Assembly: GCA_965199825.1 (NCBI GenBank)
Contig: OZ241329.1
Span: 2,208,001 to 2,272,000 of the forward strand
Direction of reading: 5' to 3'
DNA from: Bdellovibrionales bacterium
Lineage (GTDB): Bacteria > Bdellovibrionota > Bdellovibrionia > Bdellovibrionales > UBA1609
DNA length: 64,000 nt
This document shows, piece after piece, positions 1-64,000 of the stretch (position 1 is its first letter; every line of letters starts with the position of its first letter). Position numbers and translations under genes: made by a program. The notes beneath the pieces were generated by a model. It did no database searches, was not told the DNA's origin, and was given only the letters and a program-made list of their open reading frames with translations.

Positions 1-2
1 CG

Positions 3-1178
3 GCCCACAAATCAAAAAAATCTGCGCCTCAAGAGTTGCTGACACAAATGGCGGATCGATTGGAATCGCGACTCGAAGAGTTTGCGCGCTTTGAAAGTCA
101 AGATTGCGGAACACCTCTAAATCTTTCGCGTGGTGATGTGCAAAGTGCGGTTCAAGTTCTTCGCCATTATTCATCGTTCGAGATAACGGCCGATCCGTTA
201 GGAATTGTTGCGCTGGTTGTGTCTTGGCAAACCCCGTTGTTGTCGTTGATCTCGCGCTTGGCGCCGGCTCTGATGAGTGGCAACAGCGTGATTGTGAAAC
301 CCTCATCACTCGCATCCTTTTCGATTTTTGAATTTTTTAAAATGCTCGATTTTTTGCCGCAAGGTCTTTGCAATCTGATCTTAGGTGCTGATGGCGTGGA
401 TGATGTTTTGGTTTCTCACCCCGGAGTCAGAGCGGTCAGCATCGAGAGTCAGTTGGATTTTGGCGAGCGTCTGGCCCAAAAGGCATCATCACCGGCCAAA
501 AAAGTGAATTATGAATTGGGCGGGAAAAATTCCTGTTTGATTTTGGAAGATGCCGATCTTGATTTTTCGAAACTTACAAAATCTTGTCTTGATTATCAGG
601 GTCAACACCGCGACTCGATCTCAAGAATTTTTGTCCACGACAGTCTTTATCAAAATGTTTTAGATCAATTCGCAAAACTGAATTTGAAAATCGGGGACCC
701 TCTTGAGGGCTCAACAACCTTTGGACCACTCATCTCAAAAGATCATTTAGAAAAAACAAAAAGTTCGGTTCATATGACTCTTAAAGAGGGGGGACATCGT
801 TTGCCCATCGATCTTGATCTGCCAGGCCAAGGATATTTTTGCGACCCCCAAATTTTTTCTGATCTCAACAATTGCTCTGAAATTCATCACACCGAAATGC
901 TTGCGCCCCTCGTGACCATTCAACCATTTAAATATCCGGCCGAGGCCATCAAGTGGACCAACACCACCCCTTACGGCAGACTTTCGGTGGTCTGGACGCG
1001 AAATATTGAAAAGGCTCAGCGATTAGCAAGTGGTCTAGATGTGGGAGTGGTTTTGCTCAATCAATGGAAGCCCGCCGATGGACTGACGCCGCGCCAGGGC
1101 CGCAAGGCCTCGGGCGTTGGACTCTTAAATCCGCAAGCCATGCTCGATTTTTTTAGCAGCAGCAAAACCGTAATGTGA
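3..1178 (+). CDS. Aldehyde dehydrogenase-family protein (5' truncated by window edge; probably catalytically degenerate)
   Basis: APALMSGNSVIVKPS, ELGGKN, EMLAP, ANTT-like TNTTPYG motifs; frame open back to base 3; catalytic Cys position reads GQHRDSISR. Confidence 0.85.
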   Translation, partial: AHKSKKSAPQELLTQMADRLESRLEEFARFESQDCGTPLNLSRGDVQSAVQVLRHYSSFEITADPLGIVALVVSWQTPLLSLISRLAPALMSGNSVIVKPSSLASFSIFEFFKMLDFLPQGLCNLILGADGVDDVLVSHPGVRAVSIESQLDFGERLAQKASSPAKKVNYELGGKNSCLILEDADLDFSKLTKSCLDYQGQHRDSISRIFVHDSLYQNVLDQFAKLNLKIGDPLEGSTTFGPLISKDHLEKTKSSVHMTLKEGGHRLPIDLDLPGQGYFCDPQIFSDLNNCSEIHHTEMLAPLVTIQPFKYPAEAIKWTNTTPYGRLSVVWTRNIEKAQRLASGLDVGVVLLNQWKPADGLTPRQGRKASGVGLLNPQAMLDFFSSSKTVM

Positions 1179-1185
1179 AAAAAGG

Positions 1186-1214
1186 TTGATCCTTTAGGCG
1201 TTAGTCCCTATACC
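1186..1214 (+). promoter_or_regulatory. Putative sigma70 promoter of tRNA-Asp
   Basis: TTGATC-N17-TATACC ending 20 nt before the tRNA. Confidence 0.45.
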
Positions 1215-1234
1215 TTTTGTTTCCGTGTCATTGC

Positions 1235-1311
1235 GGGGTGGTAGTTAAGTTGGTTATAACGTCCGCCTGTCACGCGGAAGGCCGCGGGTTCGAGTCCCGT
1301 CCACCCCGCCA
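1235..1311 (+). tRNA. tRNA-Asp (GTC)
   Basis: Acceptor stem GGGGTGG/CCACCCC, anticodon loop CT-GTC-AC, GGTTCGAGTCC T-arm, G discriminator, encoded CCA; 77 nt. Confidence 0.97.
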
Positions 1312-1374
1312 ATAATAAAAAGAAAAAGATAAAACCCAAAAGACAAACAAAATTCTGTTCGAAGTTCAAACGCC

Positions 1375-1826
1375 TTCATGCGGGGTGGACGGGACGAGAA
1401 GGTTGAACGCGAACCCGTGGGCGATTCGACCAAAGGGAGAATTGAGTGCGGGGCGGCGGCGCCGGATGCGCCGACGAGCGTTCAAGCCGACTGCATGGCA
1501 GGACGCAGGGCTGAAGGTGGGAACACGAGGATCAAGCGAGTTTCGAGCAAAGCGAGAAGCAAGCGCAATTCATCCCTAAAATACAAATTTCAGACAGGCA
1601 CACCTTCTGAAAATTAGCTTTGTAGTAGCAAACAAGATTTGTTTTAAGTAATCTAAAGTTATTTAGTGGATAAAATAAATTAGGTTTTGATTATCGATAA
1701 ATCAATTCCTTTGAGTTTTATAAATATTGTTCTGATCAAAAGCTAGATGAAGAAATTTGAAAAATTGAATTTTTATTTCAGGATCCATCGCAAGTGAAGG
1801 CGATCGACTTATGGTGACCATGCGTG
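1375..1826 (+). repeat. ~450-bp direct repeat copy 1 (GC-rich structured head plus AT-rich tail), tRNA-linked
   Basis: First ~190 bp nearly identical to 5582-5770, remainder alignable to 6031; starts GCGGGGTGGACGGGAC = reverse complement of tRNA 3' end. Confidence 0.92.
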
Positions 1827-1923
1827 AGGACCAGTGGGACTCGTCCTCCAATGTTTTACGTAAACTAATGTTATTTGTTTCTGCAGGTGAGGCTTTAAAA
1901 CTGAATCTGGCAACTGGGGTTGA

Positions 1924-4131
1924 TCACTGACATGTCCCATCGTTCATCATGCCCGTGATAATTCCAGTGACCACGGAGACATTGGACTGATCGGCATTCC
2001 CGTTGGCAGCCAAAAAAGAAGCGCCACTTGCAAACGAGCAATAGTGTCCTTGACCGTTGGAGTTGTAAACAGCCGGTTGATCTGCAATCCTAAAAAATCC
2101 AGCGGGCATGGGAGGGCCACTGCAGGCACCGTCGTTTTGCATCCCATAAGTGATCCCCGTTACCGTTCTGACATTTGAAAGATCACCGTTTCCGTTATCG
2201 GCGATAAAGGTGGCGCTATTGGAAAAGGAACAAAAATGTCCGCTACCGTTCGAGTTATAAATGGTTCCACTTCCTGAAATAATAAAAAATCCACCTGCCA
2301 TAGGGGCAACAACACAAGGCCCAGTCTGTTGCATCATGCTTGTCGCTGAAGCGGCTATGGTTGTGGCGTTGGATTCATCTAAATTTCCGCCGTCAGCCAC
2401 GAATGACGCAATATCCGTATAACCACACCACTGGCCGCTTCCGTTGGAGCGAAAAACAGCAGGCGTGCCATCAATTCTAAAAAATCCTGCGGGCAAAACG
2501 GTCGGACTCAAAGGTGTTGAGCCACCGTTGAGCACTGGGTTTTGTGCAACTGTTCCGGGAACTCTCACTGTCCCCATTGAAATTCCTTGGGGTTCTAAAC
2601 CGATTGCTGAAATTCCGTAAATATAAATCGGCTGCCCCGCGAATTGGGCAAGCGAACTGGGGAGCGGAATCTCAAAACGATAATTTGAACCGCCTCCTTG
2701 ACAAGCTTGATTGACGGCAGCCTCACTTGGTAAATTAGCTGGATATTGCCCAATATAAATTCCACTTCCTGCGGGGCCTTTGACGTACACATTCACTTGA
2801 GCTGAAGTTGCAACTAATGAGGAGCAGGTCCAACCCATAATTTTTGTTTGATCCGCAGAAATTCCGTCAACCATACCAATGGTGGTGTGATCGGCAGGTA
2901 AACCCATCGAGTGTTGTCTTCGATAGTTGAGTAAAGCAGATTTCACCGGACTGTATGTAGTAAATCCCCATTGTTTAGTTGGCTCTATATCCGCGGAGTG
3001 TTGCTGATCGGGGCCTTCGTCTTCATCGTTCGGGCCACGGGGACCTTGAAATTCGTTAAATTGGTGCACAAACAAAAAGATGGGATCTAAACTATTTGCC
3101 ACACTCATAAATTGATTAAAAGTATTTCCGCCATCTGTGAGTGCGGCATCTGGACTGTTCCAGCCGTTTGATCCTGTCACAGCACCTGATGCAGTGAAGG
3201 CTTCAGTTCGGCTTCCTATTTGGGCATAGCTTGGAAATAAATTGTTTGCAGGACTTAGGTGATCAACCCAAGTCCACAGTTGCCACACGGGGTTGACCAT
3301 ATGAGGTGAGTTTGTGGGTGCGGGGTTTGCCCAAAGATTGGGTTGAGAGTCCATATAACCCGCCATAAATCGAAAGGTAAATTTTGAATCCCATCCTTTA
3401 TCTTGAATCGCTTTTTTGAGGAGGGCAAGTGGTGAAGCAGGTGAGGTGTCTTGGCCCGCACCCATAAATACGACGAGTAAGGGCTTACCTTGGTAAATAA
3501 TATTAATATTAGGGTATTTCGAAATTAAATTCGCAAAAAAGCTGACTTGACGGTCAAACGGGCTATTGCCATCTGCACCAATTTGATATTCATTGACCTC
3601 TGCCCCACCAAGAAGTGGAACAATTTTTAGTCTCGTCTTTGAGTTATTGTAGAGCGAGTAAATTGTCGAAACATTATTCGCGATATTGACCACTTGATCT
3701 TTGCCGGCCTGACTACCGCAATTGGAGAGATCACTGCCGAAGGCGCAAGACACACCGTTTGAAGTGTCCAAGGTTACAGCATCAACACCCATCTCTTCGA
3801 GCCAATAAATATGTTGACGAATGATTGCGGGATCGGTGCTGTCGTAACCCGTATTTTGTCCATTTGAGTTTGTCATTGAGGAAGAAGAAAGAAGTGGATT
3901 GTAAAGCGAAGACACATGCTGAGCACCTGGTCCAAACCAACCTTCATATTCCATCACGATCAGTCGCGAATTTTCATTTACATTGAGACTTTGAGAGGCG
4001 GTCGAGAGAGATAAAAATGAACCCGATGCACTACCCGAAATTGCTCGAAGTCCGCTCGTACATCCATTTGTCCATGAAAGCGTAATCAATCCAATGAGAA
4101 GGAACGCTAATGTGCCGAGTCGCAGTTTCAT
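1924..4131 (-). CDS. Exported/lipoprotein glycoside hydrolase-like protein (GH99/GH71-like barrel, Ig-like GxxDG..GW module, 3 C-terminal Cys repeats)
   Basis: Signal with WTNGC; YEGWF, GYDSTDPAIIRQH..MGVD, YQGKPLL, QFNEF motifs; three ~64-aa repeats. Confidence 0.65.
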   Translation of the reverse strand: MKLRLGTLAFLLIGLITLSWTNGCTSGLRAISGSASGSFLSLSTASQSLNVNENSRLIVMEYEGWFGPGAQHVSSLYNPLLSSSSMTNSNGQNTGYDSTDPAIIRQHIYWLEEMGVDAVTLDTSNGVSCAFGSDLSNCGSQAGKDQVVNIANNVSTIYSLYNNSKTRLKIVPLLGGAEVNEYQIGADGNSPFDRQVSFFANLISKYPNINIIYQGKPLLVVFMGAGQDTSPASPLALLKKAIQDKGWDSKFTFRFMAGYMDSQPNLWANPAPTNSPHMVNPVWQLWTWVDHLSPANNLFPSYAQIGSRTEAFTASGAVTGSNGWNSPDAALTDGGNTFNQFMSVANSLDPIFLFVHQFNEFQGPRGPNDEDEGPDQQHSADIEPTKQWGFTTYSPVKSALLNYRRQHSMGLPADHTTIGMVDGISADQTKIMGWTCSSLVATSAQVNVYVKGPAGSGIYIGQYPANLPSEAAVNQACQGGGSNYRFEIPLPSSLAQFAGQPIYIYGISAIGLEPQGISMGTVRVPGTVAQNPVLNGGSTPLSPTVLPAGFFRIDGTPAVFRSNGSGQWCGYTDIASFVADGGNLDESNATTIAASATSMMQQTGPCVVAPMAGGFFIISGSGTIYNSNGSGHFCSFSNSATFIADNGNGDLSNVRTVTGITYGMQNDGACSGPPMPAGFFRIADQPAVYNSNGQGHYCSFASGASFLAANGNADQSNVSVVTGIITGMMNDGTCQ
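1927..2496 (-). repeat. Three tandem ~64-aa coding repeats (xxGFF.I.....(V/I)..SNG.G..C...G.C)
   Basis: LPAGFFRIDGTPAVFRSNGSGQWC / MAGGFFIISGSGTIYNSNGSGHFC / MPAGFFRIADQPAVYNSNGQGHYC. Confidence 0.9.
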
Positions 4132-4190
4132 TTGATACCTCTAAAGACTGAATTGCAAAGCAAAGACCTTGCTGTCTCTTACACAGAGCC

Positions 4191-4217
4191 TTTCGGCGCT
4201 TACCGATTTGACATTGA
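4191..4217 (-). promoter_or_regulatory. Putative FliA/sigma28-type promoter
   Basis: TCAAT-N16-CCGAAA upstream of the 735-aa gene; same spacing at three other loci. Confidence 0.5.
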
Positions 4218-4316
4218 GAATATTAGTTGAAACTTCAGTCACAAATTGAAGCATATCAAAATGAAACATATTTTTAAGACAAAATAAATTTTATTTATTA
4301 AGCCGCTTTGAGGGAA

Positions 4317-5279
4317 TCACAATTTCAGTTTAACAAGCTTTTCACTCAGTCGATCGTTCATTTCCTTAAAGGGAATTTTGTGGGCACTCGGGTCTAAGTT
4401 ACGATCGCTGATTTCTGTAACGATGACTTTGTAAATCATTGAAAGCGTAAGTTCGCGGCTTGGGCCCATAAGTTCAGACTGAAAGATTCGCCAAACTTCT
4501 GTGCGAGCAGGATCTAGAGTTTCATGTGCATAACTGTTTTCCCAACCCGATGAGTCGTTGGAACGCGTGAAATCACGGCCAGCATATTGTGGATCATTAC
4601 GACCCTCACTCAGCGCATCGCGAATGGCTTGAGGATTTTGAAGTTCTGAAATGACATACAAATCGGCTGCAAACTCCTCGTAAGGTTTGAGATCGAATTG
4701 ATTTGGGACCTCGTTTAAACCCTTTAACGATGCGGCTGCTTGTTTGCGCATCACAGTTAAATCGGGATGGTTGATTGCTTCTTCTTCCCATTTTGATCGT
4801 TGTTCATCATCTGCAGAGTCGTAATGTCCGTGAGAAATTTCTAGCGTTTTGTCAATCACCGAAGTCAAGAACGGCAGGTAATAAAGTTGGAAGTTGCGAC
4901 GATAAGGAAACGGATTTTGGGGGACTTCCAGTTCACTGGCATAAAGATCAAATATCAAGTGGCCCAACTCGTGTAAGGTGAATGTTTGAAGTGTCGCGAG
5001 TGATAGATTTTGTTCCTGATCACGCGGTTTTAAAAATGGCAATGCGTGAATCGTTATTCCTTGAAACGACAAAGCTCCGGTCTCGATGATCATTTTTGGT
5101 GGCAGGTGAAAGTGCTTCAGTTGAGTGAGCGAACGAATGATATTGAGGCCCACTGCAGGGTCGTCTCGAAGTTGCAAATCAGAAAATTCGATTTCGGTCT
5201 GGGACAATATGACCGTACAGCGCTCTTCACCGTAAGCAAAAAGCAGGGGAACAAATAATGCGAATGCGAACTGATACAT
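4317..5279 (-). CDS. Secreted hypothetical protein, possible gluzincin-like metallopeptidase
   Basis: Signal peptide; HELGH and downstream EEFAAD. Confidence 0.55.
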   Translation of the reverse strand: MYQFAFALFVPLLFAYGEERCTVILSQTEIEFSDLQLRDDPAVGLNIIRSLTQLKHFHLPPKMIIETGALSFQGITIHALPFLKPRDQEQNLSLATLQTFTLHELGHLIFDLYASELEVPQNPFPYRRNFQLYYLPFLTSVIDKTLEISHGHYDSADDEQRSKWEEEAINHPDLTVMRKQAAASLKGLNEVPNQFDLKPYEEFAADLYVISELQNPQAIRDALSEGRNDPQYAGRDFTRSNDSSGWENSYAHETLDPARTEVWRIFQSELMGPSRELTLSMIYKVIVTEISDRNLDPSAHKIPFKEMNDRLSEKLVKLKL

Positions 5280-5581
5280 TGAAATCCTTAGGCAGCAAAC
5301 TTCGCTTTGTTTGAGAATTTTAAAAATAACGTCGCGAACTGTACGGCGATGAATTTCAAAAAACTAGCCACTTCTGTTGGTGGAATCAAAGGGAAAGAGA
5401 AATTATCTTTTACTTTATAGAAGACCTATTTCGATTAAGAGCACTGTAGATCCAATATTGCATTTAGAAAGTTGTTGGTGCTAAGAAGTTGAAATTTAAA
5501 TTAGGGTTTCTCCTGCCTATAAACAAAATAAAAAAATAAAGTGAAGCAGACCTATCGATTTTTGCTAAATGCACTGCCTTG

Positions 5582-6031
5582 TTCATGCGGGGTGGACGGG
5601 ACGAGAAGGTTGAACGCGAACCCGTGGGCGATTCGACCACAGGGAGAATTGAGTGCGGGGCGGCGGCGCGGATGCGTCGACGAGCGTTCAAGCCGACTGC
5701 ATGGCAGGACGCAGGGCTGAAGGTGGGAACACGAGGACCAAGCGAGTTTCGAGCAAAGCGAGAAGTAAGCGGATTTCATCACTGAAATACCAATTTTAGA
5801 CAGGCATACCTTCTAAAAGTTATTTTTGTAATAGAGAACTACATTTAATTTAAATAATCTAAATTTATTTACGTTGAAAAATAAGTTCTGTTTCGAGGAT
5901 CGATAAATCAATTCTTTTGCGACTTATAAATATTGTCTTGATCAAATCCTAAATGAGGAACTTATAAATTTAAATTCTTATTTCAGGATCCATCGCAAGT
6001 GAAGCTGATCGACCTGTTGTCACCATGCGTG
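5582..6031 (+). repeat. ~450-bp direct repeat copy 2
   Basis: Matches 1375-1826 from TTCATGCGGGGTGGAC to CCATGCGTG. Confidence 0.92.
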
Positions 6032-6168
6032 CACCTTGAAATTGGCAGATAAGAGCTATTTTTTTATGCTAGAAAATTGAAATGCCAAATTTTGATTCTC
6101 AATTGCGAAAATAATATAAACTCAATTTGTTGATGAAGTGTTGAATTCACTACATCGTTACCTAAATG

Positions 6169-6777
6169 TTAGCGGACCAGTTTTCCAACCAAGGCCTTTG
6201 TATCAAGATTTTTCATTTTACCTGCGTGAGGCAAGCACGTTGAAATATATTTGTGAGCGAGTGCGTGTGAGTCGATCCAATTAGAAGAATTCCAGATCCT
6301 TCTTGTGCAAGAATCTTGGGCGTCACGCTTTCTCAGTAGTTCTGCCGCGGCCAGGGCTGATAGTATGGGATCTTTAGCTGCATCAAAAAGTGCCCCAGGC
6401 ACTTTCGATTTCAATTCATTAAATACCCAATCGTCTTCCAAATATCGATGAAGATCGTATTCCAGAATCACACGCACCCAAAGTTTACTAACGAAGTTGA
6501 TGGTGTCCTCTGTGACATCGGCTTTTGCAAAAAATGATTGAAGTCGACTTGCGCCATCGGATTGAGCGTCCAAACTTCTCTCCATAAGGTCGTCATCTTC
6601 AGCTAAAACGATTTTTATATTCTTCATGAGTTGTTGTTCTTTTTGTGTCAGGTACAACGTTGGTCCTGCAAAAACTAAAAAGGCGTCATCGATAAATTGT
6701 GCTTCTTTGAGATCACGCGCTTTAAGGTTTTCGCGTGCTACGGTATGATAGCTCAATCGACTAAACTCGGTACGCAA
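6169..6777 (-). CDS. Hypothetical protein, possibly the 3' fragment of a decayed gene (with 6810-7073)
   Basis: 202-aa ORF with TTG start and no clear RBS, just downstream of an 87-aa ORF in another frame. Confidence 0.4.
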   Translation of the reverse strand: MRTEFSRLSYHTVARENLKARDLKEAQFIDDAFLVFAGPTLYLTQKEQQLMKNIKIVLAEDDDLMERSLDAQSDGASRLQSFFAKADVTEDTINFVSKLWVRVILEYDLHRYLEDDWVFNELKSKVPGALFDAAKDPILSALAAAELLRKRDAQDSCTRRIWNSSNWIDSHALAHKYISTCLPHAGKMKNLDTKALVGKLVR

Positions 6778-7042
6778 TGGTGTATGGACTGAAAGTCACT
6801 CAACCACAATTAAGTCGGCGAGTTAAAAAAGTTTGAGATCAGAGTGAAAATTGGCATAGGGTTTGGATTGCTTTTGTAGAGCAGTTCGTGGTCGTCATCT
6901 GTAAACTTCTTTCTAAGTTTTAGTGCTGTTTTTGAGCCTCGCCAACTGACGGAATTTGTCATCGCTGTATGTTTGAGCCAGTAAAGGTGTAAAGCCGATT
7001 GAGAGACAGAGCTAACGTTTGCCATTTTAAACGAAACAGGAA

Positions 7043-8074
7043 TTGAGTATGGGTATGGATTCAAAAAGTTCACCGAGAAAATTTTTAATTTCTGGCAAAA
7101 TCAATATTCGTTTCTCTTTTTTTACGGCTCTTCTTTTCTTAAGTAATTTTGCTTTTGCAAAAACAAGTGGTGTAACTTTTGATTCAGATGAGCTGACATG
7201 TAAAATCGTTTCCTTAATTCGCGCGCATGGCGACGCAAGATTATTTGAAAATAGGGTGAGTCACGCCGAAACTGCGAGACAATTCATGTCTGATGAAGCG
7301 ACCAATGCGATAGGCGGAAATTTTTTTTACCAAGTTGTGAATTACCGAATTTCCAAGTCGTTAAGCTTTCATTCGATTGGTTTGTTGCCACCACTCTCTC
7401 CTGCGGAAGAACAACCGGATCCGCTGGAGCGAAACGCATGGTCCGGTCTCTTGAACCTGTACAGCGAATCTTCGCACCCGTTACTCGACCTTGTAGGGAA
7501 GAGCGATATGAATTCGCTCCGCAGCTTGATCGATCTTCGTTCGACGCTCCCATCTTTTTTCATTCCAGACGGCCCTCAACAGAAGATTTTTTTTCATCGC
7601 TTTGATGTTCTTTCACAGCCCTTCGTAAGTTGGCTTCTTACTAAACAGATTCACCAGCTTTCAGCGATCGAATTAGTTTCTCAAGTGACTGAGCAAAACA
7701 ATGGTGATGTACTCACAGCACTTGGATTAATCGGACAATCTTTCCATTATGAAAGGATGTACGTGACTTCGGCCGGAGTAGAATCGCGCGCTAAACTTGC
7801 GCTTCTCGGGTCGAGAATTAAACCTCTCTACGAACCGTCAAAAAATCCTATTGGTGTGAATTATCATTTTTGGGCTTACCTTAATATGGGACTCCAGGGA
7901 CCTTTGACTGAAGAACGTATTTTCAGCATCGCTTACGAAAAATGGGCTGAGGATAAAGATGAGTTTGTAATAGATAATCTCGGAATGACAATAGGCTTAC
8001 GTGTTCGGAGAATCATTCTTGAAAATAAATCGTGCCCTTTTTACGACCCCATTGTTTTTCATTACGGACCGTAA
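7043..8074 (+). CDS. Secreted hypothetical protein (start uncertain)
   Basis: 343-aa ORF with signal-like FSFFTALLFLSNFAFA. Confidence 0.65.
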   Translation: MSMGMDSKSSPRKFLISGKINIRFSFFTALLFLSNFAFAKTSGVTFDSDELTCKIVSLIRAHGDARLFENRVSHAETARQFMSDEATNAIGGNFFYQVVNYRISKSLSFHSIGLLPPLSPAEEQPDPLERNAWSGLLNLYSESSHPLLDLVGKSDMNSLRSLIDLRSTLPSFFIPDGPQQKIFFHRFDVLSQPFVSWLLTKQIHQLSAIELVSQVTEQNNGDVLTALGLIGQSFHYERMYVTSAGVESRAKLALLGSRIKPLYEPSKNPIGVNYHFWAYLNMGLQGPLTEERIFSIAYEKWAEDKDEFVIDNLGMTIGLRVRRIILENKSCPFYDPIVFHYGP

Positions 8075-8274
8075 GCGAATTGTTCCACTGATCATCCCTG
8101 CGGAATGGTTGTATTGGTTTGTATGATTGCATCGTCAAGCCACTACGAACCTTACTAGATATTCCTTTAATTTTTGGTTCATCACTCACTGTCTTAATAG
8201 TAAATATAAAGCAGTGATCACTTTGCTTACGGTGCCGCCACCCACCTGTCTTATTACGAGACATCACGAATTAC

Positions 8275-8301
8275 TAAAGTCGAGACACTTCGATTCCGAA
8301 A
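8275..8301 (+). promoter_or_regulatory. Putative FliA/sigma28-type promoter
   Basis: TAAAG-N16-CCGAAA just upstream of the 810-aa gene. Confidence 0.55.
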
Positions 8302-8317
8302 AAGAGACAGAGGTTGA

Positions 8318-10750
8318 TTGATGCTCAATATTGTTTCTTTTAATATCTTGCGGGTCATTGCTGGATTAAGCGCTGTTGTTGTCGTGGGAATTACATTTCA
8401 AAATTGTTCGCAGTTTCATCAAGCTCAATTGAAGGCTGTGGCAGGGAGCAGTTACTGTAATGGCAACACAGCAGACAAAGCGTGCCTTTCGTCTCTTGAA
8501 CCCACTTGCATCTTTAATGGCGCACCTGTCGCAAACGGACAAGCTGTCACCGCATATTTTAGTTCGAGTGTTGTCGCTGGAAGCAGCTGTCAATCCCAGT
8601 CACGGATTTGTACCAATGGGACTTTGTCGGGAACATACTCTTACCCAACATGCGGAAGTGATGTTGCCGCAGCTTGCCTTTTTAACGGAAGTGCAGTCGC
8701 AAGTGGTTTTTCTGTTGATGCCTATTTAAATTCTACCGATCCAACCTGCCGATCAGAAAAACGAAACTGCGCGAATGGTGTTCTCTCGGGCTCTTTTTCT
8801 TACGCCACTTGTACAAGTTCATCATATAAATCATGTTTATTTAACGGACAAACGCTTGAACACGGCCAAAGTGTTTCGGCATTTGCAAATTCGCAAGTGG
8901 CTTTTGGACAAACATGCACACCGATCACTCGCACATGCTTCAATGGAGCGTTATCAGCAACTGGCGATTTTGGTTCATGCAGTGTCTCGCCCGTGGCTTC
9001 CTGCTTATTCAACGGGACAACAATTGTGAGTGGGTCGAGCACCACCGCTTATGCCAGCTCTTCGCTCCCTTTTGGACAAAGTTGTGTTGCTCAAACTCGA
9101 GTATGTGCAAATGGAATACTGAGTGGCTCTGGGGATTTCGCGAGCTGTTCAATCGATGCCCCTGTAGGGTGTTTGATCAACGGACAAACTGTAAATCATG
9201 GAAGTTCGATCACTCTTTATTTAAATTCTTCTGTGGGTTCTGGCGAAAACTGTCAGACACAATTAAGAACATGCTCAAACGGAACTCTTTCGGGAAATGC
9301 GACGGCTGCAACTTGCACACCCACCGCGGTTCTTTGTGGAGCGGATGTGGTCAACAATCCTAATGTGGATGCAACACCGTCTCTCCAAGCTTGCATCAAC
9401 ACATCAACGCCTCTGATTGAACTCGTACCGGGTCGATACTATTTAAATAGTCGACTTGTATTTTCAAATCGAACTGCAATGACGATTCGGACTCAGAATT
9501 TAAATGATGGACCTGCGTGCTTCACTTCAGGCGCTGCTCCATGTGCAATTTTAATCGCAAGCCAATCGCACAACGGGCCAACAATTTTTGATAGTTACAG
9601 TAGCAATAACCTCACCTTGAATCATATCGTGTTTGATGGGAACAATGCTGTTCGTCGAGCGATTCATCCGACCAACGATTGGCAAGAAGGCATTGCCTAC
9701 AACAGCCGAATCCACGACTGCGCAGGCTGCAATTTTATTGGATTGAGTTCTGTACGAGCACCACAGGGGACTGGTCTTGAATTCAGTGGGGACAATGCGA
9801 CGTTTGATCATTGTTTATTTCGCGATAATGGATGGGGACTTCCAAATGATCCAAGCACCGCATGGTCTGATGGATTGACCGTTCATTCCTCGTCGAACAT
9901 TCGTATTACAAATTCTATTTTTAAAGATAACTCTGATATCAATTTGATTTTGGGTAATGCGCCCGGTGCGGTGATTCAAAACAATTGGATTGGGAACACC
10001 TATAATTTTGCTTACGGCGCACTGATGCTCGACAATTTTGGCGGCTCAAAGCCCGGAAATTTTACCGGTGCTGTCATAAACAATAATACTATAGATTGTG
10101 GTCAAGGTTTTTGCGGTATTGGGATTAATATTGGGCCACAAATGTGGTATTCGGCTCCGCAGGTGATTGGCGGTGCGGTTTATTCCAACTCCGTTGTTGG
10201 CGCACGCCAAGGTATTTTAACAAACGGAGCTACTGGCTGGGACATCTACTCGAATACGGTCAATGTGCTTGGCATCTACACCGATGGCCATTACTCAACA
10301 AATTTTATTTCGTATTCGAACGGCGATTCGGTCAACATTCACGACAATAGCCAAGCGGCTCAGCTCAGTGGGCTTATGGGGATGTCGCCACAAAATTTGC
10401 CGCTCCTTTACTCGAACTTTAACGGCACAAGCGCTGCGGTTTCAAAAGCGTATCGCGAAGTCTTGGGCCGAGACCCCGATTTGAGTGGAGGTCCTGCGTA
10501 CACTAACGCCGTAGCAAGCGGACGATCAATCGATAGCGTCCGTACCGAGCTGGCCATCAGTGGTGAGAACGCGGCTAAAATAAATAGTATTTATTTACAT
10601 GTATTTGGTCGCTCTGTTGATGATGAGGGCCTGACCAACTGGCGTTATTATTTAATGAGTGGTGGGAGCGTTGACCAAATGTGGGTTCAATTTGAACTCT
10701 CTCCTGAAGGTCTCCAAAACTCAGACTCATTTAACGATCGTCAAAACTAG
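8318..10750 (+). CDS. Surface lipoprotein: five Cys-rich repeats, right-handed beta-helix, DUF4214-like C-terminus
   Basis: FQNC signal; C.FNG...G.S..AY..S...C....R.C.NG.LSG repeats; NIRITNSIFKDNSD beta-helix pattern; AYREVLGRDPD and YLHVFGRSVDDEG motifs. Confidence 0.75.
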   Translation: MMLNIVSFNILRVIAGLSAVVVVGITFQNCSQFHQAQLKAVAGSSYCNGNTADKACLSSLEPTCIFNGAPVANGQAVTAYFSSSVVAGSSCQSQSRICTNGTLSGTYSYPTCGSDVAAACLFNGSAVASGFSVDAYLNSTDPTCRSEKRNCANGVLSGSFSYATCTSSSYKSCLFNGQTLEHGQSVSAFANSQVAFGQTCTPITRTCFNGALSATGDFGSCSVSPVASCLFNGTTIVSGSSTTAYASSSLPFGQSCVAQTRVCANGILSGSGDFASCSIDAPVGCLINGQTVNHGSSITLYLNSSVGSGENCQTQLRTCSNGTLSGNATAATCTPTAVLCGADVVNNPNVDATPSLQACINTSTPLIELVPGRYYLNSRLVFSNRTAMTIRTQNLNDGPACFTSGAAPCAILIASQSHNGPTIFDSYSSNNLTLNHIVFDGNNAVRRAIHPTNDWQEGIAYNSRIHDCAGCNFIGLSSVRAPQGTGLEFSGDNATFDHCLFRDNGWGLPNDPSTAWSDGLTVHSSSNIRITNSIFKDNSDINLILGNAPGAVIQNNWIGNTYNFAYGALMLDNFGGSKPGNFTGAVINNNTIDCGQGFCGIGINIGPQMWYSAPQVIGGAVYSNSVVGARQGILTNGATGWDIYSNTVNVLGIYTDGHYSTNFISYSNGDSVNIHDNSQAAQLSGLMGMSPQNLPLLYSNFNGTSAAVSKAYREVLGRDPDLSGGPAYTNAVASGRSIDSVRTELAISGENAAKINSIYLHVFGRSVDDEGLTNWRYYLMSGGSVDQMWVQFELSPEGLQNSDSFNDRQN
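8507..9316 (+). repeat. Five tandem ~54-aa four-Cys coding repeats
   Basis: CIFNG, CLFNG, CLFNG, CLFNG, CLING units each containing R.C.NG.LS. Confidence 0.9.
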
Positions 10751-10760
10751 CGCTATTTTT

Positions 10761-11405
10761 TCAGGGCTCAGATAATAACAGGTCTTTAAGTCCAAAAAAA
10801 ATTTTGAGTGGTTCAGAAGATGTGGGGTCATTTAGCGATCTCTTGGCGAAAATGCGAATGATGTGAATTAAACCTTGCTGCTTGTAGCGCTTTGATGTCA
10901 GACGCCCTCTAAAACTTTCGTAGAAATCATCAAATGGAATCTCAACCGTTTGGCCGTATTCAGCAGACAACGCCGGCACTTTAAAATCGCACTCAAAAGT
11001 TAAGGCATCATCCATTGATTGAGCGATCACCAGTTGTGCGGTTAAAACTAAATCACCAGGTTCGATTTTGGTAAACCGAAGTACAAGACCAGCAAACGAC
11101 GGCGATGTCGGATGAGAGATTTTGTTTGAGTCGAATTCAACTCCGGTAAAGCCGACGTATTGGCCTTGATTTCGCTCCGATACAATCGCTCCTAATACTC
11201 CGTTAAACTGTATATCAATCTGCTGAAGTAGATCACTTCGCAAATCCGAAATGACGTGAGCACTTGATCGCGTGATCGGCTTGGCGTTTGGTCGTTGTTC
11301 AGAGTCTAAAAAGATCCGAATTCGTTCGGTGGTCATATTCATAGTGTGGCAGAATTCTGGTGAGGTGAATGCATAAAGCATCACTACGGCAATTAAATAA
11401 TTCAT
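10761..11405 (-). CDS. CIA30 (complex I intermediate-associated protein 30)-like domain protein
   Basis: FNG..VS....GF and TVEIPFDDFYESFRGR motifs. Confidence 0.55.
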   Translation of the reverse strand: MNYLIAVVMLYAFTSPEFCHTMNMTTERIRIFLDSEQRPNAKPITRSSAHVISDLRSDLLQQIDIQFNGVLGAIVSERNQGQYVGFTGVEFDSNKISHPTSPSFAGLVLRFTKIEPGDLVLTAQLVIAQSMDDALTFECDFKVPALSAEYGQTVEIPFDDFYESFRGRLTSKRYKQQGLIHIIRIFAKRSLNDPTSSEPLKIFFGLKDLLLSEP

Positions 11406-11659
11406 ACAATAAATATCCCAAACCCAAGGTTGGTATAATCAAAAGTTGTTTAAGTCGAAACTGATTCCTAAAGGGACTATCGCCCGCAACCAACCTGAGC
11501 ACGCAGAAATGCCATATATCTTTCAATACGGGAAGCGTGGCCTTTAGTTTGCTTTAGAACCCTTTTAATTATTTGAACATACATAAAGTGGCTTATCAGG
11601 ACTTGAGCAGCGTACGAAGGTAGACTGTTAAGGCACATTTTTTTATTAAGGGACTCAGG

Positions 11660-12646
11660 ATGACTGAACAAAACTCGTTATCATTATTTTTAGGCTTGAT
11701 CATATGTTTGGCAGTTGCGTTGGTACCGGCGCGATCCCATGCCCAATTTATCTCTAAGGTCACCGATCAAATCAAAGGTTCAGGTTTTTACGAGCCACTT
11801 CAATCGATTCCGTTGCCTCGGGCACTGGCCGATCGATCATTAAAAATTTCTGGGCAACGCGCGATGAGAATTTTAAAGGGAGAAGAGGTTGTCAATTCAG
11901 ATGATCGACTGTTGGTGGCGAATGCGACCATGTCCTACGCGATGGTAAGCAGTCCGCTCCTCGAACGCAGAGATTTTTATTTGTTACCACATGATGGGCC
12001 AAGTCGTTGGCAAACACAAAAAGATCTTGATCGAGCCATCGCAAGAACCGCTGGAAAAAAGAATCTAAATCTGAGTCAAATCTTAAATCAGTTCTTGATC
12101 GCAGTCAGCTTTGAGTCTTACTTACGAAACCAAGGTCTGCCTCAGGACAAAGAACGCCTTCATGTTCTAGCGTCCTATCTTTTAGCAATTGGTGCACTCA
12201 GTGAACAAAACGGCAACCACACTGAAGAACTGGTCTCTTTGCTTCTCGGCTTTAACCCAGTGGTCATCCGAGAGGCCTTAGAGGTTGTGATCGATCAAGG
12301 TCAAAATTTTGAAGTGATTGAGAAATATAATACACTGAACTTTATGGGATTACAGCATCCGGCGCCTTGGTCGATCGGATTAGCTGTAGGAACATTAACA
12401 ATGTTGGCGGATGCGATGGTAGACATTGTATCAGATGGATCTCTCTCCTCAACACTCCGCTCGCTTGGAATGAACGACTATATGACTCTGGCAACCCTTT
12501 TAATCGCTCTTCCTACAGCAGCGGGGATCCCAGCAAGCCAAACCTTTAAGACGATCTTTCAACAGCACTTAAAACCGAAATTAAATCCATATTCATTAAA
12601 AGGTTTCGAGCATATTTGTGAAAAACTGTTGAGTACTAGATCGTGA
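11660..12646 (+). CDS. Secreted hypothetical protein with two C-proximal hydrophobic helices
   Basis: Signal peptide ending SHA; ends HICEKLLSTRS. Confidence 0.7.
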   Translation: MTEQNSLSLFLGLIICLAVALVPARSHAQFISKVTDQIKGSGFYEPLQSIPLPRALADRSLKISGQRAMRILKGEEVVNSDDRLLVANATMSYAMVSSPLLERRDFYLLPHDGPSRWQTQKDLDRAIARTAGKKNLNLSQILNQFLIAVSFESYLRNQGLPQDKERLHVLASYLLAIGALSEQNGNHTEELVSLLLGFNPVVIREALEVVIDQGQNFEVIEKYNTLNFMGLQHPAPWSIGLAVGTLTMLADAMVDIVSDGSLSSTLRSLGMNDYMTLATLLIALPTAAGIPASQTFKTIFQQHLKPKLNPYSLKGFEHICEKLLSTRS

Positions 12647-12772
12647 ACGAAGGAACATCAGCCGGCCCTATGACAGCATTCCCATTATAAGTTGAATATC
12701 TTGAGTATTCGTTTATTTTGGGAAATCGATTTTTCAAGGCTGATAACGATTTTATTTTTGGAGAAAATATTT

Positions 12773-13159
12773 ATGATTAGAAAAATTTGTTTGGGAACTG
12801 CATGTTGCCTTTTGCTGTCGGCTCCCTCCACAACAAAATCTTTCGCCGAGTCTTTGGAGGAAAGTTTCAAAGAAGCTCAACTGACGGCTGAGTCTGCGGC
12901 CTATCATGAGTATCTTAACAAAATTAATAAAATCCTTTTAAACGCAATTGTGAAGAAGGCGGGTTCAGATGTCGTCGGAACTCCGGATATAAAAACGACG
13001 CTTCCTAAAGAAAGCTCTGGTCACTACGAAACCTATCAGGAGATTTACGCCGAAACTCAAAATAGAAACATCTGCAGAGCATTGACAGCGGTGAGTTCAA
13101 GTGTTGTGGGGAACTACCCTAAGGATGCCAATATTTTTGTCGACTGCTTTCCGAAGTGA
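12773..13159 (+). CDS. Small secreted hypothetical protein
   Basis: GGAG RBS before ATG 12773; signal peptide ending SFA. Confidence 0.65.
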   Translation: MIRKICLGTACCLLLSAPSTTKSFAESLEESFKEAQLTAESAAYHEYLNKINKILLNAIVKKAGSDVVGTPDIKTTLPKESSGHYETYQEIYAETQNRNICRALTAVSSSVVGNYPKDANIFVDCFPK

Positions 13160-13235
13160 AGGCGTCGCGGAAGGTGAATTTAAAATTTGTGGAGCTTTAT
13201 TGATTCGCAAACAAGCTTAGGGCTCCACAGCCCAT

Positions 13236-14420
13236 TCAAGCCGCTCGGGCCATTTTCACCATCAACGGCCCCTGCAACAAATATACACCAATCAAGATCG
13301 CCACACCCACAAGGCTTCCTCCAATATACCCGATCGCATAAAGATGATGAACCGAAGCAATACTTGCGATCAAGGCTCCGCCGCCGATGCCGATATTGTA
13401 GATGCCAGAAAATCCGGCCATCGCTACATCTTCGGCATCGGGTGCAAGTGATAGAACGAGATGCTGCAATACCAAATTATATAAAATAAATGCGAAACCC
13501 CAAATGGCCACTACAGTAAGAGTAAACAAATAAGATACGGACGCGAATCTAAGTCCAATCAAACACAGCGCGACCACAAGCGAGGACATCAGTGCTGTTT
13601 GTTTAAAATATTTCTTTAAAAAATGGGGAGCCACAAAACTTCCTAAACACCCTGCGACTCCCAACATCAGCAATACTGAGGCAATCAATTCTTTCTTGAA
13701 TCCACCGATCTCAGTTAAAAAGGGAGTAATCATCGAGTACACCGTGTAATCGCCAAGCATTGCGGTCACGGTCATCAGGTAAACTAAAACGAGGTTTTTT
13801 CTTTTCATTAGCGGGATAATGCTTTTGAAATTGCCTGAATTTAAACTGGGAGTCGACGGGATGATTTTAAAAAGCACGCCGGCAATCAGTGCAGCACAAA
13901 GTCCAATTGCACCAAAGGTCATCCGCCACCCAAACAGTTGTCCAAAATAAGTTCCAAGTGGAATACCAAGTACCGATCCCAAGGTTGCTCCCGTTACAAC
14001 CATTGTCATCGCCCGCTCGCGCGACTCTTTGGGTCCAAGTCGAATTCCTAATGGAATGGCGATCGCCCAAAAAATAGCATGGCATGAAGCGACCAAAAGA
14101 CGAGAAAGAATAAACAACTCAAAGGTCGAAGATAAACAGGTGAGTCCATGAGCCACAACAAAAATGCCGAGTAAGACCAGCATCAACGGCCGCCGATTAA
14201 ATTTTGAAACGTAGGCGGTGAGTGGCAATGCCAGCAGAGCCACAACCCAAGCATAAATGGTCATGGCAATCGCAGTCTCGGCGTCTGTGCGATGAAAGCT
14301 TTCGCCGATCTCATAAATCAGACCCACCGGAATAAACTCAGAGGTCACAAAAATAAAAGCCGAAAATCCAAGGCTCAGTGTTGCAAGCCAATCTTTTAAA
14401 ATAAATCTTTTTGAATTCAA
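13236..14420 (-). CDS. sotB: MFS sugar-efflux transporter, SotB/YdeA-like
   Basis: FIFVTSEFIPVGL, AMTIYAWVVA, SHAIFW-like CHAIFW, DVAMAGFSGIYNIGIGGGAL; start re-assigned to TTG 14420. Confidence 0.8.
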   Translation of the reverse strand: MNSKRFILKDWLATLSLGFSAFIFVTSEFIPVGLIYEIGESFHRTDAETAIAMTIYAWVVALLALPLTAYVSKFNRRPLMLVLLGIFVVAHGLTCLSSTFELFILSRLLVASCHAIFWAIAIPLGIRLGPKESRERAMTMVVTGATLGSVLGIPLGTYFGQLFGWRMTFGAIGLCAALIAGVLFKIIPSTPSLNSGNFKSIIPLMKRKNLVLVYLMTVTAMLGDYTVYSMITPFLTEIGGFKKELIASVLLMLGVAGCLGSFVAPHFLKKYFKQTALMSSLVVALCLIGLRFASVSYLFTLTVVAIWGFAFILYNLVLQHLVLSLAPDAEDVAMAGFSGIYNIGIGGGALIASIASVHHLYAIGYIGGSLVGVAILIGVYLLQGPLMVKMARAA

Positions 14421-14508
14421 ATGATGATCTCGTTTTTTAAAATTAAAAACCGAATGTGCCTCATTTGGCGGGGTACGGGTAGCAAAAGCTGAAGTGTTTG
14501 ACCAGCGA

Positions 14509-14988
14509 TTAGAGACGAGGAGTGCCGGTGGTTGCTGCTCGACCCCAACCGCCTTCATGCCATTTTTTTGCGCCAAGCTCCATATCAAACATTTTAAATA
14601 TCTCAACCGAGCACTTGTCGGGTTGGTATTTTGTAAGCCATTGGATTCGGCCCATGGGTTTTTTAAGATTTTTGAGATCTACAATTAAGGTTTGTGATTT
14701 TAAAATCTCGGCTTGTAAAGGACCAAGGGCGGGATCGCAAGCGCCGAGGATAAATTCAATTTTAAATTTAGGCACAATGGATTTTTGTCCATCATTGATA
14801 AAATCTAATTTCAAACCACAGGAATAAGTTGCGTTTGCTTTTTTAATTTTTAAAAATCCTGTGCCGACTGAATCTAAAATAAAAGTAGAGCTCCATTCGC
14901 GATTCGAAGCGTGGCATTTAAAAATTTCAGTATTTTGGGCAAAGCATTGAAATGAAAAAATAAAATAGAGGAAAATTAATTTTTTCAT
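14509..14988 (-). CDS. Secreted hypothetical protein, coupled to PAD gene
   Basis: Signal peptide ending CFA; start overlaps PAD stop. Confidence 0.75.
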   Translation of the reverse strand: MKKLIFLYFIFSFQCFAQNTEIFKCHASNREWSSTFILDSVGTGFLKIKKANATYSCGLKLDFINDGQKSIVPKFKIEFILGACDPALGPLQAEILKSQTLIVDLKNLKKPMGRIQWLTKYQPDKCSVEIFKMFDMELGAKKWHEGGWGRAATTGTPRL

Positions 14989-16526
14989 TTTTGCTCCTTT
15001 GGTTTACAAATATGAATGGTATGGGTTGAACAATGAAGGTTGCCTTCTCCTTCATGGGCATAATCGTAGGTGTCGACAAACTCGGCGTTTAAGCCCCTTT
15101 TTTGATACTCTTCAGTCATATATTTTTTAAAAACTGAATTAAATGGCTCAGGCGAAATGACTGTATCATTAATTGAAACTGCATTTGCTGGATTGGGCAA
15201 AATTGATCGACCAAGTCCCTCAGGAAGATCGTATCCTGCTTCGGTCTTGACCGGCAATCCGCCAAAAAAGAGATCAGGTGTTTCAATAATATCAACGGTG
15301 CATTGCGGATATTTCTGTTTTAATTTTGCTTCAACATCGTTTTTTAGTTTATCCATATTTTTTTGGATCAGATCGTTATAAATCCCTAAATTTGTTTTAG
15401 CTGTCAGCACTTGCAACACATCACTGTTCGTCACATTTGCACAATCGCCTGGATCAGGACTTTTGCTCGGTGCACTTAAAGCCCAAGCGGTTCCCAATGA
15501 AAAAGAGAGGAGTTGTGACGTTGATCGAGACGGCTCTTGAGGTGTTGTGCGTTCTTGATCCGGTAATTGATGTAGGGCTTTGAGACCTAAACACAATTTT
15601 CGCAAGCCCTGGTTTTCTTGAGTGCGACGATCAGAAATATCTTTTGAACCAGTTTTGCTCAATGCAGAGAAATCCAAAAATCGATCATTAGGATTTTTTT
15701 TTAATAAATCCACCGCTCTTTTTGGGCTTGCTAAGACGATTGAAAAATCACATGGTGGCGGGTTATTTTTATTTCTAACCGTTTTCATTATCTCATCTGT
15801 GTGACCCACCTCAAGCCAAGATGTGGGAACTTTGATTCTATTATTTGGATCTTTGCCACAAAATTGATCGGCATAGTTGGACCACTCTTTATCACTCTCA
15901 AAGTCATCGTCACCTAATGCACATATACCTGACGGCAAAGATTGAATATTACCACCCATCATGCCATTTTTTTTGGTTTCGCTCACTAAGTCGGGGCCTT
16001 TGGTAAAGCCACACTCTTGAGTTGCCGCAGAAACTTTACTAAAACTATCGCCCGATTTTTCATAATTTTTTACTGAGCGTAAGACAGGCTGACCCGTTTC
16101 AGGGTTAATAAAAGATTGAAAATAATCCTGCTGCCACGTGTAGCTCTTGGCAGGGATCTGAATCAACGAAGCAAGCCAAACTGTTTTTTGTTTATCGCTG
16201 ACCGGTAAAGATTGAATTCTGTCTTTTAGTTTTTTCATCGTATCATCTTTGACCGGCAACAAGATCACAGGAGTATTCGCGCCTGATCCTTTTAATACTT
16301 TTGTGACAAAATTAGTCGTAAACTCAGAATCGTGTCCGTTGTGTCCTGAGTCTGAAACGAGCACAGCTCCAACGGGATAGGTTTCTGGAATAATTGAACC
16401 TACAGGACAGGTGGGTGTGTCGGCTGGGCGATCTTTTAACCAACCGGGGCAGACACAAAAACCTCTGCGAGATAAACAAAAAATTAGAGCTAGTGCAAAT
16501 ATCTGAATCATTTTACTTTGAGCCAC
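14985..16526 (-). CDS. Secreted protein-arginine deiminase (eukaryote-type PAD family)
   Basis: WQQD, GGN, WLEVGHTDEI, GNLHCSTH correspond to PAD motifs WxQD, WLxVGHVDE, GEVHCGTN; N-terminal hydrophobic signal. Confidence 0.8.
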   Translation of the reverse strand: MAQSKMIQIFALALIFCLSRRGFCVCPGWLKDRPADTPTCPVGSIIPETYPVGAVLVSDSGHNGHDSEFTTNFVTKVLKGSGANTPVILLPVKDDTMKKLKDRIQSLPVSDKQKTVWLASLIQIPAKSYTWQQDYFQSFINPETGQPVLRSVKNYEKSGDSFSKVSAATQECGFTKGPDLVSETKKNGMMGGNIQSLPSGICALGDDDFESDKEWSNYADQFCGKDPNNRIKVPTSWLEVGHTDEIMKTVRNKNNPPPCDFSIVLASPKRAVDLLKKNPNDRFLDFSALSKTGSKDISDRRTQENQGLRKLCLGLKALHQLPDQERTTPQEPSRSTSQLLSFSLGTAWALSAPSKSPDPGDCANVTNSDVLQVLTAKTNLGIYNDLIQKNMDKLKNDVEAKLKQKYPQCTVDIIETPDLFFGGLPVKTEAGYDLPEGLGRSILPNPANAVSINDTVISPEPFNSVFKKYMTEEYQKRGLNAEFVDTYDYAHEGEGNLHCSTHTIHICKPKEQK

Positions 16527-16707
16527 TTAAAACCCCTTTCAATTCGACACATCAAACAGCAATTTTAAAGTCAGGCGTTGAGGTCAAGAAGCTCACATAT
16601 TGTGAAAGAGTTTTTGGGTGAATGCGATCTTATTTTCAAAAACTGTTAAATGCAGAAATTAAATATTTTGATCTTCAAATCTTGTTTTAAAGCGGGTAGG
16701 GAGACAT

Positions 16708-18372
16708 ATGAATATCACAATTTTTGTTTTCTTAACCGGGCTTGGATTTTTTATCGCGGGCTCGGTTTCTGCCGCTCCATTTCGTTCGACTCCCCAAGCC
16801 CAAGCTTTTGTCGAAGGACAAAGGATTTACCAAAAAGAATCATCGTCTTACGAGCTCGACTCAAAAACGCGTGCCGATCTTGAGACCGATCAACTTGTTG
16901 TTGGTCAGCTACAAAATTTTGCGCCTTCGCCAATGTCGGCACAGCGTATGTCCTATATGCTCACTCATCCCTTGATGGATGTTGCAGAAATTCAATCTCG
17001 CCAGGAAGCTATTCGATTTATTGCGGATCATGATGAGCTCTTTGAATTGATGACTCAACTTTTCGAAAGGCATCCTTACACTGCCCATTCTCATCAATCG
17101 GATTGGACCAATGCTCAAGGAACCCAGCAACTGTTTGATGCTTTAACTCTTTCGATGCCCACAGCAATGGTTGTTGCTGCCATATTCGCACTCGATAATG
17201 GACAGTGGATTCAGGCGCCGCCCGAAACTAATCGTTTACGAATGACCCTTGGCTCATTTGTACCACTGATCAATAGCATCATGCTCCCTGTGGCAAACAA
17301 AGGTTTTACCGATTTTATAATGGCCAAGGATCGTGCCGCTCAATTGTCACATCTTTATCAAAATAAAATACTCACACAAACCCAATGGGGCCGAGAAATT
17401 CTTGATCAATGTGCAGCTCACCAAAAATGTATCAATGGGATACGAGATTTGGGGCGCGGGATTCCAAGCAATAGCGCATTAAGAAGTCTTTTAACAATTT
17501 CCGGTGTGGGGGGTCTAACGTCTTTACCCCCTCGCATCTTTGGGATGTATCATCGGACCAGGGTGATGAAGCTCATGTCTGTCGCTATCGAACTTGAAAC
17601 TTTTTATGCTTTTGCCAAATACTATCGCTCCTACAGAACTTCGCTTGAATTTCCAAAACTCATTGAGCAAGACAAACCTAGTTTGATTATTGAAGAAGGA
17701 CATCACCCATATCTTCTTTTTAATCCCCAGCATCAGTCAGCGGCGAATTCGATTGAATTTTTAAATTTTAAAAAATCGATTGGAACTTCGACTTACATTT
17801 TAACCGGTCCAAATACAGGAGGAAAAACAACTTTTCTTCGTATGATTGGAAACTTAGGAATTATGGCTCAAGTGGGTCTGCCTGTGCCCGTAAAAGCGAT
17901 GGAGCTGACCCCACTTCAATATATCGCAAGCTTTGCAAGCGTTGGCGATACGGTAACTCAAGGCCACAGCACCTTTTTCGCTCAAGCAAAAAGTGTTGGG
18001 GATATTCAATCTCGAACTGCTCAACAACAGCCATCGTTGATTCTTACCGATGAGATTTTAACAGGGACCTCAAAGGCCGAACACAATGCCTTGGAGTGGG
18101 CTGTGCTTGAAGATTTTAATCAGTCGCCAAATGTCTTAACCTTACTTGCCACTCATGATCGCAGTTTGGTCGAGCTTGAAAAACAAATGTCTGGAGTTTC
18201 AAATATTCATGTCACCTTATCAGGTCACCGAGTGGAAGGTGGTGCATCGACCGATTACAATGCTTTTGTTACCGCCCAAAAAGCAGGAGTCAAAACACAA
18301 ACACTTGAGCGTGCTCAAGAACTGTTTGGTCAACGAAACCCAGGTTCAACCTGTTTGCCTCTGCTAAAATAA
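16708..18372 (+). CDS. MutS-related ATPase (domain V-type, no mismatch-binding domain) with N-terminal signal peptide
   Basis: EEGHHP, TGPNTGGKTTFLR, AQVG, GHSTFFAQ, LTDEILTGT, ATHD; signal ending VSA; GGGAG RBS. Confidence 0.85.
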   Translation: MNITIFVFLTGLGFFIAGSVSAAPFRSTPQAQAFVEGQRIYQKESSSYELDSKTRADLETDQLVVGQLQNFAPSPMSAQRMSYMLTHPLMDVAEIQSRQEAIRFIADHDELFELMTQLFERHPYTAHSHQSDWTNAQGTQQLFDALTLSMPTAMVVAAIFALDNGQWIQAPPETNRLRMTLGSFVPLINSIMLPVANKGFTDFIMAKDRAAQLSHLYQNKILTQTQWGREILDQCAAHQKCINGIRDLGRGIPSNSALRSLLTISGVGGLTSLPPRIFGMYHRTRVMKLMSVAIELETFYAFAKYYRSYRTSLEFPKLIEQDKPSLIIEEGHHPYLLFNPQHQSAANSIEFLNFKKSIGTSTYILTGPNTGGKTTFLRMIGNLGIMAQVGLPVPVKAMELTPLQYIASFASVGDTVTQGHSTFFAQAKSVGDIQSRTAQQQPSLILTDEILTGTSKAEHNALEWAVLEDFNQSPNVLTLLATHDRSLVELEKQMSGVSNIHVTLSGHRVEGGASTDYNAFVTAQKAGVKTQTLERAQELFGQRNPGSTCLPLLK

Positions 18373-18572
18373 TTTTGGTCTTCAAATTAAAAAACCTTTG
18401 AAGCCAAAAGAGAATCTGTATCACTCAAGACGGGATGGACATCAAAAACCAAACCTGTACGCACACAAATCCAAACAGACTCATCCTATTTTTCCAATCG
18501 CGAACGAAGGTATAAAAGAAGTATTTTATTTTTTAACAGACAATAGTCAAAAAAAAGTGCTACAGGGTTTGA

Positions 18573-19598
18573 ATGAAATTTCTATTTATTTTTGTTTCTG
18601 TGGCTTGTTTTGCCGGACCTTTTGATTCAAGTCCTTCGCGACTGCAAAAAAGAAAGCAAATGTCTGAATCCTTTTTGTCAGGTCAGCAACAGAGAATTTT
18701 GAGCTTTAGAGACAGAAATCTGTTTGTCCGTAACAATTTAGAGTTTTCGACTGATGCCAAAGTGGTTGATCACATCATCGAGCGATTGTCCCAGATGCTC
18801 ACAATGGATTCGGTACGAATCAATGAGGTGAGCCGAACCCTTCGAGAAGTTTTAATATACCAGCCAAAATATGACCCGCGATTCTATTCTGGTTCCGCCA
18901 AGGCCAATACTGAATTGCAAAAGCATATTTTAAATTTGGGGCAACTTTTTGGACATGCTCTTGCATTTTCCAAAAACCAGCTTGAAGCAGGGGATGAATA
19001 TAAATCTCAATTGTTTACTGAATCAGCTCTTCGAGCGCTGATCGAAGCCTATCTTTCTATCGCTAATGTTACGGGCAAGCATCGTTTGCACATTGCTTTG
19101 AGCCAACGCAATTTTGACTTGCTGGCAACAGGAGGGGTGCTCGCTGGCTTTTATGGTGCTCTCCACCACAACGATGTGGTGACGTTGAGTGCAGTCCTGG
19201 TTACTCTTTTTTCGGTATTGCAGTCGAATCTTGAGGGTTACAAAGTGGAATCGTCGGATCCGATTCAACACGCCTGTCTGCCTAAAGATCCCAATTTTAT
19301 TTGGCCCGCGCTTAAGCGAAAATATTTAGAACGAGAGACACACACTTTGATGAATTCTTTTTGGTCAAAAGCGATCGAGGGATTTGCACAAAAAGGGCAT
19401 TTATTTGATATTGAACTCAAATCAAAACCGGAATGCTACAGTTATAAAGAATGGATTCGGCATGCCGAGCAGTGGGCGCTCACCACACTTGATTCCCTGA
19501 GCCGCAACAAAACAGAAAATTTATTTCATTCGATATGTAGCAAAATGCTCCAATCAGTGAAGCCAAAAATTGAAGTGAACGAAGGTAGACCAGGATAA
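18573..19598 (+). CDS. Hypothetical exported membrane protein, tandem paralog 1
   Basis: Signal peptide; YQPKYDPR, ALIEAYLSIANVTG, two TM helices. Confidence 0.75.
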   Translation: MKFLFIFVSVACFAGPFDSSPSRLQKRKQMSESFLSGQQQRILSFRDRNLFVRNNLEFSTDAKVVDHIIERLSQMLTMDSVRINEVSRTLREVLIYQPKYDPRFYSGSAKANTELQKHILNLGQLFGHALAFSKNQLEAGDEYKSQLFTESALRALIEAYLSIANVTGKHRLHIALSQRNFDLLATGGVLAGFYGALHHNDVVTLSAVLVTLFSVLQSNLEGYKVESSDPIQHACLPKDPNFIWPALKRKYLERETHTLMNSFWSKAIEGFAQKGHLFDIELKSKPECYSYKEWIRHAEQWALTTLDSLSRNKTENLFHSICSKMLQSVKPKIEVNEGRPG

Positions 19599-19688
19599 TT
19601 TGTCAGTGGCAATGCCAAGACGGCACAGGAGAGTAGACTTTCTAAACCAACTTGCTGTTTGAAGTTGAGCGAATTAACACCTCTCACT

Positions 19689-20504
19689 ATGCCTTTACTT
19701 ATATTCTTAAATTTGTTTTTCGTCCAAGATCAGCCCCAGCCCGATAAAATAATTGTTTCTGAACATGTTGAGCGATTGGTCTCGAGCTTTTCGGTCCGCC
19801 CCGAAGTTCAAGAACAGCTTCGTTCAGGACTTTACGACATTGCCTCGGCTCAACGGGTGTATGATTCGGAATTTCGGACCCAACCGAATGAAGAATACAA
19901 AGATATCTTGGTCGCAATTGATCATTATGCTCAAATGTTTGCGGCCACATTGATCCAAGCATCTTTATTTAAAGATTATGACATGGATGTTGAGGCAATG
20001 ATTGTTTCACAAATGGCTTTAAAAGTAATGATTGATGCGTATCTCACGATCGCCAAAACCACCGGCAACAGAAAAGATCTCAACGCCAAAAACAGACATC
20101 TTATTGGTCAATGTTTTATGGGCAGCCTGACTCTGGGCTGCGCTCAAATTTTTATCGATTCGCCCGCACTCTTTCAAAGCGTTACCGAAGCATTGACATT
20201 GGTATTTGGAATAAATCTTTTTTTGAATACAAAAACCAGATCGGTTCCTCGCTTAAATTTGGTTTGGCCTTCGTATAGGCGAAAGATTTTGCGAGCCGAT
20301 GCCAAAAACTTAATTAAAGATTTTTGGTGGAGTGTCGAAACCCATCTTAAAAATCATCACAGTGATTTGGGCTTGAAATTAGATCACAAAAATCCCAATT
20401 TTGTTTCTTTAAGTGAAAATTGGGCCTTTGAAAAACTCAAGCAAACAGCCCAATTGCCACTTGAAAAGGTGGCGGTTCAAACATGTGCGGTGTTACTGCA
20501 ATAG
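19689..20504 (+). CDS. Hypothetical membrane protein, tandem paralog 2
   Basis: AQRVYD, VMIDAYLTIAKTTG, two TM helices; start re-assigned to ATG 19689. Confidence 0.7.
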   Translation: MPLLIFLNLFFVQDQPQPDKIIVSEHVERLVSSFSVRPEVQEQLRSGLYDIASAQRVYDSEFRTQPNEEYKDILVAIDHYAQMFAATLIQASLFKDYDMDVEAMIVSQMALKVMIDAYLTIAKTTGNRKDLNAKNRHLIGQCFMGSLTLGCAQIFIDSPALFQSVTEALTLVFGINLFLNTKTRSVPRLNLVWPSYRRKILRADAKNLIKDFWWSVETHLKNHHSDLGLKLDHKNPNFVSLSENWAFEKLKQTAQLPLEKVAVQTCAVLLQ

Positions 20505-20541
20505 AATTGCGGTCAAATATCCAAAGTGGTATGACGCCTCG

Positions 20542-21600
20542 ATGAAATATTTGTTTATTTTGATTTCATTCTCCAGTTTAGCGAACACGTTTAGCCGTGA
20601 AGAACGTGCTCAAGAGATCTTGGCTGAGCAAAACACACCTGCCCTGCCGAGAATGGCTTTTGATTCTCTCTCACGTTCAGACCGCTACCGTGTGCTTATT
20701 GAGGAGCGTGCATTTCAGAAATTTGAAAAGATTAAGACTCGAACTCTCGACAACGCGAGTAAAGATTTACTTTTTCAAAGAGGTCATCAGTTCGCCTCGG
20801 ATCAAATCTTAGAGCAACAGATGATCGAAAAATTGGCAAAAGTTTTTGGCCATGAGTCCAACGAACCTGACCCATTCAAATCCGACCTTAAAAAAATTGT
20901 TCTTTATCAGCCCAAGTATGATCCAAGATCTTTTCAGCCCTACGATCAAACCCATCGACATCTTGATAAAAGAATCTCAAAACTTGCGATTCTTTTTGCC
21001 GATGCACTCTTTGTGAGCGATCAGCTTCAACAAGAAAATTCTGAGGCCGAGGTCTTTGTCCAAATTGCGGTGAGGGCCTGGATCGAGGCTTATCTGACCA
21101 TGAGTAGGGTGACGGGTGAACACACACGTCACATTCAACGCAGTCAGCTCTATTTGGCGGGATTAAGTGCTTGTGGGGCAGGTTCAGTGTGGTGCGGTCA
21201 TTTAGTTCAATCCTCCGAACTTTTGATGGGTGGCGGTCTTGTTGCGGTATTCATGGGAATCTTAGCGGTTCATGAAAACTCAAAGATAAATTCGAGAACA
21301 GATACGCCACAGTCTCCTCTCATTTCAATTTCGATGATCGAAAGAAAATATTTAGAACAGGAAATTTCGGCTGCGAAAATTCGATTTTGGAACGAGGTCC
21401 ATGGTCGTTTTAGAAAGTATCAAACCGACGATACTCTTAATTTTCCTAAGGCAAGCATAAGAGATCTGAATTATGTAGAAAAGCGCGAGGAGTGGGCAAA
21501 AAATAAATTGCTGACGATGACCCCTTCGCTTCAGGAATCATCCTTAAAAATTTGTAACAAGATGCTGAGCTCAACAAAGACTTTAACTGGCCTTAAGTAA
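20542..21600 (+). CDS. Hypothetical exported membrane protein, tandem paralog 3
   Basis: Signal MKYLFILISFSSLA; YQPKYDPR, AWIEAYLTMSRVTG, two TM helices. Confidence 0.75.
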   Translation: MKYLFILISFSSLANTFSREERAQEILAEQNTPALPRMAFDSLSRSDRYRVLIEERAFQKFEKIKTRTLDNASKDLLFQRGHQFASDQILEQQMIEKLAKVFGHESNEPDPFKSDLKKIVLYQPKYDPRSFQPYDQTHRHLDKRISKLAILFADALFVSDQLQQENSEAEVFVQIAVRAWIEAYLTMSRVTGEHTRHIQRSQLYLAGLSACGAGSVWCGHLVQSSELLMGGGLVAVFMGILAVHENSKINSRTDTPQSPLISISMIERKYLEQEISAAKIRFWNEVHGRFRKYQTDDTLNFPKASIRDLNYVEKREEWAKNKLLTMTPSLQESSLKICNKMLSSTKTLTGLK

Positions 21601-24465
21601 ATTCAAATATCCAAGGATCACTTCGGCTAGAACATCTTTTTTGGTGGGTTTTGAAATAAAATTGTTCATTCCCGCATTCAAACACATTTCGCGATCCCGT
21701 CCTGTGGCATTGGCGGTGAGTGCAATAATAGGTAGGGGTGTGAGCGAGTGCTCTTTTTCTTTTTTGCGGATCAATCGAGTGGCTTCAAATCCATCCATTT
21801 CGGGCATCTGGCAATCCATCAACACCAAATGATACTCGGCACCACTTAAGGCCTCTAGAACCTCTCGTCCATTGGCCACAGCATGAGCTTGAAACCCAAG
21901 TTTTTTGAGTTGGGCAAGAGTTAACAGTTGGTTGACCGAATTGTCTTCGGCAACCAAGATTCTAAATTTTGTAAGCTCAGATTTTTCGGGCAGGTTGAAT
22001 GGAAGTGTTGGGGTAAGGGTCAATTGGGCTTGACCCATTTCAAGCGGGATTCGAAATCGAAAATAAGATCCTTGGCCTTCAGCAGTTTCTAAAAAGATTT
22101 CGCCCTTCATCAGCTCAACAAGTTGCTTACAAATCGAAAGCCCAAGACCTGTGCCGCCAAATTTTCGTGCGGTTGTCTCATCTGCCTGAACAAAGGGTTG
22201 AAATAAACGTCTTGCGGCTTCGGGACTTAAACCAATTCCTGTGTCACGCACACCAAATTCGATCACTGTTGTTTTAGAGGTGCGATGAATCACATTTGCG
22301 GTCACGTCGATCGATCCACGTGCGGTAAACTTAATCGCATTTGAAATCAAATTTAAAATAATTTGGCTAATTCGGCCTGAGTCACCTTTGAGATTGATCG
22401 GTAACTGCGAATCACAAATCATGTTGAGCTTCAAACCCTTTTCGCGGGCCTTTACACCCAAGAGTTCAATTTGTGATTCCATTAACGTAACCGGATTAAA
22501 ATCAAGCAGCTCGAGATGCAATTTGCCCGCATCCATTTTTGAAAAATCCAAAATATCATTAATGATCTTTAATAAATGACTGCCGGAGCTTTGAACGATT
22601 GAGGCGTATTTGTGTTGTTTGGCATCGAGTGGTGTTTCGATTAAAAGATCGGTCATCCCAATAATGCCATTTAAAGGCGTGCGAATCTCATGGCTCATAT
22701 TGGCAAAGAACATCGATTTGGCATGGGCCGCATCTAGAGCATTTTGTCTTGCAGCGATCAGATCAAATTCATTTTGTTTGCGTTTTGTAATATCCGAAAT
22801 AAACGCAATAAACGAGTAAACATTATTTGTTAATATCGAAGTGATCGAAAATTGGATCGGAAACCGGGTGCCATCTTTTTTTAGAGCTTCGATTTCGATG
22901 GTTCGGTGCACAAGGTGACTTGCACCGGTTTGAATATACATTTTAAGGCCATATTCAAAATGATGCTGATCTTCGGGTGGAATAATTTTTTGAATGAGGC
23001 TGTAACCCACAATATCAAACGAAGTGTGTCCAAAAATCTTTTCGGCTTGGACATTCCAGTCGGTCACTCGACCTTGTTGGTCGATTCCAATAATGGCATC
23101 GAATGCTGAGTTAACGATAGCTCTTAATCGAGCCTCATTTTTTTCGATCGCCTTTGCCGCATGCTTTTCGACTGCCAAATTTAACAGCTCATTTTCGGTC
23201 TTTTTTTGATCGTGAATATCAGTAGCAGTCCCAAACCACTTTATGATTTGACCTTGAAGATCTCTTGTTGCAACTGCCCGACACAAATGCCAGCGGTACT
23301 GAGAGTCTCCTGCTCTTAGCAGTCGGACTTCAACCTCAAAGGGTGTTCCACTTGAAATTGAAAAATCCCACCGGTTGAGATATCTCATCTGATCATCTTT
23401 ATGCATGGCTTTGATCCAACCAAATTGTTCGGTGTCAGAAGCATTCATCCCGGTATAGTCAAACCAGCGCTGATTGTAATAATCAAAAACGCCATCTTTA
23501 CTCGCGGTCCAAAGAATTTGGGGGGAGAGTTGGGTGACCAATTTGTATTGCTCGTCCGACTCTCGTTTTTTAATATCTGCGGCGTGCATCACCACCGCGT
23601 TTCTTAAGATGAGTACCACAAAAAATAATGTGTTTCCGGTAACCAAAAATACGGGGCTAAAATCTGGGCTTAAAAATCCTGTAGATTCAAAATAATTTTG
23701 GAGCCATCGCATCAGGGGTGGGACAGCAACCGCCCATATCAATAGATTTTTGGCAAGTTGAGCTCCGGCGCTCTCGCTGAGAAGCATCCGCATAAATCCA
23801 TCTTTGGTTTTTGCACCAAGAAAGCTTAAGGACACCAAAGAAACTAAGACGGTGGTGTGAAGAGCCATTTGGGTATAAAACGCAAAACCAAAGGCGTTTT
23901 TGACCCCAAAGATATAAGAAATAAAAGCCTGAAACGCGATCACTAAGGATAAAAATCCAAGGAGCTGCGCAAATCTGGGAAAGGTTTTGATCCTATTAAA
24001 ATTTAAAAATTGCGCCGAACTCATGACGATCATCAAAAATGCGGTGATTGGTGCAAGCCGTCCTGGCGGAAAAAGTCCTGTACGCCCGCTGCCATCGACA
24101 AATAAAAATTCATCGATTCCTAAATTGAGATCGAATCTATATTCGATCAGAGTGGCTACGCCAATTACTAGCGCAACAAGTGATGGCACAAGCGTCCATG
24201 TATTATTTTGATTCGCTTTAAATGATTCACTGCGATTGAGATAATTTGTAAACGCGAGGAGCGATAAACCAATTGCAGTGTTTGTTTTCATGGTGATGTA
24301 GCCAGGTATGATACATTTGAACAGATCAATATCGAATTCCCAACCGAGCAATACAATGGCTGCGATGGCGAACACACAGGTGACGCAAAGTCTCACAAAT
24401 TGCTCAGAATTGGGTTTAAAAAAGTTTAACGCCTTCACCTCTCTCACATCGGATGGATTTTCCAA
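21583..24465 (-). CDS. Hybrid sensor histidine kinase (multi-TM sensor, 2 PAS, HisKA, HATPase, REC)
   Basis: ANMSHEIRTPLNG, NLISNAIKFT, DTGIG, GGTGLGL, MDCQMP. Confidence 0.93.
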   Translation of the reverse strand: MENPSDVREVKALNFFKPNSEQFVRLCVTCVFAIAAIVLLGWEFDIDLFKCIIPGYITMKTNTAIGLSLLAFTNYLNRSESFKANQNNTWTLVPSLVALVIGVATLIEYRFDLNLGIDEFLFVDGSGRTGLFPPGRLAPITAFLMIVMSSAQFLNFNRIKTFPRFAQLLGFLSLVIAFQAFISYIFGVKNAFGFAFYTQMALHTTVLVSLVSLSFLGAKTKDGFMRMLLSESAGAQLAKNLLIWAVAVPPLMRWLQNYFESTGFLSPDFSPVFLVTGNTLFFVVLILRNAVVMHAADIKKRESDEQYKLVTQLSPQILWTASKDGVFDYYNQRWFDYTGMNASDTEQFGWIKAMHKDDQMRYLNRWDFSISSGTPFEVEVRLLRAGDSQYRWHLCRAVATRDLQGQIIKWFGTATDIHDQKKTENELLNLAVEKHAAKAIEKNEARLRAIVNSAFDAIIGIDQQGRVTDWNVQAEKIFGHTSFDIVGYSLIQKIIPPEDQHHFEYGLKMYIQTGASHLVHRTIEIEALKKDGTRFPIQFSITSILTNNVYSFIAFISDITKRKQNEFDLIAARQNALDAAHAKSMFFANMSHEIRTPLNGIIGMTDLLIETPLDAKQHKYASIVQSSGSHLLKIINDILDFSKMDAGKLHLELLDFNPVTLMESQIELLGVKAREKGLKLNMICDSQLPINLKGDSGRISQIILNLISNAIKFTARGSIDVTANVIHRTSKTTVIEFGVRDTGIGLSPEAARRLFQPFVQADETTARKFGGTGLGLSICKQLVELMKGEIFLETAEGQGSYFRFRIPLEMGQAQLTLTPTLPFNLPEKSELTKFRILVAEDNSVNQLLTLAQLKKLGFQAHAVANGREVLEALSGAEYHLVLMDCQMPEMDGFEATRLIRKKEKEHSLTPLPIIALTANATGRDREMCLNAGMNNFISKPTKKDVLAEVILGYLNLLKAS

Positions 24466-24507
24466 AAACTGGATCGGATAAAGGGCTAACTCTCAAGGTT
24501 ATTTGTC

Positions 24508-24534
24508 TAAACTCTAATTTATTGTAGGCCGAGG
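24508..24534 (+). promoter_or_regulatory. Putative FliA/sigma28-type promoter
   Basis: TAAAC-N16-CCGAGG just upstream of ATG 24547. Confidence 0.45.
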
Positions 24535-24546
24535 AGTAGCTTCGGT

Positions 24547-27500
24547 ATGCGGAACTTAAAGTCTCCTCTTTTTAACATAATCTTTTCGCTCGAAGACAAT
24601 CGAGTGATCGGCCCCGTTTTGACGTTGGTCACCATTGCAGCGATGCAAATCCTCTCTAACACTTCATTGGTTTATTATATTCCTTCTCCCTTAAGTTTAA
24701 TGGTTGTTGTGCTTTTTTATTCTCTTCTTCGAGGAGGAAAAAATTCTGGATTGTTTTCTGCTTTTTTTACCGCGATTTATTTGATTCATTATCTTAAAAC
24801 GAATCATGTCTTTGCTACAAATCCTGAAGAGGCTTGGAATAGAATCGTCAGTTGGACTTTTGCACTCCCAATTATTGTGATGATTATTTCTTCATCAAAG
24901 CAAAAGGCAGTCCGAGTTGCAGTGACCGCCGATCGCGACCGAAAGATTGAAGGTATCGCTGAAGCAATTCCGCATATCGTTTGGACAACAAATCCTGACG
25001 GCTTGGTCACATACTTTAATCAGCGTTGGTTTGATTTTACCGGGTTAACGGTTGAACAAAGTATGGGTCAAAACTGGGCCCAGATTCTTCATCCAGAAGA
25101 CTATCAAAATAGTCTCGAAATCTGGAACCACGCCCTCTCAACGGGCCAAGTGTATTTGGTCAGTTACAGATTAAAGAGTTATGAAGGAATTTATCGGTGG
25201 CATAGTGCTAGAGCACTTCCAATTAAAGATCAAAAAGGCAAAATTGTTTCTTGGGTTGGAACTTGTACCGATATTGATGATCAAAAAAGAGCCTCAGATA
25301 TTCTTGAATCTACAGTGGCAAAAAGGACGTCCGAAGTTTATAAACAAAAAAACTTTTTAGAATCGATTTTAAATACGGTCAGTGAACGCATTTTGGTAGT
25401 AGATAAAGATGGCAAACTCGTTTTGGCCAATCCCAATATGAAAGATGCGATGAAGCAAGACATCACCAATGTTTCTACTTCTGAACGCTCAAAGGCATTT
25501 GGGCTGTTGCTGCCCGATCGGGTCACTCCTATGCCGGCCTCTGAGACTCCATCGAGTCGGGCATTGAGAGGCGAGGTTGTTGAGAATCAAGAAATATTTG
25601 TGATCAGCCCGCGATTTCCGAATGGGTGCTACGCCCTTTGTTCGGCAAGTCCTATTCGCGACGAAGATGGAAATATTATTGGCGCCGTCTCTGTTTCAAG
25701 GGATATCTCCACTCTGAAACAAACCGAGAGAGAATTAAAAGTAAATAGAGATGATTTAGAAGGGCGAGTGCGTGCCCGCACCATGGAACTCCAATCGCTA
25801 ATTAGTGCGATCCCCCAAATCGTTTGGACCGCCAATGTGGATGGATATCATGATTTTGTAAATCAACAGTGGATCAACTACACAGGAATGACGCTTGAAA
25901 ACGTCAACTATTTTGGTTGGGAAGGTGTGATCCACCCTGAGGATTTGCCATCATTCAAAAAACGCTGGCAGGCCTCAATTGAAAAGGGCGAAAATTACGA
26001 ATTTGAATGTCGCCTTTTGCGTCACTCCGATCAAAGTTATCGATGGCATGTTTTAAAAGCTCACGCCTTATTAAATCTTGATGGTCAAATCACCAAGTGG
26101 TTTGGAACCTACACCGATATTCATGATCACAAGATTGCCTTTAATGAAATGACCGAAGCCAAAAAACGGGTGGACACGGTTGTTCGCAATATTGACGCAA
26201 TAATTTTTTCGATCAATAAAGATGGTGTTATGACTTTTGCCGACGGCAAAGGATACAATGCGGTCGGGCTTCGGCCGCAGGACCGAATCGGAAAATCTCT
26301 TTTTGAGCTTTACAAAGACCGGCCCGATTTTTTAAAGCCGATTTATCCCGCTCTTAAAGGTGAACGATCGAGTGCGAGAGTCAAAATCAACAGCCTCTGG
26401 CATCAAATTGTTTATGAACCAATGCAAGATGCAGACGGCAATGTGATTGGTGCAACTGGAATTGCTCTTAATGTTCACGATCAAGAGTTGGCCCAACGTA
26501 TTTTAGGTGAAACCCAAGAAAAGTTAAAAGCGATTTTAAAACATGTGCCCTTTGCGTTCTGGGCAATGGATTTGAATCGAAACATTATCTTCCGTGAAGG
26601 TATTGGACTCAATGGGATGAGCTCGCAAGAGTTGATTGGAAAAAATATTAGTGAGGTTTATAAAGACTCACCCAAAGTGATTGTTGCAATCGAGCGGGTG
26701 TTTCTTGGTGAATCTTTTGAGATGGTCATGCAACACGGAACAAAATGGTACAACGTTGCCTTTGCTCCTTCGTTTGACGAAAAGGGTTTGATCAACGGAA
26801 TTTCTGGAATCACCTTTGACATCACCGACCGAAAAAAAATCGAGCTCGACAACAACGAACTCGAGATAACGGCGCGTGCTGCAAACGAGACCTCACGCCT
26901 GAAATCTGATTTTCTTGCCAATATGAGCCACGAAATCCGAACTCCAATTAATGGCGTGATCGGTATGATGGGTCTCCTCGCAGATACTCGTTTACAAGAC
27001 GAGCAGCGCGAGTACGTCGAATCGGCAAAAACTTCGGCCGATGCTTTGCTCACCATCATCAATGACATTTTGGATTTCTCAAAGGTCGAAGCCGGCAAAC
27101 TTGAATTTGAAAATGTCAATTTTGATCTGACTCATTTATTTAAAGAAGTTTTGAACTCATTTTCATTTCAAGCCAAACACAAAGATTTGGGTCTTGTTTT
27201 GTTGATTGATCCAAACACCACCAAATATGTCAGTGGAGATCCTGGTCGAATCAAGCAGGTCCTTAATAATTTGTTAAGTAATGCGATTAAGTTTACCTCG
27301 GCTGGCCAAATATCGGTGGCGGTCAAATCAGAAGGCCGAGTCGCCGATAAAAATATGATCCGTGTTGAAGTCAAAGACACCGGAATTGGAATTCCAAAAG
27401 GTGCACTCTCTCGGATGTTTCAAGTTTTCTCACAAGCCGATGCTTCAACCACAAGACGTTTTGGTGGCACAGGTTTAGGACTTTCGATCAGTAAGCAGCT

Positions 27501-28041
27501 GATAGAAAAAATGGGAGGCGAGATCGGTGTGATCAGCCACGACGGCGAAGGTTCAAACTTTTGGTTTACCATCGCACTTCCAGAGGGTGCAAAAGTTGAA
27601 AAATCAAAATTCTCCACAGCCGGAAATTTTGCCGAACTTTCGGATAAAAAATTTCGAGTCCTGGTGGCTGAAGACAATCTGGTCAATCAAAAGATCGCAC
27701 TTAAAGTTCTCCAAAAGATGGGCTTGAGTGTTGAGGCTGTGGCCAACGGTCATGAAGCTATCGATGCCTTACGTTCGGTTCCTTATGATTTGGTACTGAT
27801 GGATTGCCAAATGCCAGAGCTTGACGGCTACGAAGCCGCTCGCCTTATTCGGAGCAGTCGCACCCTTCCTCGAAACCAAATTCCAATTGTGGCTATGACC
27901 GCCAATGCCATTCGTGGTGACAAAGAAAAGTGTTTGGCTGCGGGAATGAACGATTATATTTCGAAACCGGTCAAAACAGATGAGTTGTTTGCGGTATTGA
28001 AGAAGTGGTTGATGCCGGACCCAGCCCGTAAAGCAAGTTAG
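24547..28041 (+). CDS. Hybrid sensor histidine kinase (TM, about 5 PAS/PAC, HisKA, HATPase, REC)
   Basis: HPED PAS motifs, ANMSHEIRTPING, GGTGLGL, MDCQMP. Confidence 0.93.
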   Translation: MRNLKSPLFNIIFSLEDNRVIGPVLTLVTIAAMQILSNTSLVYYIPSPLSLMVVVLFYSLLRGGKNSGLFSAFFTAIYLIHYLKTNHVFATNPEEAWNRIVSWTFALPIIVMIISSSKQKAVRVAVTADRDRKIEGIAEAIPHIVWTTNPDGLVTYFNQRWFDFTGLTVEQSMGQNWAQILHPEDYQNSLEIWNHALSTGQVYLVSYRLKSYEGIYRWHSARALPIKDQKGKIVSWVGTCTDIDDQKRASDILESTVAKRTSEVYKQKNFLESILNTVSERILVVDKDGKLVLANPNMKDAMKQDITNVSTSERSKAFGLLLPDRVTPMPASETPSSRALRGEVVENQEIFVISPRFPNGCYALCSASPIRDEDGNIIGAVSVSRDISTLKQTERELKVNRDDLEGRVRARTMELQSLISAIPQIVWTANVDGYHDFVNQQWINYTGMTLENVNYFGWEGVIHPEDLPSFKKRWQASIEKGENYEFECRLLRHSDQSYRWHVLKAHALLNLDGQITKWFGTYTDIHDHKIAFNEMTEAKKRVDTVVRNIDAIIFSINKDGVMTFADGKGYNAVGLRPQDRIGKSLFELYKDRPDFLKPIYPALKGERSSARVKINSLWHQIVYEPMQDADGNVIGATGIALNVHDQELAQRILGETQEKLKAILKHVPFAFWAMDLNRNIIFREGIGLNGMSSQELIGKNISEVYKDSPKVIVAIERVFLGESFEMVMQHGTKWYNVAFAPSFDEKGLINGISGITFDITDRKKIELDNNELEITARAANETSRLKSDFLANMSHEIRTPINGVIGMMGLLADTRLQDEQREYVESAKTSADALLTIINDILDFSKVEAGKLEFENVNFDLTHLFKEVLNSFSFQAKHKDLGLVLLIDPNTTKYVSGDPGRIKQVLNNLLSNAIKFTSAGQISVAVKSEGRVADKNMIRVEVKDTGIGIPKGALSRMFQVFSQADASTTRRFGGTGLGLSISKQLIEKMGGEIGVISHDGEGSNFWFTIALPEGAKVEKSKFSTAGNFAELSDKKFRVLVAEDNLVNQKIALKVLQKMGLSVEAVANGHEAIDALRSVPYDLVLMDCQMPELDGYEAARLIRSSRTLPRNQIPIVAMTANAIRGDKEKCLAAGMNDYISKPVKTDELFAVLKKWLMPDPARKAS

Positions 28042-28050
28042 AGCCACAAG

Positions 28051-28068
28051 CAATTAAAGGGGCCAGCT
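28051..28068 (+). repeat. Orphan copy of the IS terminal inverted repeat
   Basis: CAATTAAAGGGGCCAGCT identical to 48180-48197. Confidence 0.75.
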
Positions 28069-28596
28069 TAATAAAGATTGAAAGGTTTTTTTGGCACCCT
28101 CAATCACATCCTGATCCCAAGATTCATCCAAGAGAGACAGTTCCTTTAAAAATCCTTGCCACATTGGTCCGGTATTTTTGCCGTAACCTGCAAAAAAATG
28201 GTGCGGCATCTCGGGAAATTTTTTTGAAAAATGTTTTACAATCATTTGTCCGCCAAGACTTGAACCTTCGATCACGTAAAGGGCTCCCCACAACTCGGCT
28301 TCGTTTTTAAGTTGAGGAATTCCGATTGGATCTTGATTTTGATTTCCAAGATCTTTGATAAGGCCTTCGAGTTTTGTTCGGTCTTTAAGATAAAATTCGG
28401 TGGCGTGATTTGAAGGGATGAGGCGTAAGTGCTCTTCGAACGTCTTATGAAAGCGATAAAACAATGTCAGAATATCTTTGTACTGAGCTTGGGTAATCTC
28501 AGGTTTAAGTAAACCCATTTTATTTTCCACTGCCATATGAGATGGGTGGGTGGCTTCGCGCAGTTTTTCTCTGAGAGGTTTAAATGTGGACAGCAT
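28054..28596 (-). CDS. bphO: Biliverdin-producing heme oxygenase
   Basis: LREATHPSH, GALYVIEGSSLGG, FFAGYG..TGPMWQGF; last gene of phytochrome operon. Confidence 0.9.
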   Translation of the reverse strand: MLSTFKPLREKLREATHPSHMAVENKMGLLKPEITQAQYKDILTLFYRFHKTFEEHLRLIPSNHATEFYLKDRTKLEGLIKDLGNQNQDPIGIPQLKNEAELWGALYVIEGSSLGGQMIVKHFSKKFPEMPHHFFAGYGKNTGPMWQGFLKELSLLDESWDQDVIEGAKKTFQSLLSWPL

Positions 28597-30883
28597 TTTG
28601 AGTTAAAGGGGTGTGAAGATGATAATGGATGCGTTCGATAAATGAGTCGACTTCGATCGGCTTGGTCAGATGATCATTTAATCCAAACGCTTTTGATTTT
28701 TCTTTATCGTCATGAAACGCATTTGCGGTCAGAGCCAAAATTGGCCCAATGAATCCTTTTTGACGTAAAATCTTTGTCATCGTGTAACCGTCCATGATGG
28801 GCATTTGAATATCTGTTAGTATCAGATCATATTTTTTTTGTAACGCCATCTCAACACCTTCTTGCCCATTGCTTGCGGTTTCGATTTCGGCTCCGTGATG
28901 GCGCAAAACATTTTCAAATAAACTGCGATTGTCCTCAGAATCCTCGATCAATAAAATTTGCGAGCCTTGAATCGACGAATTTTTTGATGAGGTTGAATGG
29001 GTTATGGCTTTCGAATTCTCAATAACCAACGGCAGTATCAATGCAAAGGTACTGCCCACTCCAGGCTGACTGGAAACCAAAAAGAATCGGCCCTTCATCG
29101 CCTCGGCTAGCCTCTTTGACAACATCAATCCCAGTCCCGTGCCGCCAAACTTTCGAGTGGTCGAAGCATCAGCTTGGCCAAAAGGTTTAAAAAGTTTGGT
29201 CTGACTTTCTTCCTCGATGCCAATCCCGGTGTCGGTAATCATATACTCAAGGGTGGATGGATCTTTCAGAGTTAAGCTTAAGTGAATCACACCTTCAGGA
29301 GTAAATTTGATCGCATTGCCAATCACATTGAATAAAATTTGTCTTAATCTTGTGGTGTCAGATTGAATAATCTCGGGCACGTCGTCAGCCACATGGCTTT
29401 TTAAAAGAAGTCCGCGATCGGAAGCGCGAGGGGACATCAGCTCAAAAATTTCGCTCAAAAATCCACGAATATTTATATTGATAAATTCGAACTCTAATTT
29501 TCCGGCTTCGATTTTTGAAAAATCTAAGATGTCATCGATGATTTGCATAAGGGCATGGCCATTGCGACGAATAGTCGCCGCAAATTGGGTGCGTTCATTG
29601 TCATCGCCAGGTTTTCTCACCAAGAGCTCGGTAAATCCCATGATCGCCCCAAGCGGTGTTCTGATTTCGTGGCTCATGTTGGCCAAAAATTGACCTTTAG
29701 CTTCATTGGCATGTTCGGCTTGATGTTTGGCTTGGTGCAAATCTTCCTGAATTTTTTTAAGTGGAGAAATATCTTGAAACGCGATGGCTACTGCGGGGTC
29801 TTGTTCATAAATCGGCTCAATATAAGCCGAATCGACAAGCACAAATTTTTCGCACACACTTGTTTTGAGTAAAAATTCGCCACCCGAAAATTGTTCGCCC
29901 ACACTGGGCGACAGATAAGGAAGAGGCAAAGATTCAAGTTTATCGCCATTTTTTTGAAAAAATAAATTGGCCACCGTGTTTTCACCAGCCAACACTTTTG
30001 CACCCGCTTTGTTTGTAAATCGAATTTCGTGTGTTTGTGGATTTACCAATAAAAACGGCACGGGTAAGAAATCTAAAACAGTTTCAAACCAACGGGTTTG
30101 GTTGAGTTGCCGTTGCTCGAATTCTCTTTTGTCTGTTTCGTCGCGGATAATGGCGGCAAATCCGTTGGCAATTCCTTTGGCAGAATAAATGTAAGAGAGC
30201 GAGCCCGCGCCCCAAAATATGGTTTTATCTCGCCGCCGAAACCATTTTTCAACCCGCATATTTTTTTTTGAGTAATCAATTTCTGCATGGGATTCAAAAA
30301 GAAATTCAAAAGTATTTCCTAAAACTTCGTCGGTCGAAAATCCAAACAGATGCTCGGCCCCTTTGTTCCACTGAGTAATTGCTCCATGAAGATCTAAAAG
30401 GATGATTGCGTGATCGCGCACACTGTCGACCAGCAAGGAGAGCTGCTCTTGGGTTGCTCGTAACTTTTCGGTTTTTTCAAAAATTTCAAGATCTTGGGCA
30501 TGTTTTTTAATGGCGTTTCGAGTGGCGCGGAGCAGATTTCCAGTAGAGAGATCTGATTTTAAAAGATAATCCTGAGCTCCGCACTTAAGCGCTTGCACCG
30601 CAATGCGCTCATCACCTTGGCCTGTGATCATCACGAGTGGTGCACGCTCGATGAGGCCTAAAATTTTGAGCCGGTCCAAAAATTCGAGGCCATTCATGTC
30701 TGGCAGTTGGTAGTCAAGCAGGATGCAATTAAAACTTTCTTTCAACAATCGATTGAGTGCCTCTTGGCCCACTTCACACTCAACAAATTCAAAAAGATAA
30801 TCGTCGTTTTTATTTAAACTCTCACGATAAATTTCTCGATCTTGAATTGAGTCATCAATAATCAATATTTTTTGTTTAAGCAT
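28580..30883 (-). CDS. Hybrid kinase REC-PAS-PAS-HisKA-HATPase-REC
   Basis: LLDYQLPDMNG, GAQDYL, ANMSHEIRTP, TDIQMP. Confidence 0.9.
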   Translation of the reverse strand: MLKQKILIIDDSIQDREIYRESLNKNDDYLFEFVECEVGQEALNRLLKESFNCILLDYQLPDMNGLEFLDRLKILGLIERAPLVMITGQGDERIAVQALKCGAQDYLLKSDLSTGNLLRATRNAIKKHAQDLEIFEKTEKLRATQEQLSLLVDSVRDHAIILLDLHGAITQWNKGAEHLFGFSTDEVLGNTFEFLFESHAEIDYSKKNMRVEKWFRRRDKTIFWGAGSLSYIYSAKGIANGFAAIIRDETDKREFEQRQLNQTRWFETVLDFLPVPFLLVNPQTHEIRFTNKAGAKVLAGENTVANLFFQKNGDKLESLPLPYLSPSVGEQFSGGEFLLKTSVCEKFVLVDSAYIEPIYEQDPAVAIAFQDISPLKKIQEDLHQAKHQAEHANEAKGQFLANMSHEIRTPLGAIMGFTELLVRKPGDDNERTQFAATIRRNGHALMQIIDDILDFSKIEAGKLEFEFININIRGFLSEIFELMSPRASDRGLLLKSHVADDVPEIIQSDTTRLRQILFNVIGNAIKFTPEGVIHLSLTLKDPSTLEYMITDTGIGIEEESQTKLFKPFGQADASTTRKFGGTGLGLMLSKRLAEAMKGRFFLVSSQPGVGSTFALILPLVIENSKAITHSTSSKNSSIQGSQILLIEDSEDNRSLFENVLRHHGAEIETASNGQEGVEMALQKKYDLILTDIQMPIMDGYTMTKILRQKGFIGPILALTANAFHDDKEKSKAFGLNDHLTKPIEVDSFIERIHYHLHTPLTQNAVHI

Positions 30884-31343
30884 AGGGCTGTCTCACTAAT
30901 TCAAACTGATTTACTCGTGGCAGGATCGTGTCTTCGAGCCAATATTCTTTAAAGCGTTGCACAAAGGTTTCCATGCGTTCATAGCCGGCGGGTTTAACAT
31001 GATAGCTACTTGCCCCTTCAAAATAACAGCGCTCGATATCTTTTGGATTCGATGAGGTTGTTAAAATGATAACAGGCACAATTCGAAATTGCTCGTGACG
31101 TTTTAACAATTTTAAAACTTCGATGCCATCAAGCCCAATCAAATTTAAATCAAGAAGGATCAGTCCCGGAGGTCGCGGCAATTCTTCAAGCGTCTTAAAA
31201 ACTTCCTCGCCCGCAATACATCGCACCACGGGGTTGTCGATCTTAAGATCTGCAAAAAGTGACATTAAAAGCTCAAAATCCTCGTCGCTATCTTCGGCTA
31301 TGAGGAGCGAGAGGCTTTCATTGCCCCACATGAATGTCATCAC
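30876..31343 (-). CDS. Single-domain response regulator, Rcp1/BphR-like
   Basis: AEDSDED, LLDLNL, PVIILTTSSNPKDI, YHVKP; follows phytochrome. Confidence 0.9.
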   Translation of the reverse strand: MMTFMWGNESLSLLIAEDSDEDFELLMSLFADLKIDNPVVRCIAGEEVFKTLEELPRPPGLILLDLNLIGLDGIEVLKLLKRHEQFRIVPVIILTTSSNPKDIERCYFEGASSYHVKPAGYERMETFVQRFKEYWLEDTILPRVNQFELVRQPYA

Positions 31344-33552
31344 TCATTGTGAAATAAAAGGTGGTGCCTTCGTTCACGTTGGAATCGAGCCAAATTGTGC
31401 CATTATGCCGCTCAATAATTTTTCGGGTGATGGTCAACCCCGTTCCGGTTCCTCCACCAAATTTTTCTTTGGCATGAAGGCGCTTAAAAATTTTAAAAAT
31501 AGCTGTGTGATAATTAGAATCGATTCCGATTCCATTGTCGCGAACAAAAAACACATCTTCGCCGCTTTTGCCGCGAATGCTACCAATCACCACACTTTTA
31601 CTTGGGCTTAAATTGTATTTAAGAGCGTTACTTACCAAATTGGTGAACACTTCGTTAATCAAAACCCGATCACATGTGATCGAAGGTAGATCTTCTTGCA
31701 CTTCGATATGGGCCTTTTTTTCTTCAATCAAAACTCTTAAAGATTCGAGTGCGTTTTTGACGATCTGGTTGGTATCACTCTCACGAATGGTGAGCTCGGC
31801 TCGGCCGACTTGGGAATAATGAAGTAGTGAATTGATCAAGTTCTCAGACCGCTCGGTGAGCTTTACAATTTTATCTAATCGCTCAACCGCATGAAGTGGA
31901 ATTAAACCCTCTTCTTTTTTAAGCAAAAAAGTGGCGTAATTGTGAATGCCGCGAAGCGGTTCCTTTAAATCATGAGAGGCCGCGTAGGCAAAAGAATCAA
32001 GTTCATTGTTACTGCGCTCAAGCTCAGTGTTTAAAGTTGTTATGCGCTCCACGCGTTGCAAAACAATATCAATCACGGCACTGCGAAAATCTTTAAGAGC
32101 ATTCATCTCAACTTCGCGCCACTGAAAAGACTTGAGCTGAACCGTCTCTTTCCAAACCTCAAAGGATTTTCTGGGATGAAGGGTTTGAGTGTCGCCCGCA
32201 ACATGCCGATTGCCACCCCAGTTGACGGTATGAATTTTTTCGGCTCGAAACCATAAAAAATAATTGGCGTGGGCTTTTGAAATTGAAAACGCCGCAAGAC
32301 CACAGGCCGAATCCTTGTAAGCTTCAGACCTCGGAAAAAGTTGAGACAGCGAGGTTGTCGAAAAAACCGGATCGCCGTCTTTATCCAACAGCCAATCAAT
32401 CAAATCTTTAAGCTGTGAGTCCGAGGGTGTAAGGCCCATCAAATAAAATTTGCCACCAAAATAAATTGCTCCGCCAGTGGCATCGCCTAACTGCAGATAA
32501 TCTTCCGGGTGACTGAGTAAACCCTCAATGAAATCTTCGTTTGAACTCATGCTGTGGATCAGGCGCGTCTGAATTTGAGCTAAACTTAATTTGTAGCTCG
32601 TATCCACTTCGACTTCGTGCATAGGGAGAAGGGATGAAAAGGTTTCGGCCAAAAAATCACAAAGAGCTCGGACGTCAAAAGGCAAATACATCGAACCCGA
32701 TTCATGATTACAGGAAATAAGTCCCCAGAGACGATTATTTTTGATCACCGCCATGCTCATTGAGGCTGTGGTGTTCATGTTGCGCATGTATTGAATGTGA
32801 ACGGGCGAAACACTTCTTAATACCGCAAACGAGAGATCGATTTTTTGATCAGTACCAATGATCTGACTGACCTTTGAATCGGTGGTCGGTATAATTCTTA
32901 AATGATTTGTTAAATAAAGATCACGCACTTGGGCAGGGATATCGGTTGAGGGGAAGTGCATATCTAAATAAGGATTTTGGATTGCTGCCGATTTTTCTTC
33001 GGCGAGCACATGGCCATTCCAATGCTCATCAAATTTGTAGATTAAGACGCGATCAAATCGGGTGATTCGCTGCACCTCTTTGACCGTGTGCGAATAAAGC
33101 TCTGCAATATTTTTGGCAGCCCTTAGGACTTGCACCGATTTCCGCGCTTGATGATAAAATCCGGCAAACTCAAATGGGTTTAAGACCTCTAAGGGCTCAA
33201 GCTCGAGAATCAGAATGTTGTTTTGTCGGTGAGCTATGCCGTCAAATGTGGATCGTGGGCCAAATTTCAAGGTGATCCGCATTGGATTGTGGCGCAAAAG
33301 ATCTTCATCATTTAATTTTTCTTTTAATGATTTAAAATCTTTTGGTTCCACCAAATCTTCAAGCTGAGTGCGGATCAGCGACTGTGACTCGATTCCCAAT
33401 AGGGGCTGTGCATTGTCTGATAAAAATAAAATTCTTAAATCTGGTTCTGAGAGTCCAAAAAGCAATCCATGGGGTTGAATCGAGCCTGGAGTACGGATCG
33501 GTTCTTTTTCACAATTAGAGAGATCATAAGTGTGGTGCAATTCTGATTTCAC
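31318..33552 (-). CDS. bphP: Bacteriophytochrome histidine kinase (PAS2-GAF-PHY-HisKA-HATPase)
   Basis: DLSNCEKEPI..PGSIQPHG, FDRVLIYKF, FPSTDIP, VSPVHIQY, WGG, PRKSF, ASHDLKEPLR. Confidence 0.95.
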   Translation of the reverse strand: MKSELHHTYDLSNCEKEPIRTPGSIQPHGLLFGLSEPDLRILFLSDNAQPLLGIESQSLIRTQLEDLVEPKDFKSLKEKLNDEDLLRHNPMRITLKFGPRSTFDGIAHRQNNILILELEPLEVLNPFEFAGFYHQARKSVQVLRAAKNIAELYSHTVKEVQRITRFDRVLIYKFDEHWNGHVLAEEKSAAIQNPYLDMHFPSTDIPAQVRDLYLTNHLRIIPTTDSKVSQIIGTDQKIDLSFAVLRSVSPVHIQYMRNMNTTASMSMAVIKNNRLWGLISCNHESGSMYLPFDVRALCDFLAETFSSLLPMHEVEVDTSYKLSLAQIQTRLIHSMSSNEDFIEGLLSHPEDYLQLGDATGGAIYFGGKFYLMGLTPSDSQLKDLIDWLLDKDGDPVFSTTSLSQLFPRSEAYKDSACGLAAFSISKAHANYFLWFRAEKIHTVNWGGNRHVAGDTQTLHPRKSFEVWKETVQLKSFQWREVEMNALKDFRSAVIDIVLQRVERITTLNTELERSNNELDSFAYAASHDLKEPLRGIHNYATFLLKKEEGLIPLHAVERLDKIVKLTERSENLINSLLHYSQVGRAELTIRESDTNQIVKNALESLRVLIEEKKAHIEVQEDLPSITCDRVLINEVFTNLVSNALKYNLSPSKSVVIGSIRGKSGEDVFFVRDNGIGIDSNYHTAIFKIFKRLHAKEKFGGGTGTGLTITRKIIERHNGTIWLDSNVNEGTTFYFTMSDDIHVGQ

Positions 33553-33639
33553 AGCCCCAATGTTTAGCAGTTTTAAACAAACAAAGACAATGTTCTTGGC
33601 GCTTTGAGAGTTGTTCGACTAGGTTGGGGAATTCACTTT

Positions 33640-36600
33640 ATGACGATAAAACAAATTTTAGAGCTTAAAAATAATCAAAGCCCACCCGAGGCCGACTCTC
33701 GAGCTGCCCTGTGGCTTCAGCGTGAGGGCTTCACCCGATATGTGGGCGAGCTCACTCCCAATGACGGTTTGAGTTTTAAGTTTTTCTTTTATGCATCGCT
33801 ATTTAGCCGCGGATGGAATCTCAATGAAGAGAGCACTTTTGTGGTCAGTTTGCTTGAAGAAGAGCCTGGAGAAAACTTAAGAACCTCCTGCTCCCATTGC
33901 AAAAAAGAGTACTGCCATCACGTGGCGGCGGCCGAGATGTTTCTGACGCAAAACAGCGATGTCGAAGACATTCAGATTGTTCTTACGCGTCAGATTGAAA
34001 GAAAAAAAGAACGCCAAGCCGCCTTGGAAATTCTTAAAGACGTTCGATTATCGAAGTTTGTGCTCAAACTTGAAGAGCAGAGCTTTTTAGATCTTAAAAA
34101 ACCAGACCCACCAAAGCTCACCTATCATTTTAGTGATGGCAAAGTATTGAGCTCTTTTGAGGTGGCTCAGCACATTTATTCGGCGTTGGTGCCCCCAGAG
34201 CTTTTGCCAAAACGAAATGATTTTTTAAATGTGATTACACAAATCGAAAATTATTTAAACACGATCCAGTTTGAAGTTGAAACCATTGAGCCTGTAGCAA
34301 TAAACAAAATCAATTTTGGTCAGTTTGAGACTCACTTGTGGCAAAGAAGTTTTTATCTCGCAGCGGATCAAACGCCCGCAGTCCGCCTGGATCTGACCCC
34401 TTTGACTCAGTATTTTTATTCAGAAGATTTTTGTGTCGACTTAAAAAACGGAATTCTCACCCAAGTTCCTTGGGGGGATATTGTCGACACCGCCTACGAC
34501 AGTGCCGATGTGCAGTCTTCATTAGATATCCCGTTAAGTTTAATTATTGAGGGTGCAGAAAGTTTAGAGACTTTCTTTTATCATTTTCAAAAGTCAGTGC
34601 TCTCACGCTTTAAAATAAAAGACGACACCCCGCTACGACAGGTTGAATTTCAACCCCAGATTCATTTTCAAGATGATGGCTCACTTCAGTTTGCTCGAAG
34701 CTTTGAGGATCTTCAAATCTGGGGATTTTCACCTGAGGTGATGTATTTGCTTTATCAAGTGGACCGCGGTGTTGCGGCCCTCTTATTCGGCGAGGCTCAT
34801 GATCTGGCTTGTAGAACTAAGACCGATCGGCATTTTGAATTGCGGGCCTTTAAACACGCAGGCCTTGCCCAGTGGCTTTTGTTTGAAGCTTTAAATGCGG
34901 TTTTCTTTAAAAAACTTTCTGACGGTTCCGAAGCCCATGATGCAGAATCGGTTTTTTTGAGCCTCAAAGACCGCATCCCCACCTTGGTTGATCCAAAAGA
35001 GCGCGAGGGTCGATTAACCATAAAGGCCCAAAAACATTTCCTAGAAGCATTAAGATCGATATTTTTAATTCTTAAAACCAAAGATATCTATTCGCCTCAA
35101 GGACTTTTGCAATCTGAAACAGCTCTTTATCAAGAGCTCAGACTGATCCAATGTTTGCTTTCGCTCGTTTCGACCAAAAACTCAGGCGCACAGTTCTTAA
35201 AACCCCGCAGCTCGCTACAAAAAATTTTAAATCTGAATGAATTTTCGGATTACAAATTCAAAGCTCTTGATCACGGTTTTTTACTTCCACAAATGGAAGA
35301 TTCATCTCGGGCCGACAAAATTTTTGCACTTTCTGAATTATTAGAAAGTGGATTTCAGTTCTTTATTAATAATTCTCCCGTGGAGAGTTTAAGGCCTGAG
35401 GATTTTGTCTCGAATTTAAAAGTCGACGAGCAAAATATCGATTGGTTTGAACTTCATCCCGAATTCTTTTTAAAGGGTAAAAAAATCGAAGCCTCAGAGG
35501 CCGAAAATTTTTTGACTCAAGGAGTGGTGGAGTACCGCGGCACATATTATTTGTTACCGGTTAAAAAACTTCCGAGCCTTGAGCGGCTTGGCCGATTTTG
35601 GCAGCGCCTTCAGGGTCAAAATAGCAAGCGCTCAAATCTGTCGCAAAAAATATTTCAGCTGCCAAAAAATCAAGTGATGGAACTGTTGGCTCTTAGAAAT
35701 TCAGGAGTGGACATTCAAGGGGGCGAGCGCTTTCAGGCGGTTGTTGATTTTTTTGATTCACTCGATCAACCGCGAAAAGATTTTGAAATTCCTCAAAGCC
35801 TTCAATGCGAACTTAAAAGTTTTCAAAAAAAAGGGGTGCGTTGGCTTTACGATCTCTACACTCTTCGTTTGGGCGCATTGCTCGCCGATGAAATGGGACT
35901 TGGCAAAACGGTGCAGACCATCGCATTTTTGGAAAAACTGAGAGAAGAGGGTAAGCTGGGACAAGTGCTAATTGTGGTGCCCACCTCGATGACCTTTAAC
36001 TGGATGAGTGAGTGCAAAAAATTTGCTCCCGATCTTGCGGTCTCTAGCTTTGTGAAGTCCGAAAATCCTCAAGGTGTTTTGATTACCACTTACGGTCTTT
36101 TGACCGAACACCAAGAATATTTTAAAGACAAAAAATTTAATATTGTGATTTTTGACGAAGCCCAAAATTTAAAAAACATTGTGGCGCGCAGAACCACCGC
36201 CGCCCGAAGTTTAGAAGCGCAATTCAAAATTTGTCTTTCGGGAACTCCACTTGAAAATCATTTTGGCGAATTTTATTCTCTTATGGATTTGATTTTACCA
36301 GGCTCCCTCGGCACTTATGATTATTATCGTAAAACCTATATTAATCCGGCACAAATCGCGGCAGCCGAAATTGATTATCTCAAACTCAGAGTCAAGCCTC
36401 TGGTGTTGAGACGAACAAAGGCTGAGCTCCACTCAGAATTTCAGCTGCCCGAAAAAACTGAGAGCAAAGTTGTGCTCACATTTTCTAGTAAACAAAAAAA
36501 GATATATCGGGATATCGCACTTTCTTATAATCAAAAAATTCGCGAGGTGGTGGCCGAGCAGGGCGAGCGAAAATCTCAGCTCCAAATGCTCACGGCACTT

Positions 36601-37188
36601 TTGCGCCTCAGGCAAGTGTGCTCGGATCCTTCTGCCTTACCGGGGGTTCAGTACACCGAAATTCCGCCCAAAATTGGGCGCTTAGTCGAAGCCCTCCAAG
36701 AAATCACCGAGGCGGGTGAATGTGCGATTGTTTTTACCCAATTCTTACGAACGTTGGAGCGGGTAGAGGCCGAGCTTTTGAAACATAAAATTTCTGTTCT
36801 CACCCTCCATGGATCCATCGAAAGAAATAAGCGGCATATTATACTTCAAAATTTTGAAGATTTACCGGCGGGTGGAGTGTTGTTGATGACCCTCAAAACA
36901 GGAGGAGTGGGACTGAATTTAACTAAGGCCAATTACGTTTTTCACCTTGAGCCGTGGTGGAATCCGGCGGTGGAAAATCAGGCGACCGACCGGGTCCACC
37001 GTTTGGGTCAACAGCGCAGCGTGCAAGTTTATCGCTACATCATGCACGAATCGGTTGAAGAAAAAATTGAGCTGTTAAAGGCGCGTAAATCAGAAAGATT
37101 TAACGCGCTCTTTTCAGAAAATGAAGACGGCGTGGTTCAAAGTGCGGCTCATTTGAGTCAAAAAGATTTTGAGTTGCTTTTAACTTAA
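33640..37188 (+). CDS. SWIM-like Zn finger and SNF2-family helicase
   Basis: CSHC...CHH; LADEMGLGKT, DEAQ, SGTPLEN, LRLRQVC, GGVGLNLT, PWWNPAVE.QA.DR.HR.GQ. Confidence 0.92.
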   Translation: MTIKQILELKNNQSPPEADSRAALWLQREGFTRYVGELTPNDGLSFKFFFYASLFSRGWNLNEESTFVVSLLEEEPGENLRTSCSHCKKEYCHHVAAAEMFLTQNSDVEDIQIVLTRQIERKKERQAALEILKDVRLSKFVLKLEEQSFLDLKKPDPPKLTYHFSDGKVLSSFEVAQHIYSALVPPELLPKRNDFLNVITQIENYLNTIQFEVETIEPVAINKINFGQFETHLWQRSFYLAADQTPAVRLDLTPLTQYFYSEDFCVDLKNGILTQVPWGDIVDTAYDSADVQSSLDIPLSLIIEGAESLETFFYHFQKSVLSRFKIKDDTPLRQVEFQPQIHFQDDGSLQFARSFEDLQIWGFSPEVMYLLYQVDRGVAALLFGEAHDLACRTKTDRHFELRAFKHAGLAQWLLFEALNAVFFKKLSDGSEAHDAESVFLSLKDRIPTLVDPKEREGRLTIKAQKHFLEALRSIFLILKTKDIYSPQGLLQSETALYQELRLIQCLLSLVSTKNSGAQFLKPRSSLQKILNLNEFSDYKFKALDHGFLLPQMEDSSRADKIFALSELLESGFQFFINNSPVESLRPEDFVSNLKVDEQNIDWFELHPEFFLKGKKIEASEAENFLTQGVVEYRGTYYLLPVKKLPSLERLGRFWQRLQGQNSKRSNLSQKIFQLPKNQVMELLALRNSGVDIQGGERFQAVVDFFDSLDQPRKDFEIPQSLQCELKSFQKKGVRWLYDLYTLRLGALLADEMGLGKTVQTIAFLEKLREEGKLGQVLIVVPTSMTFNWMSECKKFAPDLAVSSFVKSENPQGVLITTYGLLTEHQEYFKDKKFNIVIFDEAQNLKNIVARRTTAARSLEAQFKICLSGTPLENHFGEFYSLMDLILPGSLGTYDYYRKTYINPAQIAAAEIDYLKLRVKPLVLRRTKAELHSEFQLPEKTESKVVLTFSSKQKKIYRDIALSYNQKIREVVAEQGERKSQLQMLTALLRLRQVCSDPSALPGVQYTEIPPKIGRLVEALQEITEAGECAIVFTQFLRTLERVEAELLKHKISVLTLHGSIERNKRHIILQNFEDLPAGGVLLMTLKTGGVGLNLTKANYVFHLEPWWNPAVENQATDRVHRLGQQRSVQVYRYIMHESVEEKIELLKARKSERFNALFSENEDGVVQSAAHLSQKDFELLLT

Positions 37189-39149
37189 CCGCTTGTTTCA
37201 AAATCAGCAGGAGTGATTGTGCCTTTTGCTTTTTGCAACACATCACTGATCCGCCCAACCAATCGCCCACGCAATTTTTTGGGGTCAACTTCTTTGGGTT
37301 TTTTCATCAGCACTTGACCGACCACCGTTTGGGTCAGTTGCAATGTGCGAGTATGATAATCCTCAAGTCCTGCCCGATGCCCAATACTTAAAATTGCGGT
37401 ACCGTTGAGTTCTTCGGTAAAAATCGACATCATCCGGTGCTGATTTTCATCATCAAGCGCACTGGTGGCTTCATCCAAGAAAACCCATTTTGGTTTATGC
37501 AACAAGAGGCGACCAAATGCCAATCTCTGTTGTTGACCGAGACTCATCAATTTATCCCAACGTGCAGTCTCATCAAGCATCGGAATAAACGATTCCAAAT
37601 TTACCCGGCGAAGGCACGTCTTCATCAGTTCACGATCCCACTCTTGAGCCGATCGAGGATAAGACAAAGCTTGGGCAAAAGTTCCAATTGGCATGTAGGG
37701 GCGTTGAGGTAAAAACATCATCTCCGCTTTTGGCGGAATTTTGATTTCTCCAGAACCCCATGGCCAAAGACCGCCCACCGCACGCAGCAGGGTGCTCTTA
37801 CCAGATCCTGATTCTCCAGTGAGCAAAACGCGCTCGCCCGGTAGAATTTCGGCTGTGGCATCGGCAATCACCACTTTGCCATCCATCAAACTGATCGAGG
37901 TCTTTTCAAAAGCCAAACAGCCTTTTTCATTGGCGGTGAGCGAAATGGTTTCGGGTTGATTTTCATACTCATCAACCGTCGTAACCGCCTCACGGAACAC
38001 AATCACCCGGTGAAGGGCTGAGCGCCAGTCGGCGATTCGCGGAAAGTTTTCGACAAACCATCTTAAAGAATATTGCACCTGGTTGAATGCGCCAACAACC
38101 ATCATCAGCGCACCAAAATCGAGCTTGCCTTGAAGGTATCCGGGCATTGCCACAAGAACGGGGAGAATCACAACCATCCAACCATGGCCACAGGTAATCC
38201 AAGTCAGTCGCGCATTTGCAAACGACAGGGTCTTCATGGTTTTAAGCACCTGACCCAAAGCCCCATTGATGATTTTGCGCTCATCTTTCTCGCCAGAATA
38301 AAACGCGATACTTTCTGCAGAATCACTGACCCGAACAAGCGAGTAGCGCAAATTCGCTTCATTGGTGTAGCGCTGTTCATTGAGCGCAATCAGAGGCACA
38401 CCAAATTTTGCGGTCAACCACGAGCCTAAAGCGGCATACAAAATGGCAAACCAAACCATGTATCCCGGAATTTGGAGATGATGACCTAAGACATCAAAAC
38501 CAATCCCACGCGAGAGCACCCACAAGACACCAACAAAACTCACCAGCATCAATGCCGATTTGGCCAAACCAATTCCGAGATCGCCCGACATTTCGCTTAA
38601 GTTTTTAACATCTTCTTGAATCCGTTGATCGGGATTGAGAGATTCTTCCGAGGTCATATTGAGGCGGTAAGCACAGCCTGGCTTCATCCACTCATCGAGT
38701 AAGCTATTGGCAAGCCACTCCCGCAAACGAATCTTAAAAATTTCGACAAGCCAATTTTGGAAAATCACAAAGCAGAGCAATATGGCAATAATCCCAACAA
38801 ACAATAAAGCTTGATGACCGATGCCGCCTAAATTTTTGTGTTCGAGCTCGCGATAAAAAGATCCTTGCCATTCGTTCATTCGGATTTCGCCAAGAACATT
38901 GATGACCAAAACCGCCATCGCAGCATAAACAATAAACCAAACTCTGCGCGATTTTTTGGATTTTCGCATTTGTCTAAACAAAGTGAGCAACTCATAGCCC
39001 ACCGAAAATTTGGGATTTTTGCGCTGCTGCGCTAAGAGGGCCTCGGCAGGGGGTCTCTCGATTGTTCCTTCAACTGCTTTGACAACGTCTTCGATTGAGC
39101 TGACGTCGCCGGCTTTGGCCGTGAATGAAATTGCTTTGTTACGTGGCAT
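37185..39149 (-). CDS. ABC transporter fused permease/ATPase, SbmA/BacA-ABCD (YddA/ExsE-like) family
   Basis: NPDQRIQED, EANLRYSL, AESIAFY, GESGSGKSTLLR, LPQRPY, LDEATSALD. Confidence 0.9.
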   Translation of the reverse strand: MPRNKAISFTAKAGDVSSIEDVVKAVEGTIERPPAEALLAQQRKNPKFSVGYELLTLFRQMRKSKKSRRVWFIVYAAMAVLVINVLGEIRMNEWQGSFYRELEHKNLGGIGHQALLFVGIIAILLCFVIFQNWLVEIFKIRLREWLANSLLDEWMKPGCAYRLNMTSEESLNPDQRIQEDVKNLSEMSGDLGIGLAKSALMLVSFVGVLWVLSRGIGFDVLGHHLQIPGYMVWFAILYAALGSWLTAKFGVPLIALNEQRYTNEANLRYSLVRVSDSAESIAFYSGEKDERKIINGALGQVLKTMKTLSFANARLTWITCGHGWMVVILPVLVAMPGYLQGKLDFGALMMVVGAFNQVQYSLRWFVENFPRIADWRSALHRVIVFREAVTTVDEYENQPETISLTANEKGCLAFEKTSISLMDGKVVIADATAEILPGERVLLTGESGSGKSTLLRAVGGLWPWGSGEIKIPPKAEMMFLPQRPYMPIGTFAQALSYPRSAQEWDRELMKTCLRRVNLESFIPMLDETARWDKLMSLGQQQRLAFGRLLLHKPKWVFLDEATSALDDENQHRMMSIFTEELNGTAILSIGHRAGLEDYHTRTLQLTQTVVGQVLMKKPKEVDPKKLRGRLVGRISDVLQKAKGTITPADFETSG

Positions 39150-40899
39150 GAACGGCTCCTAAATTTCGCGTCGGGGTCAGCTCGCCTGCGCGAACTAAAT
39201 CTGCGAATAAACCATTTTTATTTTTAAGTTCATCAAAAGTTCCGCTTTCGATAATGCGGCCCTTTTCAAACACCAAGATCTGATCCGCGGTGATCACCGT
39301 AGACAAACGATGGGCAATGATAAAAGTGGTTTTTTGTTGCGCCCGCAAGTTTGCGATGGCGTTTTGAATTCGTTTTTCGGTTTGGTTATCAAGTGCACTT
39401 GTGGCTTCGTCAAAGATCAAGAGCGGAGCATTTTTTAAAATGGCGCGAGCAATCGCCACGCGCTGTTTTTCACCACCCGAAAGGGCCGCTCCGCGCTCAC
39501 CAATAATAAAATTGTAGCCGTTAGGTTTGGCGCTAATAAATTCATGAGCATCGGCCTGGCGTGCGGCATCTTCCACTTCTTGATCAGTTGCCGAGGGTCT
39601 CCCCACACGAATATTTTCGGAAATTGAGCGGTTAAATAATCCAGATTCTTGAAACACGGTTGCCACCAAATGACGAAGGCTCGACATTGTAAAATGCCTA
39701 ACATCTTCACCATCAATTGTGATTGAGCCTGATTGCGGATCAAACAATCTTTGTAGGAGTGCAAGAGTGGTGGTTTTACCCGAACCCGAAGCTCCAACAA
39801 GCGCAATTGTTTGGCCTGCTTTGGCCGCAAAGTTGAGATTTTCAACCCCGTAGTTGCTATTTTTGTAGTGAAACGTGACATCTTTAAATTCGACCTCGCC
39901 TCGCACGGACGAAAAAGTTCGGGCATTTGGCGAATCTTCGGTGACACCGCTTTGATCGAGCAAATTAAAAAAAGTTTGAAGAGCAGGTGCTTGCGTCATC
40001 GAGCGCGAAACAAATCCAGAGATTTGTTCAAGGCGTGAAATCAACAAAAGCGAAAAGCTTGCGAACGCGACGACTTCGCCAACGCTGAGCTCTTTTTTCA
40101 TTACAAGCCATGATCCCAATGCCAAAATCGCAACCATGGTGAGAGTCGCCGAGATGCGGGTAATCACCGAGAGAATTCCCCACCATGTGAGAATGGGATA
40201 TTGCGCACTTAAAACTTGAGCTTCGATATTCTGCAGGGCTTTGACCTCTTCTAAAAATCGGGTGTAACTCTGAACAACGGTGACGTTTCCAATCACATCG
40301 CCCACTCGAGCAAATAAATTTTGGTGATAACGCTCGACTTGCTCTTGCCGGTGGTGAGTTTTTTTAACGATCGTAAAGTTGGCAACCAAGTAAATAATAG
40401 CCAAAAAGAACAGCAACCCTGCCATCCTCAAATCCATTGTGAGGGCCACTGGCACCAAGAACGCGATCCCAATAATCGAGGCCAATTGTTCGCGAATCAG
40501 AGCAAGCCAAAATGTAAAAAGCTGATCGGTGCCCTTTAAAATGGCATGGACCACCCGGCCCGAGCCCTGCTCGGTGTGATAGCTCACGGGGAGGGCAATC
40601 ACCCGCTCAAACACCTGATCAAGCGTATTGAGCCTTTGGCGATGGGCCAAACGGTCGCTCATCACAGCCATAAACACACTCGAGATGATGTTTAAAACCC
40701 CAATAAGGCCCCATAAAACAAGCACCTTCTGGACGCCATTTTGGGTTGAGAGCTTGTCGATCACTTGACCAAACAAGACGGGTTCGAAAATTTGGATCAC
40801 ACCCACACAAACGCAGGAGATCACCAAAAAAATGACGAGAAGCTTTTCGTCGCTCCATAAGATATTGAGCGAACGAACGTATGTGCTGAAATATTTCAT
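39139..40899 (-). CDS. ndvA: Cyclic beta-1,2-glucan exporter-like ABC transporter (NdvA/ChvA)
   Basis: EPVLFG..ID, DRLAHRQR, GTDQLF..WL, GNVTVVQSY, AQYPILTWW; Walker A GASGSGKT, LSGGEKQR. Confidence 0.75.
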   Translation of the reverse strand: MKYFSTYVRSLNILWSDEKLLVIFLVISCVCVGVIQIFEPVLFGQVIDKLSTQNGVQKVLVLWGLIGVLNIISSVFMAVMSDRLAHRQRLNTLDQVFERVIALPVSYHTEQGSGRVVHAILKGTDQLFTFWLALIREQLASIIGIAFLVPVALTMDLRMAGLLFFLAIIYLVANFTIVKKTHHRQEQVERYHQNLFARVGDVIGNVTVVQSYTRFLEEVKALQNIEAQVLSAQYPILTWWGILSVITRISATLTMVAILALGSWLVMKKELSVGEVVAFASFSLLLISRLEQISGFVSRSMTQAPALQTFFNLLDQSGVTEDSPNARTFSSVRGEVEFKDVTFHYKNSNYGVENLNFAAKAGQTIALVGASGSGKTTTLALLQRLFDPQSGSITIDGEDVRHFTMSSLRHLVATVFQESGLFNRSISENIRVGRPSATDQEVEDAARQADAHEFISAKPNGYNFIIGERGAALSGGEKQRVAIARAILKNAPLLIFDEATSALDNQTEKRIQNAIANLRAQQKTTFIIAHRLSTVITADQILVFEKGRIIESGTFDELKNKNGLFADLVRAGELTPTRNLGAVHAT

Positions 40900-40951
40900 A
40901 TTGTCGATTTCCCTCGTTCAATCCGACTGACTCAATCAGATTGGTTCAATT

Positions 40952-40966
40952 ACAAAAAGCTTGCCA
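40952..40966 (-). promoter_or_regulatory. Putative sigma54 promoter of ndvA-like operon
   Basis: TGGCAAGCTTTTTGT (GG-N10-GT). Confidence 0.4.
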
Positions 40967-41014
40967 ACGTGAAGTAGTTTTTAACAGGTTTACTCTGAGA
41001 TCAAGAGAGGAAAT

Positions 41015-41605
41015 TCAGTTCGTGCTTGCCCCATCAATTTGAGTCAACAAATTTCCGCGAATAGACTCTAACCTAAGGGTCACAAGTTGGGAGTGGATCG
41101 GAGTGCGCGAGAGCACAAACGCTTTGCCATTCGGCTTTAACATGCGCTCGATCGTTTTTGTGAGATCGATCAAAGTCGAGTCGATAAAAAATCGACATCG
41201 ATTTTTAAATAAATTTTTTGAGAGTTTGCCCGTTCCGATTTCAAAGAATGGCGGATTGCAAACAATGAGATCATACTTTTTGCTTTCAAGATCTTTATAA
41301 TTTCCGAGCAAAAAACGAGTGGGTGCTGAAACAAAAGAGGCATTAATTTTAAAATGCGGTTGGTAAATTTCCTGCACTTCAACAAAGTCGGCGATTAGGG
41401 GCATTTCGCGTTTGGCCTGTTGACAGTGATAGAGGAAATCGAGCCCAACAATCCCACAGCCTGAGCACAAGTCGAGCATCGAATAATTTTTCAAATCAAG
41501 GTCTTGATCAAACACTCGTCGCGCCAAAAAAACCGAATCGTGTGAAAAACGATACTCCTCGGGTTGAGAATATTGAAAGGTGTAAAACGGATTGATTGAG
41601 CTCAA
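41015..41605 (-). CDS. N6-adenine methyltransferase, TrmN6/YfiC-like
   Basis: YRFSHDSVFLA, LDLCSGCG, CNPPFF. Confidence 0.75.
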   Translation of the reverse strand: MSSINPFYTFQYSQPEEYRFSHDSVFLARRVFDQDLDLKNYSMLDLCSGCGIVGLDFLYHCQQAKREMPLIADFVEVQEIYQPHFKINASFVSAPTRFLLGNYKDLESKKYDLIVCNPPFFEIGTGKLSKNLFKNRCRFFIDSTLIDLTKTIERMLKPNGKAFVLSRTPIHSQLVTLRLESIRGNLLTQIDGASTN

Positions 41606-41692
41606 GAAGTTGTCATAACAAAAAAAACTGAATTAGCCATTGGTCAAACATCCCCAATCTGATATTTGTGTTTTTTTTCGAAAGGACCTTTT

Positions 41693-42292
41693 ATGAATAA
41701 ATTTTTTTTGAGCATTAGTTTTTTGATCTTATCGTCATGTGTGTCGACCGAGCTCGATCGGGCGCGAGCGAGCAATCCCGAGTTTTTAAAAGAAGAAAGC
41801 TCAACGCGACTGTCATTAAGAAAAGCCGATACCGAACTCACTCGTTATTATTTTAAAAAAGATAATAAATTTCCCGATTCGGCAACCGCCATGCCGCTGT
41901 CTGGCGCTTTATTGACCGAGTTGCTTCAAGACCAAACCCCTCAAGCGGTTCCCGAAACTTTGCAAAAATTTGCGCAACATAAGTCTTGTTTCTATCTCTA
42001 TGTGGCGGGTCAGGGTCCGGCTGGACGCTTTTTGAATTATGAAGTGAGCATGGGCAACAAAGCAGGCGAACTCAAAACCATGAGTACGGTTTCAAATTAC
42101 GCGCTCGAAGAAATTTTGAACCAAAAGTTTCCTGCGTCTACTGGCCTTCGAGCAGCGCGCAGTATTGCGGGTGAAGGCCTTTATCAGAGAAAGATTTTTT
42201 GTGGCGAAAAAATTGATTTTTCAAAACCATTTAGTGTTGAGATGAAACCTACTTTTGAAAATGGATCGAAGGTCGTTTTTGAGTGGCTGTAA
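41693..42292 (+). CDS. Hypothetical lipoprotein
   Basis: AAGGA RBS, lipobox LSSC. Confidence 0.7.
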   Translation: MNKFFLSISFLILSSCVSTELDRARASNPEFLKEESSTRLSLRKADTELTRYYFKKDNKFPDSATAMPLSGALLTELLQDQTPQAVPETLQKFAQHKSCFYLYVAGQGPAGRFLNYEVSMGNKAGELKTMSTVSNYALEEILNQKFPASTGLRAARSIAGEGLYQRKIFCGEKIDFSKPFSVEMKPTFENGSKVVFEWL

Positions 42293-43311
42293 TCCGCTCC
42301 AACACATCGCTCATTAAAAATGGTTTAGTCCCTGAAGATAGCGAATCCTGGCTCAACCTGGTTAAACAAGGTTTAGATATTCGCATTCCTGACGAAATCG
42401 GCAAGAATCTAAAAAATAATCCGACTCTGTCTAAGCAGTTTGTTCCCTCAAAAAATGAACTGCTTTTTTTACCCGAAGAACTCAATGACCCCATCGGCGA
42501 TGAACGCTTTACCCCTGTTAAGGGTTTAACTCATCGCTACGGTGACCGTGCTCTGTTAAAACTGACCTATCATTGTGGGGTGTATTGTCGGTTTTGTTTT
42601 CGGCGTTATAAAGTCTCAAAAGATTCAGACTCGATCGATCTTGAAGCTGCTCTCGATTACCTTCGTTCACATCCTGAAATTTGGGAGGTGATTCTGACGG
42701 GTGGGGATCCCTTGATGTTGGCCGATAAAGAACTGTTTGAAGTTTTAGATCAGCTCAATCAAATTGAGAGTCTCAAAGTGATACGCTTCCACACTCGAAT
42801 GCCTTCAGCCGTTCCAAAGCGTGTGACACCTCACCTTATTGAGCGCTTGAAAGGTTTAAACAAAGCAGTCTGGGTGGTGGCCCACATCAATTCTCATCTC
42901 GAACTGAGCCCCAATACGAATGAATGCCTTAACAGATTGATCCACAATGGAATCCCAGTCGTTTCACAATCGGTTTTGCTGAAGGGTGTGAACGATAGTA
43001 TTGAGCTATTGCAAAAGCTTTTTAGAGGATTAGTGGAGCAAAAGGTAAAGCCCTATTATCTGCACTATCCTGACTTTGCTGAAGGAACATCCCATTTTCG
43101 AATTCCATTGGATCAGGCGATTCAACTGTTTGCAAGTTTGCGGGGTAAAATCAGCGGACTCTGTTTACCCCAGTTTATTTTGGATATACCAGGAGGCTTA
43201 GGTAAAATTTCTTTAGAGCCTGAGCGTTTTGAGCGCCTCTCGAAAGAACAATGGCGCTTTAAAAGTCCGCTCGATGACGAATGGATTTTTTTAAACTATC
43301 CCATTCGCTAA
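42283..43311 (+). CDS. KamA-family radical SAM enzyme (lysine 2,3-aminomutase / EpmB-like)
   Basis: HRYGDRAL, CGVYCRFCFRR, LTGGDPL, QSVLLKGVND, PYYLH, DIPGG.GK. Confidence 0.9.
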   Translation: MAVIRSNTSLIKNGLVPEDSESWLNLVKQGLDIRIPDEIGKNLKNNPTLSKQFVPSKNELLFLPEELNDPIGDERFTPVKGLTHRYGDRALLKLTYHCGVYCRFCFRRYKVSKDSDSIDLEAALDYLRSHPEIWEVILTGGDPLMLADKELFEVLDQLNQIESLKVIRFHTRMPSAVPKRVTPHLIERLKGLNKAVWVVAHINSHLELSPNTNECLNRLIHNGIPVVSQSVLLKGVNDSIELLQKLFRGLVEQKVKPYYLHYPDFAEGTSHFRIPLDQAIQLFASLRGKISGLCLPQFILDIPGGLGKISLEPERFERLSKEQWRFKSPLDDEWIFLNYPIR

Positions 43312-43421
43312 AGCTCAAAATTGGCAACACTGATCAGCGCTTAGTCAAAGCGCAATTTCGTCACTCCAAGCCCTAATGCCCTTTAAGCTCTTAATCAGCG
43401 GTCAAATTGCCTACTTACAGA

Positions 43422-43436
43422 GGGCATATTTGTTGA
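43422..43436 (+). promoter_or_regulatory. Possible sigma54 promoter of vWA lipoprotein
   Basis: GGGCATATTTGTTGA (GG-N10-GA). Confidence 0.3.
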
Positions 43437-43466
43437 AACTCCCCTGTCAGGGAACAGAGGGGTAGA

Positions 43467-44585
43467 GTGATGAAAAAGGTAATATTGTTTAGTTTCGTTG
43501 CAGTCTTAACAGCAAGCTCAATGGCATGCTCGAAAGTGAGTTTCTCAAACAGTGCAGCGGCGGGCTCGACAGCAGCAGGTGGATATGATTACACCTACTC
43601 CACAACAGGAGTTGTCAAAACCGATCTGTTATTTGTGGTTGATAACTCGGCATCGATGTCGGTATTGCAACAACAAATGGGAACAAAATTTCCATCGCTC
43701 TTTAGTCGCATCCAAGGATTAGACTATCACATCGCCATCACTAACACCGATGTGACCAGTGCCAACAACCCACAACGTTCCGAGATCGCAGGCTTTCCAT
43801 ATACTCAAGATGGTCAGTTGATTCCATTTCCTGATGGTTCAAAAGTATTGTCGAATGCTTCAAACAATCCTCAATCACAGTTTTTGCAAACAATCATCCG
43901 TCCTGAGACATCACAGTGTCAGCAGTACATTCAGAATTTTTGTCCAAACGGATGTTCGGATCAAGCGACACTTCATTACTATTGTCCTTCAGAAGAAACT
44001 CGAGCCATCGAAGCGTCATTGATGACCGTACAAAGTTCATCAGGTTTTATTCGTGACAGTTCGGTACCTTTAAATATTATCATCCTATCAAACGCGGATG
44101 AGCGTGGGTCGGGTGGAATTTTGTCGGATTATCCAATGGAATCGAATGATCAACCGAGCGCCTTAATCTCCACAGTGTCTCAGGCTTATCCTGGTAAACA
44201 ATTAAAAGTTCACTCAATGATTATCGAGCCCGGTGATGGCGGATGTTACAATGCGCAATACCAAACATTTGGCAAATTTATTTTCGGTTGGTATGGCAAT
44301 GTGTACGCTGCATTGTCGCAATCCACCGGAGGAGTGATGGGGAATGTCTGCGCTCCCGATTACAGCTCGACACTCACAAATATTGCAATCTCGGCCACAG
44401 CCGATAACGGAGATCGCGATTTGCCATGTCAGCCCCAAAACAACCAAGTGACCGTGACTTTATCAAACGGTCAAACACCTGCCTATTATGTGCAGTCAAC
44501 TTCAGCTGGAGCAGCAAGATTGATTTTTACTCAAGCTGTTCCGCCACAAGTCAGCGTGCGAGTTCAGATTCTTAAATGCTCATAA
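43467..44585 (+). CDS. vWA-domain lipoprotein (adhesin/CglB-like)
   Basis: Lipobox SMAC; MIDAS DLLFVVDNSASM; IILSNADE; Cys-rich. Confidence 0.8.
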   Translation: MMKKVILFSFVAVLTASSMACSKVSFSNSAAAGSTAAGGYDYTYSTTGVVKTDLLFVVDNSASMSVLQQQMGTKFPSLFSRIQGLDYHIAITNTDVTSANNPQRSEIAGFPYTQDGQLIPFPDGSKVLSNASNNPQSQFLQTIIRPETSQCQQYIQNFCPNGCSDQATLHYYCPSEETRAIEASLMTVQSSSGFIRDSSVPLNIIILSNADERGSGGILSDYPMESNDQPSALISTVSQAYPGKQLKVHSMIIEPGDGGCYNAQYQTFGKFIFGWYGNVYAALSQSTGGVMGNVCAPDYSSTLTNIAISATADNGDRDLPCQPQNNQVTVTLSNGQTPAYYVQSTSAGAARLIFTQAVPPQVSVRVQILKCS

Positions 44586-44842
44586 CCGTTTCGCATATTT
44601 TGGTTCGGCATCGTTATGAGGCCGAAGATATCTTGAGAAAACTTAAAGAGGGCGTGCTCTTTACTGAGCTTGCCCAAAAGTTTTCGATCTGTAGCTCAAA
44701 CAAAAATTCAGGATTTTTAGGGGAAGTTGAAATCACTCGACTTGATCCCGATTTTGCTCAAGCCGCTCTTGAACTCAAGCCCAATGTGGTTTCGGGCATT
44801 GTAAAAACACGTTTTGGTTATCATTTGATTCAACGCCATTGA
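44576..44842 (+). CDS. ppiC: Parvulin peptidyl-prolyl isomerase
   Basis: SHILV, FTELAQKFSIC, G.LG, TRFGYHLI. Confidence 0.88.
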   Translation: MLITVSHILVRHRYEAEDILRKLKEGVLFTELAQKFSICSSNKNSGFLGEVEITRLDPDFAQAALELKPNVVSGIVKTRFGYHLIQRH

Positions 44843-44895
44843 ATTGAGATTTCATTTCAATTACACTCACACTTTTTTTCAGATGGAGTGTCGAG

Positions 44896-45897
44896 TTGCC
44901 CCAATTGACCATGCCCGCCGAATGGGCCCAACATAAAAGTGTTTGGCTTGCTTGGCCTTCACACAAAAGCCTATGGCGAGAGAATCTCGAGATCGCACAA
45001 ACAGAATTTATTGAATTGTGCAAAGAAATATCAAAAAGCGAAGCCATTGAGATGCTTGTGCCAAACAGTGAGATCCTTCAAATTGCAAAGAAGGCTTTGG
45101 GTCCATTAAATATCACTTTCCATCAAATTCCATTTGGAGATATTTGGCTGCGCGACACGGCCCCCTTATTTTTGAAAGCGGATGCGGCAAAAACAATTGC
45201 GATGTGCTTTATGTTTAATGGTTGGGGCGATAAATATGACTTGCCTTACGACCGCCAAGTTGCAAAAGACATTGCCGACGCCTCAAAATACAAAACCCTC
45301 AACACCCCCTTTGTGCTTGAGGGAGGCTCGATCGATGTGGACGGGGAAGGAACTCTGCTGACCACCGAACAGTGTTTGCTCAACCCCAACCGCAACCCTG
45401 GATTTTCAAAAAGTGATATTGAGAGCATCTTGGCCCAAACCCTTTCGATCAAAAAAATTCTGTGGCTCAAATCTGGCTTGCTTAACGATCACACAGATGG
45501 ACACATCGATACCATCGCTCGCTTTACCGCTCCAGGCGAAGTTGTCTGCATGGCCCCCTCTGGCCAGGATGATCCCAATGCCGAGGTCTACGCCGAAATT
45601 TTTGCTGATTTAAAGCAGATGACCGATGCTCAGGGCCAGCGTCTCAAAGTGACACAAATCCCTTCACCTGGCCTTATCAAAGATCAAGAGGGTGAGATCA
45701 TGCCGGCCAGTTTCGTCAACTTTTATATTTCTAACGGATCGGTTATTGTTCCAACCTATGAGTCCAAATATGATCACGATGCGGTCAGCGCCATTGCCCA
45801 ATTGTTTCCACATCGAAAAACGATCGGACTTAAAAGCCGTGCAATTTTGAGCGGCGGTGGAAGTTTTCACTGCATCTCCCAACAGGAGCCCATATGA
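44896..45897 (+). CDS. aguA: Agmatine deiminase
   Basis: MPAEW, DIWLRD, FNGWG.KY, LEGGSI, NPNRNP, DHTDGHID, GGGSFHCISQQ. Confidence 0.93.
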   Translation: MPQLTMPAEWAQHKSVWLAWPSHKSLWRENLEIAQTEFIELCKEISKSEAIEMLVPNSEILQIAKKALGPLNITFHQIPFGDIWLRDTAPLFLKADAAKTIAMCFMFNGWGDKYDLPYDRQVAKDIADASKYKTLNTPFVLEGGSIDVDGEGTLLTTEQCLLNPNRNPGFSKSDIESILAQTLSIKKILWLKSGLLNDHTDGHIDTIARFTAPGEVVCMAPSGQDDPNAEVYAEIFADLKQMTDAQGQRLKVTQIPSPGLIKDQEGEIMPASFVNFYISNGSVIVPTYESKYDHDAVSAIAQLFPHRKTIGLKSRAILSGGGSFHCISQQEPI

Positions 45898-46727
45898 AAA
45901 TCAAAGTGGGTGCGGTCCAAGCCGCATTTTCAGAAAACAAACAGGCCAACATTGACCTGATCACAAAACTCATTCGCAAAGCAGCTCAAGACGGCGCACA
46001 AGTGATACTTCCGCCAGAATTGTTTGAAAATATTTATTTCTGTCGCACTCAGGACGAATCGTTTTTTGCAACCGCACAGCCGGTTGAAAATCATCCGATG
46101 ATTGAGCACTTTCAAAATCTCGCTCGAGAGCTCAAAGTGGTGTTGCCCATTTCTTTTTTCGAGAAGGCGCATCATTGTTACTACAACAGCTTGGTGATGA
46201 TTGATGCCGATGGGCGCTCACTTGGGGTGTATCGCAAGAGTCACATTCCCGACGGCCCAGGATACCAAGAAAAATTTTATTTTAAACCCGGTGACACCGG
46301 CTTTAAAGTTTTTAAAACACAGTTTGGAACAATCGGAATTGGGATTTGCTGGGATCAATGGTACCCCGAAACCGCACGAGAATTGATGCTTCAAGGTGCC
46401 GAAATTTTGTTTTTTCCAACCGCGATCGGCAGCGAACCTCATGATCCTTCGTTAAACACAAAAGATTTATGGCAACGCGCAATGATCGGTCACGCTGTCT
46501 CAAACGTGGTGCCTGTGGTCGCAAGCAACCGGATTGGTACCGAAAGCGGCCAACATTTTTATGGCCACTCGTTTATTGCCTCTCACCGCGGAGAGATCGT
46601 TGCAGAGATGGATGAGAACTCGAGCGGTTTCATCACAGCCGAATTTGATTTAAAAATCATTGAGCGAAACCGAGCCGCCTTTGGATTTTTTCGTGACCGC
46701 AGATCCGATTTATACAAAAATATTTAA
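45894..46727 (+). CDS. aguB: N-carbamoylputrescine amidase
   Basis: PELF, YRKSHIPDGPGYQEKFYF, ICWDQWYPE, PTAIGSEP, FFRDRR. Confidence 0.93.
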   Translation: MKIKVGAVQAAFSENKQANIDLITKLIRKAAQDGAQVILPPELFENIYFCRTQDESFFATAQPVENHPMIEHFQNLARELKVVLPISFFEKAHHCYYNSLVMIDADGRSLGVYRKSHIPDGPGYQEKFYFKPGDTGFKVFKTQFGTIGIGICWDQWYPETARELMLQGAEILFFPTAIGSEPHDPSLNTKDLWQRAMIGHAVSNVVPVVASNRIGTESGQHFYGHSFIASHRGEIVAEMDENSSGFITAEFDLKIIERNRAAFGFFRDRRSDLYKNI

Positions 46728-46747
46728 ACCTTTATCATGGAGTTTTT

Positions 46748-47179
46748 TTGAAACAAATGTACGACAGTTTTTTTGGATCGGTCAGACGCAAAGTTTCCTT
46801 CACGACGCGCTACGGATTGGTTGTGTTGGCGTTATGCACCATCACCTACGTGGTCGTTGGATATTGGAGCTATATTTTTTCAAAAACAATTTATGGCACC
46901 GTCCTCAGTGTTGAGCGCGTCACTCAAGCCAATTCGATCATCGCGACCAATCGACCGGTGGATCCGGTGCAGCTCTTTTCGTTTGCGGTTTCGTTGCGCG
47001 ATAAAAAAGGCAGCATATGGACTGCGGCAGGTGAAGACCGTCAGTGGGCGGTGGTCAAAGAAGGGCAGTGTATCGAGGCTCGGTTTTATCCTTATCCGCC
47101 TTGGGATTTGGCGAAGTCGGGGACTTATGCGAATGCGCGCCTAATAAGAATTTTTGACTGCGACAGCTGGCCCCTTTAA
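46748..47179 (+). CDS. Hypothetical single-TM protein; last codons supplied by IS end
   Basis: TM helix then G.V..VERVTQ, FSFAV, EDRQWAV, YPYPPW; ends SWPL* inside IR. Confidence 0.7.
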   Translation: MKQMYDSFFGSVRRKVSFTTRYGLVVLALCTITYVVVGYWSYIFSKTIYGTVLSVERVTQANSIIATNRPVDPVQLFSFAVSLRDKKGSIWTAAGEDRQWAVVKEGQCIEARFYPYPPWDLAKSGTYANARLIRIFDCDSWPL

Positions 47180-48197
47180 TTGTTTTTGGCCGAGGGTTTG
47201 CTCTACTGATTATTAATGAATCAGAGAACAAACCCAGTTTGCGAATGTGAAAAACAATCCGGCAAAGAGCGGATGCGCGTTCGCAAGGCCGGATTTTTCT
47301 TTCGTAAATCTGATCACAAAAAGATTCAGCGCTACACTTGTCTTGTGTGCAAAAAAAGTTCCTCAACCGCGACTCGCGAAATTTGTTATCGCCAGAAAAA
47401 AAGATCCTTAAATATTCCTATCTATCACAAACTTTGCGGTGGCTTTTCGAAACGAAGAACTGCTCTCGTCTTGAGAACGAATCGTAAAACTGTGATTCGA
47501 AAATTTCGCTTTCTGGCAAATCTCTCAATTGAGTTTTTTGAACAGCACTCTCAACCGAAAAATATCACCGAGGTGCAATTCGATGATATGGAAACCTTTG
47601 AGCATACAAAGTGTAAGCCGATTTCGATCACCCTTGCGGTCGACAAAAAAACCAGACGCATTCTCGGATTAGAGTGCAGTCAAATGCCTGCAAAAGGGCT
47701 TTTAAGCAAAAAAGCGAAAGTGAAGTACGGGCAACGAAAGGATGAGAGATCCATAGCTCGCAAAAGACTTTTTATTAAAATCAAACCCATGGTCAAAAAA
47801 GATTGCGTCTTTTATTCTGATCAAAATCCTCATTACGCCTCCGATGTAAAAAGACATTTTCAGTATCATGAGCACAAGACCTTTAAGGGAAGAAGGGGAT
47901 GTATAGTTGGCCAAGGTGAATTAAAGAGTGGAGGCTTTGATCCTCTTTTTAGCTTAAATCATACGTGCGCGATGATTCGAGATAATTTAAAGAGGATGTC
48001 GCGAAAGACTTGGTGCACTACCAAGAAAATTCAAGAACTCAGCAATCACTTGGCTATTTACACGGTTTATCACAACCAATTTTTGATAAATCCGAGCAAG
48101 TCCCACCAAATTTTTTCTGATCTGATGGGATTTGAGGATTAAAACCTAGTTCATCCTCTTCAATCATTTTTTAAAAAAACAATTAAAGGGGCCAGCT
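47165..48197 (+). mobile_element. Insertion sequence, IS1/IS1595-like, about 1.03 kb
   Basis: Perfect 23-bp inverted repeats AGCTGGCCCCTTTAATTGTTTTT (47165-47187; 48175-48197) around one transposase ORF. Confidence 0.9.
47216..48142 (+). CDS. Transposase (Zn ribbon, HTH, DD(N) catalytic domain)
   Basis: C..C...G......QRY.C..C; FDDMET; SDQNPHY; LNHTCAMIR.....RKTWCTTKK. Confidence 0.82.
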   Translation: MNQRTNPVCECEKQSGKERMRVRKAGFFFRKSDHKKIQRYTCLVCKKSSSTATREICYRQKKRSLNIPIYHKLCGGFSKRRTALVLRTNRKTVIRKFRFLANLSIEFFEQHSQPKNITEVQFDDMETFEHTKCKPISITLAVDKKTRRILGLECSQMPAKGLLSKKAKVKYGQRKDERSIARKRLFIKIKPMVKKDCVFYSDQNPHYASDVKRHFQYHEHKTFKGRRGCIVGQGELKSGGFDPLFSLNHTCAMIRDNLKRMSRKTWCTTKKIQELSNHLAIYTVYHNQFLINPSKSHQIFSDLMGFED

Positions 48198-49028
48198 TTA
48201 GAAGTTTAGGGGGATTCTGTTGTTGAGTGGCTGCAGCGGCCGATTATTCTTCGAATACACCTGTCGAAATTGCAGGATTTGGGCCTTCGACATTTCAACA
48301 GGTGTGTTGAGCACATACCATCGTACACCTTCGGTGCATGGTGGAGTGGTCAAGCTTCCGGTGTACATGTAATGAGTCATATGATCAGGCAAAAGGCGCG
48401 AAGGATCAAACAGGGTGTTTGGTTTTTCAACCACCATTCCTTTTTGTTTTGGAAAATTGTCGAAGATATCGCGGATGGTTTGATTTTCTTTACCCACAAT
48501 CAGGATGATCGCCACCACAGCAATTTCGCCATTGTCAGATTTATGAAAGAACTGGGCTTCCATTGGGAGGGAGTTGCCCGAGAGGGTGTGCTCCGAGGAG
48601 GTTCGAAATTGAATATGTGTGAGCGAAAAATTTTGGCCATGAAGTTTTGCACTGCTTTGGCCGCTTGTGCCCACTTCAATAGTGTATCCGTTATCCATCA
48701 CCTTTAATGGCTCGGGACGATAGTTAAAAGAAATTTCGCCCCCACCTTTTGGTTTATGGAATTTCAAATCTACCGGAGATTGGCTTTTGCCGGTGCGGCA
48801 CAAACTAAATTCAGGTTTGATGTCTCCCCAATGTTCGGGCCCAGTATCGCCTTCGTAACTCCAAATTCGAGTGACGGGCGAAACTTTAAACTCGCTCTTT
48901 TGCACTTTTTCGACCACAGGCGTGGGTACCGGTGAAGATTCAACCGGAACAATCACAGGCTCTTTGGGGTCGGATGCACAAGAAACAATAAAAGAAAAAA
49001 CACCGAAAATAAGTAGTCGTTGGATCAT
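48198..49028 (-). CDS. Alpha-carbonic anhydrase-like lipoprotein lacking Zn ligands
   Basis: Lipobox IVSC; WSYEG.TGP.HWG, QSPVD, SEH, Y.GSLTTPPCTEGV.W, NNRPLQPLN; HxH/H sites read QFR and EAQ. Confidence 0.88.
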   Translation of the reverse strand: MIQRLLIFGVFSFIVSCASDPKEPVIVPVESSPVPTPVVEKVQKSEFKVSPVTRIWSYEGDTGPEHWGDIKPEFSLCRTGKSQSPVDLKFHKPKGGGEISFNYRPEPLKVMDNGYTIEVGTSGQSSAKLHGQNFSLTHIQFRTSSEHTLSGNSLPMEAQFFHKSDNGEIAVVAIILIVGKENQTIRDIFDNFPKQKGMVVEKPNTLFDPSRLLPDHMTHYMYTGSLTTPPCTEGVRWYVLNTPVEMSKAQILQFRQVYSKNNRPLQPLNNRIPLNF

Positions 49029-49049
49029 GGATGTACCTCGCTTCGGTTA

Positions 49050-50291
49050 TCAAATAATATGATAAGCCTTAAGTCCACGAAAGAGTGTCTCGGTCATAAC
49101 TTTCGTGACAACGATAGTCGGAATCGCAAGAAGCATCCCGGCAAAACCAAAAATGATGGCTCCTCCCATCACTCCAAGAATCACCATCAAGGGGTGAAGG
49201 TTGACGGTGCCTCCCAAAATCACGGGGGCGTAAAAAAAACTGTCGAGAAAATGGGTGACCGCTACAACAAGTGCGACCCCGATGAAAATTTGGTCTGGCA
49301 TCAAACCAGGAATGACAGGAGTCAAATCCTCGGCAATCAAGGCATACAAAAATCCAACGCCCAACCCAATCATTGGGCCCACAAATGGAATGACATTGGT
49401 GAGGCCAGCAAAAATTCCGATCAGTAAGGCAACCTTTAACGGAATTCCGATTAAGAAAAATCCAAGCGTAAATGTGATACTCACGAGCAGGCATTCGATC
49501 AATGTGCCGCGCAGATAATTGCCAATGGCCGAGTCCACTTCGTAAATTGTTGTGAGCATCAATTCAAAATATCGATTGGGCGCGAGGCTGACGAAGTAGC
49601 GTAGAATATGACGGTCATCAAAGAGCAAAAATAAAAAGATAATCGGCATCAACAGCCAAATGGATGCGAGATGAAGAGCGGTCATTAGGGTTGATTCTTG
49701 TTTTGTGGTGATGTCGACAGAAGCAAGCTCGCGCGTTTCATTTTTGATTTGGTTGGCCGAAAAGTATTTGAGATATTTGGCGCTCAAATCTGTTTTCGAT
49801 TTGCTAAAACTTAGAAATCTTGAGGACTCTTCTTTATCCAATGTCAGAATGCGATTTAAGGAATTTTTAAGCGGTTCGAGTTCTCGTCCAAAAAGTGAGT
49901 GTAGAAAATTACCTTCTGAGGAGCCGGATTTGAGGCCCATAAATTTGGCGTAGCGTTCATTGAGTTTGTACTGCAATCGGACTTTGAGCTCAAGATTGCC
50001 GCGATCGTCGGGAAGGCTTGCCTGTACTGCAAAAAATAAAATGAGAAAGCCTAAAGACATCGCAACCAATGCCGAGCACACACGAAATTTGTATGGCAAA
50101 AATGAAATCGCGTGAGAGCGGATCAACGGACGAAATAAGTAAGCGAGTAAAACGCCCAAAGTGCAGGGCAAAATAAGATCGCGCAGCGCCCACACCACAA
50201 AAACCAAGAGCGAGGCCAGCACAACGGCAAGTGCTGTATAAATAAAAAATGTATGATCCGATTTTTGTTTAGGCAATTTTTCGATGGTCAC
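49050..50291 (-). CDS. AI-2E family transporter
   Basis: LAYLFRP, YLRGTL, NVIPFVGP, P.ILG.TVNLHP, FGFAGMLLAIP. Confidence 0.88.
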   Translation of the reverse strand: MTIEKLPKQKSDHTFFIYTALAVVLASLLVFVVWALRDLILPCTLGVLLAYLFRPLIRSHAISFLPYKFRVCSALVAMSLGFLILFFAVQASLPDDRGNLELKVRLQYKLNERYAKFMGLKSGSSEGNFLHSLFGRELEPLKNSLNRILTLDKEESSRFLSFSKSKTDLSAKYLKYFSANQIKNETRELASVDITTKQESTLMTALHLASIWLLMPIIFLFLLFDDRHILRYFVSLAPNRYFELMLTTIYEVDSAIGNYLRGTLIECLLVSITFTLGFFLIGIPLKVALLIGIFAGLTNVIPFVGPMIGLGVGFLYALIAEDLTPVIPGLMPDQIFIGVALVVAVTHFLDSFFYAPVILGGTVNLHPLMVILGVMGGAIIFGFAGMLLAIPTIVVTKVMTETLFRGLKAYHII

Positions 50292-50799
50292 TTTGTGATT
50301 GTCCTAAGAGTAAGTTCGTTGCTTTTAATCTTTCGCCAATCACCAATGCGAGGGCCTTATAAACGTGGGCCGCAATTTCGGGTTGAGTTGGGATCAGCGA
50401 CAAAAGATCATTGCGAAACAAAGCAAAAGTCGAAGTGGTTTTGACCACGCGGGCGGAAGCTGAACGGACCGAATCGTCCAGCAGAGCAAGTTCTCCTAAA
50501 AAATCACCATCAGTTAAAGTGGCGATTTGGCCCGAGTTGCCTCTGTCGGTAAGCATCTCGATGCTAATCGTTCCGGTTTTTATAATAAACAAAGCAGCAG
50601 CGGGTTGACCCATTTCAAAAATATATTCGCCTTTTTGATAAGTTCTTTCGTGGAGGATGCGCGACATGACGAGAAGCTGTTTGTGATTGAGCATTTCAAA
50701 AAAAGGTAAGGATTTTAGAAATTGGATTTTTTCTTGTGTGGGCGATTGGATCAAGCGTCTTTTGACTCTTGTCCACATGATTGCGACTGGGGTTTTCAT
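50269..50799 (-). CDS. Cyclic nucleotide-binding domain protein (no HTH)
   Basis: LPFFE, IFEMGQP, FIIKTG, GDFLGELALLD..RSASA. Confidence 0.88.
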   Translation of the reverse strand: MKTPVAIMWTRVKRRLIQSPTQEKIQFLKSLPFFEMLNHKQLLVMSRILHERTYQKGEYIFEMGQPAAALFIIKTGTISIEMLTDRGNSGQIATLTDGDFLGELALLDDSVRSASARVVKTTSTFALFRNDLLSLIPTQPEIAAHVYKALALVIGERLKATNLLLGQSQSDHRKIA

Positions 50800-50807
50800 C
50801 TTAGATA

Positions 50808-50834
50808 AATCGGAAAATAAGACCCAAAGATTGA
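50808..50834 (-). promoter_or_regulatory. Putative FliA/sigma28-type promoter (probably leaderless transcript)
   Basis: TCAAT-N16-CCGATT ending 8 nt before ATG 50799. Confidence 0.5.
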
Positions 50835-50855
50835 TTGAGGAATCTAAAACTGGCC

Positions 50856-51740
50856 CTAACGATTTCGAAATAAGAGGTCGAGGCGTTCTTTATCAATAAG
50901 ACTTAAGCCTGTTTTTGAGGGCGCAATCACGTGTTGCTGATCTAAAGTCTCGAGGGTGCGCAAACCTTCGGCCTTTTGAAAGGCGGTTTCGGAATAGAGC
51001 ATGATCGAGTGGTAATCAAAACCAGTAGAATTTAAAACCTCAAGTAGCGGTGCCGGGACCATTTCAAATTGGGGTAAAAATTCGGGCAAAATATTTTCTT
51101 CGATGACCCTGACATAGCGATCACGATCTAATCTTGATTGTTCATGCGGAAATCCAAGCGCATGCATCACTTCATGGACCACCTGTTGCCATTGACAAAA
51201 ATCAGCAATCATAATGGCTTGGGGGCCACCGATGCGGCCCATATAACTGGCGCATAGATTTTGGCTTTTTTGAAAGACGAGAGAGTCTTCGGTGGGAGTT
51301 TCAATTGCACGAAAGCGAAGGCTCGAATGCATTTCGATATGGTGAAGGGCCTCGGTAATTCGGTCCGGCTGAAGAACATGCGAATCGATCGCGTACGGAA
51401 TCGTTGCGGTGGGCCACAATCGGGGCTCTTCAAATCGGGTGATGCCGCCATTGATTTCTTGAGAAGGTTTACCCAACACAACATCGCCAAAGGCCACCGC
51501 CACCCCTTCGATCACCTTGAAATGAACAACGGGTATATTTTGTTTTGTCACCGGCGCAAGGGTTGGTAGGCTTTGGGTCTGTTTGTTTTCAGAAATTGTT
51601 GGAACTGGAATTTGTTTTACCGGATGGTCGACAGTTGGCTTTGAAGGCGGACTCTGATTTTTTGGTTGCCGATTTTTAAACAAAAAATATCCGCAAATCA
51701 AAATACAAACAATCAGGGGCCAGTGACGAGAGATCATCAC
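50856..51740 (-). CDS. Astacin-family (M12A) metalloprotease
   Basis: LWP...IPY, C.SY.GR.GG.Q, HEVMHALGFPHEQSR.DRD, DYHSIMLY. Confidence 0.9.
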   Translation of the reverse strand: MMISRHWPLIVCILICGYFLFKNRQPKNQSPPSKPTVDHPVKQIPVPTISENKQTQSLPTLAPVTKQNIPVVHFKVIEGVAVAFGDVVLGKPSQEINGGITRFEEPRLWPTATIPYAIDSHVLQPDRITEALHHIEMHSSLRFRAIETPTEDSLVFQKSQNLCASYMGRIGGPQAIMIADFCQWQQVVHEVMHALGFPHEQSRLDRDRYVRVIEENILPEFLPQFEMVPAPLLEVLNSTGFDYHSIMLYSETAFQKAEGLRTLETLDQQHVIAPSKTGLSLIDKERLDLLFRNR

Positions 51741-51764
51741 AATGTTTTAAGCGAGGGATCTAAA

Positions 51765-52523
51765 TTGCACAAGATACCGGTTTTAATATTTTGCTACATT
51801 CGGGCTCTTTTTCAATTGTTGTGGCTTGTGTTTCACACCGTAATTGGCGGGTCGATTCTCATTGCCGAAACGTTTTTGATCAAAAATAGAAAGTTTGAAG
51901 ATGCAACCCTCAAGTTTTGGGGCCGGATGCAGCTGTGGCTCACAAACGTGCATGTCGAGGTTGAAAGCGATCAAGTTCCTAACGAAGGCTGTTTGTTTTT
52001 ATTTAATCATGCGAGCTACTCCGATATTTTTGTGCTTTATGGATATTTACCTAAACCTTTTCGATTTGGTGCAAAGATCGAACTTTTTTCGATACCCATT
52101 TTTGGCGCCACAATGAAGAGTGTTGGGGTTTTGCCCATTGTGCGTGATCAGCGAGAGGATGTTTTAAAAGTTTATAAAGAAGCCATCGCGCGTGTTCGAA
52201 ATGGCGAATGTTTTGGGCTTGCACCCGAGGGCACTCGGCAAGACGGCAAAAATTTAGGTAAATTTAAACTTGGGCCTTTTGTTTTTGCTCGCAATGCAAA
52301 TATGCCCATTGTTCCGGTGGTGATGACAAACACCTGGCGGGTTCAACCCAAGGGCTCACCCCTAATGAATGCCAATCATTTTAAAACGGTGATCAAACTC
52401 AAAACTTTAAAACCTATTTATCCAGAGGGGCGCTCGGAGTTTGAGTTAAGGGCAATGGCGTTTGAAGTGATGGATAAGGAATATCATCGATTATTGGAGT
52501 CATCGAATCCATCAATGGAATAA
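51765..52523 (+). CDS. plsC: 1-acyl-sn-glycerol-3-phosphate acyltransferase (start uncertain)
   Basis: NHASYSD, AK.ELF.IP.FG, PEGTR, FK.G, PIVPV. Confidence 0.85.
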   Translation: MHKIPVLIFCYIRALFQLLWLVFHTVIGGSILIAETFLIKNRKFEDATLKFWGRMQLWLTNVHVEVESDQVPNEGCLFLFNHASYSDIFVLYGYLPKPFRFGAKIELFSIPIFGATMKSVGVLPIVRDQREDVLKVYKEAIARVRNGECFGLAPEGTRQDGKNLGKFKLGPFVFARNANMPIVPVVMTNTWRVQPKGSPLMNANHFKTVIKLKTLKPIYPEGRSEFELRAMAFEVMDKEYHRLLESSNPSME

Positions 52524-53313
52524 TACGGTCGCGAATTAAAGCCTTAGTTTTTTCGAGATGCAGATAAAGGGTTTTTGCATCGAAGTTTCCATTTCTGTGA
52601 AATAAACCTTCAATCAAAACACGACGAATATCTGTTTGCTCTTTTTCGAGTCGGTTAAAGTTTTTGGCAATGCCCATATTTTTTTGGTGCAAAAAATCGG
52701 CGATGGCACTCTTAAAATCAGTATCCTCAGAAATCTGAAAAATTTCTTTTAGTGCTTGAGTGGTCAGCTGCAGCAAGATTCGGGTGTTGAAGTTCAGAGA
52801 ATCTAATCTTTCTGGCCGCTCCCTCTCGACAGTTTCAAAAACGGTCACAAGTTTTTGCCATTCCGAACTTGTGAGCAATGCATAGACATCAGGCTTTAAG
52901 AGGTTTGCATCTAATTTTCGAATACAGTTTTTATAGATATCCAAATTCATTTCGGCATCCCGCTCTTGATAGCAATGTTCTAATTGAAAGGTTGAAAACG
53001 CTCCTTTTTCGGGATCGAGGACTTCGATCAATTTGGCAAGCTCAGCAATGGCGCCTGGATTTATTTGCGATGTCAGATCAATTTGGAGGGCTAAAATATC
53101 TCCGACCAAATTCATCAAAATCGTATACTCCACTCGGCCTTTTCGGTCGGTTTCAATAAGCTTATTTTCGAGCAGAGATTTTGCGGTTTCTACAGTGTAG
53201 AGGGTCTCAAAGGCGGTGGTGCGGAGAAGCTCAGGCAAAAAATAGGAAGACTCGAGCGAAGTCACACAACTCGCTGACGACCAAAACGAAAATAAAATTT
53301 GAAGCACCAGCAC
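52414..53313 (-). CDS. Secreted hypothetical protein
   Basis: 299-aa ORF, short signal then SCVTSL; 3' end overlaps plsC. Confidence 0.6.
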   Translation of the reverse strand: MLVLQILFSFWSSASCVTSLESSYFLPELLRTTAFETLYTVETAKSLLENKLIETDRKGRVEYTILMNLVGDILALQIDLTSQINPGAIAELAKLIEVLDPEKGAFSTFQLEHCYQERDAEMNLDIYKNCIRKLDANLLKPDVYALLTSSEWQKLVTVFETVERERPERLDSLNFNTRILLQLTTQALKEIFQISEDTDFKSAIADFLHQKNMGIAKNFNRLEKEQTDIRRVLIEGLFHRNGNFDAKTLYLHLEKTKALIRDRIIPLMDSMTPIIDDIPYPSLQTPLPLTQTPSAPLDK

Positions 53314-53317
53314 GAAT

Positions 53318-54136
53318 TTATTCCTCTCTCAAAATTGGGATGAGCCACTCGGTTTTAAATTTTTTTATAAACAAAGGAACAAGTTCAATCAGTTCGTGAT
53401 GAAGCGAAGATGGGATCACATAATCGGTGTTGATATGAAGTTGGCTTGTATCAAACTGTGCATCTCGCAATCGATTGAAAACAAACTTCGCGCCCCACTC
53501 TTCATTTGTTAACATTTTGTTTGCGGCGGCGATCAGCACTTTGTTTTCGGTGATTTCAGAAATACCGGTTAATCCTTCGCTTAGCGATTCAATAATAGGG
53601 AGAAGAGAGTACACTGTTGTTGCAAAGTGATCCGCCATTGGCCTTGACCATGTTGAATTAAGAATGACATGAAATGGAATCCAATCGGAGGATTTAGTGC
53701 TCGACCAATTCTTCGGTGATTTTTCCCATTGAAACGTCAGGCTGGTTGAATTGATAAGTGCATCTAATTCTTCCAAAATATTTTGCGAATTATAATATTC
53801 TGGAAAATATTCGATCGGAGTCATTCCGGTGAGAGGATTCAGATCTTTTAAGCTGCCAGAAAGCCGCAGCGAGAGCTGATTCCAGTTTTGATTTGATGGG
53901 GTTAAATAAAGATTAGATAAACGCAACCCAACATCATAGATCCGAATGCACCGACTTGTACTTTGAACTTTTTCAATGGCCTCTTTTGCATGTTCCAACG
54001 TGTAGCACGCTCTCACGTAGCCTTGTCTTGCTATCACTTTTTGCACAGCCACCGACTGAAGGTCTGTGTGGCAATCAGCAAAAGCAATTACAAAAGTCAA
54101 AAACTTTATAAATATCAATGGTGCCCCCCGGCTCAT
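53318..54136 (-). CDS. Secreted hypothetical protein
   Basis: Signal ending AFA then DCHTDL. Confidence 0.6.
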   Translation of the reverse strand: MSRGAPLIFIKFLTFVIAFADCHTDLQSVAVQKVIARQGYVRACYTLEHAKEAIEKVQSTSRCIRIYDVGLRLSNLYLTPSNQNWNQLSLRLSGSLKDLNPLTGMTPIEYFPEYYNSQNILEELDALINSTSLTFQWEKSPKNWSSTKSSDWIPFHVILNSTWSRPMADHFATTVYSLLPIIESLSEGLTGISEITENKVLIAAANKMLTNEEWGAKFVFNRLRDAQFDTSQLHINTDYVIPSSLHHELIELVPLFIKKFKTEWLIPILREE

Positions 54137-54217
54137 CCAAACTCTAAAATAAAAAGAAGAGTTTTAGCAAACCTCATCTATTCATCTTATAAAAAGTTAA
54201 GTAGAGTAGAGTCTTCG

Positions 54218-55255
54218 ATGAAACAAGTTTTTATTATAGCGATCTGTATGGGCGTCAATGCGGTGCTTGCCGCGGTTGAAATGGCTTTTGTCACGGTGGC
54301 AAAGCCGCGACTGCGACAAATGGTCAAAGAAAATCATATCGAGGCCGAAAAGGTTTTGCGACTGCGCGAAAAGCCGGAGCGCACACTTTCGGTTTTGCAA
54401 ATCGGAATCACGTTGGTTGGATCGGTGGCGGCTGCGGTTGGTGGCGCTCTCGCTCAAGAGCGAATGACTCCATTCTTTATTGAACAGTTTGGTTTACTCC
54501 CTGCAGGAGCCGAGCTGATTGCGATCGTGTCGATTGTTTTGCCCATCACCTATATGAATGTGGTGGTGTGTGAGCTTGTGCCAAAGACTTTGGCTTTAAG
54601 AAATTCACTCAATATTATGCTCAAGTCGGCGTCTTATCTGATTTTGTTTGAAAAGATATTGAGCCCACTTGTCAGTGTGCTCGAGTTTTCGACCAAGAAA
54701 ATTTTAAAATATTTTTTTGTGGCAAAAGTTGCAGAAGGGGCTTCTGAAGAAACCGTGGCACTTGATTCCTTAAGCACCCAGGCTCGGCAATATGTTGTTA
54801 ATCTGGTGAATATGGAAACCAAACGGATCCGCGATATTTTGGTTCCATGGTCACAGGTGAATTCGGTGCGGTTTGATCAATCTATGGATGATGTAAGGTC
54901 GGTTGTGGTCACATCGGGCCACACGCGGCTGCCGGTTTTAAAAGACGATGTGGTGATTGGGATTCTCAACACCAAAGAATTTATGACTTTGGATCGAGTT
55001 GGTGAAACTCATTGGGAAAAGATTGTGAGACCCATGGTTAAAGTTTCCGAAGCCGATCCACTATTGAAAGTTTTAAGATTGATGCAAGAAAAAAGATCTC
55101 ATCTCGCGACCGTTTACACCCAAAATCGACGGCTTGGGGTGGTGACGATGGAAGATATTTTAGAAGAAGTGATCGGCGATGTTTTTGACGAAGATGACGA
55201 TGGAGCGCTCAAACGAGTGCTTGCCACAGCCGCTACATTTAAGAGCCTCAGATGA
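54218..55255 (+). CDS. CNNM/CBS hemolysin-family (HlyC/CorC) protein
   Basis: EMAFV, QIGIT, ELVPKTLA, GHTRLPV, VTMEDILEEVIGD. Confidence 0.9.
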   Translation: MKQVFIIAICMGVNAVLAAVEMAFVTVAKPRLRQMVKENHIEAEKVLRLREKPERTLSVLQIGITLVGSVAAAVGGALAQERMTPFFIEQFGLLPAGAELIAIVSIVLPITYMNVVVCELVPKTLALRNSLNIMLKSASYLILFEKILSPLVSVLEFSTKKILKYFFVAKVAEGASEETVALDSLSTQARQYVVNLVNMETKRIRDILVPWSQVNSVRFDQSMDDVRSVVVTSGHTRLPVLKDDVVIGILNTKEFMTLDRVGETHWEKIVRPMVKVSEADPLLKVLRLMQEKRSHLATVYTQNRRLGVVTMEDILEEVIGDVFDEDDDGALKRVLATAATFKSLR

Positions 55256-56079
55256 GTTATCAACTTTTAGACTCTGGTGATTTTGAAAAACTTGAAAAAG
55301 TAGGCCCCTACATTATTCGCCGTCCCGCAGCCCAAGCGGTGTGGCGAAAAACCGAATCGCATTGGCCCACCGCCGATGCGGTTTATCATCGCTACTCTGA
55401 AGGAAAAGGGGAATGGAAGACGGCGTCCTCGGTTCCTCAGTCATGGACGATCGAACTTGGAGATCTCAAATTGATCGCCAAGCTCACAAGTTTTGGGCAT
55501 CTCGGACTTTTTGCAGAACAACAAAAAAATTGGTCGCTGATCCAAAACCGTATTGAACAAACTAAAAATAACCGGGTTCCTCTTATACTTAATTTGTTTG
55601 CTTATACCGGGGGTTCAAGTCTTGTGGCAGGCCGAGCCGGAGCCGAAGTTGTCCATGTGGATGCTTCGAAAGGTTCGGTCGATTGGGCCAAACGCAATTT
55701 TGAGGCAAATGGAATTGAGTCGACCACGCGCTATATGGTTGATGACGTCATGGCTTTTGTTGAACGCGAAGTCAGGCGTGGACGTGTGTACGATGGTATC
55801 ATTCTCGATCCTCCAACCTATGGCCGTGGACCTCAAAAAGAAATTTGGAAGATCGAAGAGCATCTGTTGCCACTTTTGGATATGTGCAAAAAACTTCTTG
55901 AGCAAAGCTCAGGTTTCGTTTTGCTCAGTTGTCATTCGCAAGGCTATACGCCCATTGCCCTCAAACATCTGTTAGCAAGCAGCATTGGCGCCCATACCGT
56001 TGAGGCTGAAGAGATGGTCATTATGGACCGCTTCGGAAAAGCCCTGCCCTCTGGAGCCTCGGCTTTTATTACGTATTAA
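55252..56079 (+). CDS. Class I SAM methyltransferase (RlmI/RlmK-like)
   Basis: Y.LLDSG..EKLE, LNLFAYTGG, HVDAS, ILDPPTYGRG. Confidence 0.85.
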   Translation: MSYQLLDSGDFEKLEKVGPYIIRRPAAQAVWRKTESHWPTADAVYHRYSEGKGEWKTASSVPQSWTIELGDLKLIAKLTSFGHLGLFAEQQKNWSLIQNRIEQTKNNRVPLILNLFAYTGGSSLVAGRAGAEVVHVDASKGSVDWAKRNFEANGIESTTRYMVDDVMAFVEREVRRGRVYDGIILDPPTYGRGPQKEIWKIEEHLLPLLDMCKKLLEQSSGFVLLSCHSQGYTPIALKHLLASSIGAHTVEAEEMVIMDRFGKALPSGASAFITY

Positions 56080-56701
56080 GAATTTTATCTAAATATTTTC
56101 TTGTGAGCGAGCCTTGAGGCATCAAGCGCTCAATGGTGCTTGAAGCCGATTTTAGTTTTTGGGCTTCACTCCAGAGATCTTCGTAAATCAAGGACGTTGC
56201 TCCCACCGCAAGCGAAGGAAATGCTCCATCTTCCACTTCACCAAATCCTACCGCCAAAAACTCATTGAATAAAAACTTAAGGGCCTTTGAATACGTGGGC
56301 TCATTGAGTTTTCCCTGAAGACCGATTTCGAGTTTTAATTCTTTTGTCGAAAGCGGAGAATTTTGTTTTAAGATTTCGAGCATCTCTTTGGATTCCAAAA
56401 TAAATTTGGATTTACGAGCGAGCGGCACTGTTTTGATGAGAGCGGTAAACAGTTCGCGCGAAAAAAAAGTGGCTCGTCCTTGATACCATTTGGAATACAC
56501 AACCTCGCGGCACTTTGAGAGAGTCTTCATCAACTGCCACATTTCGGATACCCGGTTGTCGCTGCCCGAATCCCAGGTCCAGCGCATTTTTGAGCGTGGG
56601 TAAAACTCGGACCACAAAGATTTTGGCTCGGGCCGGTTATTGATCGGAAAAACAAGCAATAAACCATTATTATTTATTTTATCAATTGCTTTTTTGTACA
56701 T
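56069..56701 (-). CDS. Hypothetical protein, possible winged-helix/AlkZ-related
   Basis: 210-aa ORF in operon; PKSLW, VVYSKW.QG..TF, ILKQNSPLSTKELK. Confidence 0.55.
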   Translation of the reverse strand: MYKKAIDKINNNGLLLVFPINNRPEPKSLWSEFYPRSKMRWTWDSGSDNRVSEMWQLMKTLSKCREVVYSKWYQGRATFFSRELFTALIKTVPLARKSKFILESKEMLEILKQNSPLSTKELKLEIGLQGKLNEPTYSKALKFLFNEFLAVGFGEVEDGAFPSLAVGATSLIYEDLWSEAQKLKSASSTIERLMPQGSLTRKYLDKILNT

Positions 56702-56702
56702 G

Positions 56703-57353
56703 TCACTTGCCTGATAAGATTGGGAGAGCTTCCTTTATACCTTCGATCACAAATTGGATCGCCACCGCAGCAAGAATAATCCCTAATAGCCGCGACATCA
56801 CATTCATCCCGATATGACCCAAAAAATTGGCGAGTCTTCCGGCTTCGCGCAATATTAAAAAACAAAGTCCAACCGTGCACACAAGTGCCAAATAAAGTGC
56901 GGCATGATGGGGAAGTTCTGAGGCCTTTTCTGAAAGCAAAAAAACCGAAACAATCGCACCCGGGCCAGCGAGTAAAGGGATGCCTAGGGGAAATACCGCA
57001 ATATCCTCTTTGACCGAGCCCTCTTCGGCCTCTTCACTTGTTGATTTGGTTCGCGAGGTGCGGGCGTTTAACATATCCAGGGCGACGATAAACAAAAGTG
57101 TTCCACCAGCGATTCGAAGTGCCGGTATGGTCACACCAAAAAATCGAAATACAAAGGAGCCCAAAATACTTGCGCCCAATAAAACACTAAAGGCCACGAT
57201 GCATGCGCGCTCAGCCGTAAGGATTCGTCGGGCTCGATCATAGTCGCTGGTCATCGCCAAAAAAGGCCCAAGCGCTCCGAGCGGATTCATAATTGTAAAG
57301 AGAGTCGAAAAACAGATCACAAAGAATGCATGAAACGAATTGAGTGTTGCCAT
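56703..57353 (-). CDS. MarC family membrane protein
   Basis: MNPLG, IAGG.LLF, PLGIPLLAGPG, RLLG.IL. Confidence 0.9.
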   Translation of the reverse strand: MATLNSFHAFFVICFSTLFTIMNPLGALGPFLAMTSDYDRARRILTAERACIVAFSVLLGASILGSFVFRFFGVTIPALRIAGGTLLFIVALDMLNARTSRTKSTSEEAEEGSVKEDIAVFPLGIPLLAGPGAIVSVFLLSEKASELPHHAALYLALVCTVGLCFLILREAGRLANFLGHIGMNVMSRLLGIILAAVAIQFVIEGIKEALPILSGK

Positions 57354-58385
57354 TTACCTCTTTTGCGCCACGACCCACTTGCTTGATAAACCGTAGCCTT
57401 CTTCGAATTTTGTAAAGCCAGCTTCGCTCATCAAACTTTGAAGGGGGTGCTGGATATAATTTTTGTAGAAGGGCTCATGAAAATCAATAGGAAACTGATA
57501 AAGGGCTTTATCCAGCTCTGGAACATCCCCCAACTGGACCGAATCAACAATCGCAATTAAACCTTTTGGCTTTAAAACTCGAAATGCTTCTTTTAATACT
57601 TTTTTGCGTTCTTGGAGTGGGAGTTCATGAAATAAAAAAACATGAAACACCAAATCAAAACTTTTTGGTGCAAGCTCAGTATGAGCCGCATCTCTTTTTA
57701 AAAAGTTAATCTGAGGAAATTCGACCAAATGCTTTTGGGCTTCTTTTAGATAAGGAAAGCTTAAATCCACACAGGTGATTTCGCTATTTGGAAAACTCAA
57801 CGCAAAAGCCTTAGTCGCATTTCCGGTTCCTGAAGCCATCTCTAACACTTTGAGTTTTTGATTTTTCTTAAATCCACGATCCAATAGCGGCTTGATAAAA
57901 ATGCGTCTCATTGTATCGCCAAGTCCGCGAAACAAAATCTCAACCTGATGCTCGTAAATCTTTGCCGAATTGTCGCTTAAGTAGCCATCGGTTTGATAAT
58001 GAAAATTGCGGCGATAATATTCGGGCACATCTTCAAGAAACACTTTTGATTTTTCAGAAAAATCGTTGTGGCGTAATTTTAATTTCCGTGAATTGAGCAG
58101 CACCACATCGGCAAGCACTTTGGCATAACTTAAAAGATGGGTGGAGACATTTCTTGGAACCAAAACTTGAACCGGATAAACACCATCAACAATATTTGCG
58201 GCATCTTGATCGATTAGTTTTTTTGCAGCCGCAAGTGCGGCATCGGTGGTTTCTTTGCTGATTTTAAATTTAGGATCGCTGTGGAACACCTGCTGTAAAA
58301 AGAGAAATGGAATTCCCTCGACCGTGTAAACCGCACTTCGCACATAGGCGAGGGCGCGAACAAATTGCTTCCTTAAAGATTTCAT
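57354..58385 (-). CDS. Class I SAM methyltransferase
   Basis: YY.RNFHYQTDGYLS, LEMASGTG, FLFHELP, FHEPFY. Confidence 0.85.
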   Translation of the reverse strand: MKSLRKQFVRALAYVRSAVYTVEGIPFLFLQQVFHSDPKFKISKETTDAALAAAKKLIDQDAANIVDGVYPVQVLVPRNVSTHLLSYAKVLADVVLLNSRKLKLRHNDFSEKSKVFLEDVPEYYRRNFHYQTDGYLSDNSAKIYEHQVEILFRGLGDTMRRIFIKPLLDRGFKKNQKLKVLEMASGTGNATKAFALSFPNSEITCVDLSFPYLKEAQKHLVEFPQINFLKRDAAHTELAPKSFDLVFHVFLFHELPLQERKKVLKEAFRVLKPKGLIAIVDSVQLGDVPELDKALYQFPIDFHEPFYKNYIQHPLQSLMSEAGFTKFEEGYGLSSKWVVAQKR

Positions 58386-58445
58386 CTTTCCTCCACAGCT
58401 AATATCAGCTAAAAGCGAGTTTATCTTTTTTTGAAAGGTGTGTAT

Positions 58446-58925
58446 ATGATCGCAGCGAATAAAGTGGTTGGCTTAATCTACACGTTAAAAGACGATGCTG
58501 GAAAGCTCCTGGATGAAGCCCCAAAGAATGATCTGTTCTTTTATCTTCATGGTGAAGGGCAAATTGTACCTGGTCTCGAAGATGCGCTCGAAGGTTTAAA
58601 ACCTGGCGATAAAAAAGCCATCACAGTGACACCCGACCAAGGCTATGGCCAATTGAACGAGGAGATGAAGGTGGTGGTGAGCCGCGATCAATTTCCGAAA
58701 GAAGCCGATGTTCAGCCCGGAATGCAATTTTTAGCCGAGATGGGTAAGGGCGGAAAGCACCCTTTTACCGTGATCGATGTCAAAGATGGCCAAGTTCACT
58801 TGGATGGCAATCATCCACTTGCGGGTCAGACATTGCATTTTGATGTTGAGGTGGTCGAAGTTCGTGACGCCACTAAAGAAGAGTTGGAACATGGCCATGC
58901 CCATGGTCCCCACTCGCATCATTAA
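58446..58925 (+). CDS. slyD: FKBP-type PPIase/metallochaperone SlyD
   Basis: YLHG.GQIVPGLE, GYG, DGNHPLAG..L.F.V, His-rich tail. Confidence 0.93.
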   Translation: MIAANKVVGLIYTLKDDAGKLLDEAPKNDLFFYLHGEGQIVPGLEDALEGLKPGDKKAITVTPDQGYGQLNEEMKVVVSRDQFPKEADVQPGMQFLAEMGKGGKHPFTVIDVKDGQVHLDGNHPLAGQTLHFDVEVVEVRDATKEELEHGHAHGPHSHH

Positions 58926-60031
58926 TCGAGAAAAAACGAGCTGCGCTGGTATTCGACCCGCAACATTTTTGAAGCTTCTTGAAGAACTGCCGCAGCCGGA
59001 ACCGCAATCAGCAATCCTAAAAATCCAAACATATTTCCACCCACGATCAACGCCAATATCGTGGTCAGGGGATGAAGTCCCACTTTGTGGCCCACCAAAC
59101 GTGGAGTCACAACAAAGCTTTCGAGGGCTTGACCAAGAGCAAAGATCATCAAAACTGAAAACACATGTGACCATGATGAAAAACCCGAAAGCTCAATCAC
59201 CATTGCGGTCAATAAACCTGTGCCGTAACCCACATAAGGCACAATCACCAATAGACCCGTGCAGACGCCCACGATAAATCCAAATTTAAGGTGAACCACC
59301 AAAAGCCCAATTCCATAAAACGCGGCTAATATCAAAGCGGCTAAACTTTGCCCCAACAGATATCCACTTAAGATCTCATGCACACGTCTCGAGAGCGCTC
59401 GTAAACGAGGCCGAAAGCGCGGAGGCAACAAGTCATTTAGGCCAGTGCCGATCGACTCATAACTATGAACCAAGTAAGCAAAAAACAAAGGGATCAGAGC
59501 TAAATTTAAAACCATTAAAACAATCTGTAAAAGACTCGAAAAGGTATTGCGCAAAATGGGCGAGGCCATATTGAAAATATCTAGCGAGGAGCCGGGCAAA
59601 CTTTGCTTTAAGAGTTCGCGCACATCATCGCGGTGAATGGGCAGAGTCACATCATATTTTTGTGCAATCTCTTCGAGATGGGCAAACAGAGTGTCGATCT
59701 GTGCAGGCAGGGCATAGAGTAAATCTTTAAGCTCTCGAATCAGCATGGGGATTACAAAAATAAAAAATAAAGTGATCAATGTGAGGGCGACGAAAAACAC
59801 CAGCAAAACCGAAATCACTCGGGGAAGTCCCCAGCTTTCAAGCTTCAAGGTCATCGGTCGCAAAAGATAAGCTAAAATAAAACTGAGTAAAAGTGGTCGA
59901 AAGGCATCGCCGAGGCCATAGCCCAGCATAAACAAAAGTGCTACGCCAAACAGAGTAAACATGAAAATGGTGTTGGTCTTAGTCGAGCGAGTTTTTTGGA
60001 GCGGCTGAGTGATCATGTCTTGATGTGCCAC
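58922..60031 (-). CDS. AI-2E family transporter
   Basis: LAYLLRP, GYLLGQ, VPYVG, TPRLVG.KVGLHP, FGFLGLLIAVP. Confidence 0.9.
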   Translation of the reverse strand: MAHQDMITQPLQKTRSTKTNTIFMFTLFGVALLFMLGYGLGDAFRPLLLSFILAYLLRPMTLKLESWGLPRVISVLLVFFVALTLITLFFIFVIPMLIRELKDLLYALPAQIDTLFAHLEEIAQKYDVTLPIHRDDVRELLKQSLPGSSLDIFNMASPILRNTFSSLLQIVLMVLNLALIPLFFAYLVHSYESIGTGLNDLLPPRFRPRLRALSRRVHEILSGYLLGQSLAALILAAFYGIGLLVVHLKFGFIVGVCTGLLVIVPYVGYGTGLLTAMVIELSGFSSWSHVFSVLMIFALGQALESFVVTPRLVGHKVGLHPLTTILALIVGGNMFGFLGLLIAVPAAAVLQEASKMLRVEYQRSSFFLD

Positions 60032-60154
60032 ACAGTTTGTACAGGCGCAATGAGTTGCAGGTCCTAATCTCTAAAAATCTGCGCGCGGGTTTTGTTTTGA
60101 GCCGCGCACAGCTTTTTTAAGATTTTAATTTTTGAGAAGTTTAACTAAATACTT

Positions 60155-60493
60155 TTAGTAAGTTTTAACTGGCCAGCAACGGTTTGTTGCTTGGTAGTAT
60201 CCATATGTCCAAGCGGGATTTGCGCCAGCTTGAAGATTTGCTCCAACACACAAGCTAAGTGGTAAGCACTGATTGAAATCACAAGAATATGCTGTTCCTG
60301 CCCAGCACTGGGTTTGTTGTACGCAGCTCACTGTCCCTGTAGTATTTCCAGTTGACGACTGGTTACAGGTGTAAACGCCGTTCACTGTTTGGCAACCTTG
60401 AAAACCGTTGCTGTTGTTGTTGCCGCTTCCGCCGCAAGCACTCAAGACATAAGCTGCAGAAAGTAAAAGAGCTGTTTGTAGAATCGTTTTCAT
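60155..60493 (-). CDS. Small Cys-rich lipoprotein
   Basis: Lipobox LSAC; multiple Cys; GAGGGG RBS. Confidence 0.8.
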   Translation of the reverse strand: MKTILQTALLLSAAYVLSACGGSGNNNSNGFQGCQTVNGVYTCNQSSTGNTTGTVSCVQQTQCWAGTAYSCDFNQCLPLSLCVGANLQAGANPAWTYGYYQATNRCWPVKTY

Positions 60494-60535
60494 ATTTTTC
60501 CCCTCGTTTTTTTAAAACCTTATGCAGTCTTCATT

Positions 60536-60550
60536 ACAACGAGAGTGCCA
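60536..60550 (-). promoter_or_regulatory. Putative sigma54 promoter
   Basis: TGGCACTCTCGTTGT (TGGCAC-N5-TTGT) 43 nt upstream of start. Confidence 0.55.
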
Positions 60551-60727
60551 GCTGCGATTTTGTAAAGTGGCCGGTACACGTGTCCAAAGTGTAGACGTTT
60601 AAAAACATCGAGCGGTGAGGGGATGAAAAAAGATTTTTAGCGATCTGCGCGCTTGAGCCGACATCTGTCATTTCAGTGACCCAAAAGTGTCACTGAGCGC
60701 AATCAGAGTGTCTCATCTTGAAACGGT

Positions 60728-61414
60728 TTAGAGCTTAGTGAGCGGGGCAGTGAGCCAAGCACAAAAATCGGGTTGGGCCGCGATCAGCTCATCGTTTTGA
60801 CGTCGCGAAATGGAATGGTCCCGTTCTTTATTGAGCAAACCTAAAACGTTCGCTAATTGAAATTTTGCGTCTCGATGATGATATCCAAAGTTGATCAAAT
60901 TGACCAACGCAAGCTTGTTGTTCGGCTGAAAAATGAGATTTCTGACCGATTCAACCCTTAGAAGGGTGTTTTGAGGGAAAACTTGAAGGATAAGGCGATC
61001 TTGGTGTGCTGAATTTGGGGTAAACACTCCGGGAACCAAATTCGTCTCGATCCAAATGGAATGACTTAAAATCGCAAGTTCTTTGAGCGACCTTACCGGG
61101 CGCGCCACCTCTATTAAATAATACAGCGGACTCATGTCGGTTTGGGGGTTGTGATCATAGGCCAATGCGAATTGATAGGCTAAAACCGCTTCGTAAAATT
61201 GGCGATTTTCTTTAAAGATATTTCCCATTTCGATGGCTGCGAGAACGATTCGTCGGGATTCAGTAAGGAGAACCGAAGTCTTTTTGGCCAACGACTCGCT
61301 GTAGGAGGATTTGGCGATGTCGTGTTGTGCGGTTTGAATCACTTCTTGGTACATGGCAATTTTTGAAACAGATCCAAAAACGGTCGAACCAAAAAATATT
61401 AAAATCAACAACAT
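60728..61414 (-). CDS. Secreted hypothetical protein with TPR-like helix pair
   Basis: Signal peptide; MGNIFKENRQFYEAVLAYQFAL; ends FCAWLTAPLTKL. Confidence 0.6.
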   Translation of the reverse strand: MLLILIFFGSTVFGSVSKIAMYQEVIQTAQHDIAKSSYSESLAKKTSVLLTESRRIVLAAIEMGNIFKENRQFYEAVLAYQFALAYDHNPQTDMSPLYYLIEVARPVRSLKELAILSHSIWIETNLVPGVFTPNSAHQDRLILQVFPQNTLLRVESVRNLIFQPNNKLALVNLINFGYHHRDAKFQLANVLGLLNKERDHSISRRQNDELIAAQPDFCAWLTAPLTKL

Positions 61415-61453
61415 GGATAAATTGTGACGAGCCTTTTATCCATGTTCAACAAA

Positions 61454-62080
61454 TTATTTTTCGAGTTGGGCGTATTCGCTTTCCATAAATAAACTGGCGT
61501 TGCCACCTTTGGCGCGGATCCCATCAATAACCGTTTTGGCTTGGGCTGAACGTTTGTTGGCAATCAACATTTTAACATAGCTTTGGGTTACGGTTACTTG
61601 GAGGGCATCGACCTTTGAGGCGAGCACGCGCTCGTAATATTGCGAGGCTTGATCGATCATTCCGAGCTGTCCTAACACCTTGGCATAATCATAAGAAGCA
61701 TCCACACTCAATCCGCCAGAGCGAAAATAACTACCAAAAGAATTTGCCGACTCACGAAATTTTTGACGTTGCATCTGGATTTTACCGAGTTGGGTTAAAG
61801 CCTCAACTTGTGTTGTGGCTTCACTCTGAAGAGCACTCTCGGCACAGTCCAAGTTTTTTCTTTCAAGACATATTTTTGCCAGCTCATCGGCATCATGGGC
61901 ACTGAGCGAGGACATCATGCTTTTTATTTGCAAAGGTATGATAGACAAAAAATGACTGTCCCATTTGATTGCCTGGATAAAACAGAGAACCACCACTAAA
62001 GAAAGTGTCACGCTGACTTTTGAAAATCTCTTAAAAATTTCTCTTTCGGCCTGACGTTCATAATTAACAAACATAACCAC
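61454..62080 (-). CDS. Membrane-anchored TPR protein
   Basis: AAGGAG RBS; TM helix; LGKIQMQRQKFRESA, YAKVLGQLG..DQA..YYERVL. Confidence 0.75.
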   Translation of the reverse strand: MVMFVNYERQAEREIFKRFSKVSVTLSLVVVLCFIQAIKWDSHFLSIIPLQIKSMMSSLSAHDADELAKICLERKNLDCAESALQSEATTQVEALTQLGKIQMQRQKFRESANSFGSYFRSGGLSVDASYDYAKVLGQLGMIDQASQYYERVLASKVDALQVTVTQSYVKMLIANKRSAQAKTVIDGIRAKGGNASLFMESEYAQLEK

Positions 62081-62194
62081 TCTCCTTGTGAGTTCTTATT
62101 TAATGATAGAGCAACCTAGACGCCACCTTGCCTCGCTTTTGTTTTGGTTTTAAGCTTTTACAGTTTGAAAAAAACTCTTTTGAGGTGACAATTT

Positions 62195-63328
62195 TTGAGA
62201 GCGTCGTTGGTTTTAATCCTATTGTTTTTGGTTCATTGTGCAAGGTCTCCTTTAAAAAATGCGGATCAAGCCCTCAAACTTGTCACCAAAAAGATCACCC
62301 TAAAAGATGATCAAAACTTAGATTTGCTTAAAACCGCAATTGAGCAATCGGCCTTAGCTCTCGAAAAGAACGCGGGTGTGCTCAAATTTGGCTCGATGAC
62401 CATCTCCAAAGAGGTGTATGCGGCCCAGCTTAAAAATCTCTTAAAAGTGCCAAACGATCAGCTTGTCAGCGAAATTCAGAACCATTTTGATTTCTATGAG
62501 GTCTATGGTGAACGAAGGTTGGGCGAGGTCTTTGTGACCTCTTATTTTGAGCCGGTACTTGAGGCCTCAGTCAAACCCTCAAAGCGGCTCTCACAAGCCC
62601 TCTATCAGGCGCCAAAGGATTTGATCTCGATTGATTCCAAATCCTTTCATGAGCGATTCTCTTATTTTGATGATCAATTTAAACTGTCATTTTTAAAAGG
62701 GCGTTTGCTTCAGCCCGAGATGCGGCTTGTGCCCTTTTACAATCGAAAAGAGATCGATCAGGATTTAAATCTCAAAAACCAAAATCTTGAGATTGGCTAT
62801 GTGGATCCGGTGGATGCCTTTACGGTTCAAATTCAAGGGTCGGGCACCTTGATCTTTCAAAATCAAAAAAAAATCCGCATCGGTTACGCCAATCAAAATG
62901 GCTATCCCTATGTGGCCATCGGCAAATTTTTGCTCGACCGCATTCCGCTTGAAAAGATGACTCTGCAAACAATCGAAGCCGCACTTCACGACATGACAAA
63001 CCAAGAGCGCCAAGCGATCATGAACAAAAATCCATCTTATGTTTTTTTTAAAATTATGGATGGTGATCCCAAAACATTTTTTGGAATACCTGCGGTCGAG
63101 GGGCGAACGATCGCAACCGATCAACGCTATTTTCCAAAGGGCGCATTGGCTTTTTTGGATTTTCCGGCAAACGAAATACCATCTCGTCTGGTGATCGATG
63201 CCGACACGGGCGGTGCGATTAAGGGTGCGGGGCGTGTGGATCTTTTTGCAGGTCGCGGTGTTGAATCCAAAAAATTCGCAGGCCAAATTAAAAATCGGGG
63301 GCGACTCTACTATCTTGTCCCAAAATAA
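62195..63328 (+). CDS. mltA: Membrane-bound lytic murein transglycosylase A
   Basis: Lipobox-like LVHC; TSYFEP, IQGSG, NPSYVFF, DTGGAIKG..RVDLF.G.G. Confidence 0.92.
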   Translation: MRASLVLILLFLVHCARSPLKNADQALKLVTKKITLKDDQNLDLLKTAIEQSALALEKNAGVLKFGSMTISKEVYAAQLKNLLKVPNDQLVSEIQNHFDFYEVYGERRLGEVFVTSYFEPVLEASVKPSKRLSQALYQAPKDLISIDSKSFHERFSYFDDQFKLSFLKGRLLQPEMRLVPFYNRKEIDQDLNLKNQNLEIGYVDPVDAFTVQIQGSGTLIFQNQKKIRIGYANQNGYPYVAIGKFLLDRIPLEKMTLQTIEAALHDMTNQERQAIMNKNPSYVFFKIMDGDPKTFFGIPAVEGRTIATDQRYFPKGALAFLDFPANEIPSRLVIDADTGGAIKGAGRVDLFAGRGVESKKFAGQIKNRGRLYYLVPK

Positions 63329-63412
63329 AAGGGACAGCTCAGTCCTTATCCATAAAGACTGAGCTGCGGGGGTAGAGTGGGAGAGGGGGTAGATGCCGTC
63401 CATGACATCTGC
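63322..63412 (-). ncRNA. Candidate small RNA with two AUGGA-loop hairpins (Csr/Rsm-sponge-like)
   Basis: Hairpins AGAUGUC-AUGGAC-GGCAUCU and CAGCUCAGUCUUU-AUGGAU-AAGGACUGAGCUG, U-rich tail, upstream sigma54 motif. Confidence 0.55.
63335..63366. terminator. Stem-loop after mltA; probable terminator of the minus-strand sRNA, possibly bidirectional
   Basis: CAGCTCAGTC...GACTGAGCTG; U-rich tract on minus strand. Confidence 0.6.
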
Positions 63413-63423
63413 TAACCTATAGA

Positions 63424-63438
63424 GCAAGCGATGTGCCT
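63424..63438 (-). promoter_or_regulatory. sigma54 -24/-12 promoter
   Basis: AGGCACATCGCTTGC (GG-N10-GC); predicted +1 near 63412. Confidence 0.6.
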
Positions 63439-63648
63439 CAATGTTCGTTGAAAGTTTCAAAGACAATTTTTGTCGCTCAGCTGTACGGATTTCATTCAAT
63501 AAGCAACTGCGTGCTCAAGAATATTTGATCGCCAATTCCAAATGAAAAAATTTTGTTTCGAGGCTTGGGCGTTGGATTAAAAAAAATCCGATTCTGCCGC
63601 CCTTTGTCGGCATTTGACGCAAAGATCGTCACTCTCTAGGGTATGCCG

Positions 63649-64000
63649 ATGCAAACAGTTTTAACCGGGGTCAAACCCACAGGTCAGCCCCATATCGGAA
63701 ATTACTTAGGTGCGATCAAACCCGCCCTGTCATTTCAAAGCACCACACATACTTTTTTGTTTATTGCCGACTACCACTCACTCACCGCTGCAACCCAACC
63801 CAAGGAGCTCAATGCTTGGGTGTATGAGTTGGCGGCCACGTGGATTGCTTGTGGTCTTGATCCCGAGCAAACGGTGTTTTATCGCCAAAGCGATATCCCT
63901 GAAAATTTTGAGCTCTATTGGGTTTTAAGTTGCCTTTCATCTAAGGGCTTAATGAACCGCGCCCACGCATACAAAGCCAAGGTCCAAGAAAATGTTGAGG
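63649..64000 (+). CDS. trpS: Tryptophanyl-tRNA synthetase (5' part, runs off window; absent from ORF track)
   Basis: MQTVLTGVKPTGQPHIGNYLGAI...FIADYHSLT...FYRQSDIPE. Confidence 0.95.
   Translation, partial: MQTVLTGVKPTGQPHIGNYLGAIKPALSFQSTTHTFLFIADYHSLTAATQPKELNAWVYELAATWIACGLDPEQTVFYRQSDIPENFELYWVLSCLSSKGLMNRAHAYKAKVQENVE

Follow-up and report, generated by a model that had tools for sequence, protein, structure and literature searches.

The Qrr1-5 RNAs of the Vibrionaceae depend on sigma-54 plus LuxO. One account describes them as short trans-acting RNAs with sigma-54 promoters that answer to an enhancer-binding protein (PMC10162802). Pxr of Myxococcus xanthus, a predator formerly classed as a deltaproteobacterium, is presented in similar terms, as an RNA of about 100 nt with a predicted multi-stem-loop fold and, apparently, a sigma-54 promoter (PMC5568312, PMC5684412). 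In Campylobacter jejuni, CJnc230 (FlmE) is reported to be an RpoN-dependent sRNA that acts in the flagellar hierarchy and represses target mRNAs (bioRxiv 10.1101/2023.04.21.537696). Other base-pairing sRNAs, McaS of Escherichia coli and SR1 of Bacillus subtilis, carry a few GGA sites and engage CsrA, as these are described (PMC7652899, PMC6546359). Little is in print on the regulatory RNAs of Bdellovibrio-like predators. Eight attack-phase sRNAs are listed for B. bacteriovorus, where they are given without mechanisms (PMC3627812), and our literature search found no paper linking Bdellovibrio, RpoN and sRNAs.

Here we analyse a 64,000-nt stretch of DNA (the window) from a Bdellovibrio-like predatory bacterium, in which a putative sRNA gene sits between mltA and trpS. 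We favour, while finding the case evenly balanced, a lineage-specific, trans-acting, sigma-54-dependent sRNA of ~90 nt whose C/U-rich linker would pair with G-rich ribosome-binding sites. Such an RNA would share its size and type of promoter with Qrr and Pxr, and its base-pairing action and few GGA sites with McaS and SR1.

Results

Anatomy of the minus-strand unit

The locus is bounded by mltA (62195-63328, plus strand; MltA and 3D domains), which converges on the unit, and by the 5' part of trpS (63643-63999, plus strand; class I tRNA synthetase W/Y), which diverges from it. The promoter, hairpins, linker and U tract of the original prediction are all present on the minus strand where it had placed them. 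The sigma-54-type promoter AGGCACATCGCTTGCTC (63422-63438, minus strand), read as AGGCAC-N5-TTGCT from 63438 to 63422, has its GG at 63437-63436 and its GC at 63425-63424, with exactly the 10-nt spacing claimed. Because of this GG/GC geometry, transcription is predicted to start near 63412 on the minus strand, 12 nt past the C of GC. An imperfect palindrome (63440-63468; 14-nt arms, 79% complementary, core TTGAAA-C-TTTCAA) lies directly upstream of the promoter.

In the MFE structure of RNAfold as well as in the centroid structure, hairpin 1 (AGAUGUC-AUGGAC-GGCAUCU; 63391-63410, minus strand) consists of 7 bp, including one U-G pair, and of the hexaloop AUGGAC, with its GGA at 63401-63399. The C/U-rich linker that follows, ACCCCCUCUCCCACUCUACCCCC (63368-63390, minus strand), is 23 nt long, single-stranded in the two structures, and the putative seed. 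Hairpin 2 (63334-63367, minus strand), the terminator stem, which RNAfold folds and a terminator consensus scan picks up, had been claimed to have 13 bp and an AUGGAU loop. The hairpin is the same, but RNAfold gives it 15 bp, two G-U pairs among them, and a UGGA tetraloop (63352-63349); the earlier description is this structure with the top A-U pair opened. The U tract UUUUAUUUU (63322-63330, minus strand) overlaps the stop codon of mltA (TAA, 63326-63328 on the plus strand), its A lying opposite the first base of that codon, and the 3' end of the RNA does meet the end of mltA as proposed. Three GGA are found in the 91 nt, two in loops and one within the stem of hairpin 2; the two A-N-GGA loops are 50 nt apart.

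The fold is better on the minus strand than on the plus strand. The folding energy of the minus strand is -31.0 kcal/mol, whereas its shuffles average -17.7 (z -4.63) and 0/200 of them do as well; the plus strand reaches z -2.37 and is equalled by 5/200. On the plus strand, C-A mismatches replace the G-U pairs of the minus strand, and hairpin 2 has two mismatches and is followed by GGGGGUAGAG, without a U tract. Both the U tract and the G-U pairs are thus confined to the minus strand, the strand that the G-U pairs had been said to favour. Hairpin 2 with UUUUAUUUU is the sole terminator-like site that the consensus scan found in 62800-64000, although this count alone (1) is not above the shuffles of the same scan (mean 2.0). 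On the minus strand the terminator has no further gene to serve, since trpS, the closest gene upstream, is encoded on the opposite strand; on the plus strand, no terminator was found after mltA.

As in a stand-alone sRNA, the unit combines its own same-strand intrinsic terminator with no credible ORF, in agreement with the original prediction. Only two frames are seen: a 20-codon frame without a Shine-Dalgarno sequence, and a 244-aa minus-strand frame that we rejected as a gene, as it runs antisense through mltA. A search of Rfam 15 at E up to 10 gave no match overlapping the locus, the Qrr and Csr/Rsm families included. The unit is therefore not a known element, consistent with its being unannotated as first thought; a T-box or other leader of trpS was also rejected, with no Rfam match.

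Predicted sigma-54 promoter and machinery

The promoter, aGGCAC-ATCGC-TTGCT, matches TGGCAC-N5-TTGCW at 10/11 scored positions, position -26 being A, not T. The strict motif GGCAC-N5-TTGC occurs at 21 sites of the genome, whereas composition alone predicts 13.6 and the reversed pattern occurs 7 times; a fair share of these sites are therefore due to chance. Intergenic positions account for 11/21 strict sites, against 0/7 reversed-pattern controls. Only 3 strict sites, this locus included, are followed 30-160 nt further on by a strong terminator, versus 0.24 expected; here, the match is intergenic and a strong same-strand terminator comes 92 nt after it. Of the remaining two cases, one is a conserved ~55-nt sigma-54 C-rich RNA. 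When the extended promoter GGCACATCNCTTGCTCTATAGGT was searched with up to 3 mismatches, 28/300 genomes of the order gave a match versus 1 reversed-control match, and ~9 of the 28 matches drive short non-coding C-rich RNAs. The promoter also agrees with the extended consensus of the clade, TTGCTCTATAGG.

The genome encodes rpoN (Sigma54_DBD, 218.5 bits) and csrA (91 bits), the two genes on which the original prediction depended, and activators too: Sigma54_activat has 16 matches in the genome, 10 of them above 198 bits, corresponding to ~10 sigma-54 activators. No activator gene was found near the locus, the nearest being ~57 kb away. A search for an enhancer motif that this promoter shares with 11 further sigma-54-type promoters of the same genome returned chance-level 9-10-mers only, and no motif matching the palindrome was found upstream of these promoters. 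Sigma-54-type promoters also precede the flagellar rod (flgF/G-like) and fliL genes of this genome.

Searches for homologues

Comparing the RNA with 60 relatives by blastn revealed no orthologue, only chance matches of 14-23 nt, the best of which were other sigma-54 promoters; in its own genome, the RNA matched itself and chance stretches of 14-17 nt. A covariance model built on the single sequence (R1) found no orthologue in 100 relatives, its four weak matches (E 0.09-0.29) being all rejected on inspection. A pattern scan of metagenomes gave no match, and neither did scans anchored on proteins, run on metagenomes and on genome contigs. On the loci of other sigma-54 RNAs, R1 aligned mainly the promoter. 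CUCUCCCACU, shared with one match (L117), lies there inside the stem of a different, conserved RNA family of ~135 nt. The genus is represented by a single genome in the collection. Since no orthologue was found in the collections searched (60 relatives by blastn, 100 by covariance model, metagenomes and genome contigs), they provide no evidence of conservation, nor of the covariation among homologues by which the prediction was to be checked.

The mltA-trpS neighbourhood is kept in 12/29 mltA loci of relatives. Among these 12 loci, none has a sigma-54 RNA in the mltA-trpS spacer, which measures 30-85 nt in 4/12; genes on the minus strand, unrelated to it, occupy other spacers. A search of sequencing runs turned up none with RNA of this organism. 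In sequencing reads, the stretch was identical in one DNA run (X2) and all sampled words were present in another (X1); a third DNA run, of a related strain at low depth, did not cover the RNA region. Three poly-A RNA runs contained partial, unlike reads only and constitute no test of expression.

Other sigma-54 C-rich RNAs of the clade

The ~55-nt RNA of this genome (G000:C1:1893634, minus strand), an uncatalogued element of Bdellovibrio-like bacteria, has a body that is 77-90% identical in relatives, and at 20/26 loci examined its promoter, C runs and T run were all present (consensus AUCCCCCCUUGGCGRCCUGG...CCAGGUCGC-U run). Like the present unit, it is short and intergenic, with a TGGCAC-N5-TTGCT promoter, its own intrinsic terminator and exposed C runs, and it has the heptamer CCCCCUC in common with the linker. 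It differs in where the C runs are exposed, namely the 5' end and the loop of the terminator, and has neither a 5' hairpin nor GGA loops; moreover, it is kept across the family and the order, whereas the present RNA was found in this genome only. No homology between the two was detected by blastn within the genome, and R1 had no match at the ~55-nt RNA of locus L068.

Two family relatives, G001 and G010, possess RNAs of the same build as the present one, with a sigma-54 promoter, a 5' hairpin, a C-rich single strand and a terminator. The G001 analogue folds with a z of -4.25, and neither analogue has GGA in its loops. Their homology to the present RNA could not be demonstrated; blastn against 108 genomes of the family found no relative of the G001 analogue, and the neighbours of that analogue differ. 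Across this genome and its relatives, the similar RNAs lie in unrelated genomic contexts. The present RNA looks like a further, species-specific case of a kind of RNA that is seemingly common in these bacteria.

Proposed action and candidate targets

We propose that sigma-54 RNA polymerase, under some enhancer-binding protein, would fire at this promoter and transcribe the minus strand from 63412 to about 63324. The RNA would then accumulate, hairpin 1 shielding its 5' end and hairpin 2 ending transcription and shielding its 3' end, and the linker may serve as a seed that silences genes at G-rich ribosome-binding sites. Candidate targets are fliW, at its poly-G ribosome site, and a 371-aa lipoprotein-like gene of the window (ATG at 43470), whose putative ribosome-binding site GGGGUAGAGUG (43459-43469, plus strand) is a perfect 11-nt complement of the linker nucleotides CACUCUACCCC, a match that shuffled linkers score equally well.

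Genome-wide, complements of linker 8-mers fall in the translation-initiation regions of 26 genes versus 39 +/- 11 for shuffled linkers; for 9-mers and 10-mers the figures are 8 versus 9.0 and 1 versus 2.1, respectively. A duplex-energy target scan was also unenriched over shuffled linkers. In the search for linker targets called for by the original prediction, none of the three prediction approaches rose above shuffled linkers.

Discussion

The comparison with the described systems brings out differences as well as likenesses. Unlike the Qrr RNAs, the present RNA has no Rfam match, is encoded in single copy and would use a C-rich seed that is not the Qrr seed. It has no detected sequence likeness to Pxr, and the nearest activator gene is ~57 kb off. 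It differs from McaS and SR1 in its type of promoter and shows no homology to them; CsrA is FliW-partnered here, and CsrA binding is in this case a proposal. Finally, CJnc230 arises by processing of the flgE mRNA, whereas the present RNA is a predicted stand-alone unit at a distance from the flagellar genes, its flagellar link consisting of likenesses to fliW and to flagellin leaders only. If real, it adds to the evidence for several fast-evolving, sigma-54-driven C-rich RNAs in Bdellovibrio-like bacteria, and it makes a small, concrete test object with its single promoter, single seed and pair of loops.

Could the locus encode no sRNA at all? The sigma-54 match might be fortuitous, with hairpin 2 acting as a stabiliser of the mltA 3' end or a leaky terminator, or being a relic of inserted DNA. 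Such a reading fits the modest excess of the strict motif (21 found versus 13.6 expected), the variable mltA-trpS spacer of relatives, and the outcome of our searches, which recovered no orthologue, no recognised enhancer site and no target enrichment. We nevertheless judge it unlikely: the match is intergenic, as none of the reversed-pattern controls is, agrees with the clade consensus TTGCTCTATAGG, and stands 92 nt from a strong terminator, an arrangement found three times versus 0.24 expected. Moreover, the plus-strand hairpin has two mismatches and no U tract, and the C-rich single strand recalls the other sigma-54 RNAs of the clade. The RNA might also act in cis, convergent sigma-54 transcription and/or duplex formation cutting or silencing read-through from mltA to trpS. 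In relatives, the two genes are often close enough for co-transcription (30-85 nt apart in 4 of the 12 loci that keep them adjacent), and read-through here would therefore carry the perfect complement of the RNA; the missing plus-strand terminator after mltA and the overlap of the RNA 3' end with the mltA stop codon point the same way. However, a plausible promoter precedes trpS itself (TTGACG-17-TAGGGT, up to 63642; read by eye and not scan-scored), a long exposed C-rich seed would be superfluous in a cis-antisense RNA, and the similar RNAs of the genome and its relatives are found in unrelated contexts, all of which makes a cis action improbable. That the transcript is a tiny mRNA for the 20-residue peptide MSWTASTPSPTLPPQLSLYG (AUG 63408-63406, stop 63348-63346) strikes us as highly improbable: the frame is open inside the transcript, but its leader would be 4 nt long and without a Shine-Dalgarno sequence, the AUG is within the stem of hairpin 1, the stop is within the terminator stem, and the G001 analogue has a 7-codon frame only.

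A main role in CsrA control is possible but doubtful. The same RNA would hold one CsrA dimer on its two A-N-GGA loops, and titrate CsrA or use it as a pairing helper, possibly at the CsrA-FliW-flagellin node; such a dual function overlaps with the trans-acting sRNA that we favour. The genome does encode CsrA (91 bits), both loops read AUGGA, fitting A(N)GGA, and the hexaloop of hairpin 1 is given as the commonest form among SELEX ligands (PMC7652899). Similar likely CsrA sites are found in the csrA leader, where CUUUGACYAGGAUGUUGAAGGAG is kept in most of 28 loci, and 2/5 flagellin leaders combine a hairpin carrying GGA in its loop with an AAGGAGG Shine-Dalgarno sequence. Hairpin 1, AGAUGUCAUGGACGGCAUCU, resembles the leader hairpin of fliC1, AGAUAUCACGGACUGAUAUCU (12/14 identical over the 5' arm and loop), one stem difference being compensatory (A-U to G-C). 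The linker segment CCCCCUCU is perfectly complementary to AGAGGGGG, the ribosome site of fliW, whose poly-G Shine-Dalgarno sequence is conserved: GGGGG occurs in 21/30 fliW loci versus 2.9% of the genes of this genome and 0/28 csrA ribosome sites. Precedents are reported in McaS and GadY, which bind CsrA (PMC7652899), and in the pairing of SR1 with ahrC, which CsrA promotes in B. subtilis (PMC6546359).

Against this, csrA is found here in the order flgL-csrA-fliW (FliW, 124 bits), and is thus of the FliW-partnered type, for which the antagonist described is the protein FliW; fliW is moreover stated to be anti-correlated with the BarA-UvrY homologs required for transcription of Csr sRNAs (PMC7652899). 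C. jejuni is likewise described as being without antagonising sRNAs (PMC4894983). Sponges such as CsrB and RsmZ typically expose 5 or more GGA in loops or single strands, where the present RNA has two, both in loops. Hairpin 2, with its very stable 15-bp stem and 4-nt loop, contrasts with the SELEX hairpins, most of which are described with <=4 contiguous pairs (PMC7652899), and GGA is preceded here by U, not by the purine of the SELEX consensus and of the csrA leader of the clade. In addition, the G001 and G010 analogues have no GGA in their loops. The likeness to the fliC1 hairpin was noticed post hoc: its alignment score is reached by 106/20000 random 113-nt genomic windows, about 0.5% per leader, and five leaders were tried. 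The fliW match, for its part, is one of the 26 8-mer matches and ranks 49/2801. The sponge or chaperone role of the original prediction thus stands unsupported, though not refuted: because csrA is paired with fliW, the analogues are without GGA loops and only two loop sites are present, the CsrA idea is weak. A bolder version would have the sigma-54 sRNA join the CsrA-FliW switch that times flagellin, CCCCCUCU covering the poly-G site of fliW while the two loops, one of them nearly copying a flagellin-leader hairpin, hold a CsrA dimer. We regard this as a long shot; if true, it would give CsrA systems of the FliW type their first reported RNA partner.

Throughout the order, fliW keeps a poly-G Shine-Dalgarno sequence and the adjoining csrA a two-GGA leader. 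This observation may outweigh the RNA itself, as it provides a first testable target hypothesis for the conserved C-rich RNAs.

A sigma-54-type promoter-to-terminator unit in the mltA-trpS spacer

The minus strand of the mltA-trpS spacer carries a well-formed, statistically non-trivial and unannotated sigma-54-type promoter-to-terminator unit, most likely the gene for a C-rich, base-pairing small RNA specific to this species. Its flanking genes, both on the plus strand, were assigned by ORF and domain matches: mltA (62195-63328; MltA and 3D domains) and trpS (from 63643; class I W/Y synthetase). Read from the sequence, the promoter AGGCACATCGCTTGCTC (63438-63422) has its GG at 63437-63436 and its GC at 63425-63424, with 10 nt between them, and this sigma-54-like geometry places the predicted start near 63412. 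The transcribed part, nine bases past the promoter, reads GCAGAUGUCAUGGACGGCAUCU-ACCCCCUCUCCCACUCUACCCCC-GCAGCUCAGUCUUUAUGGAUAAGGACUGAGCUGU-CCCUUUUAUUUU.

Every detail of the anatomy originally described was confirmed. RNAfold on 63412-63322 returned hairpin 1 (7 bp, loop AUGGAC), a linker of 23 unpaired C/U-rich bases and hairpin 2, drawn with 15 bp and a UGGA loop, at -31.0 kcal/mol versus -17.7 +/- 2.9 for shuffled sequences (z -4.63; equalled by 0 of 200 shuffles). The plus strand folded more poorly (z -2.37; equalled by 5 of 200): the G-U pairs, said to favour the minus strand, turn there into C-A mismatches, and GGGGGUAGAG follows the hairpin in place of a U tract. Hairpin 2, on the minus strand, is the sole terminator-like site that a consensus scan detected in 62800-64000, a count not above that in shuffles (mean 2.0), and the locus has no upstream minus-strand gene that might use it. 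The 3' end meets the mltA stop codon as proposed, the internal A of UUUUAUUUU complementing its first base. The proposed lack of a credible ORF also held: a 244-codon minus-strand frame over the site runs antisense through mltA, and a 20-codon frame within the putative transcript lacks a Shine-Dalgarno sequence, starts inside hairpin 1 and would have a leader of 4 nt. A 20-residue peptide product is thus unlikely.

A recurrent promoter class and other C-rich RNAs

Both rpoN (218 bits) and csrA (91 bits), which the original prediction invoked, are present in the genome (2.84 Mb, 43.8% G+C). The sigma-54 activator domain matched 16 times, 10 of them above 198 bits, the nearest about 57 kb from the RNA locus. 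The genome has 21 copies of the strict motif GGCAC-N5-TTGC, versus 13.6 predicted from composition and 7 for the reversed pattern; by a crude gene map, 11 of the 21 are intergenic, versus 0 of the 7 reversed controls. Three strict sites have a strong terminator 30-160 nt downstream (0.24 expected; 486 strong terminators in the genome): our locus and, in contig coordinates, C1:1893634 and C1:68972. An extended promoter, GGCACATCNCTTGCTCTATAGGT with up to three mismatches, was present in 28 of 300 genomes of the order, versus one reversed-control match. Together these statistics place the promoter in a recurrent, functional-looking class. The C1:68972 site (minus), with its terminator 85 nt downstream, is not C-rich and lies within an ORF of the crude map.

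The site at C1:1893634 (minus) reads TGGCACTTTGCTTGCT...ACCCCUUAGCGGCCUGGCCCCCUCAACUUACCCUCCCAGGUCGC-U7 and heads a sigma-54 short RNA of about 55 nt (C1:~1893545-1893634, minus; locus L067:745-835), whose C runs lie at its 5' end and in the loop of its terminator; an N-acetylmuramoyl-alanine-amidase-like gene comes next on the same strand. Its body is 77-90% identical in relatives of the family and order; 25 of 61 genomes match at E <= 0.05, its own included, and the sigma-54 motif, C runs and T run are in register at 20 of 26 fetched loci. It shares CCCCCUC with our linker but is not homologous to our RNA, as judged by blastn within the genome and by R1, a covariance model of our RNA.

Of the 28 extended-promoter matches, about nine lead into short, C-rich, non-coding RNAs: the ~55-nt RNA three times, a ~130-nt RNA from one genus three times, a ~135-nt family twice and a single RNA in the family relative G001. 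The other 19 lie before ORFs or within coding sequence. The G001 RNA (L157:~1400-1518, minus; z -4.25), for which blastn found no relatives, and one in a second family relative, G010 (L162:613-~715, plus; one of 17 GGCAY-N5-TTGCTNTA sites in three genomes), are built like ours: sigma-54 promoter, 5' hairpin, C-rich single strand (AUCCACCCUCCCCACACCAUCC in G001) and terminator. Unlike our RNA, neither has GGA in any loop, and they share neither neighbours nor sequence likeness with it; we regard them as analogues, homology being unproven.

The ~130-nt RNA (L005, L113, L114; one genus of a sister family) carries AUCUCCCCCCC in the loop of a long terminal hairpin, behind a promoter identical to ours at 22 of 23 positions. 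The structured ~135-nt RNA (L141-L149, L117, L126; ..CCGGCUCGCACCACAUUCGUGGAGUCC..ACCUACCACCGCCAGG..GGGAGC..GCUCCCC..) is conserved in several genera of the family, where it follows GGCCC/GGTAC-N5-TTGC motifs; our genome yielded no copy by blastn.

Homologues and sequencing reads

The main weakness of the small-RNA reading lies in conservation and covariation: the genus is represented by one genome, and no orthologue appeared in the collections searched. Rfam 15 gave no match at the locus even at E <= 10, blastn against 60 relatives gave only 14-23-nt chance matches and no second copy in the genome itself, and three further scans, two of metagenomes and one of a genome collection, gave no match. 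Across 100 relatives, R1, built from one sequence and its structure, returned four weak matches with E of 0.09-0.29; one is a sigma-54 promoter before an ORF, and the other three fall in coding-like sequence. MltA of relatives is at most 49% identical. trpS is kept downstream in 12 of 29 mltA loci, with spacers of 30, 30, 63 and 85 nt in four, about 165-200 nt in two and 580-1070 nt with unrelated minus-strand genes in the rest; no sigma-54 RNA was seen in these 12 spacers.

Two DNA runs, X1 and X2, contain the stretch, and X2 carries it with identical sequence; no RNA run was listed as containing it. In three poly-A RNA runs, the reads over 20 kb were all partial and unlike; the organism was therefore not seen in them, and they are neutral as to expression. 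Another, public DNA run (X3; 44001-64000) represents a close relative at strain level, sequenced to low depth and showing a few differences in every few hundred bases; its contigs do not reach across the RNA gene.

A possible connection with CsrA and fliW

The csrA gene lies in the order flgL-csrA-fliW. For systems of this type, PMC7652899 describes FliW as the known antagonist and fliW as anti-correlated with regulators of Csr sponge RNAs. The csrA leader is near-invariant across the order (CUUUGACYAGGAUGUUGAAGGAG, 7-8 nt, AUG; most of 28 loci; L171-L200, L001:1461-1500), closely resembles the SELEX consensus RUACARGGAUGU reported in PMC7652899, and has two GGA motifs, one on the Shine-Dalgarno sequence, a layout that looks like CsrA autoregulation. 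Two of five flagellin leaders in the genome (C1:587700-587822 and 594280-594379; L203) pair a GGA-loop hairpin (AGAUAUCACGGACUGAUAUCU; CUUAUUAAGGAUGAUAAG) with an AAGGAGG Shine-Dalgarno sequence, the two-site layout of known CsrA-controlled flagellin mRNAs. The csrA leader and these two flagellin leaders are probably the clade's own CsrA sites.

That our RNA itself binds CsrA, as predicted, appears doubtful. In its favour, the 5' arm and loop of hairpin 1 match the fliC1 leader hairpin at 12 of 14 positions, with one compensatory stem change; 106 of 20000 random genomic windows equalled this score, with five leaders tried. Against it, the RNA has only two GGA loop sites, both with U before GGA in place of the preferred purine. 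The high stability of hairpin 2 and the lack of GGA loops in the G001 and G010 analogues also count against it. Among the surviving readings, a link with CsrA and fliW is the boldest.

Among 2801 genes on a crude map, translation-initiation regions were not enriched for perfect linker complements (8-mers, 26 genes versus 39 +/- 11 for shuffled linkers; 9-mers, 8 versus 9.0; 10-mers, 1 versus 2.1), and a duplex-energy scan showed no enrichment of targets either. Scored over short windows, the top duplex (-22.7 kcal/mol) pairs 11 nt, GGGGUAGAGUG, without mismatch at the ribosome site of the lipoprotein-like gene that begins at position 43470 and has no Pfam family. The fliW ribosome site AGAGGGGG (start region C1:1571775-1571798) exactly complements CCCCCUCU (-17.3 kcal/mol; rank 49 of 2801). 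Across the order it has GGGGG at 21 of 30 loci and GGGG at 27 (L171-L200), compared with GGGGG in 81 of 2801 ribosome sites in our genome (2.9%) and in 0 of 28 csrA ribosome sites at the same loci; this poly-G run is a conserved candidate target of the C-rich RNAs in the clade. GGGGG ribosome sites occur, too, in fliL and a flgF/G-like rod gene, each of which has a sigma-54-type promoter in front. We treat all these matches (fliW, 43470, flagellar genes) as leads, not findings. Some 25 nt upstream of the fliW ribosome site there is often a GGGGCAUCCU-like motif.

Alternative readings

The RNA could instead work in cis, on mltA-trpS read-through transcripts, as no plus-strand terminator follows mltA and the spacer is short in some relatives; against this, trpS has a plausible separate promoter. 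That the whole unit is chance combined with an mltA 3' hairpin we rate as unlikely, given its intergenic location, its strand-specific terminator and a promoter typical of the clade. For a base-pairing small RNA, comparators are Qrr (PMC10162802), Pxr (PMC5568312), CJnc230 (bioRxiv 10.1101/2023.04.21.537696) and, with CsrA, McaS and SR1 (PMC7652899; PMC6546359). A literature search linking Bdellovibrio small RNAs with sigma54 or RpoN found nothing relevant; PMC3627812 lists eight attack-phase sRNAs of B. bacteriovorus, with no link to sigma-54 or CsrA.

The possible trpS promoter, TTGACG-17-TAGGGT (plus strand), ends at 63642, directly at the first ATG, and its use would make the mRNA leaderless or near-leaderless. 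The arms of a 7-nt inverted repeat, at 63607-63613 and 63643-63649, could pair over the trpS start codon.
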